In this document: in pieces, positions 1 through 30,723 of the stretch | Position numbering within the stretch: the stretch's first letter is position 1 | Layout: each line of letters opens with the position of its first letter | Origin: a virus | Taxonomy: Duplodnaviria > Heunggongvirae > Uroviricota > Caudoviricetes | IMG/VR virus record: IMGVR_UViG_648276647_000020 | Strand: one strand, 5' to 3' | Length of the DNA: 30,723 nucleotides | Made by a program: the position numbers and the translations under genes | Notes under the pieces: model-generated | Database searches by the model: none | Told to the model about the DNA's origin: nothing | The model's input: the letters and a program-made list of their open reading frames with translations, nothing else

Positions 1-2103
1 ATGCAGTCGTACGTTACCGTAAATGACCTGCTCGGTGTTCCTGGAATGCCAGCCACCGCGAAAGGCATCCGACAGGCGTTACAGCGTTTTTCTCGTGCTC
101 TTGGTGACGTTAGTCGCCGTCGAGCAGGTACAAAAGCCATTGAGTACCACATCGATTGCCTGCCTGAGGTAACCCAAAAGGCACTGCGTGAACGCTATGT
201 GGAACAACTGGTGGCTACAGAGAACAACGTCTCCGAAGTGAAGACCGTTACCAGGACGGCGCGTAACCCTGATGCTGTTCAGGCAGTTGAAGCATATCGG
301 GGTTCTCCGCAACTAATGGAGGAACGCCTGAATGCCCTGACTGAAAATCAGCGCCGGGTGTCTGAAGCAAGAACGGCGCTGGCAGTGGAAGTGCTGAAGC
401 TGGAAAGCGCCGGTAACCTCGGGCGACTGAAAGCCATTAACTTTCTGGTTGAAAAAGCCCGTAAAGGTGAGTTGCCGGAACGACTGCAACAGGCTGCGAT
501 TAACGCTAATGCAAAACGTGGCACTAATCGCACCATCAGCCGTGATCCGCTTTACCAGTGGGTACTGAAATACAACCAGTCGCAGAACGCCGCAGAACGA
601 CTGTTGTTACTGGCACCAGGAAAACGCGACGAAATAAAACCGGAAGAAATTAGCTGGCTGCCTGAATTTCTGGCGCAGTATCGTCAGGCTAACGGCAGAC
701 CTATGTCGGAAGCCTACGAGGATTTTGTCACGGAATGGCAACGTCGCTATGCGGACGAACCGTACATGCTGGAGGTGATGCCTTCCTATGATGTTGTCCG
801 GTATGCCATGAAAAAATTGCCGGAAGTGGTGAAACAAAAAGGACGCGTTACCGGCAGTGAATACCGCCAGCTTGAGGGATTCACCCGCCGCGACTGGACA
901 GCTATGCCGGTGAATTATGTCTGGATTGGTGACGGCCACGGTATGAAGCTGAAATGTGCGCATCCGATCCACGGGCGTCCATTTTCACCGGAAGTCACGT
1001 TTGTTATCGACGGTGGAACCCGGTTTGTTGTTGGCTGGAGTCTTGTTCTTGCGGAGAACGTGTTTGCTGTTGCCGGGGCGATACAGCACGGAATTCGCAA
1101 TCACGGAAAACCCTACCTGTATTACTCGGATAATGGTTCCGGTGAAACGGCAGATATGCTGGATAAAGAGATCGTCGGGATTCTGCCCCGTCTGGGTATT
1201 AACCACCCCACCGGTATTGCCGGAAATCCGCAGGGACGCGGCATCATTGAACGTCTGAACCGGACGCTGCCGATGCGTATAGCCAGACGGTATCGCACCT
1301 ATTTTGGCAAGGGGGCAGACCGGGAAACACTGCGTGTACTCAATCGCGATCTGCGTTCAGCATTTAATGCCCTGCAACAGGACAAACCGCTGAATGCCCG
1401 CCAGAAATCTGCAATGCGCGAGCTGCCGTCCTGGTCAGAACTGATTGAGGCTATTCGTGAAGGAGTGGAATGGTACAACAACCGCCCGCATTCTGAACTG
1501 CCGATAAAACCAAACGGGAAGCATTACAGCCCGGCAGAGTTCAGAAAAAAACGCCTGGCGGAAGAAGACACTGAAATTGAGTGGCTGAGTGATATTGAGC
1601 TGCGTGACATGTTCCGCCCGATGGTGGAGCGTCCGGTAAGACGCTGCGAAATCCAGTGGCTGAACAATATTTACTACGCGCCAGAGCTGCGTGATGAACA
1701 TGGTCGCAAGGTACTTATCAGCTATGACATTCATGATGCCGAGCGAATTACGGTACGCCGTAAGGACGGTAGCTTTATCTGTGAGGCGATATGGAACGGC
1801 AATAAACGCGCAGCCTTTCCTGTTACGGCTGAATATCACAAACAACAGCAGCGTATCAAAGGAATGCGCAAGCGTGCTGAGGAAAAAATACGTGATGCTG
1901 AGGATGAAGGTATTCAGGTTATTGAACAAAAAACGACAGAACCCTGGCTGGATAACATCTATCGCCCTGTTGGTAATGTGGTGACCGTTCAGCCGCTGAA
2001 GCGTGAGGAAGCGCATGATGACAAATACGACCCCGAACGTGATGAATATCTGAATCATTCGCTGGATATTCTGGAACAGAACAGACGTAAAAAAGTCATT
2101 TAA
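1..2103 (+). CDS. A: Mu-like DDE transposase A
   Basis: 700 aa ORF. C-terminus ...ERDEYLNHSLDILEQNRRKKVI resembles the MuA domain III tail (MuB/ClpX interaction) as I recall it. Core has IGDGHG, YYSDNGSGE and GIIERLNRT segments compatible with a D-D-E triad but looks divergent from MuA. Immediately upstream of the B-like ATPase. Confidence 0.88.
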   Translation: MQSYVTVNDLLGVPGMPATAKGIRQALQRFSRALGDVSRRRAGTKAIEYHIDCLPEVTQKALRERYVEQLVATENNVSEVKTVTRTARNPDAVQAVEAYRGSPQLMEERLNALTENQRRVSEARTALAVEVLKLESAGNLGRLKAINFLVEKARKGELPERLQQAAINANAKRGTNRTISRDPLYQWVLKYNQSQNAAERLLLLAPGKRDEIKPEEISWLPEFLAQYRQANGRPMSEAYEDFVTEWQRRYADEPYMLEVMPSYDVVRYAMKKLPEVVKQKGRVTGSEYRQLEGFTRRDWTAMPVNYVWIGDGHGMKLKCAHPIHGRPFSPEVTFVIDGGTRFVVGWSLVLAENVFAVAGAIQHGIRNHGKPYLYYSDNGSGETADMLDKEIVGILPRLGINHPTGIAGNPQGRGIIERLNRTLPMRIARRYRTYFGKGADRETLRVLNRDLRSAFNALQQDKPLNARQKSAMRELPSWSELIEAIREGVEWYNNRPHSELPIKPNGKHYSPAEFRKKRLAEEDTEIEWLSDIELRDMFRPMVERPVRRCEIQWLNNIYYAPELRDEHGRKVLISYDIHDAERITVRRKDGSFICEAIWNGNKRAAFPVTAEYHKQQQRIKGMRKRAEEKIRDAEDEGIQVIEQKTTEPWLDNIYRPVGNVVTVQPLKREEAHDDKYDPERDEYLNHSLDILEQNRRKKVI

Positions 2104-2141
2104 TTAACGTTTTAACAAAATTTAATTACGAGGTTATTCAG

Positions 2142-3080
2142 ATGAATATTTCCGATATTCGCGCAGGACTGCGCACGCTTGTAGAAAATGAAGAAACCAC
2201 CTTTAAACAAATTGCTCTCGAGAGCGGGCTTTCTACCGGAACTATCAGTAGTTTTATCAATGATAAGTACAACGGGGATAACGAGCGTGTTTCACAAATG
2301 CTGCAACGCTGGCTGGAAAAATATCATGCAGTTGCAGAACTACCTGAACCGCCCCGCTTTGTGGAAACGCAGACGGTAAAACAAATCTGGACAAGTATGC
2401 GTTTTGCCAGCCTGACTGAAAGTATTGCTGTTGTATGTGGCAATCCTGGTGTGGGCAAAACCGAAGCGGCCCGTGAATATCGCCGCACCAATAACAATGT
2501 CTGGATGATCACCATTACGCCATCCTGTGCCAGCGTTCTGGAATGTCTTACTGAACTGGCGTTTGAGCTGGGAATGAATGACGCACCACGCCGTAAAGGG
2601 CCACTCTCCCGTGCCCTGCGACGTCGCCTTGAAGGTACACAGGGGCTGGTTATCATCGACGAAGCTGATCATCTTGGTGCCGAAGTTCTGGAAGAACTCC
2701 GCCTGTTACAGGAATCAACCCGCACTGGCCTTGTGCTGATGGGAAATCACCGGGTTTATTCAAATATGACGGGGGGTAACAGAACGGTTGAATTTGCCCG
2801 TCTGTTTTCCCGTATTGCAAAGCGCACTGCAATTAATAAAACAAAAAAAGCCGATGTAAAAGCTATTGCGGATGCCTGGCAGATTAACGGCGAAAATGAA
2901 CTGGAGTTATTACAGCAGATTGCGCAGAAACCAGGTGCGCTTCGCATTCTGAATCATTCACTTCGCCTTGCAGCCATGACGGCTCACGGTAAAGGTGAGC
3001 GTGTTAACGAAGATTATCTGCGTCAGGCTTTCCGTGAATTAGACCTGGACGTTGATATTTCAACGCTGCTGCGTAATTAA
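2142..3080 (+). CDS. B: Mu B-like transposition ATPase (target DNA activator)
   Basis: 312 aa. Walker A GNPGVGKTE, Walker B-like LVIIDEADHL. SD gagg upstream of ATG. Position directly after A. Confidence 0.92.
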   Translation: MNISDIRAGLRTLVENEETTFKQIALESGLSTGTISSFINDKYNGDNERVSQMLQRWLEKYHAVAELPEPPRFVETQTVKQIWTSMRFASLTESIAVVCGNPGVGKTEAAREYRRTNNNVWMITITPSCASVLECLTELAFELGMNDAPRRKGPLSRALRRRLEGTQGLVIIDEADHLGAEVLEELRLLQESTRTGLVLMGNHRVYSNMTGGNRTVEFARLFSRIAKRTAINKTKKADVKAIADAWQINGENELELLQQIAQKPGALRILNHSLRLAAMTAHGKGERVNEDYLRQAFRELDLDVDISTLLRN

Positions 3081-3095
3081 GAAGGAGAAGAAATT

Positions 3096-3323
3096 ATGAT
3101 GGCCCGAAATATAAAAATGGCAACGGATGCGCAGAACTGGTTACAGGCGCGCGGGAGTCATGTAAATGAATCATATCTCGGCGTGGCGCGTCCGATTCTT
3201 GAAATCACTTACCCACCGGTGGAACTGGTAAAAAACGCGGTCAGAATTATGGAGCATAAGTCCGGGGTGGCCCGTTCTGTATGGACGGCCCGTCTTAATG
3301 GTTGCCAGATTATCTGGAGATAA
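3096..3323 (+). CDS. small early protein of unknown function (at the position of Mu kil)
   Basis: 75 aa ORF with strong SD gaaggagaag 6-8 nt upstream. First gene after B; function inferred only from synteny. Confidence 0.55.
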
Positions 3324-3325
3324 CG

Positions 3326-3556
3326 ATGTGTATTAAAGCTGAAAAATATATTGAATGGGTTAAACACTGTCAGTGCCACGGGGTGCCGCTGACGACATAT
3401 AAATGCCCCGGATGTGGTGAACAGATTATGACGCAATGCTCACCCGAAAAGGAAATTCGGGATTCCCTGACATGTTGTCCGTGGTGCAGCGCAGTTTTCT
3501 TTAAACAGGTAAAAGGCGCGAAGGTAAAAGCCAGCGCGGTTATTCAGAATCAATAA
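3326..3556 (+). CDS. Cys-rich putative zinc-ribbon small protein
   Basis: 76 aa from ATG 3326 (SD ggaga 3315-3319); the ORF track's earlier start lies inside the previous gene. Motifs CQCHG, CPGCG, CCPWC. Confidence 0.55.
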   Translation: MCIKAEKYIEWVKHCQCHGVPLTTYKCPGCGEQIMTQCSPEKEIRDSLTCCPWCSAVFFKQVKGAKVKASAVIQNQ

Positions 3557-3567
3557 GGTGAAACAAA

Positions 3568-3831
3568 ATGGCAAAAGTAATTATTGAAATTAAAAATACA
3601 GTATCTGGAATTAAAGGACGGAATTTGCGCACCAGCATTGCGGTGGACGGTAGTGCGGAACTGGACGGTGATGAGGGTACACTTGCTGGCATGGTGGCGT
3701 TACTGGTGCTTAATAAAAGCCAGAAAATAATTAATGAGTCAGCCCATGAAGCTATTGAGATTTTGAAAAACGATGGTGTCATCACCGGTGTCCGTGTCAC
3801 TGAAATGGCTGTTGAAAAAACATGCCACTGA
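3568..3831 (+). CDS. hypothetical early protein
   Basis: 87 aa ORF, SD aaggtg upstream, AT-rich codon usage like neighbouring early ORFs. Confidence 0.55.
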   Translation: MAKVIIEIKNTVSGIKGRNLRTSIAVDGSAELDGDEGTLAGMVALLVLNKSQKIINESAHEAIEILKNDGVITGVRVTEMAVEKTCH

Positions 3832-3845
3832 AAGGAACGCTGACA

Positions 3846-4265
3846 ATGAACGTCAAAATCCGAAATGAAATTCAGGCATTAATCCGAATTCAGGAACGCA
3901 ATAACAACGGTGGTGAATTACGCGAGTTTATTTGCGCCCGGAAAGTTGATGGTTATGGTGAAAAGACTTACCTGATTACTTTCGACCATTACAGCATCTG
4001 TGCGCGTTATTGTGGCGAAAGCATATCCCGCGCCATTGCGTCTGGCGATGCGTTTAACGTGGATTTATGGGAGTACGTCATGGACCGTGAATACATCTGT
4101 GTATCAGACCCGAAAGCCCGTGAAATGTGGCAGCGTATCTGGCGCGATTACCGGTTAATGGCAAAAGGCTGGGCGCGCTGCTGTTATTCCTCGCTTGCCC
4201 TGAAAGCGGTTCAGTTATCGCTGCGGCATATTCCGGCATCACTGCGCGAGCCTCTGCTGTACTGA
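3846..4265 (+). CDS. hypothetical early protein (Cys-containing)
   Basis: 140 aa from internal ATG 3846 (MNVKIRNE...). Alternative start ATG 3822 overlaps the previous stop. No recognisable motif. Confidence 0.5.
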   Translation: MNVKIRNEIQALIRIQERNNNGGELREFICARKVDGYGEKTYLITFDHYSICARYCGESISRAIASGDAFNVDLWEYVMDREYICVSDPKAREMWQRIWRDYRLMAKGWARCCYSSLALKAVQLSLRHIPASLREPLLY

Positions 4266-4277
4266 ATGGTGGCTGAC

Positions 4278-4565
4278 ATGAAGTGTAATCGTAAGCGCTG
4301 GTCACGCGAAGACCGGGAATTTATCGAAGCCAACGTCGGGAAAATGACCGTTGAAGAAATGGCGGAAAAACTGAAAGTCGCCACAACCGCCCTCCGGGCA
4401 CATGCCAGAAGGCACGGAATATCATTGTGTGTATACCGAATCAGTGAACACGACAAATATTTATGTCGTGAACTTTATAAAGAAGGGCTGGATATTCATG
4501 TCATTGCCCGAAAGATGGAATTAAGCAATCGAGCTGTATCCAGCATTGTATACAGCGGATATTAA
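4278..4565 (+). CDS. small putative HTH DNA-binding protein
   Basis: About 96 aa; GGTGG SD 8 nt before ATG 4278 (alternative ATG 4266). Two helix-turn-helix-like stretches (MTVEEMAEKLKVATTALRAHARRHGI; LDIHVIARKMELSNRAVSSIVYSG). Confidence 0.5.
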   Translation: MKCNRKRWSREDREFIEANVGKMTVEEMAEKLKVATTALRAHARRHGISLCVYRISEHDKYLCRELYKEGLDIHVIARKMELSNRAVSSIVYSGY

Positions 4566-4584
4566 TTAACAGGAGCTTTAATTT

Positions 4585-5109
4585 ATGGCTAAACCAGCAA
4601 AACGTATCAAAAGTGCCGCAGCGGCTTATGTTCCACAAAACCGCGATGCGGTGATTACCGATATTAAACGCATCGGGGACTTACAGCGCGAAGCATCACG
4701 TCTGGAAACGGAAATGAATGATGCCATCGCGGAAATTACGGAGAAATTTGCAGCCCGGATTGCACCGATTAAAACCGATATTGAAACCCTTTCAAAAGGC
4801 GTTCAGGGATGGTGTGAAGCGAACCGCGACGAACTGACGAACGGCGGCAAAGTGAAGACGGCGAATCTTGTCACCGGTGATGTATCGTGGCGGGTCCGTC
4901 CACCATCAGTAAGTATTCGTGGTATGGATGCAGTGATGGAAACGCTGGAGCGTCTTGGCCTGCAACGCTTTATTCGCACGAAGCAGGAAATCAACAAGGA
5001 AGCGATTTTACTGGAACCGAAAGCGGTCGCAGGCGTTGCCGGAATTACAGTTAAATCAGGCATTGAGGATTTTTCTATTATTCCATTTGAACAGGAAGCC
5101 GGTATTTAA
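4585..5109 (+). CDS. gam: Gam-like host-nuclease inhibitor (DNA-end binding)
   Basis: 174 aa; N-terminus MAKPAKRIKSAAAAYVPQNRDAVITDIKRIGDLQREASRLE... resembles Mu Gam as I recall it. SD aggag upstream. Confidence 0.85.
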   Translation: MAKPAKRIKSAAAAYVPQNRDAVITDIKRIGDLQREASRLETEMNDAIAEITEKFAARIAPIKTDIETLSKGVQGWCEANRDELTNGGKVKTANLVTGDVSWRVRPPSVSIRGMDAVMETLERLGLQRFIRTKQEINKEAILLEPKAVAGVAGITVKSGIEDFSIIPFEQEAGI

Positions 5110-5207
5110 TACCACCATTAATATTTAATTAATTCACATTCTTTTAATTATGGCGCGATACGTCAGGGGATTGCTCGCGCCTGAAACAGATTACTGAGGA
5201 ATAAAAC

Positions 5208-5738
5208 ATGGTTGATGCAAAAATTCTGAATGGTGTCAGCACATTATTACGGGCTTTCGGACGCCTGACCTGCGGAGTTCTGGCTGAAAAAATGAATATG
5301 CTGCCCTCGTCAATGGTGTATTTCCTGCGTGATGCGGTTGATGCCGGAGTGCTCACCGAATGCAACGGATTTTATGACGTTCCGCGCCCGCGTCCGACGC
5401 CGCCTGTAAGACGAAACGCAACTGAGCAGCCTGCTGTTGATGATGCGGTGTGGTGCAACTGGCGTCGCTCATTACCCTGGGTGGAAGGTAATACCATCCC
5501 CGCGCTGGCAAAAGAGTTTGCGACGGGCGTGCTGACCTGTGAATCCGTTCACATCGTTGCAGAAGTGGACAACAGAATGTGCGAACAGGGTATGCCCCGT
5601 TTTGTGATGGCTTATATCGATATCCGGCTGGGGCGTTTTATTTGCAGTTCAAGCGCCTGGAATATCACCGACCATGTACTGCGTTATCTCATTCTTGATT
5701 GTTCTCCGGTTCCCGCAGCGGTGCAGGAGATGGCGTGA
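5208..5738 (+). CDS. hypothetical early protein, possible N-terminal winged-helix
   Basis: 176 aa, SD gagga upstream. Stop overlaps the next start (TGATG at 5736-5740). Confidence 0.55.
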   Translation: MVDAKILNGVSTLLRAFGRLTCGVLAEKMNMLPSSMVYFLRDAVDAGVLTECNGFYDVPRPRPTPPVRRNATEQPAVDDAVWCNWRRSLPWVEGNTIPALAKEFATGVLTCESVHIVAEVDNRMCEQGMPRFVMAYIDIRLGRFICSSSAWNITDHVLRYLILDCSPVPAAVQEMA

Positions 5739-6268
5739 TGTTTTTTAAAACGTCAAATCCCGCAGCACTGCTGGCATGGGACCAGTTTATGGCGGACTGC
5801 CTGAAACTACGCGAAGAAGCCCGCCATCTTGAGAAGGTTCTGGGCTGTGGTTGCCGGTCAGTATTCAGCACAGGTATTGGTGGGCGTCATTTTCATGGCG
5901 TGAATTTTCCGGGGAATGAGCGCCCCTTCTCGCGGGAGCTGTGGACCGTACAACGGCCCGCATCAGGTAACAGTTGCAGGCCCAGAACTTCGCGGATACC
6001 TGCTCATCTCAGGGAGCAGGCAAGAGAGCTGGCGAAAATATGGCAGGAGAATATTCCGGTCACTTACGCCCGCACAGACGCTCTTTTACCCGCACTGGGA
6101 CTGGATTTCAGCGCAACAATATTCGGGCCGCTCCAGTGGTTCCGTGTTGGTGATGTGATTTACGTCATGACGGGGATGACACCCGCACAAGGCCGCATGA
6201 CTGAAATCCTTTCTGACGAATTTATCCGGGCGCAAAAACAGGCGGAGGTAAACAATGGAAAACAATAA
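5738..6268 (+). CDS. hypothetical early protein
   Basis: 176 aa from ATG 5738, translationally coupled to the upstream ORF. A central low-complexity stretch and an overlapping alternative-frame ORF (5916-6158) leave open a frameshifted gene. Confidence 0.45.
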   Translation: MFFKTSNPAALLAWDQFMADCLKLREEARHLEKVLGCGCRSVFSTGIGGRHFHGVNFPGNERPFSRELWTVQRPASGNSCRPRTSRIPAHLREQARELAKIWQENIPVTYARTDALLPALGLDFSATIFGPLQWFRVGDVIYVMTGMTPAQGRMTEILSDEFIRAQKQAEVNNGKQ

Positions 6269-6437
6269 AACATCGTATTCGTGGCTGGGGAAATTCACCA
6301 CGGTGAAACAGGAATGCCCGACCTGCGGTAATGAATCCCCTGAATATCTGAAAGAGTGCCCTCATTGTGGCGGGCTGAAATGCAACCACTGCGATATGGG
6401 CGATGACACAGCGTGCATGAATTGTGAAGGTGAATAA
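6255..6437 (+). CDS. putative zinc-ribbon small protein
   Basis: 60 aa with four CxxC pairs (CPTC, CPHC, CNHC, CMNC). SD ggagg 6 nt upstream. Confidence 0.55.
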   Translation: MENNKTSYSWLGKFTTVKQECPTCGNESPEYLKECPHCGGLKCNHCDMGDDTACMNCEGE

Positions 6438-6438
6438 T

Positions 6439-6741
6439 ATGAATAATGAAACTAAATTTACTCCCCTTAATATTGATAACGTCATGGCTGAAAAAGGGAT
6501 GCTGGAACGTGTTCGCGCTATCGTTGAATATGGTATTAAGCATAATCTCACCGCCAGAGAAGTCCGTGACATTATCAACCGCGAAATGAATCGTCTGGAA
6601 ACAGTAGTGGCACTGCAAAATGAAACAGCCCGCGAGGAGTACATCCGCCGCAGGCTGGGGCTATCAGACCAGGATATTGTTACTGACGCTCATGTATTTG
6701 AGGCTTTTGAGATCCGTCAGCATCTGGGCCTTACGAACTGA
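6439..6741 (+). CDS. hypothetical early protein
   Basis: 100 aa from ATG 6439 with SD aaggtg; the track's 6424 start is a GTG just upstream. Confidence 0.5.
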   Translation: MNNETKFTPLNIDNVMAEKGMLERVRAIVEYGIKHNLTAREVRDIINREMNRLETVVALQNETAREEYIRRRLGLSDQDIVTDAHVFEAFEIRQHLGLTN

Positions 6742-6792
6742 TGTGTAAATTCAGGCGGTGTTGCAGCACCGCCTCTTTCCGGAGGTACGATC

Positions 6793-7344
6793 ATGAGTCG
6801 CACATCCCTGATTAAATTAATCCATGTCGCCCGTCGGGAGCTACAACTCGACGACGACACTTACCGCGCTTTTCTGATGCAGAAAACGGGCAAAATCAGT
6901 TGCCGCGAGCTGACGGTAACGCAACTGGAACAGGTGCTCGATGCCATGAAAGAACGCGGCTTTAAGAAGCTGAATAAACATCCACGTCGCCGCTTTAAGG
7001 GGCATGTCACGCCCCGCGAGAAGGTATACAAAGTCTGGCAGCAGATGGCAGAAGACGGTTTTATTACCGATGGCGGTGATGTGGCGCTGGATAAATATGT
7101 TCAGCGCCTGACGGCGAAACGTAATGGCGGACAGGGTGTTTCCACGCTGGCGTGGTGCCATGGCGACACGCTGCTGACAGTCCTCGAAACACTCAAGCAG
7201 TGGCACATCCGCTGTATTCGTGAAGCCTTTTCCCGTCACGGGCTTCCGTTGCCGGTCAGTCCGTCCGGGCGTGAACTGCGCGGCTATGACGCCATGACGG
7301 CGGCTTATGCCCATGCCAGAAAGACACGGAGGATGGCACAATGA
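6793..7344 (+). CDS. gemA: GemA-like (Mu gp16) regulatory protein
   Basis: 183 aa, N-terminus MSRTSLIKLIHVARRELQLDDDTYRAFLMQ.... Position immediately upstream of and overlapping mor (ATGA). SD ggagg. Confidence 0.7.
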   Translation: MSRTSLIKLIHVARRELQLDDDTYRAFLMQKTGKISCRELTVTQLEQVLDAMKERGFKKLNKHPRRRFKGHVTPREKVYKVWQQMAEDGFITDGGDVALDKYVQRLTAKRNGGQGVSTLAWCHGDTLLTVLETLKQWHIRCIREAFSRHGLPLPVSPSGRELRGYDAMTAAYAHARKTRRMAQ

Positions 7345-7730
7345 CGGAAGATTTATTTGGTGATTTGCAGGATGACACCATCCTGGCACATCTTGACAAT
7401 CCCGCCGAGGATACGTCACGCTTTCCGGCACTGCTGGCGGAGCTGAACGATTTACTGCGCGGGGAATTGTCCCGGCTGGGTGTTGATCCTGCCCATTCAC
7501 TGGAGATTGTTGTGGCTATCTGTAAGCATCTGGGCGGCGGTCAGGTCTACATTCCACGCGGTCAGGTTCTGGACTCGCTGATTCGGGATTTGCGTATCTG
7601 GAATGATTTTAACGGTCGCAACGTCAGCGAACTGACCACCCGTTATGGTGTCACTTTCAATACGGTTTACAAGGCCATTCGCCGGATGCGACGGCTGAAA
7701 TACCGCCAGTACCAGCCCTCACTTCTGTAA
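7341..7730 (+). CDS. mor: Mor-like middle-operon transcription activator
   Basis: 129 aa. C-terminal HTH region (YIPRGQVLDSLIRDLRIWNDFNGRNVSELTTRYGVTFNTVYKAIRR) is paralogous to the C protein at 8151. Followed by a terminator. Confidence 0.85.
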   Translation: MTEDLFGDLQDDTILAHLDNPAEDTSRFPALLAELNDLLRGELSRLGVDPAHSLEIVVAICKHLGGGQVYIPRGQVLDSLIRDLRIWNDFNGRNVSELTTRYGVTFNTVYKAIRRMRRLKYRQYQPSLL

Positions 7731-7737
7731 ACAGTAA

Positions 7738-7761
7738 AGCCGGTTAATCCGGCTTTTTTTA
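7738..7761 (+). terminator. rho-independent terminator after mor (end of early operon)
   Basis: Perfect hairpin AAAGCCGG (7738-7744) / loop TTAAT / CCGGCTTT (7750-7757), followed by a T-run to 7761. Confidence 0.8.
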
Positions 7762-7807
7762 CGTCCTCAATATCCTGTGATGAATAACCGTACCGGGGGA
7801 AATCATC

Positions 7808-8038
7808 ATGGGTAAAGGCTGGAATGCATCCTTTCATCTTGGCAGACGTGAGCGGCTGCGTCAGGAGGTTTTACACCGTGTCGCCGGTGGGCCACGTCCT
7901 GCGCCCCGCGACTATACCGGTCATGATGGCACCCACGGAAGTTATTACATGAAAGGCTGGCAGTCGGTTGATATGCCGGAAATTCTTCACCACTGCCAAC
8001 GTTATAAGGAAAAATATCATGTACAGAAAATTCAGTGA
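7808..8038 (+). CDS. hypothetical small protein between mor and C
   Basis: 76 aa ORF with SD ggggga upstream. Overlapped by minus-strand ORFs, so coding status is uncertain. Confidence 0.4.
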   Translation: MGKGWNASFHLGRRERLRQEVLHRVAGGPRPAPRDYTGHDGTHGSYYMKGWQSVDMPEILHHCQRYKEKYHVQKIQ

Positions 8039-8150
8039 TGAATGTTTCGGGCCGTCCACGCTGATTAATGCGATAAAAGTGATTGCCCTTGTGGTTCTGA
8101 TAACCATCAGTGCCGTGGTGTATCTTTCTGTCTGTTAACCGGGGGAAAAT

Positions 8151-8573
8151 ATGCAGCATGATTTATTTGAACACGATCCGGCAATTCGCCAGTTAATCGG
8201 ACATATTGATAACATCCCGGCCCCGGAACTGGAATCACGCTGGCCCCGTTCGGTGGTTGATCTGATTGATGTTCTGGAAAACGAACTGAAACGCCAGAAC
8301 GTCAGCAATCCCCGTGAGCTTGCCCGTAAACAGGCCGTTGCCCTGTCCTGTTTTCTGGGCGGGCGGCAGTTTTATATCCCCTGTGGCGATACTATCCTGA
8401 CCGCGTTACGCGACGATTTGCTTTACTGCCAGTTCAATGGTCGTAACATGGAAGAACTGCGTCGCCAGTACCGCCTGTCCCAGCCGCAGATCTACCAGAT
8501 TATTGCCCGCCAGAGAAAGCTGCATACACGGCGTCATCAGCCTGATCTGTTCTCACCTGAAAGCCCAAAATAA
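8151..8573 (+). CDS. C: C-like late-gene transcription activator (Mor/C family)
   Basis: 140 aa; YIPCGDTILTALRDDLLYCQFNGRNMEELRRQYRLSQPQIYQIIAR parallels the Mor HTH region. SD ggggga. Confidence 0.85.
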   Translation: MQHDLFEHDPAIRQLIGHIDNIPAPELESRWPRSVVDLIDVLENELKRQNVSNPRELARKQAVALSCFLGGRQFYIPCGDTILTALRDDLLYCQFNGRNMEELRRQYRLSQPQIYQIIARQRKLHTRRHQPDLFSPESPK

Positions 8574-8594
8574 CCGGCATCCTGCCGGTTATTT
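8568..8594 (+). terminator. hairpin/terminator overlapping the C stop codon
   Basis: ATAACCGGCA / loop TCC / TGCCGGTTAT perfect inverted repeat (8570-8592) followed by ATTT. The U-tract is short, so it may be a weak terminator or processing hairpin. Confidence 0.55.
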
Positions 8595-8664
8595 CCTGTC
8601 ACCATAATCCCGCACCTGTCACCTGATTTTTTAGACTGCCATCAGAGCATTTTTTCAGGGAAGC
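8595..8664 (+). promoter_or_regulatory. candidate C-dependent late promoter upstream of lys
   Basis: Motif CATAATCCCGCACCT (8603-8617) shares CATAA(T/C)CCC and CCCGCACCT with the region upstream of gene I (16783-16807). Possible -10 TAGACT at 8632-8637. Confidence 0.45.
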
Positions 8665-9183
8665 ATGATGGCGGGGATACCAAAAAAACTGAAAGCCGCA
8701 CTGCTGGCGGCAACGATTGCCGGTGGTGGTATGGGTGGTTATCAGGAAATGACCCGTCAGTCTCTGATCCATCTGGAAAATATCGCTTATCTGCCTTACC
8801 GCGATATTGCCGGTGTGCTTACGGTCTGTGTGGGACATACCGGGCCGGATATCGAAATGCGCCGTTACAGCCATGCGGAGTGTATGGCTCTCCTCGCCAG
8901 TGATTTAAAACCGGTTTATGCGGCAATCGATCGTCTTGTCAGGGTGCCGCTGACGCCATATCAGAAAACGGCGCTGGCAACGTTTATTTTCAACACCGGT
9001 GTTACCGCATTCAGTAAATCAACGCTGCTGAAAAAACTCAATGCCGGTGATTACGCCGGAGCGCGTGACCAGATGGCCCGCTGGGTGTTTGCCGCAGGCC
9101 ATAAATGGAAAGGACTGATGAACCGTCGCGAAGTGGAAATGGCAATCTGGAATATCAGGGGGGCGGATGACCTTCGCCAGTAA
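8665..9183 (+). CDS. lys: SAR endolysin, T4-lysozyme-like (GH24) muramidase
   Basis: 172 aa. N-terminal Ala/Gly-rich weakly hydrophobic segment (KKLKAALLAATIAGGGMGG) typical of a signal-anchor-release domain. Catalytic E-x8-D-x5-T spacing (E38, D47, T53). Confidence 0.85.
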   Translation: MMAGIPKKLKAALLAATIAGGGMGGYQEMTRQSLIHLENIAYLPYRDIAGVLTVCVGHTGPDIEMRRYSHAECMALLASDLKPVYAAIDRLVRVPLTPYQKTALATFIFNTGVTAFSKSTLLKKLNAGDYAGARDQMARWVFAAGHKWKGLMNRREVEMAIWNIRGADDLRQ

Positions 9184-9553
9184 AAGTTTACTGCTGGCAG
9201 CCGTGTTTACCGCCGTTCTGTCCGGGGTGTTGTGGCACAGGCTGGACAGCACCCGCCACGATAACCAGACGCTGCGCCGTGAATTACAGACGGAGCAACA
9301 GGCCCGCAACACGGCTGAATGGTTGTTACACGGTCAGGAACAGACGATGCAGGTATTTTCCGCTATCCGTGCCGCAAATCGTGCCGCACGGCTGGCAGAT
9401 GAGACAGAACATCATGATGCAAAAGAAAAAATTACAACCGCCATTACTGGTGACAATTGCAGCACTCGTCCTGTGCCTGCCGTTGCTGCTGACAGGTTGC
9501 GGGAACTCGAAAAACGCACCCGTGCCATCGGTGGTGATCCTGCCCGAAACTGA
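9167..9553 (+). CDS. i-spanin (Rz-like)
   Basis: 128 aa with N-terminal TM helix (LLLAAVFTAVLSGVLW) then charged coiled-coil-like periplasmic domain. Directly after the endolysin, overlapping its stop. Confidence 0.7.
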   Translation: MTFASKSLLLAAVFTAVLSGVLWHRLDSTRHDNQTLRRELQTEQQARNTAEWLLHGQEQTMQVFSAIRAANRAARLADETEHHDAKEKITTAITGDNCSTRPVPAVAADRLRELEKRTRAIGGDPARN

Positions 9554-9755
9554 TACAGAACTGACAGAAGCAACGCCCGTTCCGCCCATGCCACAGCCCC
9601 TGACGTGGGGAGCATCCCTTCTCTGGAATGCTGACCTGTTGATGGCGCTCGGGCAGTGCAACCGCGACAAGGCATCAGTCCGGGAACAGGAGATCCGAAG
9701 GAAAGAAATTTATGAACGAAGACCAGAACCGGGCGGTGGCGCTGCTGCTCGCTGA
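9414..9755 (+). CDS. o-spanin (Rz1-like lipoprotein), overlapped architecture
   Basis: Starts at ATGATG 9414 in the +1 frame inside the i-spanin gene. Signal peptide with lipobox LLLTGC, then a Pro-rich mature region. The 3' extent (114 aa) is longer than typical and uncertain. Confidence 0.6.
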   Translation: MMQKKKLQPPLLVTIAALVLCLPLLLTGCGNSKNAPVPSVVILPETDTELTEATPVPPMPQPLTWGASLLWNADLLMALGQCNRDKASVREQEIRRKEIYERRPEPGGGAAAR

Positions 9756-9906
9756 ACTCTGGCAGGGGGATACCCGTGATATTCCCCGCCCGGCGGCGTA
9801 TGACCCGCCTGTATTGTGTGCCGGTTGCTGTCGTGAGCTGCGGCCTGATGTGCTGAGACAGCAGCCGATGGCGAACTACTGCCACTGGTGCCGTGGAGCA
9901 GAATAA
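9712..9906 (+). CDS. hypothetical small Cys-containing protein
   Basis: 64 aa. Stop overlaps the start of the next gene (TAATG at 9904-9908), suggesting coupling. Overlaps the o-spanin 3' end. Confidence 0.45.
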   Translation: MNEDQNRAVALLLAELWQGDTRDIPRPAAYDPPVLCAGCCRELRPDVLRQQPMANYCHWCRGAE

Positions 9907-10205
9907 TGGATTTGATTTCAGTTTTAGCGTTATGGCCTTACCTGTTGCCTGTTGTGGCCGGTGGGGCCGTCTGGGCGATGCGTCGTAGTTTTGCCAGCAC
10001 CGAGCGTGTGGAGCGTCTTGAAAACCGGATGACCGAAATGGAAACCCGCTACGCCAGCATCCCTGGCACAGAAGATGTACACGAAATGCGCCTGCGTATT
10101 GCAGAGCTGTCCGGCGATATCCGGGTGCTGTCCCAGCGGGTGCAGTCATTTTCCCATCAACTGGAGCTGCTGCTTGAAAACGCAGTAAACCGGAGTAATT
10201 CATGA
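9906..10205 (+). CDS. gp25-like membrane protein (candidate releasin)
   Basis: 100 aa from ATG 9906 (SD ggagcaga). N-terminal TM helix (LISVLALWPYLLPVVAGGAVWA) then coiled-coil-like region. Sits in the lysis cassette at the Mu gp25 position. Confidence 0.6.
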   Translation: MDLISVLALWPYLLPVVAGGAVWAMRRSFASTERVERLENRMTEMETRYASIPGTEDVHEMRLRIAELSGDIRVLSQRVQSFSHQLELLLENAVNRSNS

Positions 10206-10492
10206 TTAACGATATTCTGACTGAAGACCGTCGTCTGGTCATCCTGCGTTCCCTGATGGACTGCAATAACGAAGCCAACGAATCCATCCTTCAGGACTGT
10301 CTGGATGCATACGGACACAACGTTTCCCGCGATGTGGTTCGCGGCCAGATTGACTGGCTGGCAGAGCAGCAACTGGTCACCGTGGAAAACCTGCGCGGCT
10401 TTTATGTCGTAACGCTGACCTCCCGAGGTCAGGATGTGGCGGAAGGCCGCGCCCGCGTTGCCGGTGTCAAGCGTCCGCGTCCCCGTGCATGA
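10202..10492 (+). CDS. Mu gp26-like protein
   Basis: 96 aa, ATGA overlap with the upstream gene, SD ggag. Function inferred from synteny only. Confidence 0.6.
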   Translation: MINDILTEDRRLVILRSLMDCNNEANESILQDCLDAYGHNVSRDVVRGQIDWLAEQQLVTVENLRGFYVVTLTSRGQDVAEGRARVAGVKRPRPRA

Positions 10493-10503
10493 CAGGAGGC
10501 GTG

Positions 10504-11079
10504 ATGGACAGGAAAACACGGGGCCGGGCTTCAAAAGTGGATTTACTGCCGGAAAACGTACGTAAAACGCTGCATGAAATGCTGCGTGATAAGGCGATCC
10601 CACAGGCCCGCATTCTGGAAGAAATTAACGCACTGATTGAAGACGCAGGCCTGCCGGATGAGATGAAACTCTCCCGTTCCGGTCTGAACCGTTACGCGAC
10701 GAACGTCGAGCAGGTAGGCCATAACCTGCGACAGATGCGTGAAATGACGTCAGCACTGACCGCAGAACTTGGCGACAAGCCAATGGGCGAAACCACAAAG
10801 CTGATTCTGGAAATGGCCCGCAGCCAGCTTTTTAAGGCCATGATGCGGCAAATCGAAAACCCGGAATCTGACGTGGATATTGACCTGCTGAAAAATGCCA
10901 TGCTGGCGGCACAGCGTCTGGAATCCACGGCAATGTCCAGCCACCGGCGCGAGAAAGAAATCCGCCAGGCATTCGCAGAAGAAGCAGCAAACGCCGTCAG
11001 TGAAGAACTGCGCGGGCAGGATGGTATCAGCGAAGAGCTGGAGCAGCGTATCCGTGATGTACTGCTGGGGAAAGCGTAG
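10504..11079 (+). CDS. Mu gp27-like protein (putative small terminase/DNA-binding subunit)
   Basis: Perfect SD AGGAGG 7 nt before ATG 10504; the track's 10489 start overlaps the previous stop. Basic N-terminus, acidic C-terminus. Immediately upstream of the large-terminase region. Confidence 0.65.
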   Translation: MDRKTRGRASKVDLLPENVRKTLHEMLRDKAIPQARILEEINALIEDAGLPDEMKLSRSGLNRYATNVEQVGHNLRQMREMTSALTAELGDKPMGETTKLILEMARSQLFKAMMRQIENPESDVDIDLLKNAMLAAQRLESTAMSSHRREKEIRQAFAEEAANAVSEELRGQDGISEELEQRIRDVLLGKA

Positions 11080-11089
11080 GCGTTACGTT

Positions 11090-11260
11090 ATGAAAAATGA
11101 TTACAAAGCACAGCTAATCAGTGCCCATAAAAAAGCCTTCAGGATTGCAACATTGTCTGATGTCCGGTTGATACACCAGATTCGGGATGTGCTTGTTCAG
11201 GCTATGGCTTCAGGCAATTCATGGCATACGACCATAAAACAACTAAGGACTTTGTCCTGA
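11090..11260 (+). CDS. hypothetical small protein (islet ORF 1)
   Basis: 56 aa from ATG 11090, weak RBS, lower-GC sequence than the flanking late genes. Confidence 0.35.
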   Translation: MKNDYKAQLISAHKKAFRIATLSDVRLIHQIRDVLVQAMASGNSWHTTIKQLRTLS

Positions 11261-11270
11261 GGAGATGAAA

Positions 11271-11468
11271 ATGGCGGATGAAAAAACTAAATACAAGACC
11301 TCAACAGAACTGGCAATGGTACTGTGGCCCGTTGTGAAAAAACAGATTGATGAGGATCCGGAAGTCCATCCACGAATTATGGCCGAGGCCCTGTATCTGG
11401 TTATGCAACTGGTGGATGGCCCGGCTACAGCGGGCCAGGTGATCAGTTATTCTCAGGTTCACCGATAA
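11271..11468 (+). CDS. hypothetical small protein (islet ORF 2)
   Basis: 65 aa from ATG 11271 with GGAG 7 nt upstream (alternative ATG 11265). Confidence 0.4.
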   Translation: MADEKTKYKTSTELAMVLWPVVKKQIDEDPEVHPRIMAEALYLVMQLVDGPATAGQVISYSQVHR

Positions 11469-11637
11469 CGGTTTTTTCAACAATTTTGTAGAAAGCATTA
11501 AATGTGTTTTCTTCCACTGATGCTTTTCCTGAACAGGAGATCTCAAGTGAAACGCCTTTTGCCTGGGTGGATTCAAACATTTGCACGGCTATCCGGGCAA
11601 TTTCGATTTTTTGATCAATGGTCAGTTTCTCTTTCAT
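11443..11637 (-). CDS. hypothetical small protein on the opposite strand (candidate moron)
   Basis: 64 aa (MKEKLTIDQKIEIARIAVQMFESTQAKGVSLEISCSGKASVEENTFNAFYKIVEKTVIGEPENN). Minus-strand ATG at 11635-11637 is preceded by AAGAGG SD at 5 nt spacing. About 38% GC by my manual count over 11461-11700, versus about 52% in the adjacent terminase start. Confidence 0.45.
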   Translation of the reverse strand: MKEKLTIDQKIEIARIAVQMFESTQAKGVSLEISCSGKASVEENTFNAFYKIVEKTVIGEPENN

Positions 11638-11692
11638 AAAAACCTCTTTTTTACTGATTAATGCCTGAAAATTTATACCGGATTTTTCGCCC

Positions 11693-13348
11693 ATGAGCAC
11701 CAGAGAAAGCAAACTTAAAGCCCTTCATGCGCCCCGCAAAATCGACCTGCGTAAGGAAGCCGGACTGCTCGGCGTGAATATCGTGACCGATATCGGTGAA
11801 GCACAGCCCCGCAATGAACCGGTTTTCCTGGGCTATCAGCGCCGCTGGTTTGAGGATGAAAGCCAGATTTGTATCGCTGAAAAATCCCGTCGTACCGGTC
11901 TGACATGGGCTGAAGCGGGCCGCAATGTCATGACGGCCGCAAAGCCGAAGCGTCGCGGTGGTCGCAACGTCTTTTATGTGGGTTCCCGTCAGGAAATGGC
12001 GCTGGAATACATCGCCGCCTGTGCCCTGTTTGCCCGCGCCTTTAACCAGCTGGCAAAGGCTGATGTCTGGGAGCAGACCTTCTGGGACAGCGATAAAAAA
12101 GAAGAAATCCTCACTTATATGATCCGCTTTCCGAACAGCGGATTTAAGATACAGGCGCTGTCAAGCCGCCCGTCTAACCTGCGTGGTTTGCAGGGGGACG
12201 TGGTGATTGATGAGGCGGCATTTCATGAAGCCCTGGACGAACTCCTGAAAGCGGCCTTTGCACTAAACATGTGGGGTGCCAGCGTGCGCATCATATCGAC
12301 ACATAACGGCGTCGATAATTTGTTTAATCAGTACATTCAGGATGCGCGCGAGGGGCGCAAGGATTACAGCGTTCACCGCATCACGCTGGATGATGCCATC
12401 GCTGACGGGTTGTACCGACGTATCTGTTACGTCACGAATCAGCCGTGGTCGCCGGAAGCGGAAAAAGCCTGGCGTGATGGCCTGTACCGGAATGCGCCGA
12501 ATAAAGAGAGTGCTGACGAGGAATACGGCTGCATTCCTAAAAAATCCGGGGGCGCTTATCTGTCACGCGTGCTGATTGAAGCCGCCATGACGCCAGCGCG
12601 GGATATCCCGGTTCTGCGTTTTGAAGCCCCGGACGATTTTGAATCGCTGACACCACAAATGCGCCACGACATCGTTCAGGACTGGTGTGAACAGGAGCTG
12701 CTCCCGTTGCTCGATGCGCTGTCGCCGCTCAATAAACACGTACTGGGCGAAGACTTTGCGCGCCGTGGCGACCTGACGGTGTTTGTGCCGCTTGCCATCA
12801 CGCCTGACTTACGCAAACGCGAATGTTTCCGCGTGGAGCTGCGTAATGTGACCTATGACCAGCAGCGACAAATCCTTTTATTCATTCTGTCCCGTTTGCC
12901 CCGTTTTACCGGCGCTGCATTTGATGCCACCGGTAACGGCGGTTATCTGGCAGAGGCCGCCCGTCTGATTTATGGCCCGGAGATGATCGACTGCATCAGT
13001 CTGACCCCCGCCTGGTATCAGGAGTGGATGCCAAAACTGAAAGGCGAGTTTGAAGCGCAGAACATCACGATTGCCCGGCATCAGACCACACTTGATGACC
13101 TGCTTCATATCAAGGTGGATAAGGGGATCCCGCAGATTGACAAGGGGCGCACAAAAGATGAAGGCGGTAAAGGCCGACGACATGGCGACTTTGCCGTAGC
13201 GCTCTGTATGGCTGTCAGGGCGTCTTATATGAATGGTTTTGTTATCGACGAGGACAGCATACAGGCGCTGCCACCACGCCACCGTGGTGATGATGTTGAT
13301 AACGATGATTTTGATGATTATCACCAGTTTGAACGAGGGGGCTGGTAA
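11693..13348 (+). CDS. terminase large subunit (Mu gp28-like)
   Basis: 551 aa ORF directly upstream of and coupled to the portal gene (TAATG overlap); size and position as in Mu-like phages. Confidence 0.8.
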   Translation: MSTRESKLKALHAPRKIDLRKEAGLLGVNIVTDIGEAQPRNEPVFLGYQRRWFEDESQICIAEKSRRTGLTWAEAGRNVMTAAKPKRRGGRNVFYVGSRQEMALEYIAACALFARAFNQLAKADVWEQTFWDSDKKEEILTYMIRFPNSGFKIQALSSRPSNLRGLQGDVVIDEAAFHEALDELLKAAFALNMWGASVRIISTHNGVDNLFNQYIQDAREGRKDYSVHRITLDDAIADGLYRRICYVTNQPWSPEAEKAWRDGLYRNAPNKESADEEYGCIPKKSGGAYLSRVLIEAAMTPARDIPVLRFEAPDDFESLTPQMRHDIVQDWCEQELLPLLDALSPLNKHVLGEDFARRGDLTVFVPLAITPDLRKRECFRVELRNVTYDQQRQILLFILSRLPRFTGAAFDATGNGGYLAEAARLIYGPEMIDCISLTPAWYQEWMPKLKGEFEAQNITIARHQTTLDDLLHIKVDKGIPQIDKGRTKDEGGKGRRHGDFAVALCMAVRASYMNGFVIDEDSIQALPPRHRGDDVDNDDFDDYHQFERGGW

Positions 13349-14886
13349 TGGGCCGTATTCTGGATATTTCCGGGCAGCCGTTTGATTTTGACGATGAAAT
13401 GCAGACCCGCAGCGATGAGCTGGCAATGGTCATGAAGCGCACGCAGGAGCATCCTTCCAGTGGTGTGACGCCGAACCGGGCCGCGCAGATGCTGCGTGAT
13501 GCCGAACGCGGTGATCTGACAGCACAGGCTGACCTGGCCTTTGATATGGAAGAAAAGGACACCCACCTTTTTTCCGAACTGAGCAAGCGCCGCCTTGCCA
13601 TTCAGGCGCTGGAATGGCGCATCGCTCCGGCACGTGATGCCAGCGCACAGGAGAAAAAAGACGCCGACATGCTGAATGAATATCTGCATGATGCGGCGTG
13701 GTTTGAAGATGCCCTGTTTGATGCCGGTGATGCCATTCTCAAGGGTTATTCCATGCAGGAGATTGAATGGGGCTGGCTGGACAAAATGCGCGTGCCGGTG
13801 GCGCTGCATCATCGCGATCCGGCGCTGTTCTGTGCGAACCCCGACAATCTGAACGAATTACGCCTGCGTGATGCGTCTTATCACGGGCTGGAGCTGCAAC
13901 CGTTCGGCTGGTTTATGCACCGGGCCAAATCCCGTACCGGGTATGTCGGCACCAATGGCCTTGTGCGCACGCTTATCTGGCCTTTTATTTTTAAAAACTA
14001 TTCCGTGCGTGATTTTGCAGAGTTTCTGGAAATTTACGGACTCCCCATGCGCGTTGGTAAATATCCGACCGGCTCAACGAACCGCGAGAAAGCCACGCTG
14101 ATGCAGGCCGTGATGGATATCGGGCGACGTGCCGGTGGCATTATTCCGATGGGGATGACGCTGGATTTTCAGAGCGCCGCAGATGGTCAGTCAGACCCTT
14201 TTATGGCGATGGTTGGCTGGGCAGAAAAAGCGATTTCAAAAGCCATTCTGGGCGGCACCCTGACCACAGAGGCCGGCGATAAAGGTGCACGGTCGCTGGG
14301 TGAAGTGCATGATGAAGTTCGCCGGGAAATCCGTAACGCGGATGTGGGCCAGCTTGCCCGCAGTATTAACCGTGACCTGATTTATCCCCTGCTGGCACTG
14401 AACAGTGACAGCGCCATTGATATTAACCGCCTGCCGGGCATTGTGTTTGATACCAGTGAAGCGGGTGATATTACGGCACTGTCTGACGCCATTCCGAAAC
14501 TGGCGGCGGGAATGCGTATTCCGGTCTCCTGGATACAGGAAAAACTCCATATTCCACAGCCGGTCGGTGACGAAGCCGTGTTTACTGTACAACCGGTTGT
14601 CCCGGATAACGGTCCGCAGAAAGAGGCCGCATTATCCGCTGAAGATATCCCGCAGGAGGATGATATCGACCGGATGGGCGTCTCACCGGAAGACTGGCAG
14701 CTTTCGGTTGATCCCCTGCTGAAACCCGTCATTTTTTCTGTGCTGAAAGATGGCCCGGAAGCCGCCATGAACAAAGCTGCTTCATTATATCCGCAGATGG
14801 ATGATGCAGAACTTATCGACATGCTGACCCGTGCCATTTTTGTTGCCGATATATGGGGGCGTCTGGATGCCGCAGCAGACCATTGA
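13348..14886 (+). CDS. portal protein (Mu gp29-like)
   Basis: 512 aa with strong SD gaggggg. Position between terminase and the F-like head morphogenesis gene. Confidence 0.8.
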   Translation: MGRILDISGQPFDFDDEMQTRSDELAMVMKRTQEHPSSGVTPNRAAQMLRDAERGDLTAQADLAFDMEEKDTHLFSELSKRRLAIQALEWRIAPARDASAQEKKDADMLNEYLHDAAWFEDALFDAGDAILKGYSMQEIEWGWLDKMRVPVALHHRDPALFCANPDNLNELRLRDASYHGLELQPFGWFMHRAKSRTGYVGTNGLVRTLIWPFIFKNYSVRDFAEFLEIYGLPMRVGKYPTGSTNREKATLMQAVMDIGRRAGGIIPMGMTLDFQSAADGQSDPFMAMVGWAEKAISKAILGGTLTTEAGDKGARSLGEVHDEVRREIRNADVGQLARSINRDLIYPLLALNSDSAIDINRLPGIVFDTSEAGDITALSDAIPKLAAGMRIPVSWIQEKLHIPQPVGDEAVFTVQPVVPDNGPQKEAALSAEDIPQEDDIDRMGVSPEDWQLSVDPLLKPVIFSVLKDGPEAAMNKAASLYPQMDDAELIDMLTRAIFVADIWGRLDAAADH

Positions 14887-16186
14887 TCTGGCGTATGCCG
14901 CACGCCTCCCGCCAAAGGAGGCTGTCGCGTATTTCCGCGCCAAAGGCTACAACATCACCTGGAACTGGTACGAACAACTGGCAGACGCGCACGCCCGCGC
15001 CTTTACCGTTGCCAAAGCCACCCGGATGGATGTCCTGACCACAATCCGTGAGGAAGTGGAGCGGGCTGTCAGTGAAGGCATCACCCGTGAGGAATTTACC
15101 CGCACACTGGCCCCCCGGCTGCAAAAACTCGGATGGTGGGGAAAACAAATCATCGTGGATGCAGACGGAAACGCGAAGGTAATCGAGCTGGGCAGTCCGC
15201 GTCGTCTGGCAACCATTTATAACGTCAATACCCGTACGGCGTATGGGGCAGGACGTTATGCGCAGATGATGAATACCGCCGATTTGTACCCGTACTGGCA
15301 GTACGTTGCCGTTATGGATGGCAGAACACGCCCGGAACATGCGCGGCTGCACAATATGGTTTTCCGGTATGACGACATTTTCTGGCAGACGCATTACCCG
15401 CCCAATGGCTGGAACTGCCGCTGTCGCGTCCGGGCGCTGTCTGCGGCCCGCATGAAAGAACTGGGGCTACAGGTCAGTTATGGTGCGTCATTCATGAATA
15501 CCCGCGAAGTGGATGCCGGTACGGATGAAAGCACCGGAGAGATTTTCCGCACATCGTCAACCACATTTGACAACGGTCGGGTAAAAATGACGCCGGATGT
15601 GGGCTGGTCATATAACCCCGGTTCGGCGGCATTTGGTACGGATCAGGCACTGATTCGAAAACTGGTGGAAATTCGCGACGCGCAGTTGCGTGAGCAGGTT
15701 GTGCAGACGCTGAATAACAGCCGGGAGCGTCAGCTTGCTTTTTCCCTCTGGCTTAAACACCTGGCAGGATCACGTCAGACCGGTCATGAAATCCGGGCGC
15801 TGGGTTTTATGACGGAATCGGTAGCTGAAGCCGTACATCAGCGCACCGGGAATATGCCAGCCCGTCTGCTTGTGATGAACGGGAAAAGTCTGGCGACCAC
15901 TGCTGATGCCGCCCTGAAACCGGAAGATTTACAGCGTCTGCCGTCGCTGATGGCAAAACCACAGGCGGTATTGTGGGACAGGGAGAACCACCAGTTGCTG
16001 TATGTTGTGGCAACCCGTGACGGCACGGCCCGGATTGTGGTCAGAACATCACAGACAGTCGGCAGGCAGAATGACCGGGCAGATGTGCTGGTCAGTATCA
16101 GCCGCGTATCTGCACAGTCGCTTGAAGCCGCGATTGCTGACGGGATGATTGACGTACTGGAGGGGCATGTGGAGGTGAATAAGTGA
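14867..16186 (+). CDS. head morphogenesis protein F (Mu gp30-like)
   Basis: About 439 aa from ATG 14867 (MPQQTIDLAYAARLPPKEAVAYFRAKGYNITWNWYEQ...), overlapping the portal 3' end. Fits minor head protein families found after portal genes. Confidence 0.75.
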   Translation: MPQQTIDLAYAARLPPKEAVAYFRAKGYNITWNWYEQLADAHARAFTVAKATRMDVLTTIREEVERAVSEGITREEFTRTLAPRLQKLGWWGKQIIVDADGNAKVIELGSPRRLATIYNVNTRTAYGAGRYAQMMNTADLYPYWQYVAVMDGRTRPEHARLHNMVFRYDDIFWQTHYPPNGWNCRCRVRALSAARMKELGLQVSYGASFMNTREVDAGTDESTGEIFRTSSTTFDNGRVKMTPDVGWSYNPGSAAFGTDQALIRKLVEIRDAQLREQVVQTLNNSRERQLAFSLWLKHLAGSRQTGHEIRALGFMTESVAEAVHQRTGNMPARLLVMNGKSLATTADAALKPEDLQRLPSLMAKPQAVLWDRENHQLLYVVATRDGTARIVVRTSQTVGRQNDRADVLVSISRVSAQSLEAAIADGMIDVLEGHVEVNK

Positions 16187-16653
16187 GTCTTGATATGAAT
16201 GTTGCCGTGGATGTGCGACGTATTCAGCTTGCGCTGGATGAACTGGGAACCGTCACACGTGACCGCGCCATTCCCCGAGTGATGGCTGCGGCGCTGCTGT
16301 CATCCACGGAACAGGCATTTGAACGGCAGGCAGACCCGGATACAGGGAAAGGCTGGGAAGCGTGGAGCGATTCGTGGCTGGCATGGCGTCAGGATCATGG
16401 TTTTGTTCCGGGCAGTATCCTTACCCTGCATGGCGATCTGGCACGCAGTATTACTACCGATTATGGACAGGATTATGCCCTGATTGGTTCGCCAAAAATT
16501 TATGCTGCCATTCATCAGTGGGGCGGTACACCCGATATGGCACCCCGCCCGGCAGGCGTTCCTGCGCGTCCTTATATGGGGCTGGATAAGACCGGGGAAC
16601 AGGAAATTTTTGATGCCATCAGAAAACGCGTCAGCGCCGCTCTGAAGCAATAA
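16183..16653 (+). CDS. virion morphogenesis protein G (Mu gp31-like)
   Basis: 156 aa; GTG start 16183 with GGAGG SD (alternative ATG 16195). Confidence 0.7.
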   Translation: MSLDMNVAVDVRRIQLALDELGTVTRDRAIPRVMAAALLSSTEQAFERQADPDTGKGWEAWSDSWLAWRQDHGFVPGSILTLHGDLARSITTDYGQDYALIGSPKIYAAIHQWGGTPDMAPRPAGVPARPYMGLDKTGEQEIFDAIRKRVSAALKQ

Positions 16654-16849
16654 ACGGAATCAGGCATAAAATCAGCCGCACAGATTTTTTAAAACGCGCC
16701 ACGGGATTTTTAAACCGGTATTTAACGGTGTATGAATCCCGTTTTATCTTCCTTCCACTTTCTTTCTCCAGTACTCAAATAGCATAACCCCAGATTTTCC
16801 CGCACCTCCCGCAAACTGACTGCTCACAAACCATGATGAGCAGCAGGAC
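16654..16849 (+). promoter_or_regulatory. 196-bp noncoding G-I intergenic region: candidate late promoter and, by position, candidate strong gyrase site
   Basis: Longest noncoding gap in the morphogenesis block. Inverted repeat ACGGGATT (16701-16708) / AATCCCGT (16735-16742). Motifs CATAACCCC (16783-16791) and CCCGCACCT (16799-16807) shared with the lys upstream region. Confidence 0.5.
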
Positions 16850-17935
16850 ATGAAAAAACACGCGATTGGCATTGCCGCACTGAATGCGCTGTCCATTGAC
16901 GATGACGGCTGGTGCCAGCTATTGCCTGCCGGTCATTTCAGTGCCCGTGATGGTCGTCCGTTTGATGTGACAGGCGGTCAGGGGTGGTTCATCGACGGTG
17001 AGATTGCCGGGCGTCTGGTTGAAGGCGTTCGCGCACTCAACCAGGACGTGCTGATTGATTACGAGCATAACCAGCTACGTAAGGACAAAGGATTACCCCC
17101 GGAACAACTCGTCGCGGCTGGCTGGTTTAACGCCGATGAAATGCAGTGGCGTGAAGGTGAAGGATTATTTATCCACCCACGCTGGACGGCGGCGGCACAG
17201 CAGCGCATCGATGACGGCGAATTTGGTTATCTCTCTGCGGTTTTTCCGTATGACACCGCCACCGGTGCGGTGCTGCAAATCCGCCTTGCTGCGCTGACCA
17301 ATGACCCCGGTGCCACCGGCATGAAAAAGCTGACCGCACTGGCGGCAGACCTTCCCGACATCCTTCAACAGGAGAACAAACCCATGAATGAAACGCTGCG
17401 CAAGCTGCTTGCGCGTCTTGGGGTGACGGTCCCCGAAAATGCAGACATCACCGATGAACAGGCCTGCGCGGCCCTGAGTGCGCTTGATGCGCTCGAAACA
17501 GATGCCGGAAAAGTGGCGTCGTTATCCGCCGAACTGGAAAAGGCACAGAAAGCCGCCGTTGACCTGACGAAATACGTCCCGGTGGAAAGCTACAACGCCC
17601 TGCGTGATGAACTGGCACAGGCGACTGCACAAAGCGCCACAGCCAGCCTGAGCGCCGTTCTGGACAAGGCGGAACAGGAAGGCCGCATTTTCAAAAGCGA
17701 ACGTGCCTATCTGGAACAGCTTGGCGGTCAGATTGGCGTGGCGGCACTGTCGGCACAGCTTGAGAAAAAACAGCCCATCGCTGCGTTATCTGCCATGCAG
17801 ACCACCACAGCGAAAATCCCGTCGCAGGAAAAAACGGCGGTGGCGGTGCTGTCTGCTGATGAACAGGCAGCAGTGAAGGCGCTCGGCATTACAGAGGCTG
17901 AGTATCTGAAAATGAAACAGGAACAAGAAAAATGA
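16850..17935 (+). CDS. head maturation protease/scaffold I (Mu gp32-like)
   Basis: 361 aa; Ala/Gln/Glu-rich coiled-coil-like C-terminal half typical of a scaffold domain. Immediately upstream of the major capsid gene. Confidence 0.75.
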   Translation: MKKHAIGIAALNALSIDDDGWCQLLPAGHFSARDGRPFDVTGGQGWFIDGEIAGRLVEGVRALNQDVLIDYEHNQLRKDKGLPPEQLVAAGWFNADEMQWREGEGLFIHPRWTAAAQQRIDDGEFGYLSAVFPYDTATGAVLQIRLAALTNDPGATGMKKLTALAADLPDILQQENKPMNETLRKLLARLGVTVPENADITDEQACAALSALDALETDAGKVASLSAELEKAQKAAVDLTKYVPVESYNALRDELAQATAQSATASLSAVLDKAEQEGRIFKSERAYLEQLGGQIGVAALSAQLEKKQPIAALSAMQTTTAKIPSQEKTAVAVLSADEQAAVKALGITEAEYLKMKQEQEK

Positions 17936-18849
17936 TTGTCACCCCGGCATCCATTAAAGCCCTGATGACCTCCTGGCGTAAGGATTTTCAGGGCGGTCTT
18001 GAAGACGCCCCGTCGCAGTACAGCAAAATTGCAATGGTGGTGAACTCTTCCACCCGCAGTAATACCTATGGCTGGCTGGGTAAATTCCCGACCCTGAAAG
18101 AATGGGTGGGTAAGCGAACCATTCAGCAAATGGAAGCGCATGGCTACTCCATCGCCAATAAAACGTTTGAAGGCACCGTGGGTATTTCCCGTGATGACTT
18201 CGAGGATGACAATCTGGGTATTTATGCGCCGATTTTTCAGGAGATGGGCCGTTCTGCGGCAGTTCAGCCGGATGAGCTGATTTTTAAACTTCTGAAAGAT
18301 GGCTTTACCCAGCCCTGTTATGACGGTCAGAACTTCTTCGACAAGGAGCATCCGGTATATCCGAATGTGGACGGCACGGGCAGCGCGGTTAATACCTCCA
18401 ATATCGTTGAGCAGGACAGCTTCAGCGGTCTGCCATTCTATCTGCTGGACTGCTCCCGCGCAGTCAAACCGCTGATTTTCCAGGAGCGCCGCAAACCGGA
18501 ACTGGTCGCACGTACCCGTATCGATGACGACCACGTTTTTATGGATAACGAGTTCCTGTTTGGTGCCAGCGCCCGCCGTGCTGCCGGTTACGGCTTCTGG
18601 CAGATGGCTGTCGCGGTAAAAGGCGATCTGACGCTGGATAACCTCTGGAAGGGCTGGCAACTGATGCGATCTTTTGAAGGTGATGGCGGTAAGAAGCTGG
18701 GCCTGAAGCCGACGCATATCGTTGTACCGGTCGGGCTGGAAAAAGTCGCAGAGCAACTGCTTAACCGTGAACTGTTCGCGGATGGCAATACCACCGTCTC
18801 CAACGAGATGAAGGGCAAGCTGCAACTGGTTGTCGCTGACTACCTGTAA
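17932..18849 (+). CDS. major capsid protein T (Mu gp34-like)
   Basis: 305 aa, ATGA overlap with I, followed by a strong rho-independent terminator as is typical for major capsid genes. Confidence 0.8.
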   Translation: MIVTPASIKALMTSWRKDFQGGLEDAPSQYSKIAMVVNSSTRSNTYGWLGKFPTLKEWVGKRTIQQMEAHGYSIANKTFEGTVGISRDDFEDDNLGIYAPIFQEMGRSAAVQPDELIFKLLKDGFTQPCYDGQNFFDKEHPVYPNVDGTGSAVNTSNIVEQDSFSGLPFYLLDCSRAVKPLIFQERRKPELVARTRIDDDHVFMDNEFLFGASARRAAGYGFWQMAVAVKGDLTLDNLWKGWQLMRSFEGDGGKKLGLKPTHIVVPVGLEKVAEQLLNRELFADGNTTVSNEMKGKLQLVVADYL

Positions 18850-18857
18850 CCGTCATT

Positions 18858-18881
18858 AAAAGGCGGTTCAGACCGCCTTTT
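18858..18881 (+). terminator. rho-independent terminator after the major capsid gene
   Basis: AAAAGGCGG / loop TTCAG / ACCGCCTTTT perfect hairpin with flanking A and T tracts. Confidence 0.8.
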
Positions 18882-18915
18882 AATCTGATTTAAAGGAAAA
18901 GGAGGAGCATGTGTT

Positions 18916-19326
18916 ATGTCAGGCACTTCGCTTAATTCACAACGGCTGGACACTTCTCGCATCACTTGCACGGCGATTATTAAATGCCTTCGTCCGGTCT
19001 ACCGCCGCGCCGGAATCGCCTTTACACGTGGCGAAAACACCGTGGAAGTCACCGAAGAACAACTGGCGATCATTCGTGCCGACAGCGTGCTGTCTGTGGT
19101 ATCTGCATCGTCAGCAGAAACGCTCGCTGAGGCTGGGGGGCTGGACGTTCTGGGTGTGGGCGATCTGAATACCCGTATCCGTGCGACCGTTGCCGGTCTG
19201 GATAAGGCAAACCCGGAGCACTTTACCGCAGGGGGAGAACCCAAAGTGAAAGCCGTCAGTGCGGCGCTGGGGGAACCGGTGAGCAGTGCGCAAATCAAAG
19301 CGGCGCTGGCTGAGGCGGATGCATGA
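18916..19326 (+). CDS. Mu gp35-like head protein of unknown function
   Basis: 136 aa, strong SD aaggaggag upstream, ATGA overlap with the next gene. Confidence 0.65.
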   Translation: MSGTSLNSQRLDTSRITCTAIIKCLRPVYRRAGIAFTRGENTVEVTEEQLAIIRADSVLSVVSASSAETLAEAGGLDVLGVGDLNTRIRATVAGLDKANPEHFTAGGEPKVKAVSAALGEPVSSAQIKAALAEADA

Positions 19327-19748
19327 ATTACGCGACGGTAAATGACCTGTGCGCCCGCTATACACGTACGCGGTTGGATATTCTCACCCGCCCTAAAACA
19401 GCGGACGGGCAGCCGGATGATGCCGTGGCAGAACAGGCACTGGCAGATGCTTCGGCCTTTATTGATGGCTATCTCGCCGCGCGCTTTGTTCTGCCGCTTA
19501 CCGTCGTCCCCTCACTGCTGAAACGGCAGTGTTGCGTGGTGGCCTGGTTTTATCTGAATGAATCACAACCCACCGAGCAGATCACCGCTGCCTACAGGGA
19601 CACAGTGCGCTGGCTGGAACAGGTGCGCGATGGCAAAACAGATCCCGGAGTGGAAAGCAGGACGGCAGCCTCGCCGGATGGTGAAAACCTTGTGCAGGTG
19701 CAGTCTGACGCGCCGGTCTTCTCACGAAAACAGAAGGGGTTTATCTGA
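19323..19748 (+). CDS. head-tail joining protein J (Mu gp36-like)
   Basis: 141 aa, coupled to flanking genes; synteny between capsid and sheath genes. Confidence 0.65.
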   Translation: MNYATVNDLCARYTRTRLDILTRPKTADGQPDDAVAEQALADASAFIDGYLAARFVLPLTVVPSLLKRQCCVVAWFYLNESQPTEQITAAYRDTVRWLEQVRDGKTDPGVESRTAASPDGENLVQVQSDAPVFSRKQKGFI

Positions 19749-20296
19749 TGCTGGAAGAAACCGAAGCCGCACTGCTGGCGCGCGTTCGTGAGTTGTTTGG
19801 GGCAACCCTGCGGCAGGTGGAACCCCTTACCGGCACATGGACTAACGAGGATGTGCACCGTCTCTTTCTGGCCCCGCCATCGGTATTTCTGGCATGGATG
19901 GGCTGTGGTGAGGGGCGTACGCGTCGGGAAGTTGAAAGTCGCTGGGCATTTTTTGTCGTGGCGGAGTTGCTGAACGGGGAACCGGTAAACCGGCCCGGTA
20001 TTTATCAGATTGTGGAGCGACTGATTGCCGGTGTTAACGGTCAGACGTTTGGCCCGACCACCGGGATGAGACTGACGCAGGTCAGAAATCTTTGTGACGA
20101 CAACCGTATCAATGCCGGTGTGGTGCTTTACGGCGTTCTGTTCAGTGGCACCACCCCGCTGCCGTCCGTGGTGGACGTGGATTCGCTGGATGATTACGAG
20201 CGTCACTGGCAGACCTGGAAATTCCCGGACGAAACCCCGGAATTTGCCGCACATATCAATGTGAATCAGGAAAAGGATCATGATGCTGAAAATTAA
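19748..20296 (+). CDS. Mu gp37/K-like protein
   Basis: 182 aa, SD aagggg, TGATG coupling to the upstream gene. Confidence 0.65.
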   Translation: MLEETEAALLARVRELFGATLRQVEPLTGTWTNEDVHRLFLAPPSVFLAWMGCGEGRTRREVESRWAFFVVAELLNGEPVNRPGIYQIVERLIAGVNGQTFGPTTGMRLTQVRNLCDDNRINAGVVLYGVLFSGTTPLPSVVDVDSLDDYERHWQTWKFPDETPEFAAHINVNQEKDHDAEN

Positions 20297-20486
20297 ACCC
20301 GCAGCGGGAAAAGCCATCCGTGACCCGCTCACGATGAAATTACTGGCGTCTGAGGGAGAAGAAAAGCCCCGTAACAGTTTCTGGATACGTCGCCTTGCAG
20401 CCGGTGATGTGGTTGAAGTCGGGAGCACCGAAAACACGGCGGATGATACCGACGCTGCGCCGAAAAAACGGAGTAAATCGAAATGA
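20280..20486 (+). CDS. Mu gp38-like small protein
   Basis: 68 aa with Lys-rich C-terminus; overlaps both neighbours. Confidence 0.55.
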
Positions 20487-21970
20487 GCGATATTTCATTT
20501 AACGCGATCCCGTCAGATGTTCGCGTTCCTCTGACGTATATCGAATTTGATAACAGTAATGCCGTTAGCGGAACACCGGCACCCCGTCAGCGTGTGCTGA
20601 TGTTCGGGCAAAGCGGAAGTAAAGCCAGTGCGGCACCAAACGTGCCTGTCCGTATCCGTTCCGGCTCACAGGCCAGTGCGGCGTTTGGTCAGGGTTCCAT
20701 GCTGGCACTGATGGCAGATGCATTCCTGAACGCTAACCGCGTGGCGGAGCTGTGGTGTATTCCGCAGGGGAACGGCACCGGTAATGCTGCTGTCGGTGAA
20801 ATTTCACTGTCAGGAACGGTAGGCGAAAACGGCTCGCTTGTGACTTACATTGCCGGTCAGCGACTGGCGGTATCTGTCGCAGCAGGTGCAACGGGCGCGG
20901 CGCTGGCTGACCTGCTGGTTGCCCGAATCAAAGGCCAGCCGGATTTACCGGTGACGGCAGAAGTTCGCGCAGACAGCGGTAGTGATGACACACATGCAGA
21001 TGTGGTTCTGAGTGCAAAATTTACGGGGGCATTATCTGCCGTGGACGTGCGCTGGAACTATTACGCGGGTGAAACCACCCCTTACGGGATTATCACGGCA
21101 TTCAAAGCCGCCTCCGGGAATAATGGCAACCCGGATATCAGCGCAAGTATCGCGGGAATGGGAGATCTGCAATACAAATATATTGTGATGCCCTACACCG
21201 ATGAACCGAACCTGAATCTGTTACGCACTGAATTGCAGGAACGCTGGGGACCGGTCAATCAGGCTGATGGCTTTGCCGTGACAGTGCTGTCCGGCACGTA
21301 TGGGGATATTTCCACGTTTGGTGTCAGCCGTAATGACCATCTGATTTCCTGTATGGGGATTGCCGGTGCACCGGAACCGTCATATCTGTACGCCGCCACC
21401 CTGTGTGCCGTTGCCAGCCAGGCGCTTTCCATCGACCCGGCGCGTCCACTCCAGACGCTGACGTTGCCCGGAAGAATGCCGCCTGCGGTGGGGGATCGTT
21501 TCACCTGGTCAGAACGTAATGCGCTGCTGTTTGACGGCATCTCCACGTTTAACGTGAATGATGGTGGTGAAATGCAGATTGAACGCATGATCACGATGTA
21601 CCGCACAAACAAGTACGGTGACAGCGATCCGTCTTATCTGAACGTGAATACCATCGCCACGCTGAGTTATCTGCGTTATTCGCTGCGAACCCGCATCACG
21701 CAGAAATTCCCGAACTACAAGCTGGCAAGTGATGGCACCCGCTTTGCCACCGGTCAGGCCGTGGTGACGCCATCCGTGATCAAAACGGAGCTGCTGGCAC
21801 TGTTTGAAGAATGGGAAAACGCCGGACTGGTCGAGGATTTCGACACGTTCAAAGAGGAGCTGTATGTGGCACGTAACAAGGACGACAAAGACCGTCTTGA
21901 TGTGCTGTGCGGCCCGAATCTGATTAACCAGTTCCGCATTTTCGCGGCACAAGTTCAGTTCATTCTGTAA
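20483..21970 (+). CDS. contractile tail sheath protein L (Mu gp39-like)
   Basis: 495 aa; size and position (immediately before the small tube gene) typical of myovirus sheath proteins. Confidence 0.8.
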
Positions 21971-21979
21971 GGAGCATTT

Positions 21980-22336
21980 ATGGCTGGAAATCAGCGTCAG
22001 GGGGTGGCGTTCATCCGTGTCAATGGCATGGAGCTTGAATCAATGGAAGGTGCCTCCTTCACGCCTTCCGGCATCACCCGTGAAGAAGTGACCGGCTCGC
22101 GGGTTTATGGCTGGAAAGGTAAACCACGTGCCGCAAAAGTGGAATGCAAAATTCCGGGCGGCGGTCCCATCGGGCTGGATGAAATTATCGACTGGGAAAA
22201 CATCACCGTCGAATTCCAGGCTGATACCGGTGAAACCTGGATGCTGGCGAATGCCTGGCAGGCGGATGAACCGAAAAACGACGGCGGCGAAATTTCGCTG
22301 GTACTGGTGGCAAAACAAAGCAAACGCATTGCATAA
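21980..22336 (+). CDS. tail tube protein M (Mu gp40-like)
   Basis: 118 aa, strong SD aaggag, directly after the sheath gene. Confidence 0.75.
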   Translation: MAGNQRQGVAFIRVNGMELESMEGASFTPSGITREEVTGSRVYGWKGKPRAAKVECKIPGGGPIGLDEIIDWENITVEFQADTGETWMLANAWQADEPKNDGGEISLVLVAKQSKRIA

Positions 22337-22345
22337 GGGGAAACA

Positions 22346-22780
22346 ATGGACGAAATGAATTTAGGTCCTGAAGCACAGGAACTGCATGACAGCATTGTGG
22401 CAGAAATTCAGTCCGGCGTGCTGAAACTGAAAGACGGCCTGCCGTTCGGCACCGGTGACGAGACTGAAATGCAGTATGACGTGACGCTGCGTGAACTGAC
22501 CGCAGGCGATATGATTGATGCACAGGCGGCTGCTGAAAAGCTGGTAATGAGCAAGGAAGGTCCGGTGCTGGTCAGTTCCCCGTCCCGGATGGGACTGGAA
22601 ATGCTGCGCCGACAGATTGCCAGCGTGGGCTGCATCAAAGGCCCGTTGTCGATGGCGCTGATTCGTAAACTGTCCGTCGATGACTTCCAGCGTCTGTCGC
22701 TGGCCACAGAAATGTACGACATGGCTGTGGCGGCATCGCTGACACAAGAACGGGGGCGAGTGGCTGCGGTGCCGGAATGA
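22346..22780 (+). CDS. tail assembly chaperone-like protein (Mu gp41-like)
   Basis: 144 aa, SD aagggga; position between tube and tape-measure genes. Confidence 0.65.
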   Translation: MDEMNLGPEAQELHDSIVAEIQSGVLKLKDGLPFGTGDETEMQYDVTLRELTAGDMIDAQAAAEKLVMSKEGPVLVSSPSRMGLEMLRRQIASVGCIKGPLSMALIRKLSVDDFQRLSLATEMYDMAVAASLTQERGRVAAVPE

Positions 22781-22924
22781 TATTGAGAAAGCGGCGACAG
22801 CGATTGGCGTTATTCTGAAAAGTGGCCCGGAATGGGCCTTGTCTCTCCCGCTGTCCCGCTTTTTCCGGCACTGCCAGCAGGCTAAAACCCTCTCTCAATA
22901 TCACCGTTAAATCAGGAGATTTCT

Positions 22925-24997
22925 GTGACCGGGAAACGCTTAAAGGCGTCTGTCATTATTGATCTTAATGGCAATCTTTCCCGGCGTTCCCGCCAGTATT
23001 CGAACCAGATAAACGCCCTGTCCCGTAGCGGGCAAAGTTCCCTTCGTGCCCTGCGTATGGAGGTTGTGCGCGTTTCTGGTGCCATTGACAGAATGGGTTC
23101 ACTGTCAACCCGTACATTCCGAATGCTGTCAGCCGGGGCGCTGGGTATCGCTGGCGTGGGTTACACCGCCAATAAACTGTTTATTGGTGCAGCCGCCCAG
23201 CGTGAGCAGCAGATCATCGCCATGAACTCGCTGTATCACGGCGATAAGGTCAGAGCGCAGGCCATGATGGCCTGGGCGAAGCAGAACGCGAAGGACACCA
23301 CGTGGGGGCTGAGTGGTGTTCTTGATGAGATCCGTTCGTCGAAAGGCTTCGGCATGACGGATGAACAGACGAAACAGTTCATCACCATGTTGCAGGATCA
23401 GGGGGCCATGCACGGCTGGGATTTACCCACTGCACAGGGTGCCTCACTGCAACTGAAACAGATGTTTGCCCGCCAGCAAATCACAGCGGCGGATGCCAAC
23501 CTGCTGACCGGTTACGGTATCAACGTTTATCAGGCGCTGGCGGATGCAACGGGAACGGACGTTAAAAAAATCCGTGATCTGGGTACAAAGGGCAAGCTGG
23601 GCCTGAAATCCATTCTGACGGTATTCAGAACGCTGTCAGAACAGTCAAAAGGTGCACAGGCCAGTGCGATGAACTCCTGGGACGGGATGTTCGCCCAGAT
23701 GGAAGCCAACCTGCTTGAATTTCGCATAAAGGTGGCAAACAGCGGCCCCTTTGAAGAAATCAAGAACGAGATGCGCCGGGTGCTTAACTGGCACGACATG
23801 GCGGATAAATCCGGGGAACTTGACGCACTGGCAGAAAATATTGGTCAGAAATTTCTGACCACGTTCAGAACGGTAAAAATTGCGGCGCAGGAATTATGGC
23901 GCTGGCTGAAACCGGGTAAAGATGCGCTGGCATGGGTTGACCAGAATATTGTCAGCCTGAAAAAACTGGCTGCTGTTCTGGTGTCTGTCTGGCTTGCCAA
24001 TAAAGCCCTGAGAGCAGGCTGGGCCGTGGCAAAACCCTCATGGCAGGTTGCCAGTTATCCGTTTAAAACCGGGCGTCGTATGTGGCGCTGGATGCGAAAC
24101 CGCAAACGTGGGCAGGCAGGGCTGCCGGTCCCGGATGCCATGACGTCTGAGACGCTGTTGCAGGGTATCGGCATTCAACGTGTGTTTGTCATCAACTGGC
24201 CCCGTGGATTTGGTGGCTACGGGAGTGGCGGCGGTCGTCGCGGACGAAGCGGCGGAAGAATGGCCCCGCTGTTACCCCGCCAGCCGTTATTGCTGTCCGG
24301 GCCACAGCCGCTGGCATTACCTGCACCACGCCCTGTACTGGCATTCCCCCCACCCGGCGTACCGGTAACGGCACGGCCTGCACCATTACCTTTACCCGGT
24401 AAATCCGGTCTTCTGAGCAGGCTTGCAGGCAGTGCTGCCGGGCAACTGGTTACGGGAACGGTCGGAAAGCTGGCTGATGCCGGGCGTGCCGTTGGCGGGT
24501 GGTTTTCCGGTATCGGAAACAAACTTGCAGGCAGTGCGATCGGTCGGGTTGTGACAAAAGGTGCCGGGGCGCTGGGCTGGATGGGGAAAGGTGCCGGTCG
24601 TGCGTTGTCACGTCTGGGTGGCCCGGTTATGGGGGCACTCCAGCTTGCCCCCGTCCTGATGGATGAGCAGGCGTCAACCCATGAAAAAGCAGGCGCAATT
24701 GGCAGTACAGCCGGTGCATGGCTCGGCGGTGCCGTTGGCAGCCTTGCCGGACCGCTGGGTACGGTTGCCGGAGCCACGCTGGGCAGTGTCGCCGGGGAGT
24801 ATCTGGGCGGTTTTGTAACCGACCTGTATCAGAAATGGACGGCCACGGATAAGGAACCGCAGGAACAAAAAGTCAATGCGGAAGCCTCGCTGCGCGTCGA
24901 ACTTGGCGAGGGGTTACGTCTGACCAGTTCCCGCGTCACCGAGGATGGTATGGGGCTGAATATTTACGCGGGCGATAACTACATTACGGGCTGGTAA
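22925..24997 (+). CDS. tail tape measure protein Y (Mu gp42-like)
   Basis: 690 aa from GTG 22925 with AGGAG SD 8 nt upstream. Gly-rich C-terminal repeats and a central Pro/Gly-rich low-complexity segment. Confidence 0.8.
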
Positions 24998-25001
24998 AAC
25001 C

Positions 25002-26489
25002 ATGTTTGAAGATGCTTTAAATGCCGTTAATGCTGTCCGGGATAAAACCGGTGGAGGCAGGAAAACAACCGGCAAAGGCACGTTCCGTAACGTGCCGTTT
25101 CTCGTCATCGAGGAGCAAAAACAGGCTGGCGGACGTCGCCTGGTTAAACGCGAGTACCCGTTACGTGATACCGGCGGCGTCAATGACCTGGGGAAAAAGC
25201 TTCGCTCCCGTACATTCAGCGCCTGCATTCTGAACAGCAACGCAGAAACAGCCAGAGATGAAGCGGGTGCTCTGATGGATGCTCTTGATGCTCCGGGTAG
25301 CGGTGAGCTGGTACATCCTGATTTCGGCACTGTGGACGTCATGGTGGATTCATGGGAATGCCGCACTAAAGCGGATGAACTGAATTATTACGCGTTCACC
25401 GTTACCGTTTATCCGTCGTTGCAGGATACTGCCCCGGACGCAGAGACAGACACCAGTGCAGCCGTACCGGCACAGGCTGTTGCTGTAACCGGTTCTCTGG
25501 GTGGTACGCTGTCCTCTGTCTGGCAGACCGTAAAAGATGGCACTGCGGCGGCAACCGCCGTGATGGAAGCTGTAACCGGTGTCATCGATGATATCAGTGA
25601 TGCGGTGGACAATCTGGGGGTTACGCAGACTGTCAGCGGTCTGATGGGATCGCTTTCTGCGATGAAAGGCTCTGTGACCAGCCTGATTAACCAGCCTGCC
25701 ATGCTGGCCTCCTCGCTGATGGGGGCGCTGTCCGGCGTTTCATCGTTATGCGATACCCGGACAGCATTTTCCACATGGAACCGTCTGGCGCAGCGATTCG
25801 AACGTCGCCATGCCGCCACCGCAGGCAGACAGGGGGCAATCACAACCTCGTACAACAGTCCGGTTGCAGAAAAAAATATTGCCACACTGAACTACGTCAT
25901 GCTGGCAGCGGCGCAGACATACCGGGCAGAAGCTGCCAGCCAGGCACTGACTGCGGCACTGGATTTCAGTCGCCGGATGGATAATGCCGCCCGTGCACCT
26001 GTACTGGATGCTCCGTCCACCACAACCGGCACAGCCAGCGGGGCCAGCAGCACATCTGCTACCGTCACACAGGGACAGTTACAGTTAACTGCCATAACCC
26101 CGGACGGCGGCTTTTCACAGGTATCCTTTTCAGACAGTGGTACAGCCACGCCCCCGGTATTTGAAAGTGTGTCCGATATCGGAAAAACAGCCGCCATGCT
26201 GGGGGCAGTGCTGGATACCGTCATTCTGACGGCATCTGAGCAGGGCTTTTCGACAGACAGCGTTCAGCTTACGCAACTGCGTCTGCTGGTTGTTGCCGAC
26301 CTGGAAAAACGCGGGCTGCAACTGGCGGGCAGTGAAACGCACCGCCTGCCGGAGACGATGCCTGCAATGGTGGCTCTGTACCGTTACACAGGAAACAGCC
26401 GGAACTGGCAACGGCTGGCCCGCAGGAACGGTATCAGCAACCCGTTGTTTGTTCCCGGTGGTGTCAGTATTGAGGTGATTAATGAGTAA
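25002..26489 (+). CDS. DNA circularisation protein N (Mu gp43-like)
   Basis: 495 aa with central Ala/Thr/Ser-rich linker; position after the tape measure gene. Confidence 0.7.
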
Positions 26490-27615
26490 TACCGTCACGC
26501 TGCGAACGGATGGCAGGCTTTTTACTGGCTGGACGTCAGTCTCTGTCACCCGCTCCATTGAGTCCGTAGCCGGATATTTTGAGCTGGGGGTGAACGTGCC
26601 ACCGGGCACGGATTTATCCGGGCTGACACCGGGGAAGGCGTTCACGCTCGAAATCGGGGGGCAGATTGTCTGCACCGGTTATATCGATTCACGGCGACGC
26701 CAGATGACCGCTGACAGTATGAAAATCACTGTCGCCGGACGTGACAAAACGGCTGACCTGATTGACTGTGCTGCCGTTTACAGTGGCGGACAGTGGAAAA
26801 ACCGCACACTGGAGCAGATTGCGCGTGACCTGTGCACCCCTTATGACGTTACCGTTCGCTGGGAGCTTTCCGATAAGGAAAGTTCGGCAGCTTTTCCCGG
26901 CTTCACGCTGGACCATTCAGAAACCGTTTATGAGGCGCTGGTGCGTGCCTCCCGCGCACGCGGTGTACTGATGACCAGCAATGCCGCCGGAGAGCTGGTA
27001 TTCAGCCGGGCTGCCAGCACAGCCACTGATGAGCTGGTTCTCGGAGAAAATCTGCTGACACTGGATTTTGAGGAAGACTTCCGCGACCGGTTCAGCGAAT
27101 ACACCGTCAAGGGGTATGCCCGCGCAAACGGTGCTGAGGGTGATGATATTGATGCGAAAAGTATCGTCTCCCGGAAAGGGACCGCCACTGACAGTGATGT
27201 GACCCGTTACAGACCGATGATCATCATTGCCGACAGCAAAATTACGGCGAAGGATGCACAGGCCCGCGCCCTGCGTGAGCAACGCCGCAGACTGGCAAAA
27301 TCCATCACCTTTGAGGCAGACATTGACGGATGGACTCGCAAGGACGGGCAACTCTGGATGCCGAACCTGCTGGTCACTATTGATGCCTCGAAATATGCCA
27401 TCAAAACCACGGAATTACTGGTCAGCAAAGTCAACCTGATACTGAATGACCAGGACGGGCTGAAAACCCGCGTCAGCCTTGCACCACGCGAAGGCTTTCT
27501 GGTGCCGGTTGAAAGCGACCGTAAAAACAAAGGTGACAGTAACGGCGGTATTGATGCGCTGGTTGAAGATTATTATCGCAGACACCCGGAGAAAACGCCG
27601 CCGTGGAAAGAGTAA
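26482..27615 (+). CDS. baseplate/tail protein P (Mu gp44-like)
   Basis: 377 aa, SD gaggtg, overlaps the N 3' end. Confidence 0.7.
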
Positions 27616-27626
27616 ATGATTCCGCC

Positions 27627-28196
27627 ATGAACCGCCTGCTGACACCGCTGATGCGTCGTGTGCGTCTGATGCTTGCGCGTGCCGTTGTTAACGTGATTAA
27701 CGACGGGCGAAAAGTTCAGAACCTGCAGGTCGGTCTGCTGGATGATGAGGAATCCGATGAAGTGGAGCGCCTGCAAAATTACGGACATTTCAGCGTTCCC
27801 CTGCCGGGCGCAGAGGCGCTGATTGCCTGTGTAGGCGCACAACGTGATCAGGGGATTGCTGTTGTGGTGGAAGACCGCCGCTACCGCCCGACAAATCTTG
27901 AACCGGGTGATGCAGGCATTTACCACCATGAGGTGCATCGTATCAGGCTGACAAAGGACGGACGCTGCATCATTACCTGTAAAACGGTCGAGGTTTACGC
28001 TGATGAAAGTATGACCGTTGACACCCCCAGAACCACGTTTACCGGCGACGTTGAGATCCAGAAAGGTCTGGGCGTTAAAGGTAAAAGCCAGTTCGACAGC
28101 AATATTACTGCCCCGGATGCCATCATCAATGGCAAATCGACGGATAAGCATATCCACCGTGGCGACAGCGGCGGAACCACGGGGCCAATGCAATGA
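27627..28196 (+). CDS. baseplate assembly/spike protein (Mu gp45-like, gpV-type)
   Basis: 189 aa from ATG 27627 (alternative GTG 27603); ATGA overlap with the next gene. Confidence 0.65.
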   Translation: MNRLLTPLMRRVRLMLARAVVNVINDGRKVQNLQVGLLDDEESDEVERLQNYGHFSVPLPGAEALIACVGAQRDQGIAVVVEDRRYRPTNLEPGDAGIYHHEVHRIRLTKDGRCIITCKTVEVYADESMTVDTPRTTFTGDVEIQKGLGVKGKSQFDSNITAPDAIINGKSTDKHIHRGDSGGTTGPMQ

Positions 28197-28630
28197 CCGA
28201 TTTAGCCATTATCTGGACGAACGGACGCGGCGATATTGCACAGGATGGCATTGATATGCTGACCGACGACAGCCTGACAACCGATGTGACAATCTCCCTG
28301 TTTACAGACCGGCGCGCGCTGGATTCTGACACGCTGCCGGATGGTTCAGATGATCGCCGTGGATGGTGGGGTGACAGTTACCGCGACCGCCCCATCGGTT
28401 CGCGGTTGTGGCTGTTATCACGTGAAAAAGCCACACCGGATACGCTGGAACGCGCCAGAGGGTATGCCGAAGAGGCGCTGGAATGGCTGAAAACAGCGGG
28501 CCGGGTAAGTGCGATTAACGTCAGAGCGGAACAGTTACATCAGGGCTGGTTATACCTCTACATTGCCCTGACATTACCGGATGGTTCCGTTATTCCTTAT
28601 GAGTTTAAAGCAGCATTTAACGGGGTTTAA
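28193..28630 (+). CDS. baseplate protein (Mu gp46-like)
   Basis: 145 aa, coupled to both neighbours. Confidence 0.65.
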   Translation: MTDLAIIWTNGRGDIAQDGIDMLTDDSLTTDVTISLFTDRRALDSDTLPDGSDDRRGWWGDSYRDRPIGSRLWLLSREKATPDTLERARGYAEEALEWLKTAGRVSAINVRAEQLHQGWLYLYIALTLPDGSVIPYEFKAAFNGV

Positions 28631-29713
28631 ATGGCTTATTCACCACCGACATTATCATCGCTGATTGCCCGTACAGAACAGAATATTGAACAGCGCCTGC
28701 CGGGTAGCTGGCCTCAGGCCCGTGAAAAAACGCTGAGTGCCATTGCTTACGCCCAGGCAGGGCTTGCTGCCGGTTGTCACGAGCATATTTCATGGGTTGG
28801 ACGGCAGATTATCCCGTCGACAGCAGATGAAGATGAGTTGCTGGAGCACTGCCGGTTCTGGGGCGTGCGCCGCAAACAGGCGACAGCCGCCAGCGGCCCG
28901 CTGACTGTCACCACATCGGCAGCGACCACCATACCTGCCGGTACACGCTGGCAGCGCGCTGATGGTGTGGTTTACAGCCTGGCTGATGCCATTGTGATTG
29001 ACCGTGCCGGAACGACGGAAATTACCGTTACCGCACTGGCTGCCGGTGAGGCAGGAAATACTGGCGAGAATACCCTTTTAACGTTGATCACCCCGGTTGC
29101 CTGTGTTGTTTCCGATGCCATCACCGTAAAAGGGTTTTCCGGTGGGGCTGATATTGAGAGTGCAGCGGAGCTGCTGTCACGGCTGGAATATCGTGTCCAG
29201 TATCCTCCGTTCGGCGGTAATCAGTTTGATTACGTCCGCTGGGCACGTGAAGTCAGCGGCGTTACCCGTGCCTGGTGTTTTCCGACATGGAAAGGCGGTG
29301 GCACAGTCGGGGTGACGTTTGTTATGGATAACCGGAGCAATATTTTTCCACAACCGGCAGACGTGGAACGCGTGGCGGGTTATATCGCCGGTCATACTGA
29401 CCCGATCACCGGTCTGATTGTCGGACAGCCTGACGGTGTAAATGTCACTGTATTTGCGCCAAAGGCAAAGCCGGTAAATCCACGGATTTATATATCACCG
29501 AAGACAGCCGAACTGAAACAGGCTATTACCCACGCCATTAATACCATGTTTTTTAATGAGGTGACGCCGGGCGGCGCACTTGCCCCCTCCCGTATTATCC
29601 GTGCGGTGGCAGGTGTTACCGGTCTGGATGATTTTGAAGTGCGTTTCCCGACAGAGACCCAGCGTTCGGAGAATACGGAACTGTTAACACCGGGGACAAT
29701 TGAATGGCTGTAA
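28631..29713 (+). CDS. baseplate J-like protein (Mu gp47-like)
   Basis: 360 aa; size and position typical of baseplate wedge proteins. Confidence 0.7.
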   Translation: MAYSPPTLSSLIARTEQNIEQRLPGSWPQAREKTLSAIAYAQAGLAAGCHEHISWVGRQIIPSTADEDELLEHCRFWGVRRKQATAASGPLTVTTSAATTIPAGTRWQRADGVVYSLADAIVIDRAGTTEITVTALAAGEAGNTGENTLLTLITPVACVVSDAITVKGFSGGADIESAAELLSRLEYRVQYPPFGGNQFDYVRWAREVSGVTRAWCFPTWKGGGTVGVTFVMDNRSNIFPQPADVERVAGYIAGHTDPITGLIVGQPDGVNVTVFAPKAKPVNPRIYISPKTAELKQAITHAINTMFFNEVTPGGALAPSRIIRAVAGVTGLDDFEVRFPTETQRSENTELLTPGTIEWL

Positions 29714-30246
29714 CACCCTATCAGACGGCCTTTCTGCAATTACTGCCGTCAGGGCTTGCCTGGAATAAAAGCCCCGACAGCAAATTATCTGCGCTGGCGC
29801 AGGCCATCAGCGACGTGATTGCCACTGCGGCGGATGATGCGCGGCAAATGCTGCGGGAGCGTTTCCCGTCCACATCCCGCTGGTATCTGGGGGAGTGGGA
29901 ATCATTTCTGGGGTTGCCGGACTGTACAAGCGAAAACGGCACCCTGTCCGAACGCCAGCGGGCTGCCGCGAATAAAATGCGTATGACCGGCAATCTGAGT
30001 CGGCGCTTTTATGAATGGCTGGCTGCGCAGTACGGTTTTACCGTCAGGCTGACGGATTCCACAGAAGGCCAGTGGGTTACGCAGGTCAATATTTACGGTA
30101 TTAAAAATTATCGCAACGCAACGGTGCTGGATAATGTTCTGACGCCGTTACGTGTTTATGAATCGGGTGCGCTGGAATGTTTACTGGAGAAATATAAACC
30201 CGCACATCAGATTTATAAATTTGTTTACCATGACGGAGATAACTAA
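29704..30246 (+). CDS. tail protein (Mu gp48/R-like)
   Basis: 180 aa; last intact phage gene before the IS insertion. Its stop TAA overlaps a downstream ATG (30246). Confidence 0.65.
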   Translation: MAVTPYQTAFLQLLPSGLAWNKSPDSKLSALAQAISDVIATAADDARQMLRERFPSTSRWYLGEWESFLGLPDCTSENGTLSERQRAAANKMRMTGNLSRRFYEWLAAQYGFTVRLTDSTEGQWVTQVNIYGIKNYRNATVLDNVLTPLRVYESGALECLLEKYKPAHQIYKFVYHDGDN

Positions 30247-30256
30247 TGTTTTATAT

Positions 30257-30274
30257 GGCTTTGTTGAATAAATC
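30257..30274. repeat. IS903-type 18-bp terminal inverted repeat
   Basis: GGCTTTGTTGAATAAATC; the partner repeat is expected about 1 kb to the right, outside the window. Confidence 0.75.
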
Positions 30275-30312
30275 AGATTTCGGGTAAGTCTCCCCCGTAG
30301 CGGGTTGTGTTT

Positions 30313-30723
30313 TCAGGCAATACGCAGGCTTTCAGGCATACCTGCTTTCGTCATTTTGTTCAGCGCTCGTACCAGGGCCATAGCCTCCGCAACCTGACCA
30401 TCGTAGTCACGCAACGTCAGTGAACCCCCGAACAGCTGTTTTACCCGGTACATCGCCGTTTCCGCTATCGAGCGACGGTTGTAATCTGTTGTCCATTTCC
30501 ACCGCGCATTACTCCCGGTCATTCGCTGACTGGCCACTGCACGGTTACGGTCTGCATATTCACCGGGCCAGTAACCCGCACCTTTTCGGGGAGGAATAAG
30601 CGCGCTGATTTTCTTACGCCGCAGTTCATCGTGACAGAGCCGGGTGTCGTAAGCGCCGTCTGCCAGTGCTGCCCTGATTTTTCTGTGAGTCTGCCGGATA
30701 AGACCCGGGAAGGCTTCTGAGTC
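30313..30723 (-). CDS. IS903-family transposase, C-terminal portion (N-terminus outside window)
   Basis: Minus-strand frame open from the window edge to the stop at 30313-30315; translation ...DRNRAVASQRMTGSNARWKWTTDYNRRSIAETAMYRVKQLFGGSLTLRDYDGQVAEAMALVRALNKMTKAGMPESLRIA. Confidence 0.8.
   Translation of the reverse strand, partial: DSEAFPGLIRQTHRKIRAALADGAYDTRLCHDELRRKKISALIPPRKGAGYWPGEYADRNRAVASQRMTGSNARWKWTTDYNRRSIAETAMYRVKQLFGGSLTLRDYDGQVAEAMALVRALNKMTKAGMPESLRIA

Follow-up and report, generated by a model that had tools for sequence, protein, structure and literature searches.

The ten small genes between B and gemA in a 30,723-nucleotide stretch of Caudoviricetes DNA (record IMGVR_UViG_648276647_000020; hereafter the window) very probably constitute the semi-essential early (SE/SEE) region of a Mu-type transposable Escherichia coli prophage, where they most likely do the same job as in Mu, as a host-conditioning and genome-protection module. 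The block is already known: it is Mu's region and is not specific to the window prophage.

Gene content and identity with phage Mu

Window positions 3096–6741 hold ten tightly packed, intact genes on the + strand, the strand of A and B, filling the interval from B (which ends at 3080) to gemA/mor (gemA starts at 6793; Table 1). A reading made from the sequence alone had reported about ten short, mostly coupled early ORFs here, and this was confirmed: intergenic gaps run from −14 to +19 nt with the sole exception of the 98-nt spacer 3′ of gam, the gp9 start coincides with the gp8 stop codon, the gp13 start overlaps the gp12 end by 14 nt, and 96% of 3096–6741 is coding. The ORF sizes that it gave, 56–176 amino acids, hold at the upper bound, but the shortest protein has 60 residues; it placed the kil start at 3096, a codon before the 3099 of the Mu annotation, and the gp8 start at 3822, where the Mu annotation has 3846. 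The block is also, as it had claimed, AT-richer than the late genes (G+C 0.485 versus 0.553 for the late region, 9000–30000).

Shine–Dalgarno-like purine-rich motifs were seen upstream of eight starts in the block; the kil motif lies about 8 nt farther upstream than usual. A search of the block for + strand sigma-70 promoter or intrinsic terminator consensus sequences found none, which, with the tight packing, fits one early transcript. Local hairpin formation in the gam–gp11 spacer was not significant (overall z = −1.35).

The block aligned gap-free to positions 4315–7957 of phage Mu (NC_000929), and DNA identity to Mu over window positions 2013–6742 was 98.6%, also ungapped. Gene order is that of the Mu annotation (kil-gp6-gp7-gp8-gp9-gam-gp11-gp12-gp13-gp14-gemA-mor), and the ten genes match Mup05–Mup14 (NC_000929/AF083977) one to one, with order and spacing all shared. 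All ten proteins are 97.7–100% identical to their Mu counterparts (0, 0, 2, 3, 1, 0, 4, 3, 0 and 0 amino-acid differences from kil to gp14), so the per-ORF comparison proposed for finding ORFs unique to this prophage found none. The window copy carries 67 nucleotide and 13 amino-acid substitutions relative to Mu, the latter being all that it adds to the known proteins.

Table 1. Features of the early block, with positions in the window.
Feature	Positions	Strand	Description
kil (Mu gp5)	3099–3323	+	74 aa, pI 10.2, basic; 100% identical to Mu NP_050609
gp6 (E5)	3326–3556	+	76 aa; 9 Cys, two CxxC pairs; predicted zinc ribbon
gp7 (E6/Mup07) = Gnarl2	3568–3831	+	87 aa; 85/87 identical to NP_050611.1
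gp8 (E7)	3846–4265	+	139 aa; orphan; 136/139 identical to Mu
gp9 (E8)	4266–4565	+	99 aa, pI 9.3, basic; probable tandem helix-turn-helix
gam (gp10)	4585–5109	+	174 aa; Ku-like DNA-end binder; 100% identical to Mu
gp11	5208–5738	+	176 aa; PF25754 Gp11_C; 172/176 identical to Mu
gp12 (E13)	5738–6268	+	176 aa; predicted alpha+beta, phage-only fold
gp13 (E14)	6255–6437	+	60 aa, pI 4.8, acidic; four CxxC pairs
gp14 (E15)	6439–6741	+	100 aa; 100% identical to Mu
gam–gp11 spacer	5110–5207	+	98 nt; only sizeable non-coding gap in block

In the surroundings of the block, the window differs from Mu at several points. Upstream, it has a repressor, Ner and MuA N-terminus of another immunity type, and its early genes could therefore be regulated differently from Mu's. 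Directly downstream, the window lacks Mu 7959–8177 (Mup15/Mu_54); the missing stretch includes 27 bp of the semi-early promoter that is annotated before gemA, and expression downstream of the block may differ for that reason. Mup19/E19, farther downstream, is also absent. For Mu early-gene screens, the window prophage is a naturally heteroimmune variant in which the block is complete but Mup15 and Mup19 are missing. The sequence-only reading had listed lig and sot among the host-interference functions of Mu's equivalent region; neither is an additional gene of this block, since in the older literature lig corresponds to the downstream gem operon and sot to gam.

The Mu literature describes the SE region as a set of small, largely uncharacterised proteins transcribed from Pe, dispensable for plaques, although its deletion lowers growth, and reviews name ‘arm’ and ‘cim’ among its functions. 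Knowledge of the block dates from the sequencing of the Mu early region, record M64097 already labelling E5–E15.

Kil, gp7 and Gam

Three of the ten proteins, Kil, Gam and gp7, have known host-directed roles in Mu, and from the literature on these near-identical Mu proteins we would assign the same functions to the window copies. The earlier equation of the block with Mu's early accessory region and its host-interference functions is thereby upheld, although, because the counterparts are 97.7–100% identical, it is a statement about Mu and not a discovery in the window.

Window Kil is identical to Mu Kil at 74/74 residues (NP_050609) and matches PHROG 2743 (E = 1e-42); PF26843 Kil_protein is recorded for it on an identical Logan contig. 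Cells expressing Mu kil become spherical and not filamentous, and the Kil proteins of Mu, lambda and Rac have no significant mutual similarity (PMC3961180). The label ‘septation inhibition’ that PHROG 2743 bears would thus seem to be a misleading name transferred from lambda/Rac Kil.

gp7 differs from NP_050611.1 by two adjacent substitutions, S74G and G75V, and lies at the same locus. NP_050611.1 is orf63/gnarl2 in the supplement of Silas et al. (Nat Commun 2025, PMC12373910), who found that Gnarl2 shifts the O-antigen bands of ECOR1 and ECOR22 downwards and sensitises wild E. coli to T5, whose plating rises 1e5–1e6-fold. Those experiments were on the Mu protein, of which window gp7 is a variant identical at 85 of 87 residues; SfMu, like the window, has G at position 74. 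gp7 has no transmembrane segment, and a PDB search returned no relative. Judged by its sequence, window gp7 is Gnarl2 and would be a small soluble O-antigen modifier; the ‘unknown function’ earlier given to all ORFs but gam needs updating in its case, because the function of Gnarl2 is already experimental.

Window Gam has 100% amino-acid identity to the Gam proteins of both Mu and D108, and it scored 144.1 bits against Pfam PF07352 (cut-off 28.3; residues 21–166). Mu Gam is Ku-like, binds double-strand DNA ends and blocks RecBCD loading (PMC12407980, PMC3820752). From this published activity and the complete identity, we infer that window Gam would protect DNA ends from RecBCD.

The seven other proteins and the proposed role of the block

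The remaining proteins, gp6, gp8, gp9 and gp11–gp14, matched no defence, anti-defence or solved-structure family in the profile and structure searches proposed earlier (Pfam, PHROGs, NCBIfam, PADLOC and PDB). As had been said of the block, no enzymatic motif was found: Pfam gave only Gam and the function-less Gp11_C above cut-off. Transmembrane segments are absent from all ten proteins, and no protein is so acidic as to suggest a DNA mimic.

Three of the seven resemble known small modules. gp9 (98/99 residues identical to Mu) matches PHROG 323, ‘transcriptional regulator, D5-like’ (E = 7e-29), has sub-threshold matches to sigma-70 region 4, Cbp1 and HTH_Tnp_1, weakly matches the two-HTH protein 2lvs (E = 0.043), and is a probable tandem helix-turn-helix DNA-binding protein. 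gp6, 100% identical to Mu, belongs with PHROG 3786 and has PF26833 Phage_Mu_gp6 recorded for it; weak FmdB-type zinc-ribbon matches fell below cut-off, and we predict a zinc ribbon. gp13, also 100% identical to Mu, matches PHROG 5584 and the C-terminal 56 residues of PHROG 6418 (231 positions), with weak DnaJ-CXXCXGXG and rubredoxin matches below cut-off, and is a predicted double zinc-binding module.

gp11 aligned as two conserved halves joined by a variable Pro/Arg-rich linker, with residues 90–167 matching PF25754 Gp11_C at 138 bits. A PDB profile search with gp11 found nothing; it has 224 homologues, and among the best 120 of the 224 every one with a named source comes from E. coli or Salmonella. 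gp12 has a confidently predicted alpha+beta model with a phage-only fold that has no known structural neighbour. gp14 matches PHROG 6075 and is without a family or predicted fold, its PDB search giving no credible match. gp8, without a match in Pfam, NCBIfam, PADLOC or PDB, found 10 matches among 1.84 billion representative proteins, about one full-length cluster plus fragments; its AlphaFold model is unusable (pLDDT 45). It is a true orphan, its family occurring only in Mu-like prophages of E. coli, Salmonella and their close relatives.

As a module for host conditioning and genome protection, not an enzyme set, the ten genes, downstream of A and B, would most likely be carried on a single long early transcript from Pe and yield their products in the first minutes after induction or infection. 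Gam dimers would cap linear Mu DNA ends and hold off RecBCD, and Kil would halt cell elongation and kill the host. Cytoplasmic gp7/Gnarl2 would act on O-antigen synthesis and alter the cell surface, a likely benefit being that other phages are excluded or that progeny are kept from re-adsorbing to debris. The seven other proteins would most likely bind host or phage macromolecules, aiding Mu replication and takeover, an assignment made by default because they have no experimental or homology-based function.

Some of them may have a narrower role. gp9, gp6, gp13 and possibly gp11 could bind phage or host DNA, either boosting replicative transposition (‘arm’) or tuning early-to-middle expression, with no host targeting. 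The helix-turn-helix-type similarity of gp9 points this way, as do the zinc-ribbon modules of gp6 and gp13, of a kind frequent in nucleic-acid-binding proteins, and the position of the block directly 3′ of the transposition genes A and B, in the region for which ‘arm’ and ‘cim’ are listed. However, no helix-turn-helix or zinc-ribbon match reached a curated cut-off, zinc ribbons serve protein–protein contacts too, and no assignment of ‘arm’ to a particular ORF was found in the Mu literature searched. We regard this alternative as tenable but somewhat doubtful.

We also tentatively consider, at rather less than even chances, that at least one of the seven conserved proteins could be a takeover or counter-defence effector with a new mechanism, for which gp7/Gnarl2, as a stand-alone O-antigen modifier, is the precedent. 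gp12 and gp8 would be the best candidates, and they stand out among seven early proteins that are under purifying selection in one of the best-studied phages and yet have no demonstrated function in any Mu-type phage. If true, this would hold equally for phage Mu and owe nothing to the window.

Selection and variation among relatives

All ten genes are under purifying selection, the absence of which had been named as a refuting result. Block-wide pN/pS against Mu was 0.11, and dN/dS per gene, counted wherever at least five substitutions were present, was 0–0.38 in comparisons with SfMu, D108, vB_YpM_5 and PhiR68_1 (0–0.14 for gam, 0.12–0.27 for gp8 and about 0.3 for gp6).

D108, SfMu, the Yersinia phages vB_YpM_5/6 and PhiR68_1 (Muvirus) share with the window a backbone of kil-gp6-(gp7 slot)-gp8-gp9-gam-gp11-gp12 at 77–100% amino-acid identity. 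kil, gp8, gp9, gam, gp11 and gp12 were about 85–100% identical in all five relatives compared, gp13 was retained in four of the five, and gp6 occurs as two alleles that are 77% identical, the second in SfMu, YpM_5 and PhiR68_1. The variation among relatives that the sequence-only reading had expected is found at the gp7 position and in the gp13-to-gemA interval. Other alleles fill the gp7 slot in these phages, unrelated ones in D108, YpM_5 and PhiR68_1; D108 has a gp14 allele of 37% identity, SfMu and YpM_5 carry an additional 102-aa ORF upstream of gp14, and PhiR68_1 has unrelated 222-aa and 113-aa ORFs where gp13 and gp14 stand. Annotation and alignment breakpoints also place an additional DUF5420 gene in SfMu at the gam–gp11 spacer. 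By these alignments eight of the ten genes persist throughout Muvirus without being swapped, unlike a typical anti-defence hotspot.

This conservation bears on whether the block is mainly an anti-defence island, in which most of the seven would be dedicated inhibitors of restriction-modification, CRISPR, abortive infection or other systems clustered around gam. We consider this unlikely. Most of the genes are kept in relatives, whereas strain-specific inhibitors usually vary by presence or absence, although the gp7 locus, the gam–gp11 spacer and the gp13-to-gemA interval are points of swapping or insertion. Small, early, non-enzymatic proteins do have the usual anti-defence profile, but the nine non-Gam proteins matched no anti-defence family in Pfam, PHROGs or NCBIfam, the acidic DNA-mimic signature is absent, and PADLOC returned no defence component, only a sub-threshold match of gp9 to mad1 (14 bits). 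Gam counters RecBCD, and homologues of Gam-Mu and of GemA show genetic interactions with Gabija; gp7 came from an algorithmic search for variable accessory regions rich in counter-defence genes and was a hit in a counter-defence screen, but Gnarl2 acts on a surface barrier, not on an intracellular immune system, and its activity aids other phages, not obviously Mu. In defence-poor K-12 hosts, Mu grows less well when the SE region is deleted, hence the name ‘semi-essential’, which points to general growth functions. The earlier suggestion of anti-defence or takeover proteins thus stands for host-directed Kil, Gam and gp7, while no ORF matched an anti-defence family in Pfam, PHROGs, NCBIfam or PADLOC. 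Near-identical, characterised Mu counterparts with non-defence functions had been named as a further refuting result; near-identity was found, but the counterparts are mostly uncharacterised.

The Pseudomonas Mu-like phages JBD30/DMS3/D3112 (Casadabanvirus) have an analogous layout, with a series of small early genes surrounding a Gam-Mu homologue and GemA. Mu Gam shares 61% identity with its JBD30 homologue, and the searches run found no similarity to these phages beyond Gam and GemA. The anti-CRISPR genes of Pseudomonas Mu-like phages sit in the late region.

It is highly improbable that gp6, gp13 and gp14, short as they are (60–100 aa) and without a curated-family match in the local Pfam copy, are chance open frames in AT-richer spacer: their frames are intact and closely abut their neighbours, each matches a PHROG family at E ≤ 1e-40, their dN/dS is 0.1–0.35, gp13 (eight Cys) and gp6 (two CxxC pairs) have regular metal-binding cysteine patterns, and the ORF content of the block far exceeds that of shuffled sequence, with 11 ATG-ORFs of 56 aa or more, where shuffles averaged 2.3, and a summed ORF length of 1250 aa against a shuffle maximum of 481.

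Identity of the early block with the semi-essential early region of Mu

In a megablast search of phage records, the whole of window 2900–7000 aligned with Escherichia phage Mu at 98.6% identity, and a direct comparison aligned window 2013–6742 with Mu 3229–7958 without gaps and with 67 mismatches. On this sequence identity, we assign the block of small early genes at window 3096–6741 to the semi-essential early (SE/SEE) region of Mu, which is transcribed from Pe and encodes ‘largely uncharacterized functions’ (PMC3820752, PMC4553209, PMC8705779). The block comprises ten consecutive + strand genes, flanked by B (2142–3080) and gemA (6793–7344).

Genes of the early block, with coordinates in the window based on the starts annotated in Mu
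Gene	Window position	Strand	Length (aa)	Mu counterpart	Amino acid differences from Mu
kil	3099–3323	+	74	Kil	0
gp6	3326–3556	+	76	gp6/E5	0
gp7	3568–3831	+	87	gp7/E6	2
gp8	3846–4265	+	139	gp8/E7	3
gp9	4266–4565	+	99	gp9/E8	1
gam	4585–5109	+	174	Gam	0
gp11	5208–5738	+	176	gp11 (formerly E10-12)	4
gp12	5738–6268	+	176	gp12/E13	3
gp13	6255–6437	+	60	gp13/E14	0
gp14	6439–6741	+	100	gp14/E15	0

Genes are spaced by −14 to +19 nt, with the single exception of a 98-nt gap 3′ of gam, and 96% of the block is coding; it holds 11 ATG-initiated ORFs of 56 aa or longer, whereas shuffled sequence averages 2.3. Shine–Dalgarno-like purine-rich motifs precede eight of the starts, the start of gp9 lies at the stop codon of gp8, and the motif of kil is positioned ~8 nt further upstream than usual. 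The G+C fraction is 0.485, compared with 0.553 in the late region, and Pfam matches were confined to Gam and the function-less Gp11_C domain of gp11. The sequence-only reading, which had described about ten short, mostly coupled ORFs between B and gemA, AT-richer than the late genes and with Gam alone recognizable, was therefore accurate, with small details of its start positions and minimum ORF length (the shortest gene being gp13) needing correction. No Rfam RNA family was found in window 2900–7400, no promoter or terminator consensus was found on the + strand inside the block, and a hairpin in the gam–gp11 spacer was not significant.

Comparison with Mu and its relatives ruled out any ORF unique to this prophage, a novelty that per-ORF comparison had been proposed to reveal: every ORF has a near-identical Mu counterpart, each block position is occupied by the Mu-type allele, and no gene is absent from Mu. 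Among 5426 complete E. coli genomes, 97 had a match to the block and 37 carried at least 80% of it; the best matches in this search were to Mu itself (98.6%). The expectation that the genes are under purifying selection was borne out by 36 synonymous and 13 non-synonymous differences from Mu (pN/pS = 0.11) and by per-gene dN/dS values of 0–0.38 against the more distant SfMu, D108, vB_YpM_5 and PhiR68_1, for genes with at least five substitutions counted. Constraint was strongest on Gam and Kil and weakest on gp6, and each of the ten proteins matched a PHROG family at E ≤ 1e-40.

Host-directed roles of Gam, Kil and gp7

Gam shares 100% identity with its Mu counterpart and scores 144 bits against PF07352 (Pfam). 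Gam-Mu dimers are Ku-like: they bind DNA ends and keep RecBCD from loading. Homologues of Gam-Mu and GemA also make the Pseudomonas phage JBD30 sensitive to Gabija (PMC12407980). Kil, too, is 100% identical to the Mu protein, which turns cells spherical when expressed and has no relationship to the Kil of lambda or Rac (PMC3961180). The spherical shape indicates a block of elongation and, together with this lack of relationship, suggests that the PHROG label ‘septation inhibition’ is a borrowed name.

The main addition to the sequence-only reading is the identity of gp7 as gnarl2. The Mu protein NP_050611.1 (Mup07/E6) was tested as orf63 and named gnarl2 by Silas et al. (Nat Commun 2025; PMC12373910; preprint 10.1101/2023.04.06.535777), and gp7 of the window is identical to it at 85 of 87 positions, with the substitutions S74G and G75V. 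In wild E. coli ECOR1 and ECOR22, gnarl2 downshifted the O-antigen ladder and raised T5 plating 1e5–1e6-fold, and it was conditionally lethal in some hosts (PMC12373910). A transmembrane segment was looked for in gp7 and none was found, so the step of O-antigen production that it acts on is presumably cytoplasmic or located on the cytoplasmic face.

The reading of the block with the best support is that of an early operon whose small, non-enzymatic products condition the host and protect the genome. In such an operon, Gam would protect DNA ends, Kil would arrest cell growth and shape, Gnarl2 would remodel the cell surface, and the remaining seven proteins would probably bind DNA or protein in support of takeover and replicative transposition; the first three roles are carried over from published work with near-identical proteins. 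Of the near-identical Mu counterparts, only kil, gam and gp7 are characterized, and all three interfere with the host. Host interference, as originally proposed, fits these three Mu genes; however, the block is already known from Mu and its interpretation restates known or suspected Mu biology.

A pure ‘anti-defence island’ is a weaker reading of the block. Anti-defence functions had been suggested for the ORFs neighbouring gam, but profile searches of the kind suggested (PADLOC, Pfam, NCBIfam and PHROGs) returned no defence or anti-defence assignment, and none of the ten proteins matched a defence-system component in PADLOC. Three points weaken it relative to host conditioning and genome protection: most of the block genes are conserved among relatives rather than swapped, no block protein resembles a known inhibitor, and deletions of the Mu semi-essential early region hamper Mu growth even in K-12.

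Predictions for the other seven proteins

For gp6, gp8, gp9 and gp11–gp14, no functional study came up in literature searches that used locus tags, protein accessions and keywords. A match of gp9 to PHROG 323 (‘transcriptional regulator, D5-like’, E = 7e-29), with sub-threshold matches to sigma-70 region 4, Cbp1 and HTH families, suggests that it is probably a tandem-HTH DNA binder. CxxC pairs are present in gp6 (two) and gp13 (four), both of which are predicted zinc-ribbon-type modules. A further match of gp13, to the last 56 of the 231 positions of PHROG family phrog_6418 (E = 2e-33), shows that other phages carry the same module at the C-terminus of a larger protein, fused behind an N-terminal domain; this N-terminal portion of phrog_6418 did not match gp12.

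Homologues of gp11 listed with a source name come from E. coli and Salmonella only, and a winged helix at its N-terminus was dropped as a candidate, being supported by no tool. gp8 has orphan status: when 1.84 billion representative proteins were searched exhaustively with its HMMER profile, the yield was in essence a single full-length cluster and some fragments, with no distant relatives to deepen the alignment, and the AlphaFold model, built from a 14-sequence alignment, was unusable (pLDDT 45). Sequence or profile searches of the PDB with gp7, gp8, gp9, gp11, gp12 and gp14 produced no match with an E-value under 0.03; a pesticin match of gp14 (E = 0.03) and a baseplate-wedge match of gp11 (E = 0.57) were taken as chance, and gp14 had no informative match in PHROG or PDB searches.

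Variation among relatives and the flanks of the block

The backbone kil–gp6–(gp7 slot)–gp8–gp9–gam–gp11–gp12 is kept in all five Muvirus relatives compared. Three alleles occupy the gp7 slot, alike just in their first ~8 residues and final His, and gp6 has two alleles at 77% identity. SfMu differs by a DUF5420 gene inserted into the gam–gp11 spacer (L003 2601–3155) and shares with vB_YpM_5 an additional 102-aa ORF ahead of gp14; D108 has a gp14 allele at 37% identity, and in PhiR68_1 unrelated ORFs of 222 and 113 aa replace gp13 and gp14 (L006 3672–4684). It is in the swap-point cargo of PhiR68_1 and SfMu that the accessory genes of the early region in Muvirus truly vary, and these genes would make better anti-defence candidates than the conserved genes of the window.

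Two exact-pattern scans of species-representative genomes for the origin of the window gave no hit. Logan contig SRR024152_14 carries the exact MuA protein and matches the window over 12.1 kb save 1 nt in an A-run of B, and E. coli chromosomes match its left flank at 100% identity. As judged from sequence, the window is a Mu-type prophage of the E. coli chromosome. At window 2841 the A-run is one A shorter in the contig, truncating B to 238 aa there; B is intact in the window (312 aa), and one of the two sequences most likely carries a homopolymer error from assembly or sequencing.

The immunity type seemingly differs from that of Mu (window 1–2012; L007 6619–7577). The first ~580 nt of transposase gene A had no megablast match in the phage collection, A 583–2012 matches only Yersinia phages vB_YpM_5/6 (95%), and A is Mu-like in its last ~90 nt only. 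Upstream of A there are two ORFs, one Ner-like (83 aa) and one repressor-like (171 aa), the latter on the opposite strand. Mu and D108 have been reported to differ in the same immunity/A region.

At the gp14–gemA junction (window ~6741), 219 bp are absent relative to Mu (NC_000929 7959–8177), where the segment is flanked by the short direct repeat CTGAT. The loss takes the start and ribosome-binding site of minus-strand Mup15 (the alternative + strand Mu_54 too) and cuts 27 bp off the beginning of what AF083977 annotates as the ‘semi-early promoter’; an exact match to the junction was sought in species-representative genomes and none was found. Just 5′ of the gemA ribosome-binding site, a G+C-rich hairpin at window 6754–6780 (GGCGGTG-TTGC-AGCACCGCC, then TCTTTCC) has a folding z-score of −2.5 and is shared, as a conserved feature, with Mu. 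Its role where the block ends could be that of a weak terminator or attenuator, or of an element for RNA stability. Further downstream, the Mu gene E19/Mup19, annotated in AF083977 with four predicted transmembrane domains, is absent at window ~8018–8022; window 7990–8022 is unlike the Mu sequence on either side of E19, and Mu-like sequence picks up again at the start of gp20.

Follow-up and report, generated by a model that had tools for sequence, protein, structure and literature searches.

Gene 6 has been part of the sequence of bacteriophage Mu since the early 1990s. The semi-essential early region of Mu comprises 14 ORFs, few of which have an assigned function, and deletion of the entire region takes away the lethal early functions (PMC3325207). 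The genes A, B and kil lie on the long rightward early transcript of the phage (PMC3325207). In the Mu record (AF083977), the gene order is A, B, kil, gene 6, gp7, gp8, gp9 and gam, with an annotated ribosome-binding site for each. Gene 6 is entered there as Mu_6 (AAF01085.1), a 'hypothetical protein, previously called E5', and its RefSeq name is 'hypothetical protein'. In SfMu, ORF6 encodes a protein of unknown function that is 77% identical to the Mu counterpart (PMC4406740).

Mu gp6 also entered the screen of Silas et al. (bioRxiv 10.1101/2023.04.06.535777), in which wild E. coli strains expressing accessory genes were challenged with phages. In that work, the region beside Mu mom was picked as accessory ('Mup06-08 are good'), and gp6 became UDP0137 in a library of 200 genes, with the curator comment 'Zn finger'. 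UDP0137 is absent from the list of phenotype genes (toxicity, counter-defence) of the same study (10.1101/2023.04.06.535777). Its neighbor Mup07 (orf63, gp7, E6) is gnarl2, an O-antigen-modifying counter-defence gene, whose small accessory product changes the O-antigen banding pattern and makes wild E. coli sensitive to T5 (10.1101/2023.04.06.535777). Our literature search, recent papers included, found no paper assigning a function to gp6; the text matches to 'gp6' in a 2026 PNAS paper on Mu refer to T4 gp62. Gene 6 is thus already known: it is catalogued in a model phage, has Pfam and PHROG families of its own and was earlier labelled 'Zn finger'. It matters little as a discovery, and the useful outcomes of our analysis are modest. 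Mildly new are a core metal site delimited as C27/C30/C51/C54, apart from the allele-specific cysteines; the spread of the gp6 family far past Mu, to virulent and lambdoid-type phages and several proteobacterial classes; and the adjacency of a Kil-like gene and gp6 throughout very divergent transposable phages, which offers a testable hypothesis for an orphan gene.

We analysed a stretch of 30,723 nucleotides of viral DNA (IMG/VR record IMGVR_UViG_648276647_000020), referred to as the window. Between positions 2900 and 4700, the window is 98.7% identical to Mu (AF083977, NC_000929). Gene 6 occupies positions 3326-3556 (+) and encodes 76 residues plus a stop, and its product is 100% identical to Mu gp6 (NP_050610.1 / AAF01085.1; E5, Mup06) by tblastn. 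PHROG 3786, a family of unknown function, matches residues 1-76 at E=1.1e-40. All homologues, including one that is 99% identical, carry a precomputed match to PF26833, 'Phage_Mu_gp6'. On these profile and homologue matches, gp6 is a member of PF26833 and PHROG 3786. Mu gp6 is the founding member of both families, and the protein of the window is the same residue for residue.

The window also keeps the gene in the same slot as Mu, after A, B and kil and ahead of gp7, gp8, gp9 and gam. The preliminary description had placed it in a phage early region, which agrees with this position between kil and gam in the Mu semi-essential early region. In contrast to Mu, the window element carries a different transposase allele, so it is not Mu itself. 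This transposase (1-2103, +; 700 aa) is not canonical MuA. Its match to the A genes of Mu, D108 and SfMu is limited to the final ~91 nt (2013-2103), while bases 583-2103 are 94.8% identical to Yersinia phages vB_YpM_5/6 and 81% identical to Mu-like inserts in Stx phages. Its Pfam matches are HTH_Tnp_Mu_1, above the cut-off with a modest score, rve, which is sub-threshold, and Mu-transpos_C. The divergent A allele together with the Mu-like block from B to gam indicates that the window is a mosaic.

In the translation, gene 6 starts with the ATG at 3326 and stops with the TAA at 3554-3556. The preliminary description reported a 76-aa product with clustered cysteines, and the exact translation bears this out: the motifs CQCHG (aa 15-19), CPGCG (aa 27-31) and CCPWC (aa 50-54) are all present, and the nine cysteines lie at positions 2, 15, 17, 27, 30, 38, 50, 51 and 54. 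They make up 11.8% of gp6, against a cysteine content of 0.82% in the 22 large plus-strand ORFs of the window; relative to this usage, the binomial probability of at least 9 cysteines in 76 residues is 1.4e-8. Directly upstream lies kil (3096-3323, +), which is assigned by PHROG 2743 (E=2.8e-43) and by synteny. The kil stop codon (3321-3323) is separated from the gene 6 ATG by a gap of 2 nt, and a Shine-Dalgarno sequence GGAG (3316-3319, +), read directly from the sequence, lies within the end of kil, 6 nt before the ATG. In the Mu record, the equivalent site carries the ribosome_binding_site annotation for Mu_6. As the position of this signal inside the kil end implies, gene 6 is probably translationally coupled to kil.

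A word-indexed homologue search returned only seven close relatives. Among them, C27, C50, C51 and C54 are invariant, C30 has one exception, and C15 and C17 are variable. An exhaustive profile search over 1.84 billion representatives returned 198 clusters at E<=1e-3, mostly of 70-100 aa. We counted conservation in an alignment of 129 family members and checked the counts in a 110-sequence alignment. Only four cysteine columns are conserved, C27 (119/129), C30 (126/129), C51 (128/129) and C54 (129/129), and the prolines P28 (126/129) and P52 (121/129) are near-invariant. The core motif of the family in this alignment is CPxC-x20-CPxC, in agreement with the 110-sequence alignment. The two halves of the motif correspond to predicted zinc knuckle 1, C27-P28-G29-C30 (3404-3415, +), and predicted zinc knuckle 2, C51-P52-W53-C54 (3476-3487, +).

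The CQCHG motif (3368-3382, +) behaves differently from this core. C15 and C17 are allele-specific, and G19 alone is conserved in the family. Across the 129 homologues, position 15 is mostly L, A or V and position 17 mostly A, K or S; within the Mu group, position 15 is also V or A and position 17 also R, S or N. At positions 2, 15, 17, 38 and 50, cysteine is confined to the Mu group or to some of its members. We place CQCHG, C2, C38 and C50 outside the core metal site because they are unconserved beyond the Mu/D108 allele. Conservation among homologues had been proposed as one check on metal binding by the clustered cysteines. Such conservation holds for the four core columns, whereas the CQCHG cluster lacks it.

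Beyond the cysteines and prolines, the further conserved positions are Y8, W/Y11, G19, Y/F25, T36, E43, W45, D46, S/T47, the aromatics at 58 and 59, and K60. By column statistics, E43-x-W45-D46-S/T47 forms a polar and aromatic patch (3452-3466, +) at the start of strand β3. Position 45 is aromatic in 92% of the family and Trp in 94/129 members. Mu and the window carry Arg at this position. Codon 45 (3458-3460) reads CGG in Mu, in the window and in the Yersinia phage vB_YpM_3 group and encodes Trp in D108, and the change from Trp to Arg takes a single T-to-C substitution. R45 is found in phages with different transposase alleles, which rules out an artefact of laboratory Mu.

An AlphaFold2 (AF2) model of gp6, built from the 110-sequence alignment, has a mean pLDDT of 93.4 and a pTM of 0.78. 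It contains a helix at residues 3-17 and strands at residues 22-26, 33-37, 44-50, 57-63 and 66-71. The predicted N-terminal α-helix (3332-3376, +) bears the family-conserved aromatics Y8 and W11. Both CPxC knuckles sit at β-hairpin turns of the model, knuckle 1 at the turn between β1 (22-26) and β2 (33-37) and knuckle 2 at the turn between β3 (44-50) and β4 (57-63). The solved structures that match the model best are zinc ribbons, which may point to a structural likeness. Among the nearest known minimal zinc ribbons is the amino-group carrier protein LysW (PDB 3wwl, 3vpb); the sarcosine oxidase delta subunit, MasE and ZitP are other minimal zinc ribbons named as near gp6. The model supports a zinc-ribbon topology in which the site would presumably be occupied by zinc. 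What the preliminary description had offered as a possible zinc ribbon thus gains support from the conserved CPxC...CPxC motif and the predicted knuckles. Taking the identity of gp6 and the zinc-ribbon fold together, we consider the assignment highly likely to be right.

The same domain occurs in uncharacterised proteins of other phages, namely Chi-like gp72, KPP25 gp38, the phiR18 homologue, SS2019XI gp41 and Serratia phage homologues, at 28-40% identity. These homologues superimpose on gp6 with Foldseek TM scores of 0.83-0.87 and have the CPxC...CPxC site in common with it.

Known zinc-protein families resemble gp6 more weakly. A Pfam scan of gp6 with a local copy that lacks PF26833 gave only generic zinc-ribbon matches, all sub-threshold, and zf-dskA_traR and Ogr_Delta were both absent even at E<=1. 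We rejected a C4 zinc-finger transcription factor of the DksA/TraR or Ogr/Delta kind, as these profiles are absent and the model is mostly β rather than a helical coiled-coil-plus-finger. The NCBIfam matches, all sub-threshold, are to the FmdB, prophage ECs_2282 and YnfU putative zinc-binding families. Like gp6, the members of these families are small and have two CxxC pairs, and their HMMs resemble gp6 weakly over the ribbon (E 0.002-0.005). The scores of gp6, 17-18 bits, stay short of the curated cut-offs (31-37), which places it outside them. For FmdB / CxxC_CxxC_SSSS (TIGR02605), the score is 18.0 bits (E=0.0023) against a curated cut-off of 31.3 bits, and membership was rejected. The Lar/Ral restriction-alleviation zinc protein (TIGR03655) was likewise set aside: gp6 has no match, and a single homologue matches over 8 residues at E=0.013. 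Against the defence and anti-defence models of PADLOC-DB, gp6 and four homologues matched no family at E<=0.1. Sequence searches of the PDB with the 8- and 110-sequence profiles gave nothing significant; the top matches, artificial or C2H2 zinc-finger arrays aligned through CPxC repeats, were discarded.

We compared the window, D108, SfMu and two prophage copies pairwise by the Nei-Gojobori method. In these Mu-group pairs, dN/dS is 0.13-0.52 for gp6, 0-0.09 for kil and 0-0.20 for B. Gene 6 is under purifying selection, looser than that on kil or B. The preliminary description had named two observations that would count against its reading, cysteines that vary among homologues and an ORF without coding signal. 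With a reading frame under selection and conserved core cysteines, neither is what we found.

Divergence within gene 6 is concentrated in an internal segment, codons 14-49 (3365-3472, +), which differs between Mu/D108-type and SfMu-type alleles. Between the window and SfMu, dS is 0.89 and dN 0.34 in these codons, against 0.10 and 0.01 in the remainder of the gene. The Mu-type and SfMu-type proteins have 17 residue differences, 11 of which fall within aa 14-31 (Fisher p=3.6e-5). Local positive selection at residues 14-31 was considered and rejected, since dS climbs along with dN. The joint rise of dS and dN in codons 14-49 points instead to an exchanged allele segment.

The Mu-type kil-gp6-gp7 block is present in 46 of 5,426 complete E. 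coli genomes, and it is chromosomal every time. The slot of gp6 is unchanged, at ~30% identity, in Mu-like prophages from Citrobacter, E. coli and Phytobacter. These prophages have an S24-type repressor and DUF3164 in place of Gam, with the gene order repressor, ner, A, B, small ORF, gp6, 63-65-aa ORF and DUF3164. Seven IMG/VR transposable-phage contigs and one Martelella prophage have the same order. The ORF upstream of gp6 there matches Mu Kil (E 3e-4 to 1e-10) or is a phrog_2041-type counterpart. In all transposable-phage loci examined, down to ~30% gp6 identity, a Kil or Kil-like ORF precedes gp6.

We notice that the Kil family itself appears to reach proteins of 77-107 aa, phrog_2041 included, between B and gp6 in distantly related Mu-like prophages. 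Such Kil-like proteins are located at positions 5702-5992 of locus L005 and in loci L020-L022, L027, L033 and L050. They have a C-terminal motif of the form ...RPxIEI...NG...G(C)xI/V-I/V-W-R/S. Mu Kil matches phrog_2041 at E=0.089 only, and phmmer ties several of the Kil-like proteins to Mu Kil at 1e-10 to 3e-4.

Beyond transposable phages, the gp6 family extends to Chi-like phages (Chi gp72), to Pseudomonas KPP25, phiR18 and SS2019XI, and to Serratia phages. Unlike Mu, these Chi-like, Pseudomonas and Serratia phages are non-transposable and partly virulent, and they lack a Kil-like neighbor. A large group of lambdoid-type prophages carries a gp6 homologue after a Cro/CI-type HTH gene and adjoining a YdaT-like gene, and further homologues are found on viral contigs of 84-87 kb. 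The hosts of the family include Alpha-, Beta- and Gammaproteobacteria. Some homologues carry additional N-terminal regions that belong to PHROGs without an assigned function, and in one the fusion partner is a dATP/dGTP pyrophosphohydrolase domain; as clues to the function of gp6, these partners are uninformative.

Lacking a catalytic motif and too small for an enzyme, gp6 is taken to be non-enzymatic. Tentatively, we read it as a protein-binding module, a mechanism that is possible and that we hold with some reserve. Gene 6 is transcribed rightward within the long early transcript shared with A, B and kil, and gp6 is a single-domain protein, in which by prediction an N-terminal amphipathic helix packs on a C4 zinc ribbon. 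C27/C30 and C51/C54 would together hold one structural Zn(II). As a binding module, gp6 would most likely dock on a protein partner, and the docking surface may consist of the conserved non-structural residues E43, W45, D46, S/T47 and K60 together with the helix aromatics Y8 and W11. As its partner we envisage a host factor conserved in Proteobacteria or, perhaps, another product of the phage, and gp6 would serve to modulate the host early in infection, as a dispensable function. Several observations count against this proposal. UDP0137 is absent from the phenotype genes of Silas et al., and Mu itself has R45 in the proposed docking patch. W45 may also belong to the protein core instead of an interface.

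A further point against it is that nucleic-acid binding is very common among zinc ribbons; the preliminary description, too, had suggested for small zinc-ribbon proteins of phage early regions that they often bind nucleic acid or inhibit host proteins. As such a binder, gp6 might be an early regulator or a DNA or RNA accessory factor that acts, for example, on the Mu ends, on transposition intermediates or on a transcript. Mu gp6 is mildly basic (net +4, pI 8.6), gene 6 adjoins the transposition genes in transposable phages, and the ribbon has a sub-threshold likeness to FmdB-type and archaeal 'Zn-ribbon RNA-binding' proteins. However, all matches to nucleic-acid-binding families are under their curated cut-offs, and the charge of the family is inconsistent: members have a median net charge of +1, with acidic proteins making up 40% and basic ones 52%, and K60 is the sole well-conserved basic residue, the other conserved non-structural residues being acidic or aromatic. 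A family with no charge signature argues against a generic nucleic-acid binder and mildly favours the protein-binding module. Moreover, a transposition-specific role is unlikely because gp6 occurs in many non-transposable phages. We therefore regard nucleic-acid binding by gp6 as rather unlikely. The metal chemistry of the Mu/D108 allele could also be richer than that of the family, as this allele has five cysteines and two histidines beyond the core four, and H14, C15, C17 and H18 might build a second metal or redox site with C2, C38 or C50. Such a site is extremely doubtful, since residues of the H14/C15/C17/H18 type are unconserved even inside the Mu group, the SfMu-type allele is maintained with none of them, and in the AF2 model they would lie on a helix, where i and i+2 face different ways.

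The surroundings of gene 6 suggest other roles. An accessory protein for counter-defence or superinfection, narrow in spectrum and with a target missing from the strains and phages tested, would fit an accessory-gene hotspot in which the neighbor gp7 is gnarl2 and has unrelated alleles. It would also fit the exchanged internal segment of gp6, the Lar-like restriction-alleviation domain encoded by a neighbor gene in Pseudomonas phage SS2019XI, and the choice of gp6 as an accessory gene by Silas et al. (10.1101/2023.04.06.535777). On the other hand, gp6 is not in their phenotype list and matches no PADLOC or anti-defence family, and both its dN/dS below 1 and its strict position in transposable phages that diverge widely are less usual for fast-turnover anti-defence genes; we hold this role to be unlikely. 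Quite unlikely, too, is that gp6 serves as a Kil partner in a coupled kil-gp6 cassette, with the ribbon modulating, chaperoning or counteracting Kil or sharing its host target. The Kil-like ORF directly upstream in every transposable locus examined, the C-terminal signature common to Kil-like proteins, and the gp6 ribosome-binding site within the kil end with its short stop-start gap all speak for such a cassette. Against it, gp6 has no Kil-like neighbor in Chi-like, KPP25-like and lambdoid-type phages, and within the Mu group the two genes have separate recombination histories, with a dS between the window and SfMu of 0.10 for kil and 0.41 for gp6. As the entire early operon is syntenic, their adjacency may reflect common descent only. 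In its more specific form, in which kil and gene 6 are a conserved coupled two-gene module of transposable phages and the ribbon controls or cooperates with Kil, we find the idea very improbable. Within such a module, gp6 might limit Kil toxicity until replication proceeds, or bring Kil to its target. If true, it would give a 40-year-old orphan gene of Mu its first function and provide a handle on the mechanism of Kil.

Downstream of gene 6, the window holds gp7 (E6/Mup07) at 3568-3831 (+). In the Mu group, gp7 has a Mu/SfMu-type and a D108-type allele, which are unrelated, with dN near 1 between them. For gp8, the longest ORF runs from the ATG at 3822 (3822-4265, +; 147 aa) and overlaps the gp7 end. 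A 139-aa product starting at 3846 is favoured by the annotation of Mu and by PHROG 3690, which matches from residue 9 onward. Meanwhile, a second small Cys-rich early ORF is found at 6255-6437 (+). It encodes 60 aa with 8 cysteines in the CxxC pairs CPTC, CPHC, CNHC and CMNC, and in Pfam it resembles only the DnaJ CxxCxGxG and rubredoxin-like zinc-ribbon families, weakly in both cases.

Follow-up and report, generated by a model that had tools for sequence, protein, structure and literature searches.

The early region of this phage genome contains a 60-residue open reading frame whose eight cysteines all fall in four CxxC pairs, starting at residues 21, 35, 43 and 54. The locus raises the question of whether such a short frame is a real gene, whether its cysteines hold metal, and what its product might do for the phage. 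In the 30,723-nucleotide stretch of DNA analyzed here (the window), the first-pass annotation had described a zinc-ribbon mini-protein with the motifs CPTC, CPHC, CNHC and CMNC, preceded by a strong GGAGG Shine-Dalgarno sequence. Our own reading of the sequence confirms the frame and the four motifs, and the GGAGG is present at the expected place (Table 1); it is the annotated ribosome binding site of Mu_13 in AF083977. The product, MENNKTSYSWLGKFTTVKQECPTCGNESPEYLKECPHCGGLKCNHCDMGDDTACMNCEGE, has a calculated mass of 6.7 kDa, a pI of 4.8 and a net charge of -5.

Table 1. Features of the gp13 locus, in window coordinates
Feature	Coordinates	Strand	Remarks
Mu gp6 equivalent	3326..3556		Other Cys-rich early mini-protein
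Mu gp12 (E13)	5738..6268	+	Upstream gene; PHROG 2314; stop codon 6266-6268
Shine-Dalgarno GGAGG	6244..6248	+	6 nt 5' of the gp13 ATG, within the 3' end of gp12
CDS, Mu gp13 (E14)	6255..6437	+	60 aa; ATG start, TAA at 6435-6437; from the ORF list
N-terminal residues 1-18	6255..6308	+	Variable, dispensable, predicted disordered; pLDDT ~57
Conserved core, residues 19-60	6309..6434	+	CxxC-x10-CxxC-x4-CxxC-x7-CxxC
CxxC pair 1	6315..6326	+	C21 P T C24, then G25
CxxC pair 2	6357..6368	+	C35 P H C38, then G39; predicted beta-hairpin turn
CxxC pair 3	6381..6392	+	C43 N H C46, after invariant K42
Signature loop	6393..6413	+	D47-M-G-D-D-T-A53; consensus DMGDDVE; constant 7 residues
CxxC pair 4	6414..6425	+	C54 M N C57, then short acidic tail E-G-E
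Mu gp14 (E15)	6439..6741	+	Downstream gene; PHROG 6075

The window is a Mu-type genome. The 1.4 kb surrounding the ORF are 98% identical to Mu (AF083977, NC_000929) and 96-98% identical to D108, SfMu and Mu-like Yersinia phages. The encoded protein is 100% identical to the product of Mu gene 13 (locus Mu_13, AAF01090.1, old name E14, coordinates 7471..7653), which is annotated there as a "hypothetical protein". It also matches PHROG 5584, annotated as "unknown function", over its full length (E = 1.4e-43; all 60 residues against all 60 profile positions). The ORF is the already annotated gene 13/E14, a non-structural gene in the stretch from gam to gemA, the "semi-essential early" block, and has been on record since the first Mu left-end sequence (M64097). 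A search of 5,426 complete E. coli genomes found gp13 DNA in 33, always on the chromosome; the copies in E. coli W, LY180, S17-1 and others are 100% identical. The first-pass annotation did not identify the ORF as annotated Mu gene 13/E14.

As in AF083977, gp13 lies between gp12 and gp14, with gam 1.1 kb upstream of it and gemA 0.36 kb downstream. The 3' end of gp12 and the 5' end of gp13 overlap by 14 nt, and 1 nt separates the gp13 stop from the ATG of gp14, a tight packing that is typical for the Mu early operon. Across the ten contexts compared, no gp12 was found adjoining a gp13 homolog outside Mu-like phages; gp12 is operon context for gp13 and not a conserved partner, and gp14 is operon context only. 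A gp12-gp13 fusion or frameshift, considered on account of phrog_6418 (231 aa, with gp13 at positions 176-231), was rejected, as gp12 matches only phrog_2314 and the upstream partner in the phrog_6418 fusions differs from gp12.

Chance is an unlikely origin of the four pairs: at least four CxxC motifs occurred in only 18 of 200,000 shuffles with the amino-acid composition of gp13, and no other frame with four CxxC was found among the 414 open frames of at least 40 aa in the window. Among seven Mu-type copies the pN/pS of the gp13 frame was 0.0-0.39, with most values between 0.1 and 0.2. The amino-acid changes that do occur among the Mu-type copies are confined to residues 2-16 plus S28N and L41Q, and no cysteine is changed. 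gp13 is a real gene under purifying selection in the plus frame. Distant homologs in unrelated elements keep the plus-frame protein, and this settles the plus strand as the coding strand.

A word-indexed search with gp13 returned 14 close clusters only, and an HMMER profile search that covered 1.84 billion representatives exhaustively gave 226 matches at E <= 1e-3. The HMMER matches of 45-190 aa cover the whole core. Long multi-repeat proteins were rejected as family members, as their match is limited to profile positions ~12-38, which represent the generic first zinc ribbon. A second word-indexed search, made with a 62-sequence alignment, matched 218 proteins; among the best 120 of these 218 matches, all 120 contain CxxC-x(9-40)-CxxC-x4-CxxC-x7-CxxC, and the x4 and x7 spacers are constant in every one. 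The linker between pairs 1 and 2, of 9 to ~40 residues, is the sole element that varies in length.

In an alignment of 104 sequences, spanning 37-95% identity to gp13, the eight cysteines, K42, D47 and G49 are invariant, while G25, P36, M48, D50 and D51 are conserved in at least 90%. The loop between pairs 3 and 4 is nearly as constant in 159 members (D 99%, M 92%, G 99%, D 92%, D 89%, V/T 95%). The ~18 N-terminal residues of gp13 are missing or unrelated in most members, some of which have only 45-50 aa, and most members end in an acidic tail (47% D/E). The family as a whole is strongly acidic, with a median charge of -8, a median pI of 4.2 and a net negative charge in 157 of 159 members. The family signature can be written as CxxCG-x(n)-CPxC(G)xxKCxxCDMGDDVxCxxC followed by the acidic tail. 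The eight-Cys acidic family is sharply defined, with ~220 cluster representatives. The conserved residues other than cysteine (K42, D47, M48, G49, D50 and D51) point to a conserved functional surface. The first-pass annotation had let its reading depend on conservation of the CxxC pairs in related prophages; the pairs are invariant there and far beyond.

The gp13 family is present at 66 loci in IMG/VR. It also occurs in 17 of 185,579 species-representative genomes, and these 17 are all from Gamma- or Betaproteobacteria. Its members lie in early, accessory or replication-proximal arrays of genes. In Mu-like prophages of Escherichia, Salmonella, Yersinia and Shigella, as well as in a distant metagenomic Mu-like phage, its place is invariably between gam and gemA, with varying immediate neighbors; on the distant Mu-like contig the homolog is directly downstream of gam. 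Other phages carry it in other settings. In Klebsiella phage Kpn BU9 (60 kb) the homolog lies directly upstream of genes for an exonuclease, a Gp2.5-like SSB and a DNA polymerase. In ~58-kb PolA phages it shares one array with a homolog of Mu gp6 and is near a ParB_N-like protein, PolA and a PDDEXK nuclease, and on a 209-kb contig of a jumbo-type phage it adjoins GyrB/topoisomerase IV-like genes and a NAD ligase. Some homologs lie within arrays of small unannotated genes. In plasmid- or ICE-like regions the homolog occurs with kleA, HU, HipAB and an LPD1 polyvalent protein, or with GmrSD_N and ParE/Phd.

An all-against-all BLAST of the neighbors within 4 kb on either side, in ten unrelated contexts, identified no conserved partner gene; the homolog was the sole shared gene. 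Similarly, a Pfam and PHROG scan of 147 neighbors from 21 diverse loci found no neighbor family recurring more than 2-3 times, and most of the annotated neighbors in this set belonged to replication, nucleotide metabolism or Mu-type modules. The gp13 module is also found fused C-terminally to several unrelated N-terminal domains, which is what would be expected of a portable binding module. Among these fusion partners there was one borderline match, to a Phage ProQ C-terminal-like domain (26.6 bits against a cut-off of 27). At four Mu-like loci (L040-L043; 252-aa ORF) gp13 is fused to a ~190-aa upstream protein, the arrangement represented by phrog_6418, and this upstream protein has no Pfam match. 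The gp13 gene travels singly between unrelated phages and plasmid-like elements, with no fixed partner, and the contexts suggest a self-contained, horizontally mobile accessory gene.

AlphaFold modeling was poor with an alignment of 13 sequences (pLDDT 60.6) and improved with 104 sequences, to a mean pLDDT of 75.6 and ~87 over residues 21-50, with the N-terminus disordered. The protein is thus predicted to consist of a confident compact core of ~40 residues and a disordered, variable N-terminus. The modeled core contains one beta-hairpin, with strands at residues 32-34 and 41-43 and pair 2 in the turn. Within residues 19-60, the core has a net charge of -7.

Scans of gp13 against Pfam, NCBIfam and PADLOC gave no model at threshold, including no match to the known defense families of PADLOC, which covers defense proteins and not anti-defense proteins. 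The precomputed Pfam annotation of the gp13 homologs is blank ("-"), and their neighbors carry the very recent families Gp11_C, Phage_Mu_Gp12 and Kil_protein. The zinc-ribbon Pfam models (Zn_Ribbon_1, DZR, Zn_ribbon_LapB and Zn_ribbon_15) scored 14.5-16.2 bits against cut-offs of 25-28.9, and the sub-threshold Pfam matches, to zinc ribbons and to DnaJ_CXXCXGXG, are confined to residues ~11-40. A profile search of all PDB sequences found no solved relative of gp13, only a generic similarity of the first ribbon, for example to RPA12 (E = 5e-4) and to L37e. Foldseek gave no significant fold match. Its top matches, all non-significant, were to AN1, RING, PHD and FYVE structures, the best being the AN1 structure 5ij4 (TM 0.47/0.54 over 43 columns).

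The homology and structure searches that the first-pass annotation proposed have thus yielded membership in PHROG 5584 and no significant fold match. Its term "zinc ribbon" holds for residues 17-40, at sub-threshold scores (14-18 bits against 25-33), and does not hold for the whole module of four CxxC pairs, which belongs to no known family or fold. It had also regarded the ORF as unrelated to the first Cys-rich early protein of the window, the gp6 equivalent; this stands, and a relationship between the two was rejected on a BLASTP E of 0.08 with an alignment only at the CPxCG motifs.

We regard gp13 as having a metal-site signature because of its eight invariant cysteines, the fixed x4 and x7 spacers, the ribbon likeness of its first half and the compact AlphaFold core. 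In the most likely arrangement, the eight cysteines hold two zinc ions with a structural role. The consensus ligand spacings of AN1, RING and PHD fingers include or approach the C-x2-C-x(9-40)-C-x2-C-x4-C-x2-C-x7-C-x2-C of gp13. The spacing would fit sequential sites (pairs 1+2 and 3+4) and a cross-braced, AN1/RING-like arrangement (pairs 1+3 and 2+4) equally well, and natural variants that lack pair 1 are compatible with both.

How such a protein could act may be outlined as follows. The gp13 gene would be translated with its neighbors in the closely packed early operon, and the zinc-stabilized core of its product would present an invariant surface made of K42 and the D-M-G-D-D loop, usually followed by the acidic tail. 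The invariant acidic loop and the tail could form a binding surface for a protein partner, so that gp13 would work by stoichiometric binding of a host factor, or of a host defense or repair protein, early in infection. We tentatively favor gp13 as a zinc-stabilized, protein-binding accessory factor for host takeover or anti-defense, in which we infer both the zinc and the binding, and would give this reading slightly less than an even chance. A literature search returned no paper on Mu gp13/E14 and nothing relevant on phage four-CxxC proteins. The acidity of the protein and its early-region position are circumstantial evidence for an inhibitor role, and the replication and recombination genes found near its homologs (exonuclease, SSB, PolA, topoisomerase, Gam) fit a pro-replication accessory role equally well.

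That second role is the closest rival, and we consider it rather unlikely. Here gp13 would be an accessory of replication, transposition or recombination whose zinc module docks on a DNA-metabolism protein of the phage or the host and stimulates Mu replication or the handling of DNA ends; gp13 would then count among the classical non-essential early functions by which Mu growth is boosted, and would not be a defense inhibitor. Deletions in the semi-essential early region of Mu reduce replication (the "arm" phenotype), an effect that would not necessarily map to gene 13. The closeness of gp13 to gam in Mu and in the distant Mu-like contig argues for this role, as do the homologs beside exonuclease, SSB and PolA, beside ParB_N-like, PolA and PDDEXK proteins, or beside GyrB/topoisomerase IV-like and ligase genes in non-Mu phages; replication and nucleotide-metabolism PHROGs are the commonest annotated neighbors. 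However, no single DNA-metabolism family recurs beside the homologs, some of which lie in plasmid- or ICE-like arrays with no replication genes nearby, and early accessory genes of lytic phages commonly adjoin replication modules in any case.

A different objection concerns the metal. The cysteines might not form two structural zinc sites at all, and gp13 might instead be a rubredoxin-like iron redox protein, or a protein with one metal and free or disulfide-bonded cysteines that give it a thiol activity. The pattern CxxCG...CPxCG is also the rubredoxin signature, and among the sub-threshold matches are those of rubredoxin type (Zn_ribbon_LapB and the C-terminal domains of rubrerythrin and nigerythrin). 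The pairs of rubredoxins are, however, ~29 residues apart; gp13 has a 10-residue spacer and no aromatic core, and membership was rejected on the spacer, despite the presence of the motifs, and on the lack of a match to Pfam Rubredoxin. The eight cysteines are equally invariant and their x4 and x7 spacing is rigid, as two tetrahedral sites would require, and a reducing cytoplasm disfavors disulfides. We therefore judge this explanation improbable, even though in the archaeal protein HVO_2753 one "finger" is free of metal and metals other than zinc are bound by other C(P)XCG proteins (PMC11241148).

We rate as slightly more improbable again that gp13 is a nucleic-acid-binding zinc-finger regulator, like Mu Com or the transcription activators P2 Ogr and P4 Delta. 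Its size and CxxC pairs resemble those of such regulators, Mu already uses one of them in Com, and the first ribbon of gp13 resembles those of RNA polymerase subunits and ribosomal proteins. Binding of DNA or RNA is nevertheless unlikely, and is disfavored because the family is acidic, at the median charge and pI given above: 99% of its members are acidic, as is gp13 both overall and still more in its core, whereas Com is basic. A relationship to Com was rejected (hhalign probability 2.9%). The gene also moves between unrelated phages without a conserved neighboring gene or site that might be its target.

Finally, that the frame is non-functional, as a chance ORF or as the shadow of a true antisense gene at 6222..6644 (-) or 6295..6618 (-), is a negligible prospect: these two ORFs, of 140 and 107 aa, do overlap gp13, and the 1991 Mu record lists a "putative" minus-strand ORF at its position, but purifying selection is seen in the plus frame, homologs down to 37% identity in unrelated elements keep the plus-frame protein and its eight cysteines, the strong Shine-Dalgarno sequence and the operon packing are both on the plus strand, and the antisense ORFs were rejected as the true gene on conservation and are effectively refuted.

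Mu is the model transposable phage, and most of its semi-essential early genes, gene 13 included, are annotated without a function. To the existing annotation our analysis adds the definition of the family, proof of selection, and the acidity, mobility and lack of match to a known fold or function of the protein. gp13 is an ordinary gene that was annotated before, and as a small Cys-rich phage accessory protein its product is of a familiar kind; the result is useful for annotation and unsurprising, and the family itself is mildly interesting. Since gp13 is under selection, belongs to a defined family and travels alone, it is a reasonable and cheap candidate for host-takeover and anti-defense screens and for small-protein structure determination. 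A bolder form of the preferred protein-binding reading, which we regard as doubtful, is that KCxxCDMGDDVxCxxC marks a new two-zinc mini-fold and with it a class of portable acidic inhibitors of one conserved host protein. If so, it would allow phages and conjugative elements of Gamma- and Betaproteobacteria to neutralize, for example, a defense, repair or nucleoid factor, and Mu gp13 would be the experimentally tractable founding member of that inhibitor class.

Several known systems can be compared with gp13. The central domain of DnaJ (PF00684) has four CxxC motifs that bind two zinc ions and is the best Pfam match to gp13, but the motifs of gp13 (CPTCGNE, CPHCGGL, CNHCDMG and CMNCEGE) do not have the form CxxCxGxG, as none carries G at both +5 and +7, and its spacers are much shorter than those of DnaJ. 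Membership in the DnaJ CXXCXGXG family was rejected (E = 0.003; 18.2 bits against a cut-off of 32.7).

HVO_2753 (DUF1610) and the archaeal "Zn-ribbon RNA-binding protein involved in translation" (6ydh, 6sw9_C, 6skf_Az) resemble gp13 in having ~60 aa and four CxxC-type motifs. Their alignment to gp13 is weak and non-significant, and covers profile positions 5-50, which is most of the core. Membership in this family was rejected as well (6ydh, E = 0.057; 6sw9_C, E = 0.16; no match to Pfam DUF1610). Only two of the four motifs of gp13 are of the C(P)XCG type, and the HVO_2753-type proteins are archaeal cellular or ribosome-associated proteins and not phage genes. HVO_2753 is the sole characterized micro-protein with four C(P)XCG motifs; it fills one zinc site only, and its empty site was mispredicted by AlphaFold (PMC11241148).

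The zinc ribbons of RPA12, RpoP, L37e and L40e share with gp13 the two CxxC(G) knuckles of its residues 17-40, which are 10 residues apart. The second knuckle lies in the turn of the predicted hairpin, and the likeness is to the first half only; the second half, KCxxCDMGDDVxCxxC, is without a counterpart in the ribbons, and all scores are below the curated cut-offs. Mu Com, the zinc-finger translational activator of mom, comes from the same phage, is of similar size (62 aa) and likewise contains CxxC pairs. Com, however, is a basic protein with four cysteines that is encoded in the late region, whereas gp13 is an acidic protein with eight cysteines that is encoded in the early region.

The gp13 module is not restricted to phages, since a long-linker subfamily (MNYRETDDEC...) lies in a plasmid- or ICE-like array on ENA and Logan contigs (L011 and L012). 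This array includes genes for KleA/KleC, HU, HipAB and an M41-like peptidase, and for a protein longer than 1,000 amino acids that contains the polyvalent-protein domain LPD1.

The module lacks its own start codon in four Mu-like IMG/VR loci, where it is fused in frame to an upstream protein of about 190 amino acids that is unrelated to gp12 and has no Pfam match. PHROG 6418, a 231-residue profile whose C-terminal part matches gp13, is evidently the same kind of fusion. A few representatives found as profile matches (P0160, P0109 and P0143) have only CxxC pairs 2-4 or a degenerate pair 1, and pair 1 seems to be the most dispensable of the four. Among these, one carries a hydrophobic helix at its N-terminus, and a second is linked to a threonine-dehydratase-like fragment; the latter may be a chimera created at a prophage boundary or in the assembly.

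The first Cys-rich mini-protein of the first-pass annotation is the equivalent of Mu gp6 (E5). Homologs of gp6 share an early gene array with a gp13 homolog in unrelated PolA phages of about 58 kb (L017 and L018), which suggests that the semi-essential early genes of Mu circulate as independent cassettes.

Two long antisense ORFs overlap gp13 and gp14, and a minus-strand ORF here was entered as putative in the 1991 Mu record. Conservation favours the plus strand as the coding strand. Upstream, gp11 and gp12 each have a dedicated Pfam family, the local Pfam library being one without PF26xxx models.

Features discussed in the text, with positions in the window unless another locus is named
Feature	Position	Strand	Remarks
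gp6 (E5) equivalent	3326-3556	+	76 aa; CPGCG and CCPWC motifs
gp6 homologs	L017 305-553; L018 1483-1731		Precomputed Pfam PF26833 Phage_Mu_gp6
gp11	5208-5738	+	Gp11_C, E = 1.5e-40 (local Pfam library)
gp12	5738-6268	+	Phage_Mu_Gp12, only via homologs' precomputed annotation
Antisense ORF, 140 aa	6222-6644	-	Overlaps gp13 and gp14
Antisense ORF, 107 aa	6295-6618	-	Overlaps gp13 and gp14
gp13 fusion	L040-L043, about 4407-5165	+	In frame with upstream protein
gp14 stop to gemA start	6742-6793
Stem-loop GGCGGTG-TTGCAG-CACCGCC	6754-6773		Directly after gp14 stop
gemA SD	6781-6785
Mu cassette	L001 ~4143-4375		~229 bp

Between the gp14 stop and gemA, the stem-loop is followed by a T-rich run and then the gemA SD. 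The window lacks here a cassette that is present in reference Mu (L001), with a short CTGAT repeat at its boundaries there; the cassette contains Mu_54 and a small minus-strand ORF, the latter annotated in SfMu and E. coli RM8082.

Follow-up and report, generated by a model that had tools for sequence, protein, structure and literature searches.

The DNA analysed here is a stretch of 30,723 nucleotides from a virus of the class Caudoviricetes (IMG/VR record IMGVR_UViG_648276647_000020), hereafter referred to as the window. It is a Muvirus genome, with about 98% identity to Mu, D108 and SfMu in the region from mor to C and also over 23 kb. This report deals with the interval of about 420 bp that separates the activator gene mor from the second activator gene, C (positions 7731 to 8150), together with the genes on either side. 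The interval is occupied by an intrinsic terminator, most of the middle promoter Pm and genes 18 and 20, all on the plus strand. In the annotation of Mu (AF083977), Pm, the terminator, the ribosome-binding sites and genes 18, 19, 20 and C stand at matching positions.

The gene mor (7341-7730, plus strand) encodes a protein of 129 aa that matches the Pfam Mor family (PF08765, E = 4e-33), and its region is about 98% identical to that of Mu, D108 and SfMu. Mor is the activator of the middle promoter, and mor is the last gene of the early transcript; the phage thus carries a cognate activator of its own. The early (mor) transcript has an intrinsic terminator at 7736-7760 on the plus strand, which was found by a terminator scan and is annotated as such in Mu and D108. 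Its hairpin (AAAGCCGGTTAATCCGGCTTT, 7736-7756) has an 8-bp stem and a 5-nt loop, is rich in G and C, and is followed directly by a tract of seven T residues (U7 in the RNA; 7754-7760). The predicted RNA fold has an energy of -14 kcal/mol (z = -4.0), and none of 200 shuffled sequences was as stable. A search of Rfam over positions 7500-8400 at permissive thresholds returned a single match, to sroD, whose 20.3 bits (E = 0.28) fall short of the gathering score of that family, 50. This match was rejected as terminator mimicry because it sits on the terminator hairpin.

The middle promoter Pm, about -61 to +10, lies at 7723-7793 on the plus strand, as given by the annotation of AF083977 (9163-9233) and by sequence identity to Mu. 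The initial annotation had proposed a comparison with the Mu Pm sequence. In the alignment, positions 7700-7798 match Mu at 100%, which covers at least -84 to +15 of Pm, so the mapped promoter of Mu carries over directly. The numbering was anchored on the primers of Ma & Howe 2015 (PMC4390567), in which JM6 spans -87 to -48; this places -57G at 7727, so that +1 falls on 7784 and the Mor dyad spans 7733-7748. The dyad is a 16-bp imperfect one on the plus strand, AGTAA-AGCCGG-TTAAT (AGTAAAGCCGGTTAAT), centred at -43.5 and identical to that of Mu. It agrees with the published description of the Mor site of Pm, namely 5-bp inverted repeats around a G/C-rich 6-bp spacer with the centre at -43.5 (PMC4390567), and the pattern AGTAA-N6-TTAAT has a single exact match in the window, at 7733. 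Just upstream on the same strand is the alpha-CTD or proximal UP-element subsite, -57 to -52 (GTAAAC, 7727-7732), which was taken from the same paper and checked in the sequence. This subsite, with its A3 tract (-55 to -53, AAA at 7729-7731), includes the mor stop codon TAA (7728-7730). In the terminator hairpin, the dyad makes up the left arm and the loop, so that the terminator overlaps the Mor site.

Downstream of the dyad, we read TATCCT (-13 to -8, 7771-7776, plus strand) as the -10 hexamer, the choice of hexamer being our own. There is no -35 hexamer, as the sequence at -35 to -30 is CCGGCT, with two of six matches to TTGACA; for Mu, Pm is likewise described as having a recognisable -10 and no -35 (PMC4390567). 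A generic sigma-70 scan did not call Pm, as expected for an activator-dependent promoter that lacks a -35. The transcription start is A7784 on the plus strand, transferred from Mu by sequence identity, and from the 100% identity to the mapped Mu promoter we infer that transcription would begin there solely in the presence of Mor. The transcript would open with a 24-nt leader (7784-7807, plus strand), which holds the Shine-Dalgarno sequence of gene 18 (GGGGG, 7795-7799), annotated as a ribosome-binding site in Mu; folding of the leader RNA gave no stable structure (z = +1.3). The core of Pm (-52 to about -8) is kept in relatives that carry different cargo downstream. The initial annotation had placed a Mor-dependent middle promoter in the roughly 420 bp between the terminator and C. 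It had the right neighbourhood, although not the right position, since Pm lies across the mor stop codon and the hairpin of the terminator, not further downstream. A start upstream of 7808, together with no translation of either small frame, had also been named as an outcome that would speak against the first account; by transfer from Mu the start does map upstream of that point, to 7784.

Gene 18 (7808-8038, plus strand) encodes gp18, a soluble basic protein of 76 aa that belongs to the Phage_Mu_gp18 family (PF26867, or the N-terminal part of phrog_2121). Its residues 1-73 match phrog_2121 with E = 1e-37 (1.2e-37 before rounding), and the family motifs are present, including the invariant residues M1, W5, S8, G12, R16, E20, G50 and W51. 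All homologues of gp18 carry a precomputed PF26867 assignment. The dN/dS ratio of gene 18 is 0.04-0.16 against relatives for which dS is saturated; judged by this coding constraint, gene 18 is a real gene under strong purifying selection. The 76-aa open reading frame had been offered as a possible membrane peptide. It is indeed a genuine gene, Mu gene 18, but hydropathy analysis of gp18 found no hydrophobic segment, and the product is soluble. The 3' tail of the gene (7990-8018, plus strand) is variable in the alignment with Mu and SfMu and ends at the junction where Mu has gene 19; it resembles the tails of distant relatives (QRYKEK...) and not that of Mu.

Other searches were less informative. 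The copy of Pfam that was searched has no family for gp18, gp19 or gp20 (PF26867 is newer than this copy), and NCBIfam has none for these three proteins either. A sequence-profile search of the PDB with gp18 gave nothing credible (best E = 0.72). The AlphaFold2 model of gp18, built from a 10-sequence alignment, has three predicted helices with a mean pLDDT of 53 and a pTM of 0.27, which is too poor for a fold search. A literature search on Mup18, Mup19 and Mup20 returned mouse major urinary proteins only.

The longest open reading frame of the interval lies on the minus strand (7806-8159, 117 aa), and comparable antisense frames were listed as 'putative' in the 1991 Mu record. That this frame is the real gene and the plus-strand frames are its shadows is, however, hardly credible. 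Gene 18 on the plus strand shows both strong purifying selection and family membership, whereas the antisense frame is split by the gene 19 cassette in Mu and has been dropped from the current Mu annotation (AF083977). It was rejected as a candidate because it has no matches in Pfam or PHROGs.

Gene 20 (8019-8138, plus strand) encodes gp20, a single-pass membrane peptide of 39 aa that is 100% identical to Mu gp20 and matches phrog_19823 with E = 2e-30 (1.8e-30). It starts at ATG 8019, behind the Shine-Dalgarno sequence AAGGA at 8006-8010, and its first 20 nt overlap the 3' end of gene 18; the two genes are probably translationally coupled. The peptide has the features of the Mu gp20 family (phrog_19823): a length of about 39 aa, the N-terminus MYR[KR]FS[DN]EC, one C-terminal transmembrane domain (TMD), and a gene position directly upstream of C. 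In AF083977 it is annotated as N-in/C-out with one TMD. A 19-codon hydrophobic open reading frame running from GTG 8079 to the TAA at 8136-8138 had been picked out earlier as a candidate membrane peptide. The frame exists and is credible as part of a membrane peptide, but its proposed start does not hold: GTG 8079 is an internal in-frame codon, and the 19 codons (8079-8138) are the C-terminal half of gene 20. The same gene is left uncalled by NCBI PGAP in the RefSeq E. coli prophages inspected. It is thus a gene that an annotation pipeline skips and that a reader working from the sequence only truncates at an internal GTG.

Immediately after 8018, the 372-bp cassette that holds gene 19 in Mu (from the ATG of gene 19 to the ATG of gene 20) is missing, as it is in SfMu. 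A holin/antiholin role for Mu gp19 and gp20 was proposed by Samanta et al. (cited in PMC9239132). In the citing study, Mu genes 19 and 20 are reported to be dispensable for lysis and not to be holins, and Mu gp20 caused no lethality on triggering with DNP, alone or together with gp19 (PMC9239132). By its position, gp20 is the product of a middle gene and not of a late one. On the published evidence for the identical Mu gp20, the peptide of the window would not act as a holin or antiholin. Genes 18 and 20 are accessory, being dispensable in Mu.

How far gp20 is a functional protein has to be weighed against its possible decay. Gene 20 may be non-functional and in decay, perhaps as what is left of the 5' end of an ancestral membrane-protein gene resembling gene 19, and may now serve only as a spacer or leader before C. 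Several observations point in this direction. Selection on the gene is weak, with a dN/dS of 0.4-0.5 and with differences at codon positions 1, 2 and 3 (15, 11 and 18, respectively) that are not concentrated at the third position. The family is very narrowly distributed, being confined to Mu phages of the E. coli type (7 clusters among 5.8 billion sequences, queried with a 5-sequence alignment). A 2-bp deletion in one prophage lineage, present in several E. coli prophages, shifts the frame and rewrites the C-terminus of gp20; alleles of the SfMu type begin with GTG; the first 10 nt of the gene (ATGTACAGAA) equal the start of a 19-like gene in a distant E. coli prophage; and Mu gene 20 is dispensable (PMC9239132). 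On the other side, the diverged homologues of the PEC422 type, a lineage about 40% identical in protein sequence, keep the open reading frame, the Shine-Dalgarno sequence, the N-terminal motif MYR[KR]FS[DN]EC.G and a TMD of equal hydrophobicity, its 19-residue core having a Kyte-Doolittle mean of 2.77 versus 2.75. Whole-codon gaps are sufficient to align the proteins of the two lineages, and the stop codon lies 12 nt before C in both. We consider decay rather unlikely, and there is moderate evidence for gp20 as a functional protein.

The initial annotation had further suggested that the interrupted palindrome CTGATaaccATCAG (8097-8110) could be an activator-binding dyad. The palindrome is present, and it falls within the TMD codons of gene 20 (L-I-T-I-S). 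The 420-bp interval contains six inverted repeats whose arms are 5 bp long and whose loops measure 0-8 nt; two of the six belong to the terminator hairpin. Dinucleotide shuffles gave 3.9 +/- 2.5 such repeats, with six or more in 23% of cases, and the mean over the whole window is 5.2 per 420 bp; the frequency of palindromes is therefore at chance level. Folding of the RNA from 8075 to 8165 found no significant structure (z = -1.3), and the minimum-energy fold bypasses the palindrome. Synonymous recoding of the arms, from CTGATAACCATCAGT to TTAATTACGATTTCA, would retain L-I-T-I-S.

A protein-binding role would mean that the palindrome is the target of a protein that regulates expression of C, or of one that activates or represses a second promoter close to the 5' side of C. 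It is a perfect 5+5 inverted repeat that lies 41-54 nt before the start codon of C, and all close relatives keep the arms unchanged, including one with an altered spacer. This conservation carries no information, since gene 20 as a whole is 95-100% identical in those relatives. In the diverged E. coli PEC422, the only diverged gp20 lineage found, the homologous codons are CTGCTTGCCGTAGT and the palindrome is lost. The first account had named a lack of conservation in relatives as an outcome that would speak against it; no conservation independent of the coding sequence was seen. Apart from its chance frequency, the palindrome bears no resemblance to the Mor site, and its geometry is wrong: if it were centred at -43.5, +1 would fall at about 8147, past the Shine-Dalgarno sequence of C, and the -10 would be TTAACC (8135-8140), so that its position suits neither a -10 nor a start. 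In Mu, moreover, C is expressed from Pm (PMC4390567, PMC9239132). A binding function is therefore extremely unlikely; the palindrome is incidental, without a function separate from coding, and is plain coding sequence for the transmembrane helix of gp20.

Gene C (8151-8573, 140 aa) with its Shine-Dalgarno sequence GGGGG (8141-8145) occupies 8141-8573 on the plus strand. Its product matches the Pfam Mor family (E = 9e-34), and the gene is annotated as C in Mu, D108 and SfMu. C is the activator of the late genes and the essential cargo of the middle transcript. It might be driven separately from Pm by an internal promoter that does not depend on Mor, as a consensus scan matched a sigma-70-like site, CTGCCA-16-TATCAT, at 7993-8020 (9 of 12 positions). 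But such matches occur at chance frequency (2 found versus 1.4 expected). The -10 of this site lies on the allele-specific junction of genes 18 and 20 and is not conserved, reading TATTGT in SfMu and having an entirely different context in Mu, and the resulting start would fall within gene 20. An internal promoter at this place is very unlikely, and the site was rejected as being at chance level and not conserved.

Taken together, we assign a probability of roughly 0.9 to the reading that the interval corresponds to the 5' portion of the middle operon of phage Mu, here as an allele of the SfMu type without gene 19. The reading is based on identity with mapped elements of Mu, the fold of the terminator, the coding constraint on gene 18 and the conservation of the gp20 open reading frame and its TMD. 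The start site and Mor-dependence in the phage of the window are predicted from its identity to Mu, and gp18 and gp20 are presumed to be translated. By transfer from Mu, early transcription would stop at the intrinsic terminator just 3' of mor, and the DNA of this terminator would double as Pm. A Mor dimer would bind the dyad at 7733-7748, standing in for a -35 element, while the alpha-CTD of RNA polymerase would bind the A-tract at which the mor stop codon also lies. Sigma-70 would use the -10 TATCCT, with transcription from A7784. The resulting middle transcript, about 0.8 kb, would carry gene 18, gene 20 and C, and C would then turn on the late promoters. All of these elements are already annotated in Mu (AF083977) or SfMu (KP010268), so the locus is ordinary and already known. 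The features from which the first account started (the 76-aa frame, the frame from GTG 8079 and the palindrome) were all found where it had put them, and the interval is now reclassified as a textbook Mu middle promoter and operon start.

Beyond this, the family of gp18 shows a linkage in more distant Mu-like phages and prophages. The distant set comprises Vibrio phage Martha 12B12, Shewanella MuM16-2 and prophages of Klebsiella, Enterobacter, Pseudoalteromonas, Aeromonas and other hosts. In every one of those examined, the stop codon of an endolysin gene marks the start of the gp18-family gene, and the linkage holds across three unrelated types of hydrolase: GH108, GH24 lysozyme and DUF5675. 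Like these phages, the window has a gp18-family gene with the motifs MGK[GN]W..S...GR..R...E and HDGT.QS.[FY]..GW.SV. In most of the distant phages, the gp18-like gene precedes genes for a GTA_holin_3TM-like protein, a TraR zinc-finger protein and a DUF2730 protein. DUF2730 is the family of Mu gp25, the 'releasin' by which the endolysin is set free from the membrane. The profile of phrog_2121 covers both the gp18-like and the holin-like segments. In the distant loci that were fetched, no C gene lies between mor and the gene for a gp27-like terminase small subunit. The window differs in that gene 18 is parted from the endolysin gene by gene 20 and C, and in that it has no GTA_holin_3TM-like gene.

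The adjacency of gp18 to endolysins hints at a role in lysis. We tentatively suggest, at somewhat less than even odds, that gene 18 is a stranded member of an ancestral lysis cassette driven by Mor, that gp18 is a conserved cytoplasmic partner or regulator of the endolysin/holin step, and that genes 18, 19 and 20 are relics. They would have been left over when C and a signal-anchored (SAR) endolysin with the releasin system took over lysis. If this is true, the window, which has neither the GH108 gene nor gene 19, represents the most reduced state. This linkage is the only forward-looking lead to come from the locus. It suggests a hypothesis, open to testing, on a protein that has been without an assigned function since Mu was sequenced, and it bears on the evolution of the 'holin-less' lysis of Mu.

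Compared with Mu (AF083977 / NC_000929), the window has the same Mor dyad, A-tract UP subsite, -10, terminator hairpin and ribosome-binding site of gene 18. Its gp20 is identical, its gp18 is identical but for the last ~10 residues, and C and mor come from the same family. Unlike Mu, the window lacks the 372-bp cassette of gene 19 (Mu gp19 has 120 aa and four TMDs); the last ~29 nt of its gene 18 are another allele, with the protein ending in ...CQRYKEKYHVQKIQ versus ...CLLYREKHYV in Mu; its gene 20 overlaps gene 18 by the 20 nt given above; and its predicted middle transcript is about 0.8 kb versus about 1.2 kb. The closest layout is that of SfMu (KP010268, where SfMu_18 is mor, followed by SfMu_19, SfMu_20 and SfMu_21, the last being C). 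Both have genes 18, 20 and C without gene 19; in SfMu the homologues of genes 18 and 20 measure 231 and 120 nt and again overlap by 20 nt, and the identity is 98.4% over 1301 bp. The two differ in the start codon of gene 20, which is ATG in the window and GTG in SfMu, and in a few point differences, such as S37F in gp20. The Mu-like phages that carry GH108 (Yersinia phage vB_YpM_5/6 and the E. coli 12A, elppa5 and PEC422 prophages) share the terminator and Pm core of the window to about -8 and have genes 18, (19), 20 and C in the same order. Their -10 is TATTCT, whereas that of the window is TATCCT, and their leader is different. They also carry an extra gene of 561 bp for a GH108 muramidase between Pm and gene 18, which overlaps the start of gene 18 and is absent from the window. 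The papers on SfMu and the Yersinia Mu-like phage mention neither gene 19 nor the GH108 gene. Since either of these two genes can be present or missing, the segment from Pm to C is a swappable cargo slot.

The interval between the mor terminator and C (7731-8150) is the 5' part of the Mu middle operon, as its matches to Mu-like phages and the assignment of its two flanking genes indicate. Positions 7300-8600 are 98.0-98.7% identical to Mu (AF083977), D108, SfMu (KP010268) and several Yersinia and E. coli Mu-like phages, and window positions 1-25000 match Mu at 98.6% identity across 89% of length. Both mor (7341-7730, plus strand; E = 4e-33) and C (8151-8573, plus strand; E = 9e-34) belong to the Pfam Mor family and have annotated counterparts in the records of Mu, D108 and SfMu. 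The strings described in the initial annotation, namely the terminator, a 76-aa ORF, an ORF from GTG 8079 and the palindrome CTGATaaccATCAG, all lie where it put them. Its observation is real, with parts misassigned, and its interpretation is partly right and wrong on the activator-binding site.

The middle promoter (Pm), which is activated by Mor, had been expected between the terminator and C. This general location holds, but Pm overlaps both the terminator and the mor stop. A comparison with the Mu Pm sequence had been proposed, and 7700-7798 is identical to Mu; the Pm annotation of AF083977 (9163-9233, for which the record cites PMID 8602357) corresponds to window 7723-7793. Pm numbering was fixed by the primer tables of Ma and Howe (PMC4390567), where primer JM6 spans -87 to -48 with -57 to -52 randomised in place of GTAAAC, so that -57G is window 7727. 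On this numbering, the adenines at -55 to -53 of the proximal UP subsite fall at 7729-7731 and share bases with the mor stop codon TAA (7728-7730); the 16-bp Mor element AGTAA-AGCCGG-TTAAT, centred at -43.5, falls at 7733-7748; and the start site would be A7784, all on the plus strand. The element agrees with the published description of the Mor site as two 5-bp inverted repeats around a G/C-rich hexanucleotide spacer (PMC4390567), and the exact pattern occurs only once in the whole window. The best -10 candidate is TATCCT (7771-7776, plus strand), and a sequence check of Pm found no -35 hexamer, in agreement with the published -10 without -35 (PMC4390567); this is why a generic sigma-70 scan misses Pm.

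The terminator scan places a plus-strand hairpin at 7736-7756, followed by U7 to 7760, with a fold of -14 kcal/mol (z = -4.0) that none of 200 shuffles equalled in stability. The Mor dyad falls on the left arm and loop of this hairpin, and promoter and terminator are therefore the same DNA. In relatives with different downstream cargo, about -52 to -8 is kept with two substitutions, and divergence begins downstream of it. By transfer from Mu, early transcription would pass mor and end at the hairpin and U-tract; as Mor accumulates, a Mor dimer would occupy 7733-7748, with alpha-CTD on the adjoining A-tract, and sigma-70 polymerase would open the promoter at TATCCT and initiate at A7784. The middle transcript would encode gp18, gp20 and C, and C would then switch on the late promoters, the first being Plys just downstream.

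A closely similar hairpin, GAAGCCGGT[T/A]AATCCGGC followed by T7-9, precedes the endolysin gene of Mu-like prophages from Klebsiella, Enterobacter and E. coli (at 1841-1865 in the fetched loci L004, L005 and L006, 1834-1858 in L007, 1838-1862 in L008, 1850-1874 in L009 and 1832-1856 in L011). It is near-identical to the Mu terminator/Mor-site hairpin, loop included, and is kept also where it is parted from mor by unrelated accessory genes. Such conservation is in keeping with a hairpin that serves both as terminator and as activator site and travels with the promoter.

The 76-aa ORF (7808-8038, plus strand) is gene 18 (phrog_2121, E = 1e-37), and its homologues are assigned to Pfam Phage_Mu_gp18 (PF26867). 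In comparisons with relatives whose synonymous divergence is saturated (dS 1-2), its dN/dS is 0.04-0.16, a substitution pattern that marks it as a real, constrained protein-coding gene. The suggestion that the small ORFs are genuine membrane peptides is borne out in part: gene 18 is genuine, and gene 20, with a transmembrane domain (TMD) in its product, probably so, but hydropathy reveals no hydrophobic segment in gp18, which is hence not a membrane peptide. The gp18 family is very small (16 representatives at E <= 1e-3 in a profile search of 1.84 billion entries); modelling of gp18 gave a poor structure (pLDDT 53) with three helices, and no PDB relative was found. The same 11-nt string ACCGGGGGAAA, Shine-Dalgarno included, precedes gene 18 (7792-7802) and gene C (8138-8148). 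An antisense ORF of 117 aa (7806-8159, minus strand) crosses the whole interval; it hits no family and is in all likelihood a shadow of the genes on the plus strand. Similar 'putative' antisense ORFs in the 1991 Mu record were later dropped.

The hydrophobic ORF from GTG 8079 does lie in a probably genuine coding frame, but the supported start is ATG 8019. Its 19 codons to TAA 8136-8138 are internal to, and in frame with, the longer ORF and, judged by sequence, make up the latter half of Mu gene 20 (plus strand; AAGGA at 8006-8010; phrog_19823, E = 2e-30). The predicted product, MYRKFSDECFGPSTLINAIKVIALVVLITISAVVYLSVC, is 100% identical to Mu gp20, annotated in the Mu record as N-in/C-out with one TMD. 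Gene 20 is conserved: a diverged allele that PEC422-type prophages of E. coli carry, encoding MMYRRFSNECSGMATLLMVMKGITVIALLAVVTGICLLVFR, retains the start context, the N-terminal motif, an equally hydrophobic TMD and a stop just before C. Constraint is weak (dN/dS 0.4-0.5, third-position changes not in excess), and a homologue search found the family only in these Mu-type phages. Gene 20 is probably functional. In Mu, genes 19 and 20 are reported to be dispensable for lysis, and DNP triggering of gp19 and gp20, singly or jointly, was non-lethal; these proteins are therefore not holins (Chamblee et al., PMC9239132).

The palindrome CTGATaaccATCAG (8097-8110) occupies codons L-I-T-I-S of the gp20 TMD, and the proposal that it is an activator-binding dyad fails on several counts. 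The interval holds six inverted repeats with 5-bp arms, two of them the terminator itself, against 3.9 +/- 2.5 expected from dinucleotide shuffles; six are reached in 23% of shuffles, and the whole-window mean is 5.2 per 420 bp. Its conservation in relatives had been put forward as a check: it is invariant in close relatives, which is uninformative, gene 20 as a whole being 95-100% identical among them, but the homologous stretch of the PEC422 allele is non-palindromic. It has no resemblance to the Mor site, and setting it at -43.5 would give a start at ~8147, past the C Shine-Dalgarno (8141-8145), with TTAACC as the -10. The RNA fold of 8075-8165 falls short of significance (z = -1.3) and pairs differently from the palindrome. 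We conclude that the palindrome is incidental.

Several further features of gene 20 were observed. The first 32 nt (8019-8050) are identical at 29 positions to the PEC422 prophage (L015, 2757-2788), and the remainder at ~50%; this stretch holds a 5-bp inverted repeat, ATTCAgtgaTGAAT (8030-8043), whose arms are kept in PEC422, and its first 10 nt, ATGTACAGAA, equal the start of a 19-like gene in a distant E. coli prophage (L011, 2712-2721). A recombination junction, a constrained N-terminal motif or an origin of gene 20 in the 5' end of some 19-like gene are possible explanations. A 2-bp deletion near the 3' end (homologous to 8120-8121; E. coli Z0117EC0036 prophage, L017), with at least three complete E. 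coli genomes carrying it, rewrites the C-terminus; the frameshifted L017 gene ends ...VVSFCLLTGGKYAA, crossing the C start codon. PGAP makes no gene 20 call in the inspected RefSeq E. coli genomes with the Mu-type allele (L013, L017, L019), leaving an apparently empty ~110 bp gap before C; among inspected genomes it calls only the diverged PEC422-type gene (L015).

The gene neighbourhood of gp18 points towards lysis. In enterobacterial relatives (gp18 64-71% identical), the gp18-like gene directly follows a GH108 + PG_binding_3 endolysin and precedes, in order, the genes for a 19-like protein with several TMDs, a protein of ~200 aa, a TraR zinc-finger protein and a member of DUF2730, the family that includes the Mu gp25 'releasin', which detaches endolysin from the membrane. 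Twenty further gammaproteobacterial loci (Pseudoalteromonas, Vibrio, Aeromonas, Rheinheimera, Alishewanella, Photobacterium, Plesiomonas and others) all have an ORF of 144-199 aa ending within ~10 nt of the gp18-like start. This ORF was of peptidoglycan-hydrolase type in all 15 loci scanned: 11 GH108, two Phage_lysozyme and two DUF5675, a DUF5675 protein having been inferred as the Martha 12B12 endolysin (PMC9239132). The downstream neighbour was holin-like, by a match to phrog_1544, PF11351 GTA_holin_3TM or phrog_3427 'holin', in 9/14 scanned loci. The phrog_2121 profile (284 positions) spans a gp18-like part (3-84) and a holin-like part (89-284), which suggests that some members may be fusions of the two. 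The papers searched contain no discussion of the gp18-endolysin linkage. This linkage suggests, short of proof, that gp18 has a part in lysis and that Mu genes 18-20 are what is left of an older Mor-driven lysis cassette.

In all distant Mu-like phages and prophages examined (L004-L011, L013-L016, L020-L041; gp18-like gene at ~2501 or 4001), the gp18-family start lies at or overlaps the stop of an endolysin gene (GH108, GH24 lysozyme or DUF5675), and the usual downstream set is a GTA_holin_3TM-like, a TraR zinc-finger and a DUF2730 protein. Near-Mu phages with a GH108 muramidase gene between Pm and gene 18, i.e., in the middle operon, comprise Yersinia phage vB_YpM_5/6 and the E. coli 12A, elppa5 and PEC422 prophages (1586-2146 in L013 and L014, 1613-2173 in L015, 614-1174 in L016). 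A second lysozyme-type gene follows C; it is of Mu type in L013, L014 and L016, and L015 has a different glycoside hydrolase at that place. These loci therefore carry two muramidases that differ in their temporal control.

Compared with Mu and D108, 372 bp are missing from the window, exactly from the gene 19 ATG to the gene 20 ATG, and genes 20 and 18 consequently overlap by 20 nt, with a predicted middle transcript of ~0.8 kb. Forms with and without gene 19 each occur several times among the E. coli prophage matches listed. In PEC422, the annotated start of the 19-like gene (L015, 2378-2757) seems too late; an in-frame ATG overlapping the gene 18 stop would give the N-terminus MFKRF..., comparable to MYRKF of gp20. 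The last 29 nt of gene 18 before the junction (7990-8018) are a different allele from that of Mu, with a tail (QRYKEK-H-V-Q) like those of distant relatives and unlike that of Mu; on this allelic evidence, gene 19 was not simply lost from Mu by a recent deletion. SfMu lacks the same 372 bp relative to Mu and D108, and all elements of the interval were already known, having been annotated previously in Mu or SfMu.

Follow-up and report, generated by a model that had tools for sequence, protein, structure and literature searches.

Upstream of lys and of gene I, in a 30,723-nucleotide stretch of viral DNA (the whole of which is referred to below as the window), lie two short sequences that share an exact 9-mer, CCCGCACCT, and a CATAA(T/C)CCC element. 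The original prediction held that both are binding sites for the late-transcription activator C, with CCCGCACCT as their core, and the question raised by this locus is which part of the shared sequence, if either, C would recognize. Our answer, in which we place high confidence, is that the motifs are parts of the C-activated promoters Plys and PI, that CATAAYCCC is the real box, that CCCGCACCT lies outside the shared recognition sequence, and that PP is a third promoter. This conclusion is based on identity to the mapped promoters of Mu, on a common register, and on the pattern of conservation. C dependence, footprints and start sites are taken from the Mu literature and would carry over to the window by virtue of 97-100% sequence identity; in Mu, start sites of the late promoters and their dependence on C are known from S1 mapping and in-vitro transcription. 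The late-promoter biology was already known (1989-1997), and the match between lys and I is also already in the literature.

The prophage and its late promoters

Judged by its sequence, the window is a Mu/D108-type prophage, approximately 98-99% identical to Mu and D108. Sequence comparison of positions 8000-9500 gave 98-99% identity to Mu, D108, SfMu, and the Yersinia Mu-like phage group, and the gene order is that of Mu (A, B, C, lys, I, N, P, gp48; Table 1). The C protein of the window shares 100% identity with D108 C and 99.3% with Mu C, and matches the Pfam family Mor (PF08765) with E=9e-34. Following gp48 there is an IS903B-like element, whose terminal repeat GGCTTTGTTGAATAAATC begins 11 nt after the ATG of the tail-fibre gene S; S is broken by this insertion, and the prophage is probably defective for tail fibres. 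Because the window ends within this element, the G segment, gin, com/mom and Pmom are outside the view, and Pmom of Mu has no counterpart within the window.

The GenBank entry for Mu (AF083977) annotates four late promoters of 67 bp each, namely Plys, PI, PP (inside N) and Pmom, citing Margolin et al. 1989 (PMID 2522923); Plys and PI are given there as late promoters activated by C. The late promoters of Mu and of the window are orthologous, with the same flanking genes, ATAA box, -10 hexamer and spacing, and the proposal that the sites upstream of lys and I lie in C-activated promoters is borne out by the identity of these regions to the Mu Plys and PI features (65/67 and 67/67). The two substitutions that separate Plys of the window from that of Mu fall in columns 29 and 58 of the 67-mer (~-25 and +5), outside both the box and the -10 hexamer. 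The positions given for the motifs were found to be correct (CATAATCCCGCACCT at 8603-8617, CATAACCCC upstream of I as in Table 1, and CCCGCACCT at 16799-16807), and the distance to the start codons, put at 45-60 nt, is close to the 48-62 nt measured for lys (ATG 8665, or 8668 according to the Mu annotation) and the 43-67 nt measured for I (ATG 16850).

Scanning the window for CATAAYCCC returned three copies, against 0.37 expected (2/100 shuffles reached 3), and these are exactly Plys, PI and PP, the third copy being located in the annotated PP. The position of this copy in a coding region is no argument against a function, since PP is a promoter known to lie in N. A scan for sigma-70 -35/-10 pairs at Plys and PI detected nothing, which fits activator-dependent promoters without a -35 element.

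Some further features of the Plys region were observed. The terminator hairpin of the C (middle) transcript has an annotated equivalent at the corresponding place in Mu (10383-10406) and in D108, and its 3' arm extends into the beginning of the Plys operator, terminator and operator thus being arranged back to back. Either side of the box, Plys of the window carries an exact 9-bp direct repeat, CCTGTCACC (8595-8603 and 8614-8622), whereas in Mu the second copy reads CCTGCCACC. The T at column 29 of Plys is a minority allele, present in 2/21 IMG/VR relatives, and neither it nor the repeat suggests a function.

Table 1. Genes, promoter elements and related features of the window. Positions are those of the window; numbering relative to +1 is explained in the text.
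Feature	Position	Strand	Remarks
Gene A	1-2103		
Gene C, late-transcription activator, Mor/C family, 140 aa	8151-8573	+	Mu annotation
Terminator hairpin of the C (middle) transcript	8568-8594	+	12-bp stem, -16.1 kcal/mol, z=-5.3
Plys, ~-53 to +14	8591-8657	+	65/67 identical to Mu feature; between C and lys
Putative C operator of Plys, 16-bp imperfect dyad TTCCTGTCACCATAAT, -51 to -36	8593-8608	+	probable placement
Conserved box of Plys, CATAATCCC	8603-8611	+	ATAA at -40 to -37, then YCCC
TCCCGCACCT, Plys copy, ~-36 to -27	8608-8617	+	last box bases into -35 position and spacer
-10 hexamer of Plys, TAGACT	8632-8637	+	predicted start site ~8644
Gene lys, SAR endolysin	8665-9183	+	Pfam Phage_lysozyme match
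PI, ~-53 to +14	16771-16837	+	67/67 identical to Mu feature; between G and I
Conserved box of PI, CATAACCCC	16783-16791	+	register as in Plys (-41 to -33)
TCCCGCACCT, PI copy, ~-26 to -17	16798-16807	+	spacer
-10 hexamer of PI, CAAACT	16812-16817	+	predicted start site ~16824
Gene I, capsid maturation protease / scaffold	16850-17935	+	Pfam Mu-like_Pro, E=7e-98
Gene N	25002-26489		
PP, inside gene N	26081-26147	+	67/67 identical to Mu feature
Box of PP, CATAACCCC	26093-26101	+	without CCCGCACCT
-10 hexamer of PP, TATCCT	26122-26127	+	predicted start site ~26134
Gene P	26482-27615		
gp48	29704-30246		
IS903B-like IS5-family element	30258-30723 (window end)		C-terminal part of transposase on minus strand
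Third copy of CCCGCACCT	30575-30583	+	inside IS903B-like element, antisense to transposase codons for PRKGAGYW

Register and conservation of the C operator

All four Mu 67-mers have ATAA in columns 14-17 and the -10 hexamer in columns 42-47 (TAGACT, CAAACT, TATCCT and TAAGAT for Plys, PI, PP and Pmom), and Plys, PI and PP alike have 24 nt between the two. To number positions relative to +1, the -10 register and the published dyad centre were combined with the design of the 92-mer promoter oligonucleotides of PMC4461284, which were meant to extend 20 nt past the start site. These oligonucleotides all end at column 74, which places +1 at column 54, and this assignment reproduces the published centre at -43.5 for the Pmom dyad TTAT...ATAA; the exact numbering in the window is probably accurate to +/-1 nt. 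A reading of the Mu 67-mer as -60 to +7 was rejected because the -10 hexamer would then fall at -19 to -14.

The C operator has been described as a 16-bp imperfect dyad centred at -43.5 (PMC2582627) with the consensus TTAT-N5-6-ATAA (PMC12867686), and the DNase I footprint of C extends from approximately -55 to -30 (PMC2582627). Mutagenesis of Plys, as summarized in PMC2582627, defined -52 to -34 as necessary, and according to the same secondary summary -33 to -27 would be dispensable. In the window the mutation-sensitive region maps to 8592-8610 and the footprint to ~8589-8614, and CATAATCC falls within the functionally defined Plys region. CATAA(T/C)CCC, proposed as an element of the C site, does overlap the promoter-proximal half of the published operator (PMC2582627, PMC12867686): the right half ATAA is invariant in columns 14-17, whereas the left half is imperfect, as the literature describes, and is poor in both Plys and PI, and the limits assigned to the operator here are probable ones. 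TTAT at 8588-8591 (as TTAT-N12-ATAA) was considered as the left half-site and rejected, since Plys from -52 to +8 (beginning at 8592) suffices for C binding and activation.

For the comparison with relatives, the phage collection contained no C homologues at 40-99% identity, and intermediates were drawn from the protein database and its contigs. Through C homologues with 57-81% identity, Mu-like prophages were located in Salmonella, Citrobacter, E. coli and metagenomes; a contig scan with the C alignment yielded only 6 further loci, in prophages of Erwinia, Kluyvera and an unclassified member of the Enterobacteriaceae, while IMG/VR served as the source of additional lys, I and P loci. In every lineage (C 57-81% identical) the arrangement of box, 20 nt and -10 hexamer is present in both the C-lys and the G-I intergenic regions. 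PP in the relatives keeps GTTAA..CCATAACC and the -10 hexamer inside N despite an identity of just 32-38/67 over the 67-mer.

Across 17 non-redundant Mu-type promoters, information content reaches 0.9-1.9 bits in columns 12-21 (ccATAAyCCC), 0.7-1.2 bits in the left half-site (T at column 5 and A at columns 7-8), and 1.9 bits at the A and T of the -10 hexamer, with ~0 bits in columns 22-40. A position weight matrix (PWM) covering the columns of the box and of the -10 hexamer, for which only relatives not belonging to the Mu clade served as training set, was then applied to 61,314 positions on both strands of the window: PI ranked first (33.2 bits), PP second (25.4) and Plys third (19.3), and the next best position scored 9.6 bits. 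It follows from this ranking that Plys, PI and PP are the only late promoters of the window, with no fourth one hidden.

These data also bear on whether the whole observation is a chance similarity without regulatory meaning. Short motifs do recur, and one of the three copies of CCCGCACCT, that in the IS903B-like element, is clearly fortuitous. The CATAAYCCC matches, however, coincide exactly with the three late promoters that are annotated and have been mapped by experiment, and all stand equally far from a -10 hexamer; the box is kept where C is only 57-81% identical, and an independently trained PWM picks it out. For CATAAYCCC a chance origin is refuted by the coincidence with promoters, the conservation and the PWM, and as an account of the whole observation we regard chance as the least probable of the readings weighed here.

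Two observations concern the layout of individual relatives. In L015 (10415-10800) the C-lys intergenic region is 386 bp long, compared with the usual ~100 bp, and carries an extra AT-rich insert upstream of the Plys box; the box itself is otherwise normal (CCATAATCCCG) and the spacing to the -10 hexamer is one nucleotide shorter. In L046, from Erwinia tracheiphila (~10525-10600), at least 7 tandem CCCAAAAG(C) units directly follow the ATG of the lys homologue.

The out-of-register match between Plys and PI

The exact match that was described as a 9-bp core shared by lys and I is present, but its real length is 10 bp, TCCCGCACCT, and it is the sole exact match of 10 bp between Plys and PI. Exact copies of CCCGCACCT number three in the window, where 0.22 would be expected, and 0/100 shuffles reached 3, a post hoc count for a pattern that was chosen from this very sequence. 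Its third copy is found in the IS903B-like element, where it is unrelated to Mu regulation, and not at PP. In PP and Pmom CCCGCACCT is absent, the best matches having 3 and 4 mismatches, respectively. Relative to the promoter, CCCGCACCT occupies columns 19-27 in Plys (8609-8617, -35 to -27) compared with columns 29-37 in PI (-25 to -17), an offset of +10.

The claim that these are C-binding sites therefore holds for their location and for CATAAYCCC and not for CCCGCACCT as the core, a role that we consider highly improbable. An exact match of 9/10 bp between two promoters activated by the same protein is what a common core would produce, and the first six bases of the Plys copy lie within the approximate DNase I footprint of -55 to -30 (PMC2582627). 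Yet, measured from the box, the -10 hexamer or +1, the copy in PI lies 10 bp further downstream than that in Plys, and the sequence is missing from PP and Pmom, both of them C-dependent. The mutation-sensitive region of Plys, -52 to -34 in the summary given in PMC2582627, takes in only TCC of TCCCGCACCT, that is, the first two bases (CC) of CCCGCACCT. The columns concerned carry ~0 bits, no diverged relative has CCCGCACCT, and cryo-EM (bioRxiv 10.1101/2025.05.02.651988) places C upstream of the -35 element, while the PI copy is situated between -35 and -10, in the spacer.

The distribution of the 10-mer is restricted in the same manner. Of 112 fetched loci, 39 contain TCCCGCACCT, all belonging to the Mu clade, and none of the diverged loci among them does. 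The longest exact match between Plys and PI lies in register over the box in every other lineage; only in the Mu clade is it offset by +10. Dinucleotide shuffles of the Plys and PI 67-mers gave a shared substring of 10 bp or more in 27/5000 cases, and in 68/5000 when any of the three promoter pairs was counted; this is nominally rare, but the test is post hoc and takes no account of the locally C/T-rich spacers present in every relative.

Such rarity could be taken to mean that TCCCGCACCT is a second, Mu-clade-specific element beside the C operator, one that tunes promoter strength or open-complex formation through the -35 and spacer region, perhaps at the post-recruitment step stimulated by C, or serves as the site of another factor. 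The offset of 10 bp corresponds to one helical turn and would place both copies on one face of the helix, the 10-mer does not vary in 21 Plys and 15/17 PI copies (IMG/VR loci, the PI copies adjoining an I at least 94% identical), and C acts post-recruitment at lys, I and P, unlike at mom (PMC4461284). The invariance, however, says little, as the Mu-clade copies are ~94-99% identical overall, and in the close relative L092 (I protein 94% identical) the PI 67-mer has just two differences, both within the 10-mer, which reads CCCCGCCCCT, and in L082 (I protein 99% identical) PI lacks the 10-mer altogether. PP, without the element, behaves like Plys and PI in vitro (PMC4461284). The spacers of relatives are C/T-rich but differ from one another, and the match is plausibly a by-product of base composition for which shuffling of the whole 67-mer under-corrects. 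We therefore think a second element unlikely, although somewhat less so than a role for CCCGCACCT as the C-site core.

The PI of L082 (IMGVR_UViG_2531839192_000008, 430-600) is of the type found in L014, whose C is 74% identical, and reads GGATAACCCC...CACACT, which suggests that PI and gene I meet at a mosaic recombination junction.

Two other origins or uses of the 10-mer were considered. A second promoter served by the PI copy at a Plys-like distance was rejected, as the hexamer found there (GCTCAC) is not -10-like. An origin by promoter duplication with 10 bp inserted in PI finds no support, since in relatives the PI spacer can be aligned base for base with that of Mu, from which it differs by substitutions, and since ATAA stands equally far from the -10 hexamer in Plys and PI. 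Most likely, TCCCGCACCT is a Mu-clade-specific match that arose in C/T-rich spacer DNA, and it is probably without function. The lys/I match already published is, by its length and location, almost certainly TCCCGCACCT; the paper that reports it assigns it no function, and none was found here.

Mechanism and operator specificity

Under the preferred explanation, in which the CATAAYCCC box belongs to the C operator, C would be made from the middle transcript and would switch on Plys, PI and PP, which have a -10 hexamer but no usable -35 element. C is expected to bind the imperfect dyad (of the TTAT-N5-6-ATAA type) near -43.5, upstream of and overlapping the -35 position, and to work with sigma-70 RNA polymerase. 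CATAA(T/C)CCC would then consist of the operator half nearer the promoter (ATAA, -40 to -37) and the adjacent YCCC, which is likewise expected to be needed for activation. A cryo-EM structure of C and RNA polymerase on Pmom has C upstream of the -35 element and in contact with the polymerase, bound as a tetramer over about three helical turns (bioRxiv 10.1101/2025.05.02.651988). Once the polymerase has bound at lys, I or P, C brings about a productive open complex, and at mom it also recruits the polymerase (PMC4461284); the beta sliding clamp is also required (PMC12867686, 2026). The middle promoter of Mu, Pm, which belongs to the paralogous Mor/C system, has the same layout, with a dyad at -43.5 overlapping a missing -35 element and an activator of the same family that is a tetramer in cryo-EM, but differs in its operator sequence and in its activator, which is Mor, and is distinct from the element discussed here.

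For annotation, the prophage can be described as keeping three intact C-dependent late promoters along with an intact C gene. Other Mu-like prophages are best scanned with ATAAYCCC (more fully ccATAAyCCC) followed by 20 nt and the -10 hexamer, for which CCCGCACCT is not useful.

Among the relatives, the operator box was seen to change along with the recognition helix of C (L008, L012, L046 and L047, and L013), an anecdotal observation from only three lineage groups. The promoters concerned are found at ~10450-10525 (Plys) and ~18038-18600 (PI) in L008, L012, L046 and L047, and at 10300 and 17878 in L013. Where the helix is of the Mu type, LSQPQIYQII, the box is CCATAAYCCC. With LSQTQIYDII (P112T, Q116D; C 62-67% identical to Mu C) it is a near-palindromic TCAGATACCGGAATC(C/A)CC, and in these lineages Plys and PI of one genome have 19 identical bases of the box. 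With LSQPQIYLII (Q116L), ATAAGAAACCC is found at both promoters. Q116 is listed as a DNA-contacting residue of C (bioRxiv 10.1101/2025.05.02.651988), and such joint change of box and recognition helix could help to predict operator specificity in the Mor/C family.

Follow-up and report, generated by a model that had tools for sequence, protein, structure and literature searches.

A predicted Mu-type holin-less lysis cassette in a Mu-like transposable phage

Introduction

Positions 8665–10205 of a 30 723-nucleotide stretch of phage DNA (IMG/VR record IMGVR_UViG_648276647_000020; the whole stretch is referred to below as the window) encode an endolysin with a signal-anchor-release (SAR) type of N-terminus, and raise the question of how such an enzyme is set free for lysis if no holin accompanies it. 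An initial annotation made from the sequence proposed that the locus combines this endolysin with overlapped spanins and a releasin, gp25, and that it has no holin. Phage Mu, in which a holin-less lysis system has been characterized experimentally, has been described as the first known holin-less tailed phage, in which a protein of a new kind sets the time of lysis at the step of SAR-endolysin release (Chamblee et al., 2022, mBio 13:e00813-22; PMC9239132). Judged by its sequence, the segment 8665–10205 is an ordinary copy of this known Mu-type cassette, already annotated in Mu. We assign a probability of roughly 0.93 to the reading that it is a Muvirus late lysis cassette consisting of a SAR endolysin, the releasin gp25 and a spanin pair, with no holin. 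For the window phage the evidence comprises its gene content and architecture, its motifs and topology signals, and how closely it matches Mu; the experimental phenotypes cited are those of Mu (Chamblee et al., 2022).

Results and discussion

Phage identity and organization of the cassette

The window derives from a Mu-like transposable phage that is collinear with Mu and approximately 98.5% identical to it in a genome comparison. The A, B, gemA, mor and portal genes are present, and all 43 Mu genes that were compared in the window are intact. The segment 8665–10205 is occupied by the Mu late genes 22, 23, 23.1, 24 and 25 (Table 1), which are alike in set, order and overlaps in the two phages, with 16 nucleotide differences over 1541 nt. 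The products are 97.7% (gp22), 98.4% (gp23), 99.1% (gp23.1), 98.4% (gp24) and 100% (gp25) identical to those of Mu, with the substitutions V15A, V22M, M42L and D77A in gp22, G21V and H48N in gp23, I46T in gp23.1 and G40C in gp24. Lys6/Lys7, Glu37/Asp46/Thr52, the lipobox Cys29 and Arg26-Arg27 of the Mu proteins are all kept. The curated Mu entry (GenBank AF083977.1; Mu_22 to Mu_25 and Mu_55) carries the labels SAR endolysin, i-spanin, o-spanin and releasin. The initial annotation had suggested an alignment with Mu gp22, gp23, gp23.1 and gp25; at 97.7–100% identity, its reading as a whole corresponds to the published Mu model.

Table 1. Features of the lysis region and its upstream flank (window coordinates).
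Feature	Position	Strand	Basis or comparison
Gene 19 absence junction	8018..8022	+	Window 6739-8022 = Mu 8178-9462; window 8018-11075 = Mu 9830-12887
Gene 20, middle-operon protein, 39 aa, single transmembrane domain (TMD), placed outside the lysis mechanism	8019..8138	+	100% identical to Mu gp20
Stem-loop terminator after late activator gene C, AACCGGCAtcctGCCGGTT + T-rich tail	8571..8594	+	Identical to Mu 10383-10406, annotated terminator in AF083977.1
Plys, C-activated late promoter driving the cassette	8591..8657	+	Collinear (offset 1812) with Mu 10403-10469, 'Late promoter activated by C'
Gene 22, SAR endolysin, GH24 muramidase, 171 aa	8668..9183	+	PF00959, aligned catalytic residues
Gene 23, i-spanin, 128 aa, N-terminal TMD, helical periplasmic domain, single Cys98	9167..9553	+	PHROG 214
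Gene 23.1, o-spanin lipoprotein precursor, 113 aa (85 aa mature)	9414..9755	+	Lipobox, PF23793
Gene 24, 64 aa, phrog_3260 (unknown function)	9712..9906	+	C36xxC39...C57xxC60
Gene 25, predicted releasin, DUF2730, 99 aa, single TMD N-out/C-in, cytoplasmic helical hairpin	9906..10205	+	PF10805, identity to Mu gp25

Two positions differ from Mu within the 97 nt (8571–8667) that span the terminator and Plys; the stem-loop of the terminator can be recognized from the sequence. A σ70 promoter scan yielded no site at Plys; this is as expected, since Plys depends on the activator C, and the scan result is uninformative.

The SAR endolysin gp22

An in-frame ATG at 8665 lies one codon 5′ of the gene 22 start at 8668; the curated Mu entry uses the second ATG. 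gp22 matches the Pfam family PF00959 (Phage_lysozyme) over residues 37–157 (E = 1.3e-37, 129.3 bits against a cut-off of 22.3) and also falls in the PHROG endolysin family. The protein can be aligned from end to end, the SAR region too, with 3HDE and with RrrD (4ZPU), at E values of about 1e-37, and has in common with the R endolysin of phage 21 (R21) and E. coli RrrD (PDB entries 3HDE, 3HDF and 4ZPU) the GH24 fold family, the spacing of the triad and an N-terminal SAR segment. The motif E-x8-D-x5-T is located at Glu37, Asp46 and Thr52, and occurs anywhere in the protein in 1.5% of shuffles of gp22. These residues share alignment columns, as counted from the alignment, with Glu35, Asp44 and Thr50 of the phage 21 enzyme (3HDE_A), which we take to be the catalytic residues of R21. 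The T4-lysozyme catalytic spacing noted initially is in this way matched by the catalytic GH24 residues in a SAR endolysin of known structure, and AF083977.1 annotates Mu gp22 with 'catalytic residues E37, D46, T52'.

The N-terminus of gp22 (MAGIPKKLKAALLAATIAGGGMGGY) contains Lys6, Lys7 and Lys9 and is weakly hydrophobic and rich in Gly and Ala; residues 6–25 (KKLKAALLAATIAGGGMGGY) include five Ala, five Gly and one Thr. The best 19-residue hydropathy window anywhere in the protein reaches 1.05, below the TMD cut-off of 1.6, and the mean for residues 10–25 (1.19) also stays under it. A Gly/Ala-rich, weakly hydrophobic segment following basic residues is the SAR-type N-terminus that had been proposed. 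Mu gp22 is membrane-tethered and is released by the S21-68 pinholin of phage 21, and alleles with Lys-to-Ala and Lys-to-Arg changes have shown that Lys6 and Lys7 confer its dependence on gp25 (Chamblee et al., 2022). By analogy with this 97.7% identical protein, the gp22 of the window phage is probably held as an inactive membrane-tethered form that a pinholin or depolarization could release. Phage 21 uses a SAR endolysin together with the pinholin S21-68, whereas the Mu type dispenses with a holin, depends on a releasin and has Lys6/Lys7 in a SAR segment rich in Gly.

Alternatively, the endolysin may have drifted through V22M, M42L, D77A and a less hydrophobic SAR segment, and would then be either released independently of gp25 or impaired, making the cassette unlike that of Mu. 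These three substitutions, the first of which falls among the consecutive Gly residues of the SAR segment, are absent from Mu, D108 and the nearest E. coli prophage. The mean Kyte–Doolittle value of residues 10–25 is 1.19 compared with 1.48 in Mu, and this lower hydropathy of the SAR segment, together with V15A and the three substitutions, means that release kinetics could differ from those of Mu. Five of the six nucleotide differences between the cassette and that of the nearest E. coli prophage are nonsynonymous; the lysozyme of E. coli prophage RM8082 is frameshifted, so decay does happen in related prophages. However, six differences are too few for inferring relaxed selection, and positions 42 and 77 are not conserved, being Ile and Asn in the phage 21 enzyme. 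All of the reading frames are intact, Lys6/Lys7 and the catalytic triad are kept, and all other compared Mu genes in the window are full length. We consider a drifted endolysin to be very improbable and favor a gp22 that is held and released as in Mu.

The releasin gp25

In addition to the gene 25 start at 9906, the list of open reading frames gives an in-frame GTG start further 5′, at 9888. gp25 matches PF10805 (DUF2730) with 50.4 bits (cut-off 24.9; E = 2.5e-13). Its TMD (approximately residues 4–22; KD19 1.84) is followed by Arg26-Arg27 and a 74-residue C-terminal part, and the cytoplasmic portion contains 12 acidic residues, 11 basic residues and nine Ser. We infer the N-out/C-in orientation from the positive-inside rule, as was done for Mu (Chamblee et al., 2022). 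An AlphaFold model contains two helices (residues 10–49 and 56–97) with a mean pLDDT of 79. The N-terminal transmembrane helix and coiled coil of the initial description are recognizable as this TMD and a two-helix cytoplasmic domain. Gene 25 lies four genes downstream of gene 22, within the five-gene distance that characterizes releasins of transposable phages, and homologues of gp25 extend to Mu-like phages of Pseudoalteromonas, Pasteurella and Klebsiella.

A 25::cam mutant and two-plasmid co-expression have established that in Mu the SAR endolysin is not released on time unless gp25 is present, and the Mu proteins gp22 and gp25 are by themselves enough to bring about lysis (Chamblee et al., 2022). 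The gp25 of the window phage, being identical to the Mu protein, would act as a releasin in the same manner; the role proposed initially is consistent with this identity, with the DUF2730 signature and with the experimental model in Mu (Chamblee et al., 2022).

As a small late membrane protein that is encoded in the lysis cassette and required for timely lysis, gp25 might instead be an atypical holin or pinholin with a single TMD that makes membrane lesions rather than acting as a releasin on the cytoplasmic tail of the endolysin. Its ability to aid the release of unrelated SAR endolysins is indeed pinholin-like (Chamblee et al., 2022). Expression of gp25, however, leaves growth unaffected and causes no lethality after DNP, and either of the single changes K6A and K7A in gp22 abolishes gp25 dependence (Chamblee et al., 2022), which points to an effect on the N-terminus of the endolysin and not on the membrane potential. 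gp25 is, moreover, nearly all cytoplasmic, with four periplasmic residues according to Chamblee et al. (2022) and a TMD that begins at about residue 4 here. A lesion-forming gp25 is thus hardly credible, and we retain its assignment as a releasin.

Search for a holin

The whole window was covered by a six-frame hydropathy scan of 343 open reading frames of at least 30 aa, in which TMDs were called by a simple threshold and not by a trained predictor. No plus-strand open reading frame in a gene frame has two or more TMDs; the proteins of real genes with a single TMD or a signal are gp20, gp23, gp23.1 and gp25. All open reading frames with two hydrophobic segments belong to the minus strand; they lie antisense to conserved genes, namely those of transposase A, gp18/gp20 and the large terminase and an early gene, and were rejected as non-genes. 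One of the minus-strand frames (7871–8107) spans the gene 19 deletion junction and therefore cannot be conserved in Mu. Pfam and PHROGs searches with ten proteins (7808–10492 and the insert at 11.1–11.7 kb) returned no holin family, the remaining proteins of the window being identified by identity to Mu genes only. A PADLOC scan of gp18′, gp20, gp24 and the three insert open reading frames gave no hits. The initial remark that no canonical holin is evident nearby extends to the whole window, in which no protein with two or three TMDs was found. At the left end, c and ner fall outside it, as do the distal tail fibre, gin, com and mom at the right end, and a holin gene at these phage ends would be beyond the reach of the search.

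The location of these ends leaves room for a cryptic holin, either gp20 or the product of a gene outside the window, that depolarizes the membrane and so releases the SAR endolysin, with gp25 merely accessory. gp20 is the only other membrane protein near the cassette; it is small, has a strongly hydrophobic TMD (KD19 2.77) and is encoded about 530 nt upstream of gene 22. As quoted by Chamblee et al. (2022), Samanta et al. proposed gp19 and gp20 as a holin–antiholin pair. Mu carries gene 19, which encodes its only protein with several TMDs, a four-TMD protein once proposed as a holin, whereas the window phage lacks it: the gene 20 ATG occupies the position of the gene 19 ATG of Mu, and tblastn found no gp19-like sequence anywhere in the window better than E = 0.24. 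gp19, the proposed partner of gp20, is likewise missing from eight related isolates, and those named as lacking gene 19 are SfMu, PhiR68_1 and vB_YpM_3, 5, 6, 23 and Tongde. In Mu, gp20 was shown to lack holin behaviour; gp19, gp20 and gp25, singly or together, caused no lethality after DNP, and lysis was delayed rather than triggered by DNP (Chamblee et al., 2022). The cryptic-holin explanation has thus already been largely refuted for Mu, and with no holin-family match among the ten proteins searched we regard it as extremely unlikely for the window phage.

The Muvirus phages D108, SfMu, PhiR68_1 and Yersinia vB_YpM_3, 5, 6, 23 and Tongde are 97.9–99.1% identical to the window over positions 8000–11000. 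The arrangement without gene 19 is contiguous in SfMu, PhiR68_1, vB_YpM_3, vB_YpM_23 and Tongde, as in the window; D108 and Mu_3F6, unlike the window phage, retain the gene. Lysis of cultures has been reported for SfMu, vB_YpM_3 and vB_YpM_23. That isolates lacking gene 19 lyse their hosts agrees independently with the holin-less conclusion.

The spanin subunits gp23 and gp23.1

gp23 is assigned to PHROG 214 ('Rz-like spanin') with E = 9e-35, and its Pfam match is sub-threshold only (DUF2570, 17.9 bits versus a cut-off of 26.6). Its TMD signal has a KD15 of 2.53 at residue 8; the N-in/C-out topology of the i-spanin is taken from the Mu annotation (AF083977.1). Gene 23.1 begins 247 nt into gene 23 in the +1 frame; the two genes share 140 nt, and gene 23.1 continues for 202 nt beyond the end of gene 23. 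A PROSITE-style pattern locates the gp23.1 lipobox, VLCLPLLLTGC, at residues 19–29, with the lipobox Cys29 followed by Gly30 at the +2 position, so that there is no Asp at +2. The mature part contains ten Pro, and residues 24–92 match PF23793 (LysC; E = 4e-14, 52.7 bits against a cut-off of 27). The overlapped architecture, the lipobox and the +1 frame inside the i-spanin gene are all as first described. PGAP starts the o-spanin at residue 41, and the resulting product has no lipobox.

P2 LysB/LysC likewise combines an overlapped gene architecture with an outer-membrane lipoprotein subunit of the LysC family; the window o-spanin differs in a further tail of about 21 aa, the coding sequence of which overlaps gene 24. 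The initial annotation had regarded the o-spanin frame as unusually long at 114 aa. The actual length, 113 aa, is the same in Mu (Mu_55) and D108, and is shorter than that of the i-spanin. This fits the general pattern: in 489 of 528 two-component pairs the i-spanin exceeds its partner in length, with summed periplasmic domains of 62 to 300 residues (PMC6139136), compared with about 190 residues for the window pair. The equal length in Mu and D108 and this survey rule out the o-spanin length as an anomaly. In Mu, amber alleles of 23 and 23.1 give spherical cells and no lysis when the outer membrane is stabilized, and the 23.1 defect is complemented by lambda RzRz1 (Chamblee et al., 2022).

Gene 24

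Gene 24 lies inside the segment 8665–10205 and was absent from its initial description. It overlaps the end of gene 23.1 by 44 nt, and one base of its stop codon is shared with the gene 25 ATG. gp24 has no Pfam match, its homologues occur in Muvirus phages only, and its substitution G40C is private to the window phage. No role for genes 24–26 is mentioned in a PNAS study of late transcription in Mu from 2026.

We rejected gp24 as a conserved partner of the releasin, since its homologues are confined to Muvirus whereas those of gp25 are more widespread; in addition, gp22 and gp25 are enough in Mu. The CxxC...CxxC motif, the restriction to Muvirus, the position between the o-spanin and the releasin and the overlap of its stop with the gene 25 ATG could also suggest that gp24, instead of being a bystander, influences when lysis occurs, for instance by regulating the releasin, a role that we consider decidedly unlikely. 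In a lesser variant of this idea, the private SAR-segment changes V15A and V22M may retune release kinetics in the window phage.

Proposed lysis pathway

With a releasin and no holin, lysis would proceed as follows. The late activator C would switch on Plys. gp22 would be exported and would remain inactive in the inner membrane through its weakly hydrophobic SAR segment, locked by Lys6/Lys7 on the cytoplasmic side. gp25, as a type I (N-out, C-in) membrane-tethered cytoplasmic protein, would be needed for normally timed exit of the SAR segment from the bilayer, after which the freed gp22 would refold and degrade the peptidoglycan. The gp23/gp23.1 complex, with its inner-membrane subunit and outer-membrane lipoprotein, would then disrupt the outer membrane. 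A holin would take no part.

Conclusions

The cassette adds no new biology, as its proteins are the same as those of Mu and gp25 is identical. Its practical value concerns annotation: in the databases, most entries for such phages and prophages continue to label these genes 'hypothetical' or 'DUF2730', and those of the Muvirus relatives name the cassette genes merely 'lysozyme', 'Rz' or 'hypothetical protein'. For the genus Muvirus, the increment is modest: the window phage and most sequenced Muvirus isolates are naturally without gene 19, and several of these isolates are reported to lyse their hosts.

Organization of the lysis cassette and the endolysin gp22

The lysis cassette consists of five genes that overlap or abut and map base for base onto Mu genes 22, 23, 23.1 (Mu_55), 24 and 25 with an offset of 1812. 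It is the system of Chamblee et al. (2022; PMC9239132), and its reading as a holin-less arrangement of SAR (signal-anchor-release) endolysin, spanins and releasin is supported. The system is already known, being published and annotated under the same names in GenBank AF083977.1. The genes listed in the initial annotation are present, with two corrections: gene 24 also lies within the range, and the curated Mu endolysin start is the second ATG, at 8668 rather than 8665.

The N-terminus of gp22 (MAGIPKKLKAALLAATIAGGGMGGY) carries three lysines followed by a weakly hydrophobic stretch (five Ala, five Gly and one Thr in residues 6–25) that scores under the ordinary hydropathy threshold for a transmembrane domain (TMD). 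These features read as a SAR signature, as had been proposed. The T4-lysozyme catalytic spacing E-x8-D-x5-T noted initially is located at E37/D46/T52, in a protein with a clear lysozyme-family match; the same pattern occurs in 1.5% of shuffles of gp22. Among solved structures, the phage 21 SAR endolysin (3HDE, E=4e-37) aligns over the full length, including the N-terminal segment, as does E. coli RrrD (4ZPU). E37, D46 and T52 fall in the columns of E35, D44 and T50 of the 3HDE chain, which settles the check on GH24 catalytic alignment that had been suggested.

Features of the lysis cassette, the terminase-region insert and the blocks collinear with Mu
Feature	Window position	Strand	Mu position	Remarks
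gp22, SAR endolysin	8668-9183	+		171 aa; PF00959 Phage_lysozyme E=1.3e-37
gp23, i-spanin	9167-9553	+		128 aa; PHROG Rz-like spanin E=9e-35, N-terminal TMD
gp23.1, o-spanin	9414-9755	+		113 aa; PF23793 (LysC, Rz1-like) E=4e-14, lipobox
Gene 24	9712-9906	+		64 aa; no Pfam family found
gp25, releasin	9906-10205	+		99 aa; PF10805 DUF2730 above curated cut-off
Insert small ORF	roughly 11090-11260	+
Insert small ORF	roughly 11265-11468	+
Insert small ORF	roughly 11443-11712	-		opposite to late operon, moron-like
Collinear block	2013-6742		3229-7958	local blastn
Collinear block	6739-8022		8178-9462	local blastn
Collinear block	8018-11075		9830-12887	local blastn
Collinear block	11693-30256		12899-31468	local blastn

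Spanins

The start of gene 23.1 lies 247 nt inside gene 23, in the +1 frame; the two genes share 140 nt, and the last 202 nt of 23.1 lie past the end of gene 23. This is the 'overlapped' spanin architecture, and the o-spanin assignment made earlier holds, with a lipobox (VLCLPLLLTGC; Cys29, Gly at +2) and a family match. The accompanying remark that the o-spanin is unusually long (114 aa) does not: its length is the same in the window, Mu and D108, and is below that of gp23, an order of length shared by 489 of 528 two-component spanins (PMC6139136). The summed periplasmic domains of gp23 and gp23.1 (about 190 residues) lie inside the range of 62–300 for spanin pairs (PMC6139136), and an anomalous length is ruled out.

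Mu-type o-spanins are systematically under-annotated. In E. coli prophages RefSeq/PGAP calls the protein ('LysC') from residue 41, omitting the signal peptide and Cys29 (for example, positions 3370–3591 of the strain A20 prophage locus, corresponding to window 9534–9755), and in other records the gene is wholly unannotated.

Releasin, gene 24 and the Mu mechanism

gp25 has a TMD at about residues 4–22 followed by R26R27, and the 74 residues of its C-terminal part include 12 acidic, 11 basic and nine Ser residues. A single-sequence AlphaFold model (mean pLDDT 79) contains helices 10–49 and 56–97, which fit the 'TM helix plus coiled coil' description as a helical hairpin. The 10205 end of the ORF stands, and its true start is 9906, the GTG at 9888 being merely the longest-ORF start.

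The releasin role cited initially matches the published system. In Mu, gp22 is a SAR endolysin releasable by the phage 21 pinholin; co-expression of gp22 and gp25 causes lysis, and neither lyses by itself. A Mu 25::cam lysogen continues to grow and does not undergo bulk lysis until about 3 h, compared with about 40 min for the wild type. The gp25 requirement is abolished by gp22 K6A or K7A and kept with K-to-R changes, and gp25 likewise promotes release of unrelated SAR endolysins; as possible molecular mechanisms the authors consider protease, charge-neutralization and transient-channel models. Amber alleles of 23 or 23.1 give the spherical-cell spanin phenotype, the 23.1 defect being complemented by lambda RzRz1 (all PMC9239132).

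Since gp25 is identical to that of Mu, gp22 retains K6, K7, K9 and the catalytic triad, and the region of the late promoter Plys is near-identical, we have high confidence that the window cassette would work by this mechanism; its steps are carried over by near-identity from experiments in Mu only.

The gene 24 product contains C36xxC39 and C57xxC60, possibly a zinc ribbon; the private G40C gives CAGCC in the window. The first 44 nt of the gene coincide with the end of 23.1, and one base of its stop codon also belongs to the gene 25 start. It is not core to the mechanism, because its homologues are found in Muvirus only, whereas those of gp25 extend to more distant Mu-like phages, and because gp22 and gp25 suffice in Mu (PMC9239132). 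A modulatory role in lysis is very improbable.

Differences from Mu and from E. coli prophages

Over its 1541 nt the cassette carries 16 differences from Mu, and the 97 nt spanning the Plys region (8591–8657 by collinearity) carry two. The substitutions are V15A (common to D108), V22M, M42L and D77A in gp22, G21V and H48N in gp23, I46T in gp23.1 and G40C in gp24. Against the prophage of E. coli strain A20, the closest complete one (99.6%), the cassette has six differences, and the five that are nonsynonymous (V22M, M42L, D77A, H48N and G40C) are private changes; six is too few for any inference on selection. Positions 42 and 77 of gp22 are not conserved relative to the phage 21 enzyme. V15A and V22M lower the mean hydropathy of the SAR segment from 1.48 (Mu) to 1.19 and could in principle alter release kinetics, to which we assign a low probability because K6 and K7 are kept. 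In the E. coli RM8082 prophage locus the endolysin gene (794–1308) is annotated as frameshifted, and this prophage may be lysis-defective.

Genomic context

In a megablast search of 50,697 phage records, window 8000–11000 matched Mu-group phages only, the nearest being D108 (99.1%) and Mu (98.8%), with PhiR68_1, SfMu and five Yersinia pestis Mu-like phages at 97.9–98.5%. Identity to Mu is about 97–98.7% over all collinear blocks. Collinearity, together with full-length, stop-free counterparts of all 43 Mu proteins compared, marks the window as an apparently intact Muvirus genome without its two ends.

At the left, the transposase A ORF is open, and its first two thirds (1–2012) lack a megablast-level match to Mu, D108 or SfMu. 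Window 583–2100 matches Yersinia phages vB_YpM_5/6 at 94.8% identity and Mu-like inserts carried by Stx-converting phages at about 81%; the gene is a mosaic allele. At 6739–6742, Mu 7959–8177 is absent (small gene Mu_54 and the start of the annotated semi-early promoter stretch, Mu 8151–8217) and gemA follows directly. No similarity to Mu remains at the right (30257–30723), beyond a point shortly into tail-fibre gene S (Mu 31468), and the distal part of the fibre, the determinant of host range, is of a type unlike that of Mu.

The gene for the small terminase, gp27, is separated from that for the large one, gp28, by a 617-bp insertion (11076–11692), where Mu has 7 nt. Among 5426 complete genomes of E. 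coli, only RM8082 has the entire insert, annotated there as three hypothetical proteins; its first ~416 nt are 88% identical to Yersinia phage Tongde and its first 205 nt are common to nine other E. coli prophages. One ORF belongs to the function-unannotated family phrog_21398, and Pfam and PADLOC searches of the ORFs gave no match.

Absence of a holin and of gene 19

Hydropathy analysis of 343 six-frame ORFs of at least 30 aa across the window found no protein with two or more TMDs in any real gene, and no holin family was present among Pfam or PHROG hits of ten proteins from 7808–10492 and the terminase-region insert, in agreement with the initial view that no canonical holin lies near the endolysin. 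In genuine frames, gp20, gp23, gp23.1 and gp25 are the membrane or signal-bearing proteins, to which gp22 adds its SAR segment as a sub-threshold case.

Mu gene 19, encoding a four-TMD protein, is precisely missing upstream of the cassette (junction 8018–8022; Mu 9463–9829 absent). The gene 20 ATG occupies the site of the gene 19 ATG, and the altered 3' end of gene 18 overlaps gene 20. Samanta et al., as quoted in PMC9239132, put forward gp19 and gp20 as a holin–antiholin pair. Dinitrophenol produced no lethal triggering with Mu gp19, gp20 and gp25, singly or combined, and it retards Mu lysis with no advance (PMC9239132). By tblastn against all phage records, gp19 is confined to Mu, D108 and Mu_3F6, and the contiguous gene-19-less arrangement is also found in five Muvirus isolates (SfMu, PhiR68_1, vB_YpM_3, vB_YpM_23 and Tongde); host lysis is reported for SfMu and the Yersinia phages (PMC4406740, PMC10434027).

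The window contributes only a near-identical copy of the Mu cassette and a natural gene-19-less background. Together the gene-19-less lytic relatives provide, not a discovery, but a small corroboration from natural variation of the published conclusion that gp19 does not act in lysis.

What the first reader, a model, noticed from the sequence alone, without database searches (positions are those of the whole stretch)
11090..11700. Low-GC islet with a lone opposite-strand gene between gp27 and the large terminase
Every phage gene in the window is on the + strand except one 64-aa ORF (11443-11637, minus) with a strong SD (AAGAGG, 5 nt) and a TATAAAT -10-like element about 35 nt upstream of its start (revcomp of 11671-11677). 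It lies in a ~600 bp gap where gp27 would normally abut the terminase, together with two small + ORFs. By my count 11461-11700 is about 38% GC versus about 52% in the adjacent terminase start. An independently transcribed insert antisense to the late transcript is the classic moron signature: lysogen-expressed cargo such as superinfection exclusion, a toxin/antitoxin element or an anti-defence factor. No motif tells me which.
Basis: partly seen in the sequence, partly recalled or inferred. Interest (0 to 1): 0.7.

Follow-up and report, generated by a model that had tools for sequence, protein, structure and literature searches.

The report
Candidate defence/counter-defence cassette in Mu-like prophage
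Between the two DNA-packaging genes of this Mu-like prophage lies a three-gene cassette that phage Mu lacks; its backward-facing 64-residue gene and forward-facing partner are laid out like Tab/anti-Tab, a known prophage "weapon and antidote" pair that sabotages rival phages' assembly, but the proteins show no sequence similarity to that pair and the function is untested.

Summary
Window 11076-11692 is the only insertion relative to phage Mu in about 28 kb of 98.5%-identical sequence. It holds ORF1 (+, 56 aa), ORF2 (+, 65 aa) and ORF3 (-, 64 aa), and 11461-11700 is 37.9% GC.

ORF3 is a real gene. It belongs to a small Enterobacterales family (phrog_25148, no known function) with an almost invariant N-terminus (KLTIDQKIxIAxIA). 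pN is below pS in all 45 orthologue pairs, and every copy has a Shine-Dalgarno site.

It is not a one-off insert. [quoted passage not shown] Their 3' ends overlap by 14-26 nt in nearly all lineages. The pair is hypervariable between phages whose terminases are 96-98% identical. Low GC is a trait of the family.

The layout matches Tab/anti-Tab of Pseudomonas Mu-like phage JBD26. JBD26 terminases are 52-61% identical to those of distant islet-bearing prophages. No sequence homology to Tab, anti-Tab, Tai or Ati was detected.

ORF1 is a stand-alone copy of the N-terminal segment of the head protein F (gp30).

Best reading: a Tab-like, prophage-expressed virion-assembly blocker (ORF3) with a late-operon self-immunity partner (ORF2, perhaps ORF1). 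Expression and function are untested.

The parts
10504..11079 (+). gp27 (D), small terminase subunit (DUF3486/Phage_Mu_Gp27); left boundary of the cassette
   Evidence: 100% aa identity to Mu gp27. Homology between cassette variants stops exactly at its stop codon.
11090..11260 (+). ORF1, 56 aa, late strand; stand-alone homologue of residues 44-92 of the phage's own minor head protein F (gp30)
   Evidence: BLASTP against window gp30, E 9e-5. ORF1-family profile against gp30: hhalign probability 95.6%, E 1e-8. phrog_220 E 3e-4. pN<pS in 10/10 pairs. Fused in frame to ORF2 in Klebsiella loci L018/L020.
11271..11468 (+). ORF2, 65 aa, late strand; candidate counter-defence (self-immunity) partner of ORF3
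   Evidence: phrog_21398 E 2e-39. pN<pS in 35/36 pairs. Intact next to every ORF3 copy in non-decayed loci. Present alone in phage Tongde and in E. albertii prophages.
11443..11637 (-). ORF3, 64 aa, antisense to the late operon; candidate prophage-expressed defence protein (helical hairpin, invariant N-terminal helix)
   Evidence: Family of 18 clusters; all 18 aligned family members match phrog_25148. pN<pS in 45/45 pairs, and the N-terminal motif has pS 0.77 against pN 0.15. AlphaFold2 model: helices 7-27 and 41-58, pLDDT 72.5.
11443..11468 (.). 26-nt convergent 3' overlap of ORF2 and ORF3
   Evidence: The same 26-nt overlap occurs in L005, L014, L016, L029 and L031. Overlaps of 14-20 nt occur in L013, L015 and L009. 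JBD26 atab/tab overlap by 47 nt.
11643..11648 (-). Shine-Dalgarno AAGAGG of ORF3, 5 nt before the ATG
   Evidence: A purine-rich SD is present upstream of all 10 orthologues inspected.
11671..11677 (-). -10-like TATAAAT of the putative ORF3 promoter; the -35 position falls on the gp28 start codon
   Evidence: A -10-like hexamer lies about 40 nt before the ATG in window/L011 (TATAAA), L005/L009 (GATAAT) and L018 (CATAAT). It was not reported by the consensus scan. There is no Mu C-box.
11590..11692 (.). Conserved anchor: ORF3 promoter region, 5'UTR and first ~15 codons, shared at the DNA level by cassette variants whose ORF3 bodies are only 36-40% identical
   Evidence: Three-way DNA alignment of window, L011 and L021.
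11479..11680 (.). ~200-bp segment (ORF3 body, SD and -10) missing in the Tongde and E. albertii type, which keeps ORF2
   Evidence: Alignment A1.
11693..13348 (+). gp28 (E), large terminase subunit; right boundary of the cassette. It has no Shine-Dalgarno here, unlike in Mu.
   Evidence: 98% identical to Mu gp28. Upstream sequence is CCGGATTTTTCGCCC-ATG, against GAGAGGG in Mu.

Best explanation
The islet is a conserved but dispensable three-gene accessory cassette at the small-terminase/large-terminase junction of enterobacterial Mu-like prophages.

Shown:
- ORF3 (11443-11637, minus) is a real gene for a 64-residue soluble helical-hairpin protein with its own ribosome-binding site.
- ORF3 is always paired convergently with ORF2, which lies on the late strand.
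- The pair is hypervariable between otherwise near-identical phages.
- ORF1 is a copy of the N-terminal segment of head protein F.

Inferred, by position-for-position analogy with Tab/anti-Tab of Pseudomonas Mu-like phage JBD26 and with the Tai/Ati and TERi systems:
- ORF3 is made from its own weak promoter while the prophage is silent. It blocks a late step (virion assembly or DNA packaging) of superinfecting related phages, probably through its invariant N-terminal helix.
- On induction, the late transcript supplies ORF2, and possibly ORF1. ORF2 binds its cognate ORF3 variant and protects the phage's own assembly.

The proteins are not detectable homologues of Tab or anti-Tab, so the claim is that the cassette works like Tab/anti-Tab, not that it is a member of that family.
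For: Anatomy:
- The islet is the only insertion relative to Mu.
- ORF3 is under purifying selection, with SD sites conserved in all orthologues and a recurrent -10-like element.

Synteny:
- In about 14 distinct lineages from E. coli, Salmonella, Erwinia, Klebsiella, IMG/VR viral contigs and metagenomes, ORF3 is convergent with an intact ORF2 between terS and terL.

Hypervariability:
- L011 and L021 have gp27 and gp28 96-98% identical to the window, but ORF2 only 39-46% and ORF3 36-40% identical.
- The breakpoints lie at the gp27 stop codon and inside the first ~15 codons of ORF3.

Precedent:
- In JBD26, tab (83 aa) lies between terS and terL on the minus strand with its own promoter. atab lies on the plus strand in the late operon.
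- Both are dispensable and absent from close relatives. An atab-only deletion was not obtainable (PMC10884400).
- The fetched JBD26 locus shows a 47-nt 3' overlap and lower GC in tab.
- JBD26 terS and terL are 52% and 61% identical to those of L013, which carries ORF2/ORF3 at that position.

Presence/absence fits the model:
- ORF2 alone exists in Tongde and E. albertii prophages.
- ORF3 without an intact ORF2 is seen only in a decayed prophage that also has a frameshifted terL (L017).

Other parallels:
- In TERi, a conserved promoter is followed by alternating, unrelated defence genes.
- ORF3 has no Mu late-promoter C-box upstream.
Against: - No sequence similarity to Tab, anti-Tab, TaiEcA or AtiEcA. 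hhalign probability is at most 0.2%, Smith-Waterman z is at most 3.1, and hmmsearch scores are negative.
- No hit in PADLOC, Pfam, NCBIfam or PDB sequences.
- Fold searches returned only generic helical hairpins.
- The promoter is weak by consensus and was missed by the scan. There is no conserved terminator and no expression data.
- Co-variation of ORF2 and ORF3 could reflect physical linkage alone.
- In L018, three extra genes separate ORF3 from terL. In L011 the two ORFs do not overlap.
- The target of ORF3 is unknown.
Confidence: 0.5

Rival explanations
1. Generic lysogen-expressed moron. ORF3 acts on the host or on host defences (host physiology or anti-defence factor) and is functionally independent of ORF2 and ORF1. 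These would be late-expressed packaging or head accessory proteins that merely share the hotspot.
For: Small, soluble, unannotated protein on the antisense strand with low GC. The invariant N-terminal helix across phages with very different structural genes could mean a conserved host target. Regions of genomic plasticity in Pseudomonas Mu-like phages hold anti-CRISPR genes in low-GC pockets (PMC4378225).
Against: ORF3 never occurs apart from an ORF2-family gene in about 14 lineages. The two diverge together, and most copies share a conserved 3' overlap. An anti-defence gene is needed early in infection and is normally co-oriented with early or lytic transcription, not antisense inside the late operon.
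Confidence: 0.2
2. Regulatory element of the packaging operon. Antisense transcription from the ORF3 promoter, or the ORF3 protein itself, modulates expression of ORF2, ORF1, gp27 or the SD-less terL. It would act as a brake on leaky late transcription in lysogens.
For: Any ORF3 transcript is antisense to ORF2. terL has lost its Mu-type Shine-Dalgarno site in islet-bearing phages and starts with GTG in L011 and L021. The putative ORF3 -35 overlaps the terL start codon.
Against: Strong protein-level selection with saturated synonymous sites, including in the N-terminal motif, shows that the protein matters and not just the RNA. No Rfam match. Mu packages well without the cassette. L013-type terL has a strong SD yet keeps the pair.
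Confidence: 0.1
3. Toxin-antitoxin or addiction-like pair. One of ORF2 and ORF3 is toxic to the cell and the other neutralises it, stabilising the prophage or causing abortive infection.
For: Two small cognate, co-varying proteins. The convergent overlapping transcripts are reminiscent of some type I systems.
Against: No toxin or antitoxin family hit in Pfam, NCBIfam or PADLOC. Neither protein is hydrophobic or has a nuclease or DNA-binding signature. The genes are on opposite strands under different regulation, unlike type II operons. Plaque-forming phage Tongde and E. albertii prophages carry ORF2 alone, and 9 E. coli prophages have lost both without obvious consequence.
Confidence: 0.07
4. 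ORF3 is a chance open reading frame in an AT-rich spacer and is not a gene.
For: It is short and has few database relatives (4 clusters by word-seeded search). Annotation pipelines disagree on its start (83 or 89 aa against 64 aa).
Against: The frame is preserved across sequences with saturated synonymous divergence, and length differences are in-frame. pN<pS in 45/45 pairs. SD sites are conserved. A profile search found 18 clusters, of which about 16 are proteins of similar size (61-86 aa).
Confidence: 0.01

Closest known systems
Tab / anti-Tab of Pseudomonas aeruginosa Mu-like phage JBD26 (Patel et al. 2024, PMC10884400)
   Same: [quoted passage not shown]
- The partner gene is on the late strand downstream of terS.
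- The pair is convergent with overlapping 3' ends (47 nt in JBD26, 26 nt here).
- Both proteins are small (83 and 83 aa in JBD26; 64 and 65 aa here).
- GC is lower than in the flanks.
- The pair is dispensable and absent from relatives with near-identical terminases.
- The host phage is Mu-like, and JBD26 terS/terL are 52-61% identical to those of L013-type islet carriers.
   Different: - No detectable sequence similarity in either protein.
- An extra gene (ORF1) sits between terS and the partner gene.
- The ORF3 family has an invariant N-terminal motif and exists as several highly divergent alleles.
- Hosts are Enterobacterales.
- Function, target (tape measure protein for Tab) and expression are untested here.
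- The Tab paper states that Tab homologues are known only in close relatives of JBD26.
Tai / Ati 'noncontiguous operon' of E. coli phage phi80, other prophages and PICIs (PMC11364771)
   Same: A constitutively expressed defence gene is antisense within the late operon, next to a small late-expressed cognate counter-defence protein that binds it. It lies near the packaging module. Pairs are allele-specific.
   Different: TaiEcA is 204 aa and is arranged divergently, not convergently, with atiEcA. There is no sequence similarity. It is carried by lambdoid phages and satellites, and its target is the central tail fibre.
TERi (TerI / anti-TerI1 / anti-TerI2) of Listeria comK prophages (bioRxiv 10.1101/2025.02.27.640495)
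   Same: A 65-aa defence protein on the opposite strand has its own promoter and overlaps a lytic-strand gene. There are two self-immunity proteins in the lytic operon. It targets packaging (TerS). The promoter is conserved while the downstream gene alternates, which parallels the conserved ORF3 5' anchor with swapped bodies.
   Different: The host is Gram-positive. The system lies in the early lytic module, not at the terS/terL junction. Its sequences were not compared here.
Regions of genomic plasticity (RGPs) in Pseudomonas Mu-like phages (Cazares et al. 2014, PMC4378225) and morons in general
   Same: A fixed insertion point between core genes, low GC, presence/absence among close relatives, and short ORFs of unknown function.
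   Different: Here the content of the hotspot is one conserved gene-pair family across distant phages, not a random assortment. No flanking terminator was found.

Membership tests
Tab/anti-Tab (JBD26) | [quoted passage not shown] | tested here: met
   ORF3 (11443-11637, minus) lies between gp27 (ends 11079) and gp28 (starts 11693). The JBD26 locus has the same layout.
Tab/anti-Tab (JBD26) | Companion gene on the late strand after terS, always accompanying the defence gene | tested here: met
   An ORF2-family gene accompanies ORF3 in every locus. It is intact in all but the decayed L017. ORF1 intervenes between terS and ORF2 in most Muvirus-type loci.
Tab/anti-Tab (JBD26) | Sequence homology of the defence protein to Tab (AEY99485 / YP_010299225) | tested here: not met
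   hhalign of A3 against Tab gives probability 0.2%. Smith-Waterman z is at most 3.1 and the hmmsearch score is -0.9 bits.
Tab/anti-Tab (JBD26) | Sequence homology of the partner to anti-Tab (gp30) | tested here: not met
   hhalign of A4 against anti-Tab gives probability 0.2%. z is at most 0.75 and the score is -1.8 bits.
Tab/anti-Tab (JBD26) | Own promoter; constitutive expression from the prophage | tested here: inconclusive
   A -10-like hexamer lies about 40 nt upstream in 5 of 10 lineages, and the SD is conserved. The consensus scan found no promoter. No C-box is present. No RNA data are available.
Tab/anti-Tab (JBD26) | Dispensable; absent from close relatives with >90% identical terminases | tested here: met
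   Mu, D108, SfMu and 34 of 44 E. coli Mu-like prophages lack it, with gp27 and gp28 96-100% identical.
Tab/anti-Tab (JBD26) | Blocks tail assembly of invading phages through the tape measure protein; the partner binds and neutralises it | not testable with these tools
   This needs plating assays, electron microscopy, escape mutants and interaction assays.
Tai/Ati (phi80 type) | Sequence homology to TaiEcA / AtiEcA | tested here: not met
   hhalign probabilities are 0.17% and 0.04%. TaiEcA is 204 aa against 64 aa for ORF3.
Tai/Ati (phi80 type) | Noncontiguous operon: the defence gene is antisense and interrupts the late operon that encodes the counter-defence | tested here: met
   ORF3 is antisense between ORF2 and terL, and both of these are on the late strand downstream of Plys (C-box at 8603).
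TERi (Listeria) | Sequence homology to TerI / anti-TerI | not tested
   The sequences were not at hand. Only the architecture was compared, from the paper.
Moron (independent transcription unit added between conserved phage genes) | Extra DNA between genes that abut in relatives, flanked by its own promoter and terminator, with deviant composition | tested here: inconclusive
   The extra DNA and low GC are met. The promoter is weak. No conserved terminator exists: the only minus-strand candidate, at 11258-11246, is at chance level and is absent from L005. Low GC is family-wide.
Type II toxin-antitoxin | Co-transcribed adjacent genes; recognisable toxin fold; antitoxin with a DNA-binding domain | tested here: not met
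   The genes are convergent on opposite strands. There are no Pfam, NCBIfam or PADLOC hits.
PHROG families (uncharacterised) | Profile match to phrog_25148 (ORF3) and phrog_21398 (ORF2) | tested here: met
   All 18 ORF3-family members match phrog_25148, best E 3e-47. ORF2 matches phrog_21398 at E 2e-39 over its full length. Both are annotated 'unknown function'.

The most novel reading that the evidence does not exclude
The cassette would be a three-part conflict module in which the counter-defence includes a target mimic.

- ORF3, expressed from the prophage, would block head morphogenesis or packaging of incoming Mu-like phages. It would do so by binding, through its invariant N-terminal helix, the conserved N-terminal segment (residues ~44-92, motif AHAxAFxVA) of the minor head protein F (gp30).
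- The phage would protect itself at induction with ORF1, a stand-alone decoy copy of exactly that F segment, and with ORF2, an allele-specific binder of the variable body of ORF3.

This would be a head-assembly counterpart of Tab in the classic Mu family, with a decoy-based self-immunity mechanism not described for Tab, Tai or TERi.
Probability: 0.12. Interest if true: 0.85.

Novelty: new variant of a known kind. Interest (0 to 1): 0.6.

Why it matters
Prophage-encoded defences that sabotage virion assembly and carry a built-in antidote (Tab, Tai, TERi) were described only in 2024-2025. The Tab paper states that Tab homologues are known only in close relatives of JBD26.

If this cassette works the same way, three things follow:
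- The terS/terL junction of Mu-like phages would be a general home for such pairs across Pseudomonas and Enterobacterales.
- The proteins would have diverged beyond recognition or been replaced by unrelated ones.
- The system would be directly testable in E. coli with phage Mu, which naturally lacks it.

The cassette has features that could help explain how specificity and self-immunity are encoded in about 65 residues: an invariant N-terminal helix, swapped allelic bodies, a co-varying partner, and a mimic of head protein F.

It would also give names to two PHROG families of unknown function.

Tried and rejected
Family and structure searches that found nothing informative:
- Pfam, PHROGs, PADLOC and NCBIfam on all three proteins and on the family alignments returned only uncharacterised PHROGs.
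- Profile searches against PDB sequences gave nothing meaningful. The designed-repeat hit for ORF1 is spurious.
- tblastn of ORF3 and of P0011 against 50,697 phage records found no match. No sequenced isolated phage in that collection carries ORF3; Tongde carries only ORF1 and ORF2.

Nucleic-acid features:
- Rfam found nothing in 10900-11900.
- The consensus scan found no promoter. Terminator-like hits were at chance level, and the minus-strand one is not conserved.
- Similarity of the ORF3 upstream region to Mu late and middle promoters is no better than shuffled controls, and there is no C-box.

Homology to published systems:
- Tests against Tab, anti-Tab, TaiEcA and AtiEcA were negative.
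- A deeper Tab profile could not be built, because Tab has a single cluster in the protein database.

Ideas rejected:
- The N-terminal conservation of ORF3 is not due to a cis-acting DNA or RNA element, because synonymous sites are saturated.
- The 83-aa and 89-aa annotated starts are not supported. All family members align from MKEK, each with its own SD.

Literature: a full-text search for the motif KLTIDQK found nothing.
Full report
**1. The observation**

The window is a Mu-type prophage. blastn against the Mu genome (AF083977) gives four collinear blocks at 97-98.7% identity covering window 2013-30256. The only window sequence within that span with no Mu counterpart is 11076-11692.

In Mu, the small-terminase gene gp27 ends 7 bp before the large-terminase gene gp28. 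Here gp27 ends at 11079 and gp28 starts at 11693.

The gap holds three ORFs:
- ORF1, 11090-11260, plus strand, 56 aa.
- ORF2, 11271-11468, plus strand, 65 aa.
- ORF3, 11443-11637, minus strand, 64 aa.

AAGAGG lies 5 nt before the ORF3 ATG, and TATAAAT lies at 11677-11671 on the minus strand.

GC of 11461-11700 is 37.9%, against 55.8% in the next 240 nt. Only 0.3% of 240-nt windows are as low. The others lie in the early region or at about 30,030-30,130.

The consensus promoter scan reported no sigma-70 site in 10900-11900. The hexamer is TATAAA with a poor -35, which would lie over the gp28 start codon.

**2. Distribution of the junction types**

The collections searched show four forms of the gp27-gp28 junction:
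- *No islet.* Mu, D108, SfMu, four Yersinia Mu-like phages and others have the 7-bp junction.
- *Whole islet.* Among 5426 complete E. coli genomes, 44 carry this gp27. One of them (RM8082) has the whole islet at 99.4% identity.
- *Remnant.* Nine E. coli genomes have ORF1 plus a stub of ORF2. The two other junctions inspected (E. coli W and MB06231) are Mu-type.
- *ORF1 and ORF2 without ORF3.* Phage Tongde and E. albertii prophages have ORF1 and ORF2 but lack about 200 bp (window ~11479-11680) that contain the ORF3 body, its SD and its -10 element.

**3. ORF3 is a real gene and a member of a family**

A word-seeded search of 5.8 billion proteins found only four clusters. One of them (P0004, 45% identical) lies on a Mu-like contig that is about 70% identical in DNA and has the same three genes in the same order and orientation.

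A profile search of 1.84 billion representative proteins found 18 clusters. About 16 of these are proteins of 61-86 aa.

The family shares these features:
- an almost invariant N-terminus, (M)KEKLTIDQKIxIAxIA;
- a variable, polar middle region;
- a second helix with the pattern LFxxxYxxIxxTI;
- usually an acidic tail, EPExN.

The named sources are E. coli, Shigella boydii, Salmonella, Citrobacter, Klebsiella, Serratia, Erwinia and Apirhabdus. All copies are annotated as hypothetical proteins.

Selection analysis supports a protein-coding gene:
- Across 10 orthologues, pN is below pS in all 45 pairs, with synonymous sites saturated (pS 0.62-0.86, pN 0.21-0.57).
- For the 15 codons of the N-terminal motif, mean pS is 0.77 and mean pN is 0.15. 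The motif is therefore conserved as protein, not as a nucleic-acid element.
- Every orthologue has a purine-rich SD.

All family members align from MKEK. This supports the 64-aa start over the 83-aa and 89-aa annotated versions.

AlphaFold2 with 18 sequences predicts a helical hairpin, with helices at 7-27 and 41-58 (pLDDT 72.5, pTM 0.54). By inspection of the sequence there is no transmembrane segment.

All 18 members match phrog_25148, and ORF2 matches phrog_21398. Both PHROG families have unknown function. Nothing was found in Pfam, NCBIfam, PADLOC or PDB sequences, or by fold search.

**4. ORF3 is half of a conserved pair, not a lone insert**

[quoted passage not shown] In most loci the 3' ends overlap:
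- 26 nt in the window, L005, L014, L016, L029 and L031;
- 14-20 nt in L013, L015 and L009;
- no overlap in L011.

This holds for prophages whose portal is only 36-44% identical to that of Mu and which use a different (DUF1804-type) small terminase (L013-L016, L018). The pair is therefore old, and Mu more probably lost it than the window gained it.

ORF3 has lower GC (0.38-0.49) than its flanks (0.51-0.63) in all 12 loci. Low GC is thus a trait of the family and not evidence of recent acquisition.

ORF2 is under purifying selection (pN<pS in 35 of 36 pairs), as is ORF1 (10 of 10 pairs).

**5. The pair is hypervariable and mosaic**

Loci L011/L012/L022 and L021 have gp27 and gp28 that are 96-98% identical to the window. 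Their ORF2 is only 39-46% identical and their ORF3 only 36-40% identical, and they have no ORF1.

At the DNA level:
- Homology runs from gp28 through the ORF3 upstream region and its first ~15 codons (to about 11590), then collapses.
- On the other side, homology stops at the gp27 stop codon.
- L011 and L021 are identical in the 5' half of ORF2. They differ in the 3' half of ORF2 and in the ORF3 body.

The exchangeable unit is therefore the ORF2 C-terminal half plus the ORF3 body, held between conserved anchors.

**6. ORF1**

The ORF1-family profile aligns to residues 44-92 of the phage's own minor head protein F (gp30), with hhalign probability 95.6% and E 1e-8. That segment carries a motif (AHAxAFxVA) conserved in the F proteins of all the related phages checked.

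In the Klebsiella loci, ORF1 and ORF2 are fused in one reading frame. In L016 and L024, a 133-aa late-strand protein carries a second ORF2-like domain.

**7. Comparison with known systems**

A literature search led to Tab/anti-Tab of the Pseudomonas Mu-like phage JBD26 (PMC10884400). The paper reports the following:
- It is expressed constitutively from the prophage.
- It blocks tail assembly of invading phages through their tape measure protein.
- atab is on the plus strand in the late operon. Its product binds Tab and protects the phage's own lytic cycle.
- Both genes are dispensable and absent from close relatives with >90% identical terminases.
- A deletion of atab alone could not be obtained.
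- The authors state that Tab homologues are known only in close relatives of JBD26.

The fetched JBD26 locus shows these coordinates:
- terS, 1378-1878, plus strand.
- atab, 1878-2129, plus strand.
- tab, 2083-2334, minus strand, with a 47-nt 3' overlap with atab.
- terL, from 2365.
- tab GC is 0.54, against 0.65-0.67 in the flanks.

JBD26 terS and terL are 52% and 61% identical to those of L013, which carries ORF2/ORF3 at the equivalent position.

The presence/absence pattern here matches the logic of the Tab system. The putative antidote alone exists in Tongde and E. albertii prophages. The putative weapon without an intact antidote is seen only in a decayed prophage that also has a frameshifted terL (L017).

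Two further systems share the opposite-strand defence and lytic-strand counter-defence design:
- Tai/Ati of phi80 and other prophages (PMC11364771).
- TERi of Listeria (bioRxiv 10.1101/2025.02.27.640495). In TERi the promoter is conserved while the defence gene downstream alternates among unrelated ORFs. This resembles the conserved 5' anchor of ORF3.

There is no detectable sequence similarity between ORF3 and Tab or TaiEcA, or between ORF2 and anti-Tab or AtiEcA.

**8. Interpretation**

*Shown:* this is a real, conserved, dispensable and hypervariable three-gene cassette. ORF3 is a separately translated small helical protein, antisense to the late operon and convergently paired with ORF2.

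*Inferred:* ORF3 is expressed in the lysogen and blocks a late step of related superinfecting phages. ORF2, and possibly the F-mimic ORF1, neutralises it on induction.

I put about 0.5 on this Tab-like mechanism. The anatomy is secure; expression, target and binding are untested.

The rival explanations are:
- an independent host-directed moron (0.2);
- a regulatory antisense brake on the packaging operon (0.1), prompted by the absence of a Shine-Dalgarno site before terL in islet-bearing phages;
- a toxin-antitoxin-like pair (0.07);
- a chance ORF (refuted).

**9. Novelty**

The two protein families are catalogued only as PHROGs of unknown function. The held literature contains no description of a Tab-like pair in Muvirus or Enterobacterales.

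I rate this a new variant of a known kind. The architecture and genomic slot are those of Tab/anti-Tab. The proteins are unrelated or unrecognisably diverged. There is an additional F-mimic gene and an unusual domain logic of invariant helix plus swappable body.

Noticed in passing
window 11678-11695: The large terminase gene has no Shine-Dalgarno sequence in islet-bearing phages (CCGGATTTTTCGCCC-ATG), whereas Mu has GAGAGGG. In cassette variants L011 and L021 the terL start codon is GTG. How terL is translated efficiently here is unexplained.
   Followed up: partly
window 6739-6742 and 8018-8022: Relative to Mu, the window lacks Mu 7958-8178 (the gp54 region) and Mu 9462-9830 (gp19, a four-transmembrane protein).
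   Followed up: no
window 1-2012: The 5' two-thirds of the transposase A gene has no blastn match to Mu at E 1e-10, although the rest of the window is 98.5% identical. This suggests a different allele of the A N-terminal region.
   Followed up: no
window 30257-30723: Identity to Mu ends about 10 nt into the tail-fibre gene S (Mu 31468). The host-range region differs from that of Mu.
   Followed up: no
L018 3062-3963 (Klebsiella sp. MISC125): Three extra late-strand genes lie between the ORF3-family gene and terL: a 119-aa membrane protein, a 109-aa Cys-rich protein and a 76-aa protein. The 76-aa protein resembles the N-terminus of the 133-157-aa proteins that precede ORF2 in L013-L016. The slot can therefore hold more cargo.
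   Followed up: partly
L016 4430-4831 and L024 ~3500-3900: A 133-aa late-strand protein upstream of ORF2 ends in a second, divergent ORF2-like domain (motif ...LWLALQVIYGS...). This suggests duplication of the putative counter-defence module.
   Followed up: partly
L002 3364-3615 (E. coli RM8082) and P0001: Public annotations start ORF3 at an upstream ATG (83 aa, overlapping the terL start) or TTG (89 aa). Family alignment and SD position indicate the 64-aa start, so these starts are probably wrong.
   Followed up: yes
L002 590-1104 (E. coli RM8082): The endolysin gene of the only complete-genome E. coli prophage carrying the full islet is annotated as frameshifted, so that prophage may not be lysis-competent.
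   Followed up: no
L017 (Apirhabdus apintestini CP138906): This is a decaying Mu-like prophage. terL, the portal gene and ORF2 are frameshifted, while ORF3 (61% identical) is intact.
   Followed up: partly
window 11418-11440: A GC-rich hairpin (GGCCCG-N7-CGGGCC) lies inside the ORF2 3' region, just downstream of the ORF3 stop on the minus strand. It has no T-run, so it is not an obvious intrinsic terminator. It encodes the conserved GPxxA motif of ORF2.
   Followed up: no

Follow-up and report, generated by a model that had tools for sequence, protein, structure and literature searches.

At the right end of a Mu-like prophage, the late gene gp48 is followed by a frame of only a few codons and then by the terminal repeat of an insertion sequence (IS), at the place where a tail-fibre gene would be expected. 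This locus raises the question of whether tail-fibre gene S has been interrupted, at which nucleotide, by what kind of event, and what this would leave of the phage.

The window (the whole stretch of 30,723 nucleotides analyzed here) corresponds to the terminal 30,723 bases, minus one, of the E. coli scaffold GL883932.1 (assembly GCA_000176555.2, 328,618 bp). The last 14,242 bases were compared and are 100% identical between window and scaffold, the window stopping 1 nt short of the scaffold end. The same contig was recovered in the Logan assembly of run SRR024152, with a single 1-nt indel relative to the NCBI scaffold in the 12.1 kb compared. Several E. coli chromosomes without a prophage at this site match the host DNA on the left of the prophage with 100% identity. 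Judged from this flank, the host is therefore E. coli.

Within the window, the Mu-like prophage extends from the phage transposase gene, whose ATG is the first codon of the window, to gp48. DNA identity to Mu, D108, SfMu and the Yersinia vB_YpM phages is 96-98.6% over most of this length. Forty-six Mu proteins, from B (Mu_4) to gp48, were compared with the window by tblastn. A single full-length colinear match was obtained for 44 of the 46, with 93-100% amino acid identity; gp18 is the least conserved of the shared proteins (93%). No tblastn counterpart was found in the window for the other two of the 46 proteins tested, Mu_54 and Mu_19 (E19, a protein with four TM segments); the window positions concerned are ~6740-6790 and ~8020-8140. 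Since 44 of the 46 proteins match singly and at full length, the other structural genes in the window are, at the level of sequence, unbroken. Mu gene order and sequence were found from B through the head, tail and baseplate genes, as in a Muvirus, the A transposase being a divergent allele.

Junction between gp48 and the tail-fibre gene

The features discussed below are collected in the table. The gp48 protein is 99.4% identical in amino acids to Mu gp48 over its full length and contains the Pfam domain Phage_Mu_Gp48 (PF10076, E=1e-27). The exact protein is widespread, occurring in 12,011 blocks according to an exact-protein look-up, and the DNA of the gp48 region is 99.3-100% identical to that of Mu, D108 and vB_YpM_3. 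As the initial annotation had stated, the gp48 stop codon (TAA, 30244-30246) overlaps an ATG (30246-30248), forming the motif TAATG (30244-30248). This overlap can be read directly in the window, and the ATG indeed opens a frame of 13 codons.

Coordinates of the features described in the text (window positions).
Feature	Position	Strand	Basis or remark
gp48 baseplate wedge gene, intact, last before the tail-fibre gene	29704..30246	+	180-aa ORF
GGAG ribosome binding site (RBS) of S	30235..30238	+	position equivalent to the RBS annotated at Mu 31447-31450
Sole genuine remainder of S: first 11 nt, ATGTTTTATAT	30246..30256	+	same as the start of S in Mu and vB_YpM_3
Stub ORF MFYMALLNKSDFG: 3 S codons, 10 IS-encoded codons and a stop	30246..30287	+	direct translation
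Predicted left copy of the 9-bp target duplication, GTTTTATAT	30248..30256	+	9 bp abutting the IS end
18-bp terminal inverted repeat GGCTTTGTTGAATAAATC, end beside the transposase stop codon	30257..30274	+	exact match
IS903B-like insertion sequence, 467 of the expected 1057 bp	30257..30723	-	cut by scaffold end
3' part of IS903-type DDE transposase, C-terminal 136 aa and stop	30313..30723	-	open frame
Small ORF in terminase insert, 67 aa, phrog_21398, unknown function	11265-11468	+	convergent with the 89-aa ORF
Small ORF in terminase insert, 89 aa	11443-11712	-	convergent with the 67-aa ORF

The further claim that S directly follows gp48 in Mu is borne out by the Mu record, in which the coding sequence of S (Mu_49) opens with the very ATG that overlaps the stop codon of gp48; an RBS is annotated 8-11 nt upstream of it. 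The sequence of this RBS is the same in the window, in Mu and in 10 other loci. Moreover, the uninterrupted junction ATGTTTTATATTGATAAC (MFYIDNDSGV) is present in Mu, in the Yersinia phage vB_YpM_3 and in 10 of 10 other loci with identical gp48. At these 10 further loci, which share the gp48 protein exactly, a tail-fibre ORF of 405-854 aa is called at that same ATG.

A three-way alignment of the window, Mu and vB_YpM_3 displayed identity through ATGTTTTATAT and divergence from position 30257. Past the break, Mu and vB_YpM_3 read TGATAACGAC, whereas the window reads the IS terminal repeat. Because Mu and the ten loci are uninterrupted at this point, and the window switches at 30257, the IS lies between nucleotides 11 and 12 of S. 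The disruption within the first few codons suggested by the initial annotation is thereby placed after nucleotide 11, in codon 4, and the IS cuts S off from its own start codon and RBS as well as from the overlap with gp48.

The position right after gp48, the TAATG overlap, the RBS and the first 11 nt are shared with S of Mu, D108 and vB_YpM_3. In those phages S runs for 1.5 kb, whereas in the window it ends after codon 3 and enters the IS. Comparison of the 13-codon stub with the N-termini of Mu S gave the same picture, with 11 nt in common followed by IS sequence. A member of the S family would begin with MFYIDNDSG and continue as a fibre protein of ~400-850 aa; what is kept here is the start codon, the RBS and 11 nt. 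As read from its translation, the stub is a remnant and not a functional S.

The IS903-type element and its target site

The initial annotation placed the terminal repeat of an IS903-type element at 30257. The 18 bp at this position match exactly: GGCTTTGTTGAATAAATC occurs a single time in the window, with 0 mismatches, where 0.02 chance matches with up to 3 mismatches are expected. A complete IS903B copy, with ends that are inverted repeats of each other, terminates in these same 18 bp; one of the two ends is visible in the window. The proposed extension of the match into an IS903-like element also held. Indeed, positions 30257-30723 differ at 6 of 467 nt from a complete 1057-bp IS903B in an end-to-end alignment; the homology starts exactly at the IS terminus and is continuous to the end of the window. 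A chance 18-bp match was rejected, as the homology spans the full 467 nt and only 0.02 matches are expected.

The transposase frame is oriented toward gp48, antisense to the phage late operon. Its C-terminus is 97.8% identical (133/136, three amino acid differences) to the annotated IS903B transposase, and the fragment matches the Pfam domain DDE_Tnp_1 (PF01609, E=2e-16); the N-terminal ~170 aa lie beyond the scaffold end. Both the terminal repeat and the PF01609 DDE transposase of the IS903 group (IS5 family) are thus present.

The IS903B copy of plasmid pLH375_1 (K. pneumoniae, NZ_CP035197.1, 9215-10271) shares with the element the 18-bp terminal repeat, the spacing from the end to the stop codon and 98.7% nucleotide identity over 467 nt. 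It differs by six nucleotides and three amino acids (S>L, N>S, V>L) over the 44% of the element that is visible in the window. Copies of IS903 and IS903B with 98.5-98.7% identity to the element number in the thousands, on plasmids as well as in E. coli genomes. None of the top-scoring matches listed for two collections exceeded 98.7% identity over the full 467 nt, and the exact partial transposase occurred only at the end of GL883932.1 in the exact-protein look-up.

Both IS903 and IS903B generate 9-bp target duplications (PMC2577343 Table 1; PMC13618097), and gene inactivation by IS903B is accompanied by such duplications (PMC13618097). The 9 bp abutting the IS end in the window are predicted to be the left copy. 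A comparable case is that of cirA in K. pneumoniae (PMC13618097), in which an IS903B-type element likewise interrupts a coding sequence and a 9-bp duplication is reported. There, however, the element hit a host receptor gene, under antibiotic selection, whereas the target here is a prophage structural gene and selection is not in evidence. The flanks of the uninterrupted site (CTAAT and TGATA) agree with the published IS903 motif WTTYA-N9-TRAAW at 5 of 10 positions, and the site is AT-rich. This motif is a preference and not a requirement, and the half-matched site adds no support.

Simple insertion and its alternatives

Taken with the junction described above, the element very probably reached its site by simple transposition: an IS903B-like element of the IS903 group (IS5 family) inserted into S of an E. 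coli Muvirus prophage, splitting codon 4 between nucleotides 11 and 12, and with the transposase reading antisense to the late operon. Such an event would leave a complete 1057-bp copy flanked by the GTTTTATAT duplication, with the rest of S and then U, U', S', gin, com and mom beyond it. The right junction is then predicted to read ...CAACAAAGCC-GTTTTATAT-TGATAACGAC... (far IS end, duplication, S from nucleotide 12 onward), and the far end can be sought with CAACAAAGCC followed by GTTTTATATTGATAACGAC.

Both junctions were searched for in sequence collections. For the left junction, BLAST detected no spanning record in 5,426 complete E. coli genomes or in PLSDB plasmids, and an exact search found it absent from GTDB representative genomes, IMG/VR and JGI metagenomes. 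The right junction (IS end, 0-14 nt, then S from nucleotide 12 onward) was found in none of the genome and metagenome collections, among which the source assembly GCA_000176555.2 is not included. With neither junction recovered from the collections searched, the insertion is probably confined to this strain; it is probably also recent.

An IS-S fusion protein was not found among 5.8 billion proteins, the only S-like matches beginning with the normal MFYIDND. The other matches to the fusion query that were fetched (P0003, P0004) are short ORFs reading through from an IS903 end. From their names and partial coverage, the remaining ones look like read-throughs into other genes. Many of the other listed matches (within P0003-P0120) are named 'hypothetical protein, partial', come from Klebsiella, E. 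coli or Enterobacter assemblies and align to the query in its IS-derived part only; if these are of the same read-through type, they represent a recurrent annotation artefact of the IS end.

Because the source assembly lies outside the DNA-searchable collections, the negative results for the right junction and the fusion do not tell a simple insertion apart from a deletion, inversion or composite transposon bounded by the IS. Adjacent deletions are among the products of IS903, which also flanks Tn903. A larger IS-mediated event, either an adjacent deletion or inversion removing or displacing S, U, gin and mom, or a Tn903-like composite with two IS903 copies, is nevertheless unlikely. It is consistent with the visible IS being limited to 467 nt, and with the failure to find the predicted simple right junction and the fusion product in the collections searched, but the source assembly was outside these searches, whose negative outcome therefore counts for next to nothing. 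By far the most frequent result when IS903 transposes is a simple insertion, and a left junction placed exactly at the IS terminus is compatible with either model. S is destroyed in both cases; after a larger event, the right end of the prophage would also be missing or moved.

We also considered that the junction might have been created during assembly, by the chimeric joining of a prophage contig and a repeat contig, with S unbroken in the actual genome. It is 467 nt away from the end of a scaffold, within a multicopy repeat, in a draft assembly, and the run accession SRR024152 suggests early sequencing data. Against this, two assemblies (NCBI and Logan) cross the junction, and the break falls on the first base of the IS terminal repeat, as predicted by transposition but not by a random chimera. 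An IS-free join would read from gp48 into ...ATATTGATAACGAC, and with such an IS-free path the Logan contig would be expected to stop at 30256; judged by its length, this contig ends about 27 nt inside the IS. Such an end within the IS is as expected for a multicopy repeat, with no IS-free allele. Because two assemblers cross the junction, the break coincides with the IS terminus and the Logan contig passes 30256, an artefact is extremely improbable.

Finally, the reservation in the initial annotation that the IS might sit in a short spacer upstream of an intact S, with its own start beyond the IS, had to be rejected on the Mu annotation, the three-way alignment and the 10 related loci, and its probability is negligible: S begins at the ATG equivalent to that at 30246 in Mu, where the RBS is annotated as well, in vB_YpM_3 and in 10/10 related loci, homology to S is lost after nucleotide 11, and a 9-bp duplication would restore nothing but GTTTTATAT, so that both the RBS and the AT of the ATG would be lacking.

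Predicted consequences and other features of the prophage

Under simple insertion, S would lose its RBS, its start codon and its translational coupling to gp48 through TAATG. The ~1 kb of foreign DNA in the operon would likely be polar on U and lower its expression. S together with U, or S' together with U', make the tail fibres that set the host range, and the conserved N-terminus of S is common to both orientations of the G segment (PMC4406740, PMC10434027). In the Mu record, positions 31458-31966 (S nucleotides 1-509) are marked as also encoding the N-terminus of S'. With the break inside this constant segment of S and S', inversion of the G segment would provide no bypass. Both fibre types should therefore be lost, since the insertion lies in the N-terminal part that they have in common.

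Upon induction, the prophage should remain capable of transpositional replication, cell lysis and the assembly of heads and contractile tails. Its particles would be devoid of fibres and non-infectious, unless another phage supplied S/U-like functions; complementation of Mu S/U mutants by the S/U functions of P1 has been reported. Given what S is known to do, the phage is almost certainly disabled. That prophages are inactivated by an IS entering one of their structural genes is textbook knowledge. The case is one of ordinary prophage decay, of which the site is the only new aspect, and it has no bearing on open questions about Mu, IS903 or phage-host biology.

Some less destructive outcomes were envisaged. 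Assuming the far end of an IS903B-like element and the 9-bp duplication, the S frame can be followed from the far junction back into the IS for 68 codons without a stop, and an in-frame ATG occurs there, 74 nt within the element. Read-through from the phage late promoter may then give an S protein in which Met1 is replaced by a 25-residue IS-encoded extension. Alternatively, the host might maintain a contractile particle that is complete except for its fibres, or a prophage with swappable fibres that depends on the S/U-like genes of another resident phage. We regard this set of outcomes as highly unlikely.

The value of the observation lies in annotation. The prophage should be recorded as defective and tail-fibre-less, with replication, lysis, head and tail modules intact in the window, and the 13-codon stub should not be annotated as a gene. 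A multicopy IS here ends the scaffold exactly at the prophage gene that was hit, hiding the remainder of the prophage.

Several other features of the prophage were observed. The transposase gene (window 1-2103; upstream, Logan contig 6372-7578) encodes 700 aa with 25-39% identity to MuA, whereas the neighboring B is 99% identical to MuB. DNA homology to Mu restarts at about window position 2013, so that only the last ~30 codons of A are Mu-like. It looks from this pattern as if the left end, c, ner and A had been swapped as a module, with the C-terminal tail of A being kept; in MuA, this tail makes the contacts with MuB and ClpX. The exact A allele is found on one contig only in an index of 153 billion genes. 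The nearest alleles in complete E. coli genomes have about 90% DNA identity, and vB_YpM_5 and vB_YpM_6 share A from window position 583 onward.

In the B gene (window 2142-3080; Logan contig 9720-10436), a protein of 238 aa is called in the Logan contig, versus 312 aa in the window. The single 1-nt indel between the two assemblies may be the cause of this shorter call, and is itself probably a sequencing or assembly error rather than biology.

An insert of 617 nt (window 11080-11692) separates the genes for the small (gp27) and large (gp28) terminase subunits, which are adjacent in Mu. It carries the two small convergent ORFs listed in the table, and its only phage match is a partial one, at 87%, in Yersinia phage vB_YpM_Tongde. 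This insert may be a moron.

A related Mu-like prophage was also encountered in ENA ERZ28604099 scaffold_1 (3900-12543). It appears to be rearranged internally: a gp47 truncated to 179 aa comes after gin, com and mom, in inverted order, and downstream of the G segment lie gp46, gp45 and gp44, inverted. This arrangement points to an inversion that had one of its ends within the baseplate genes.
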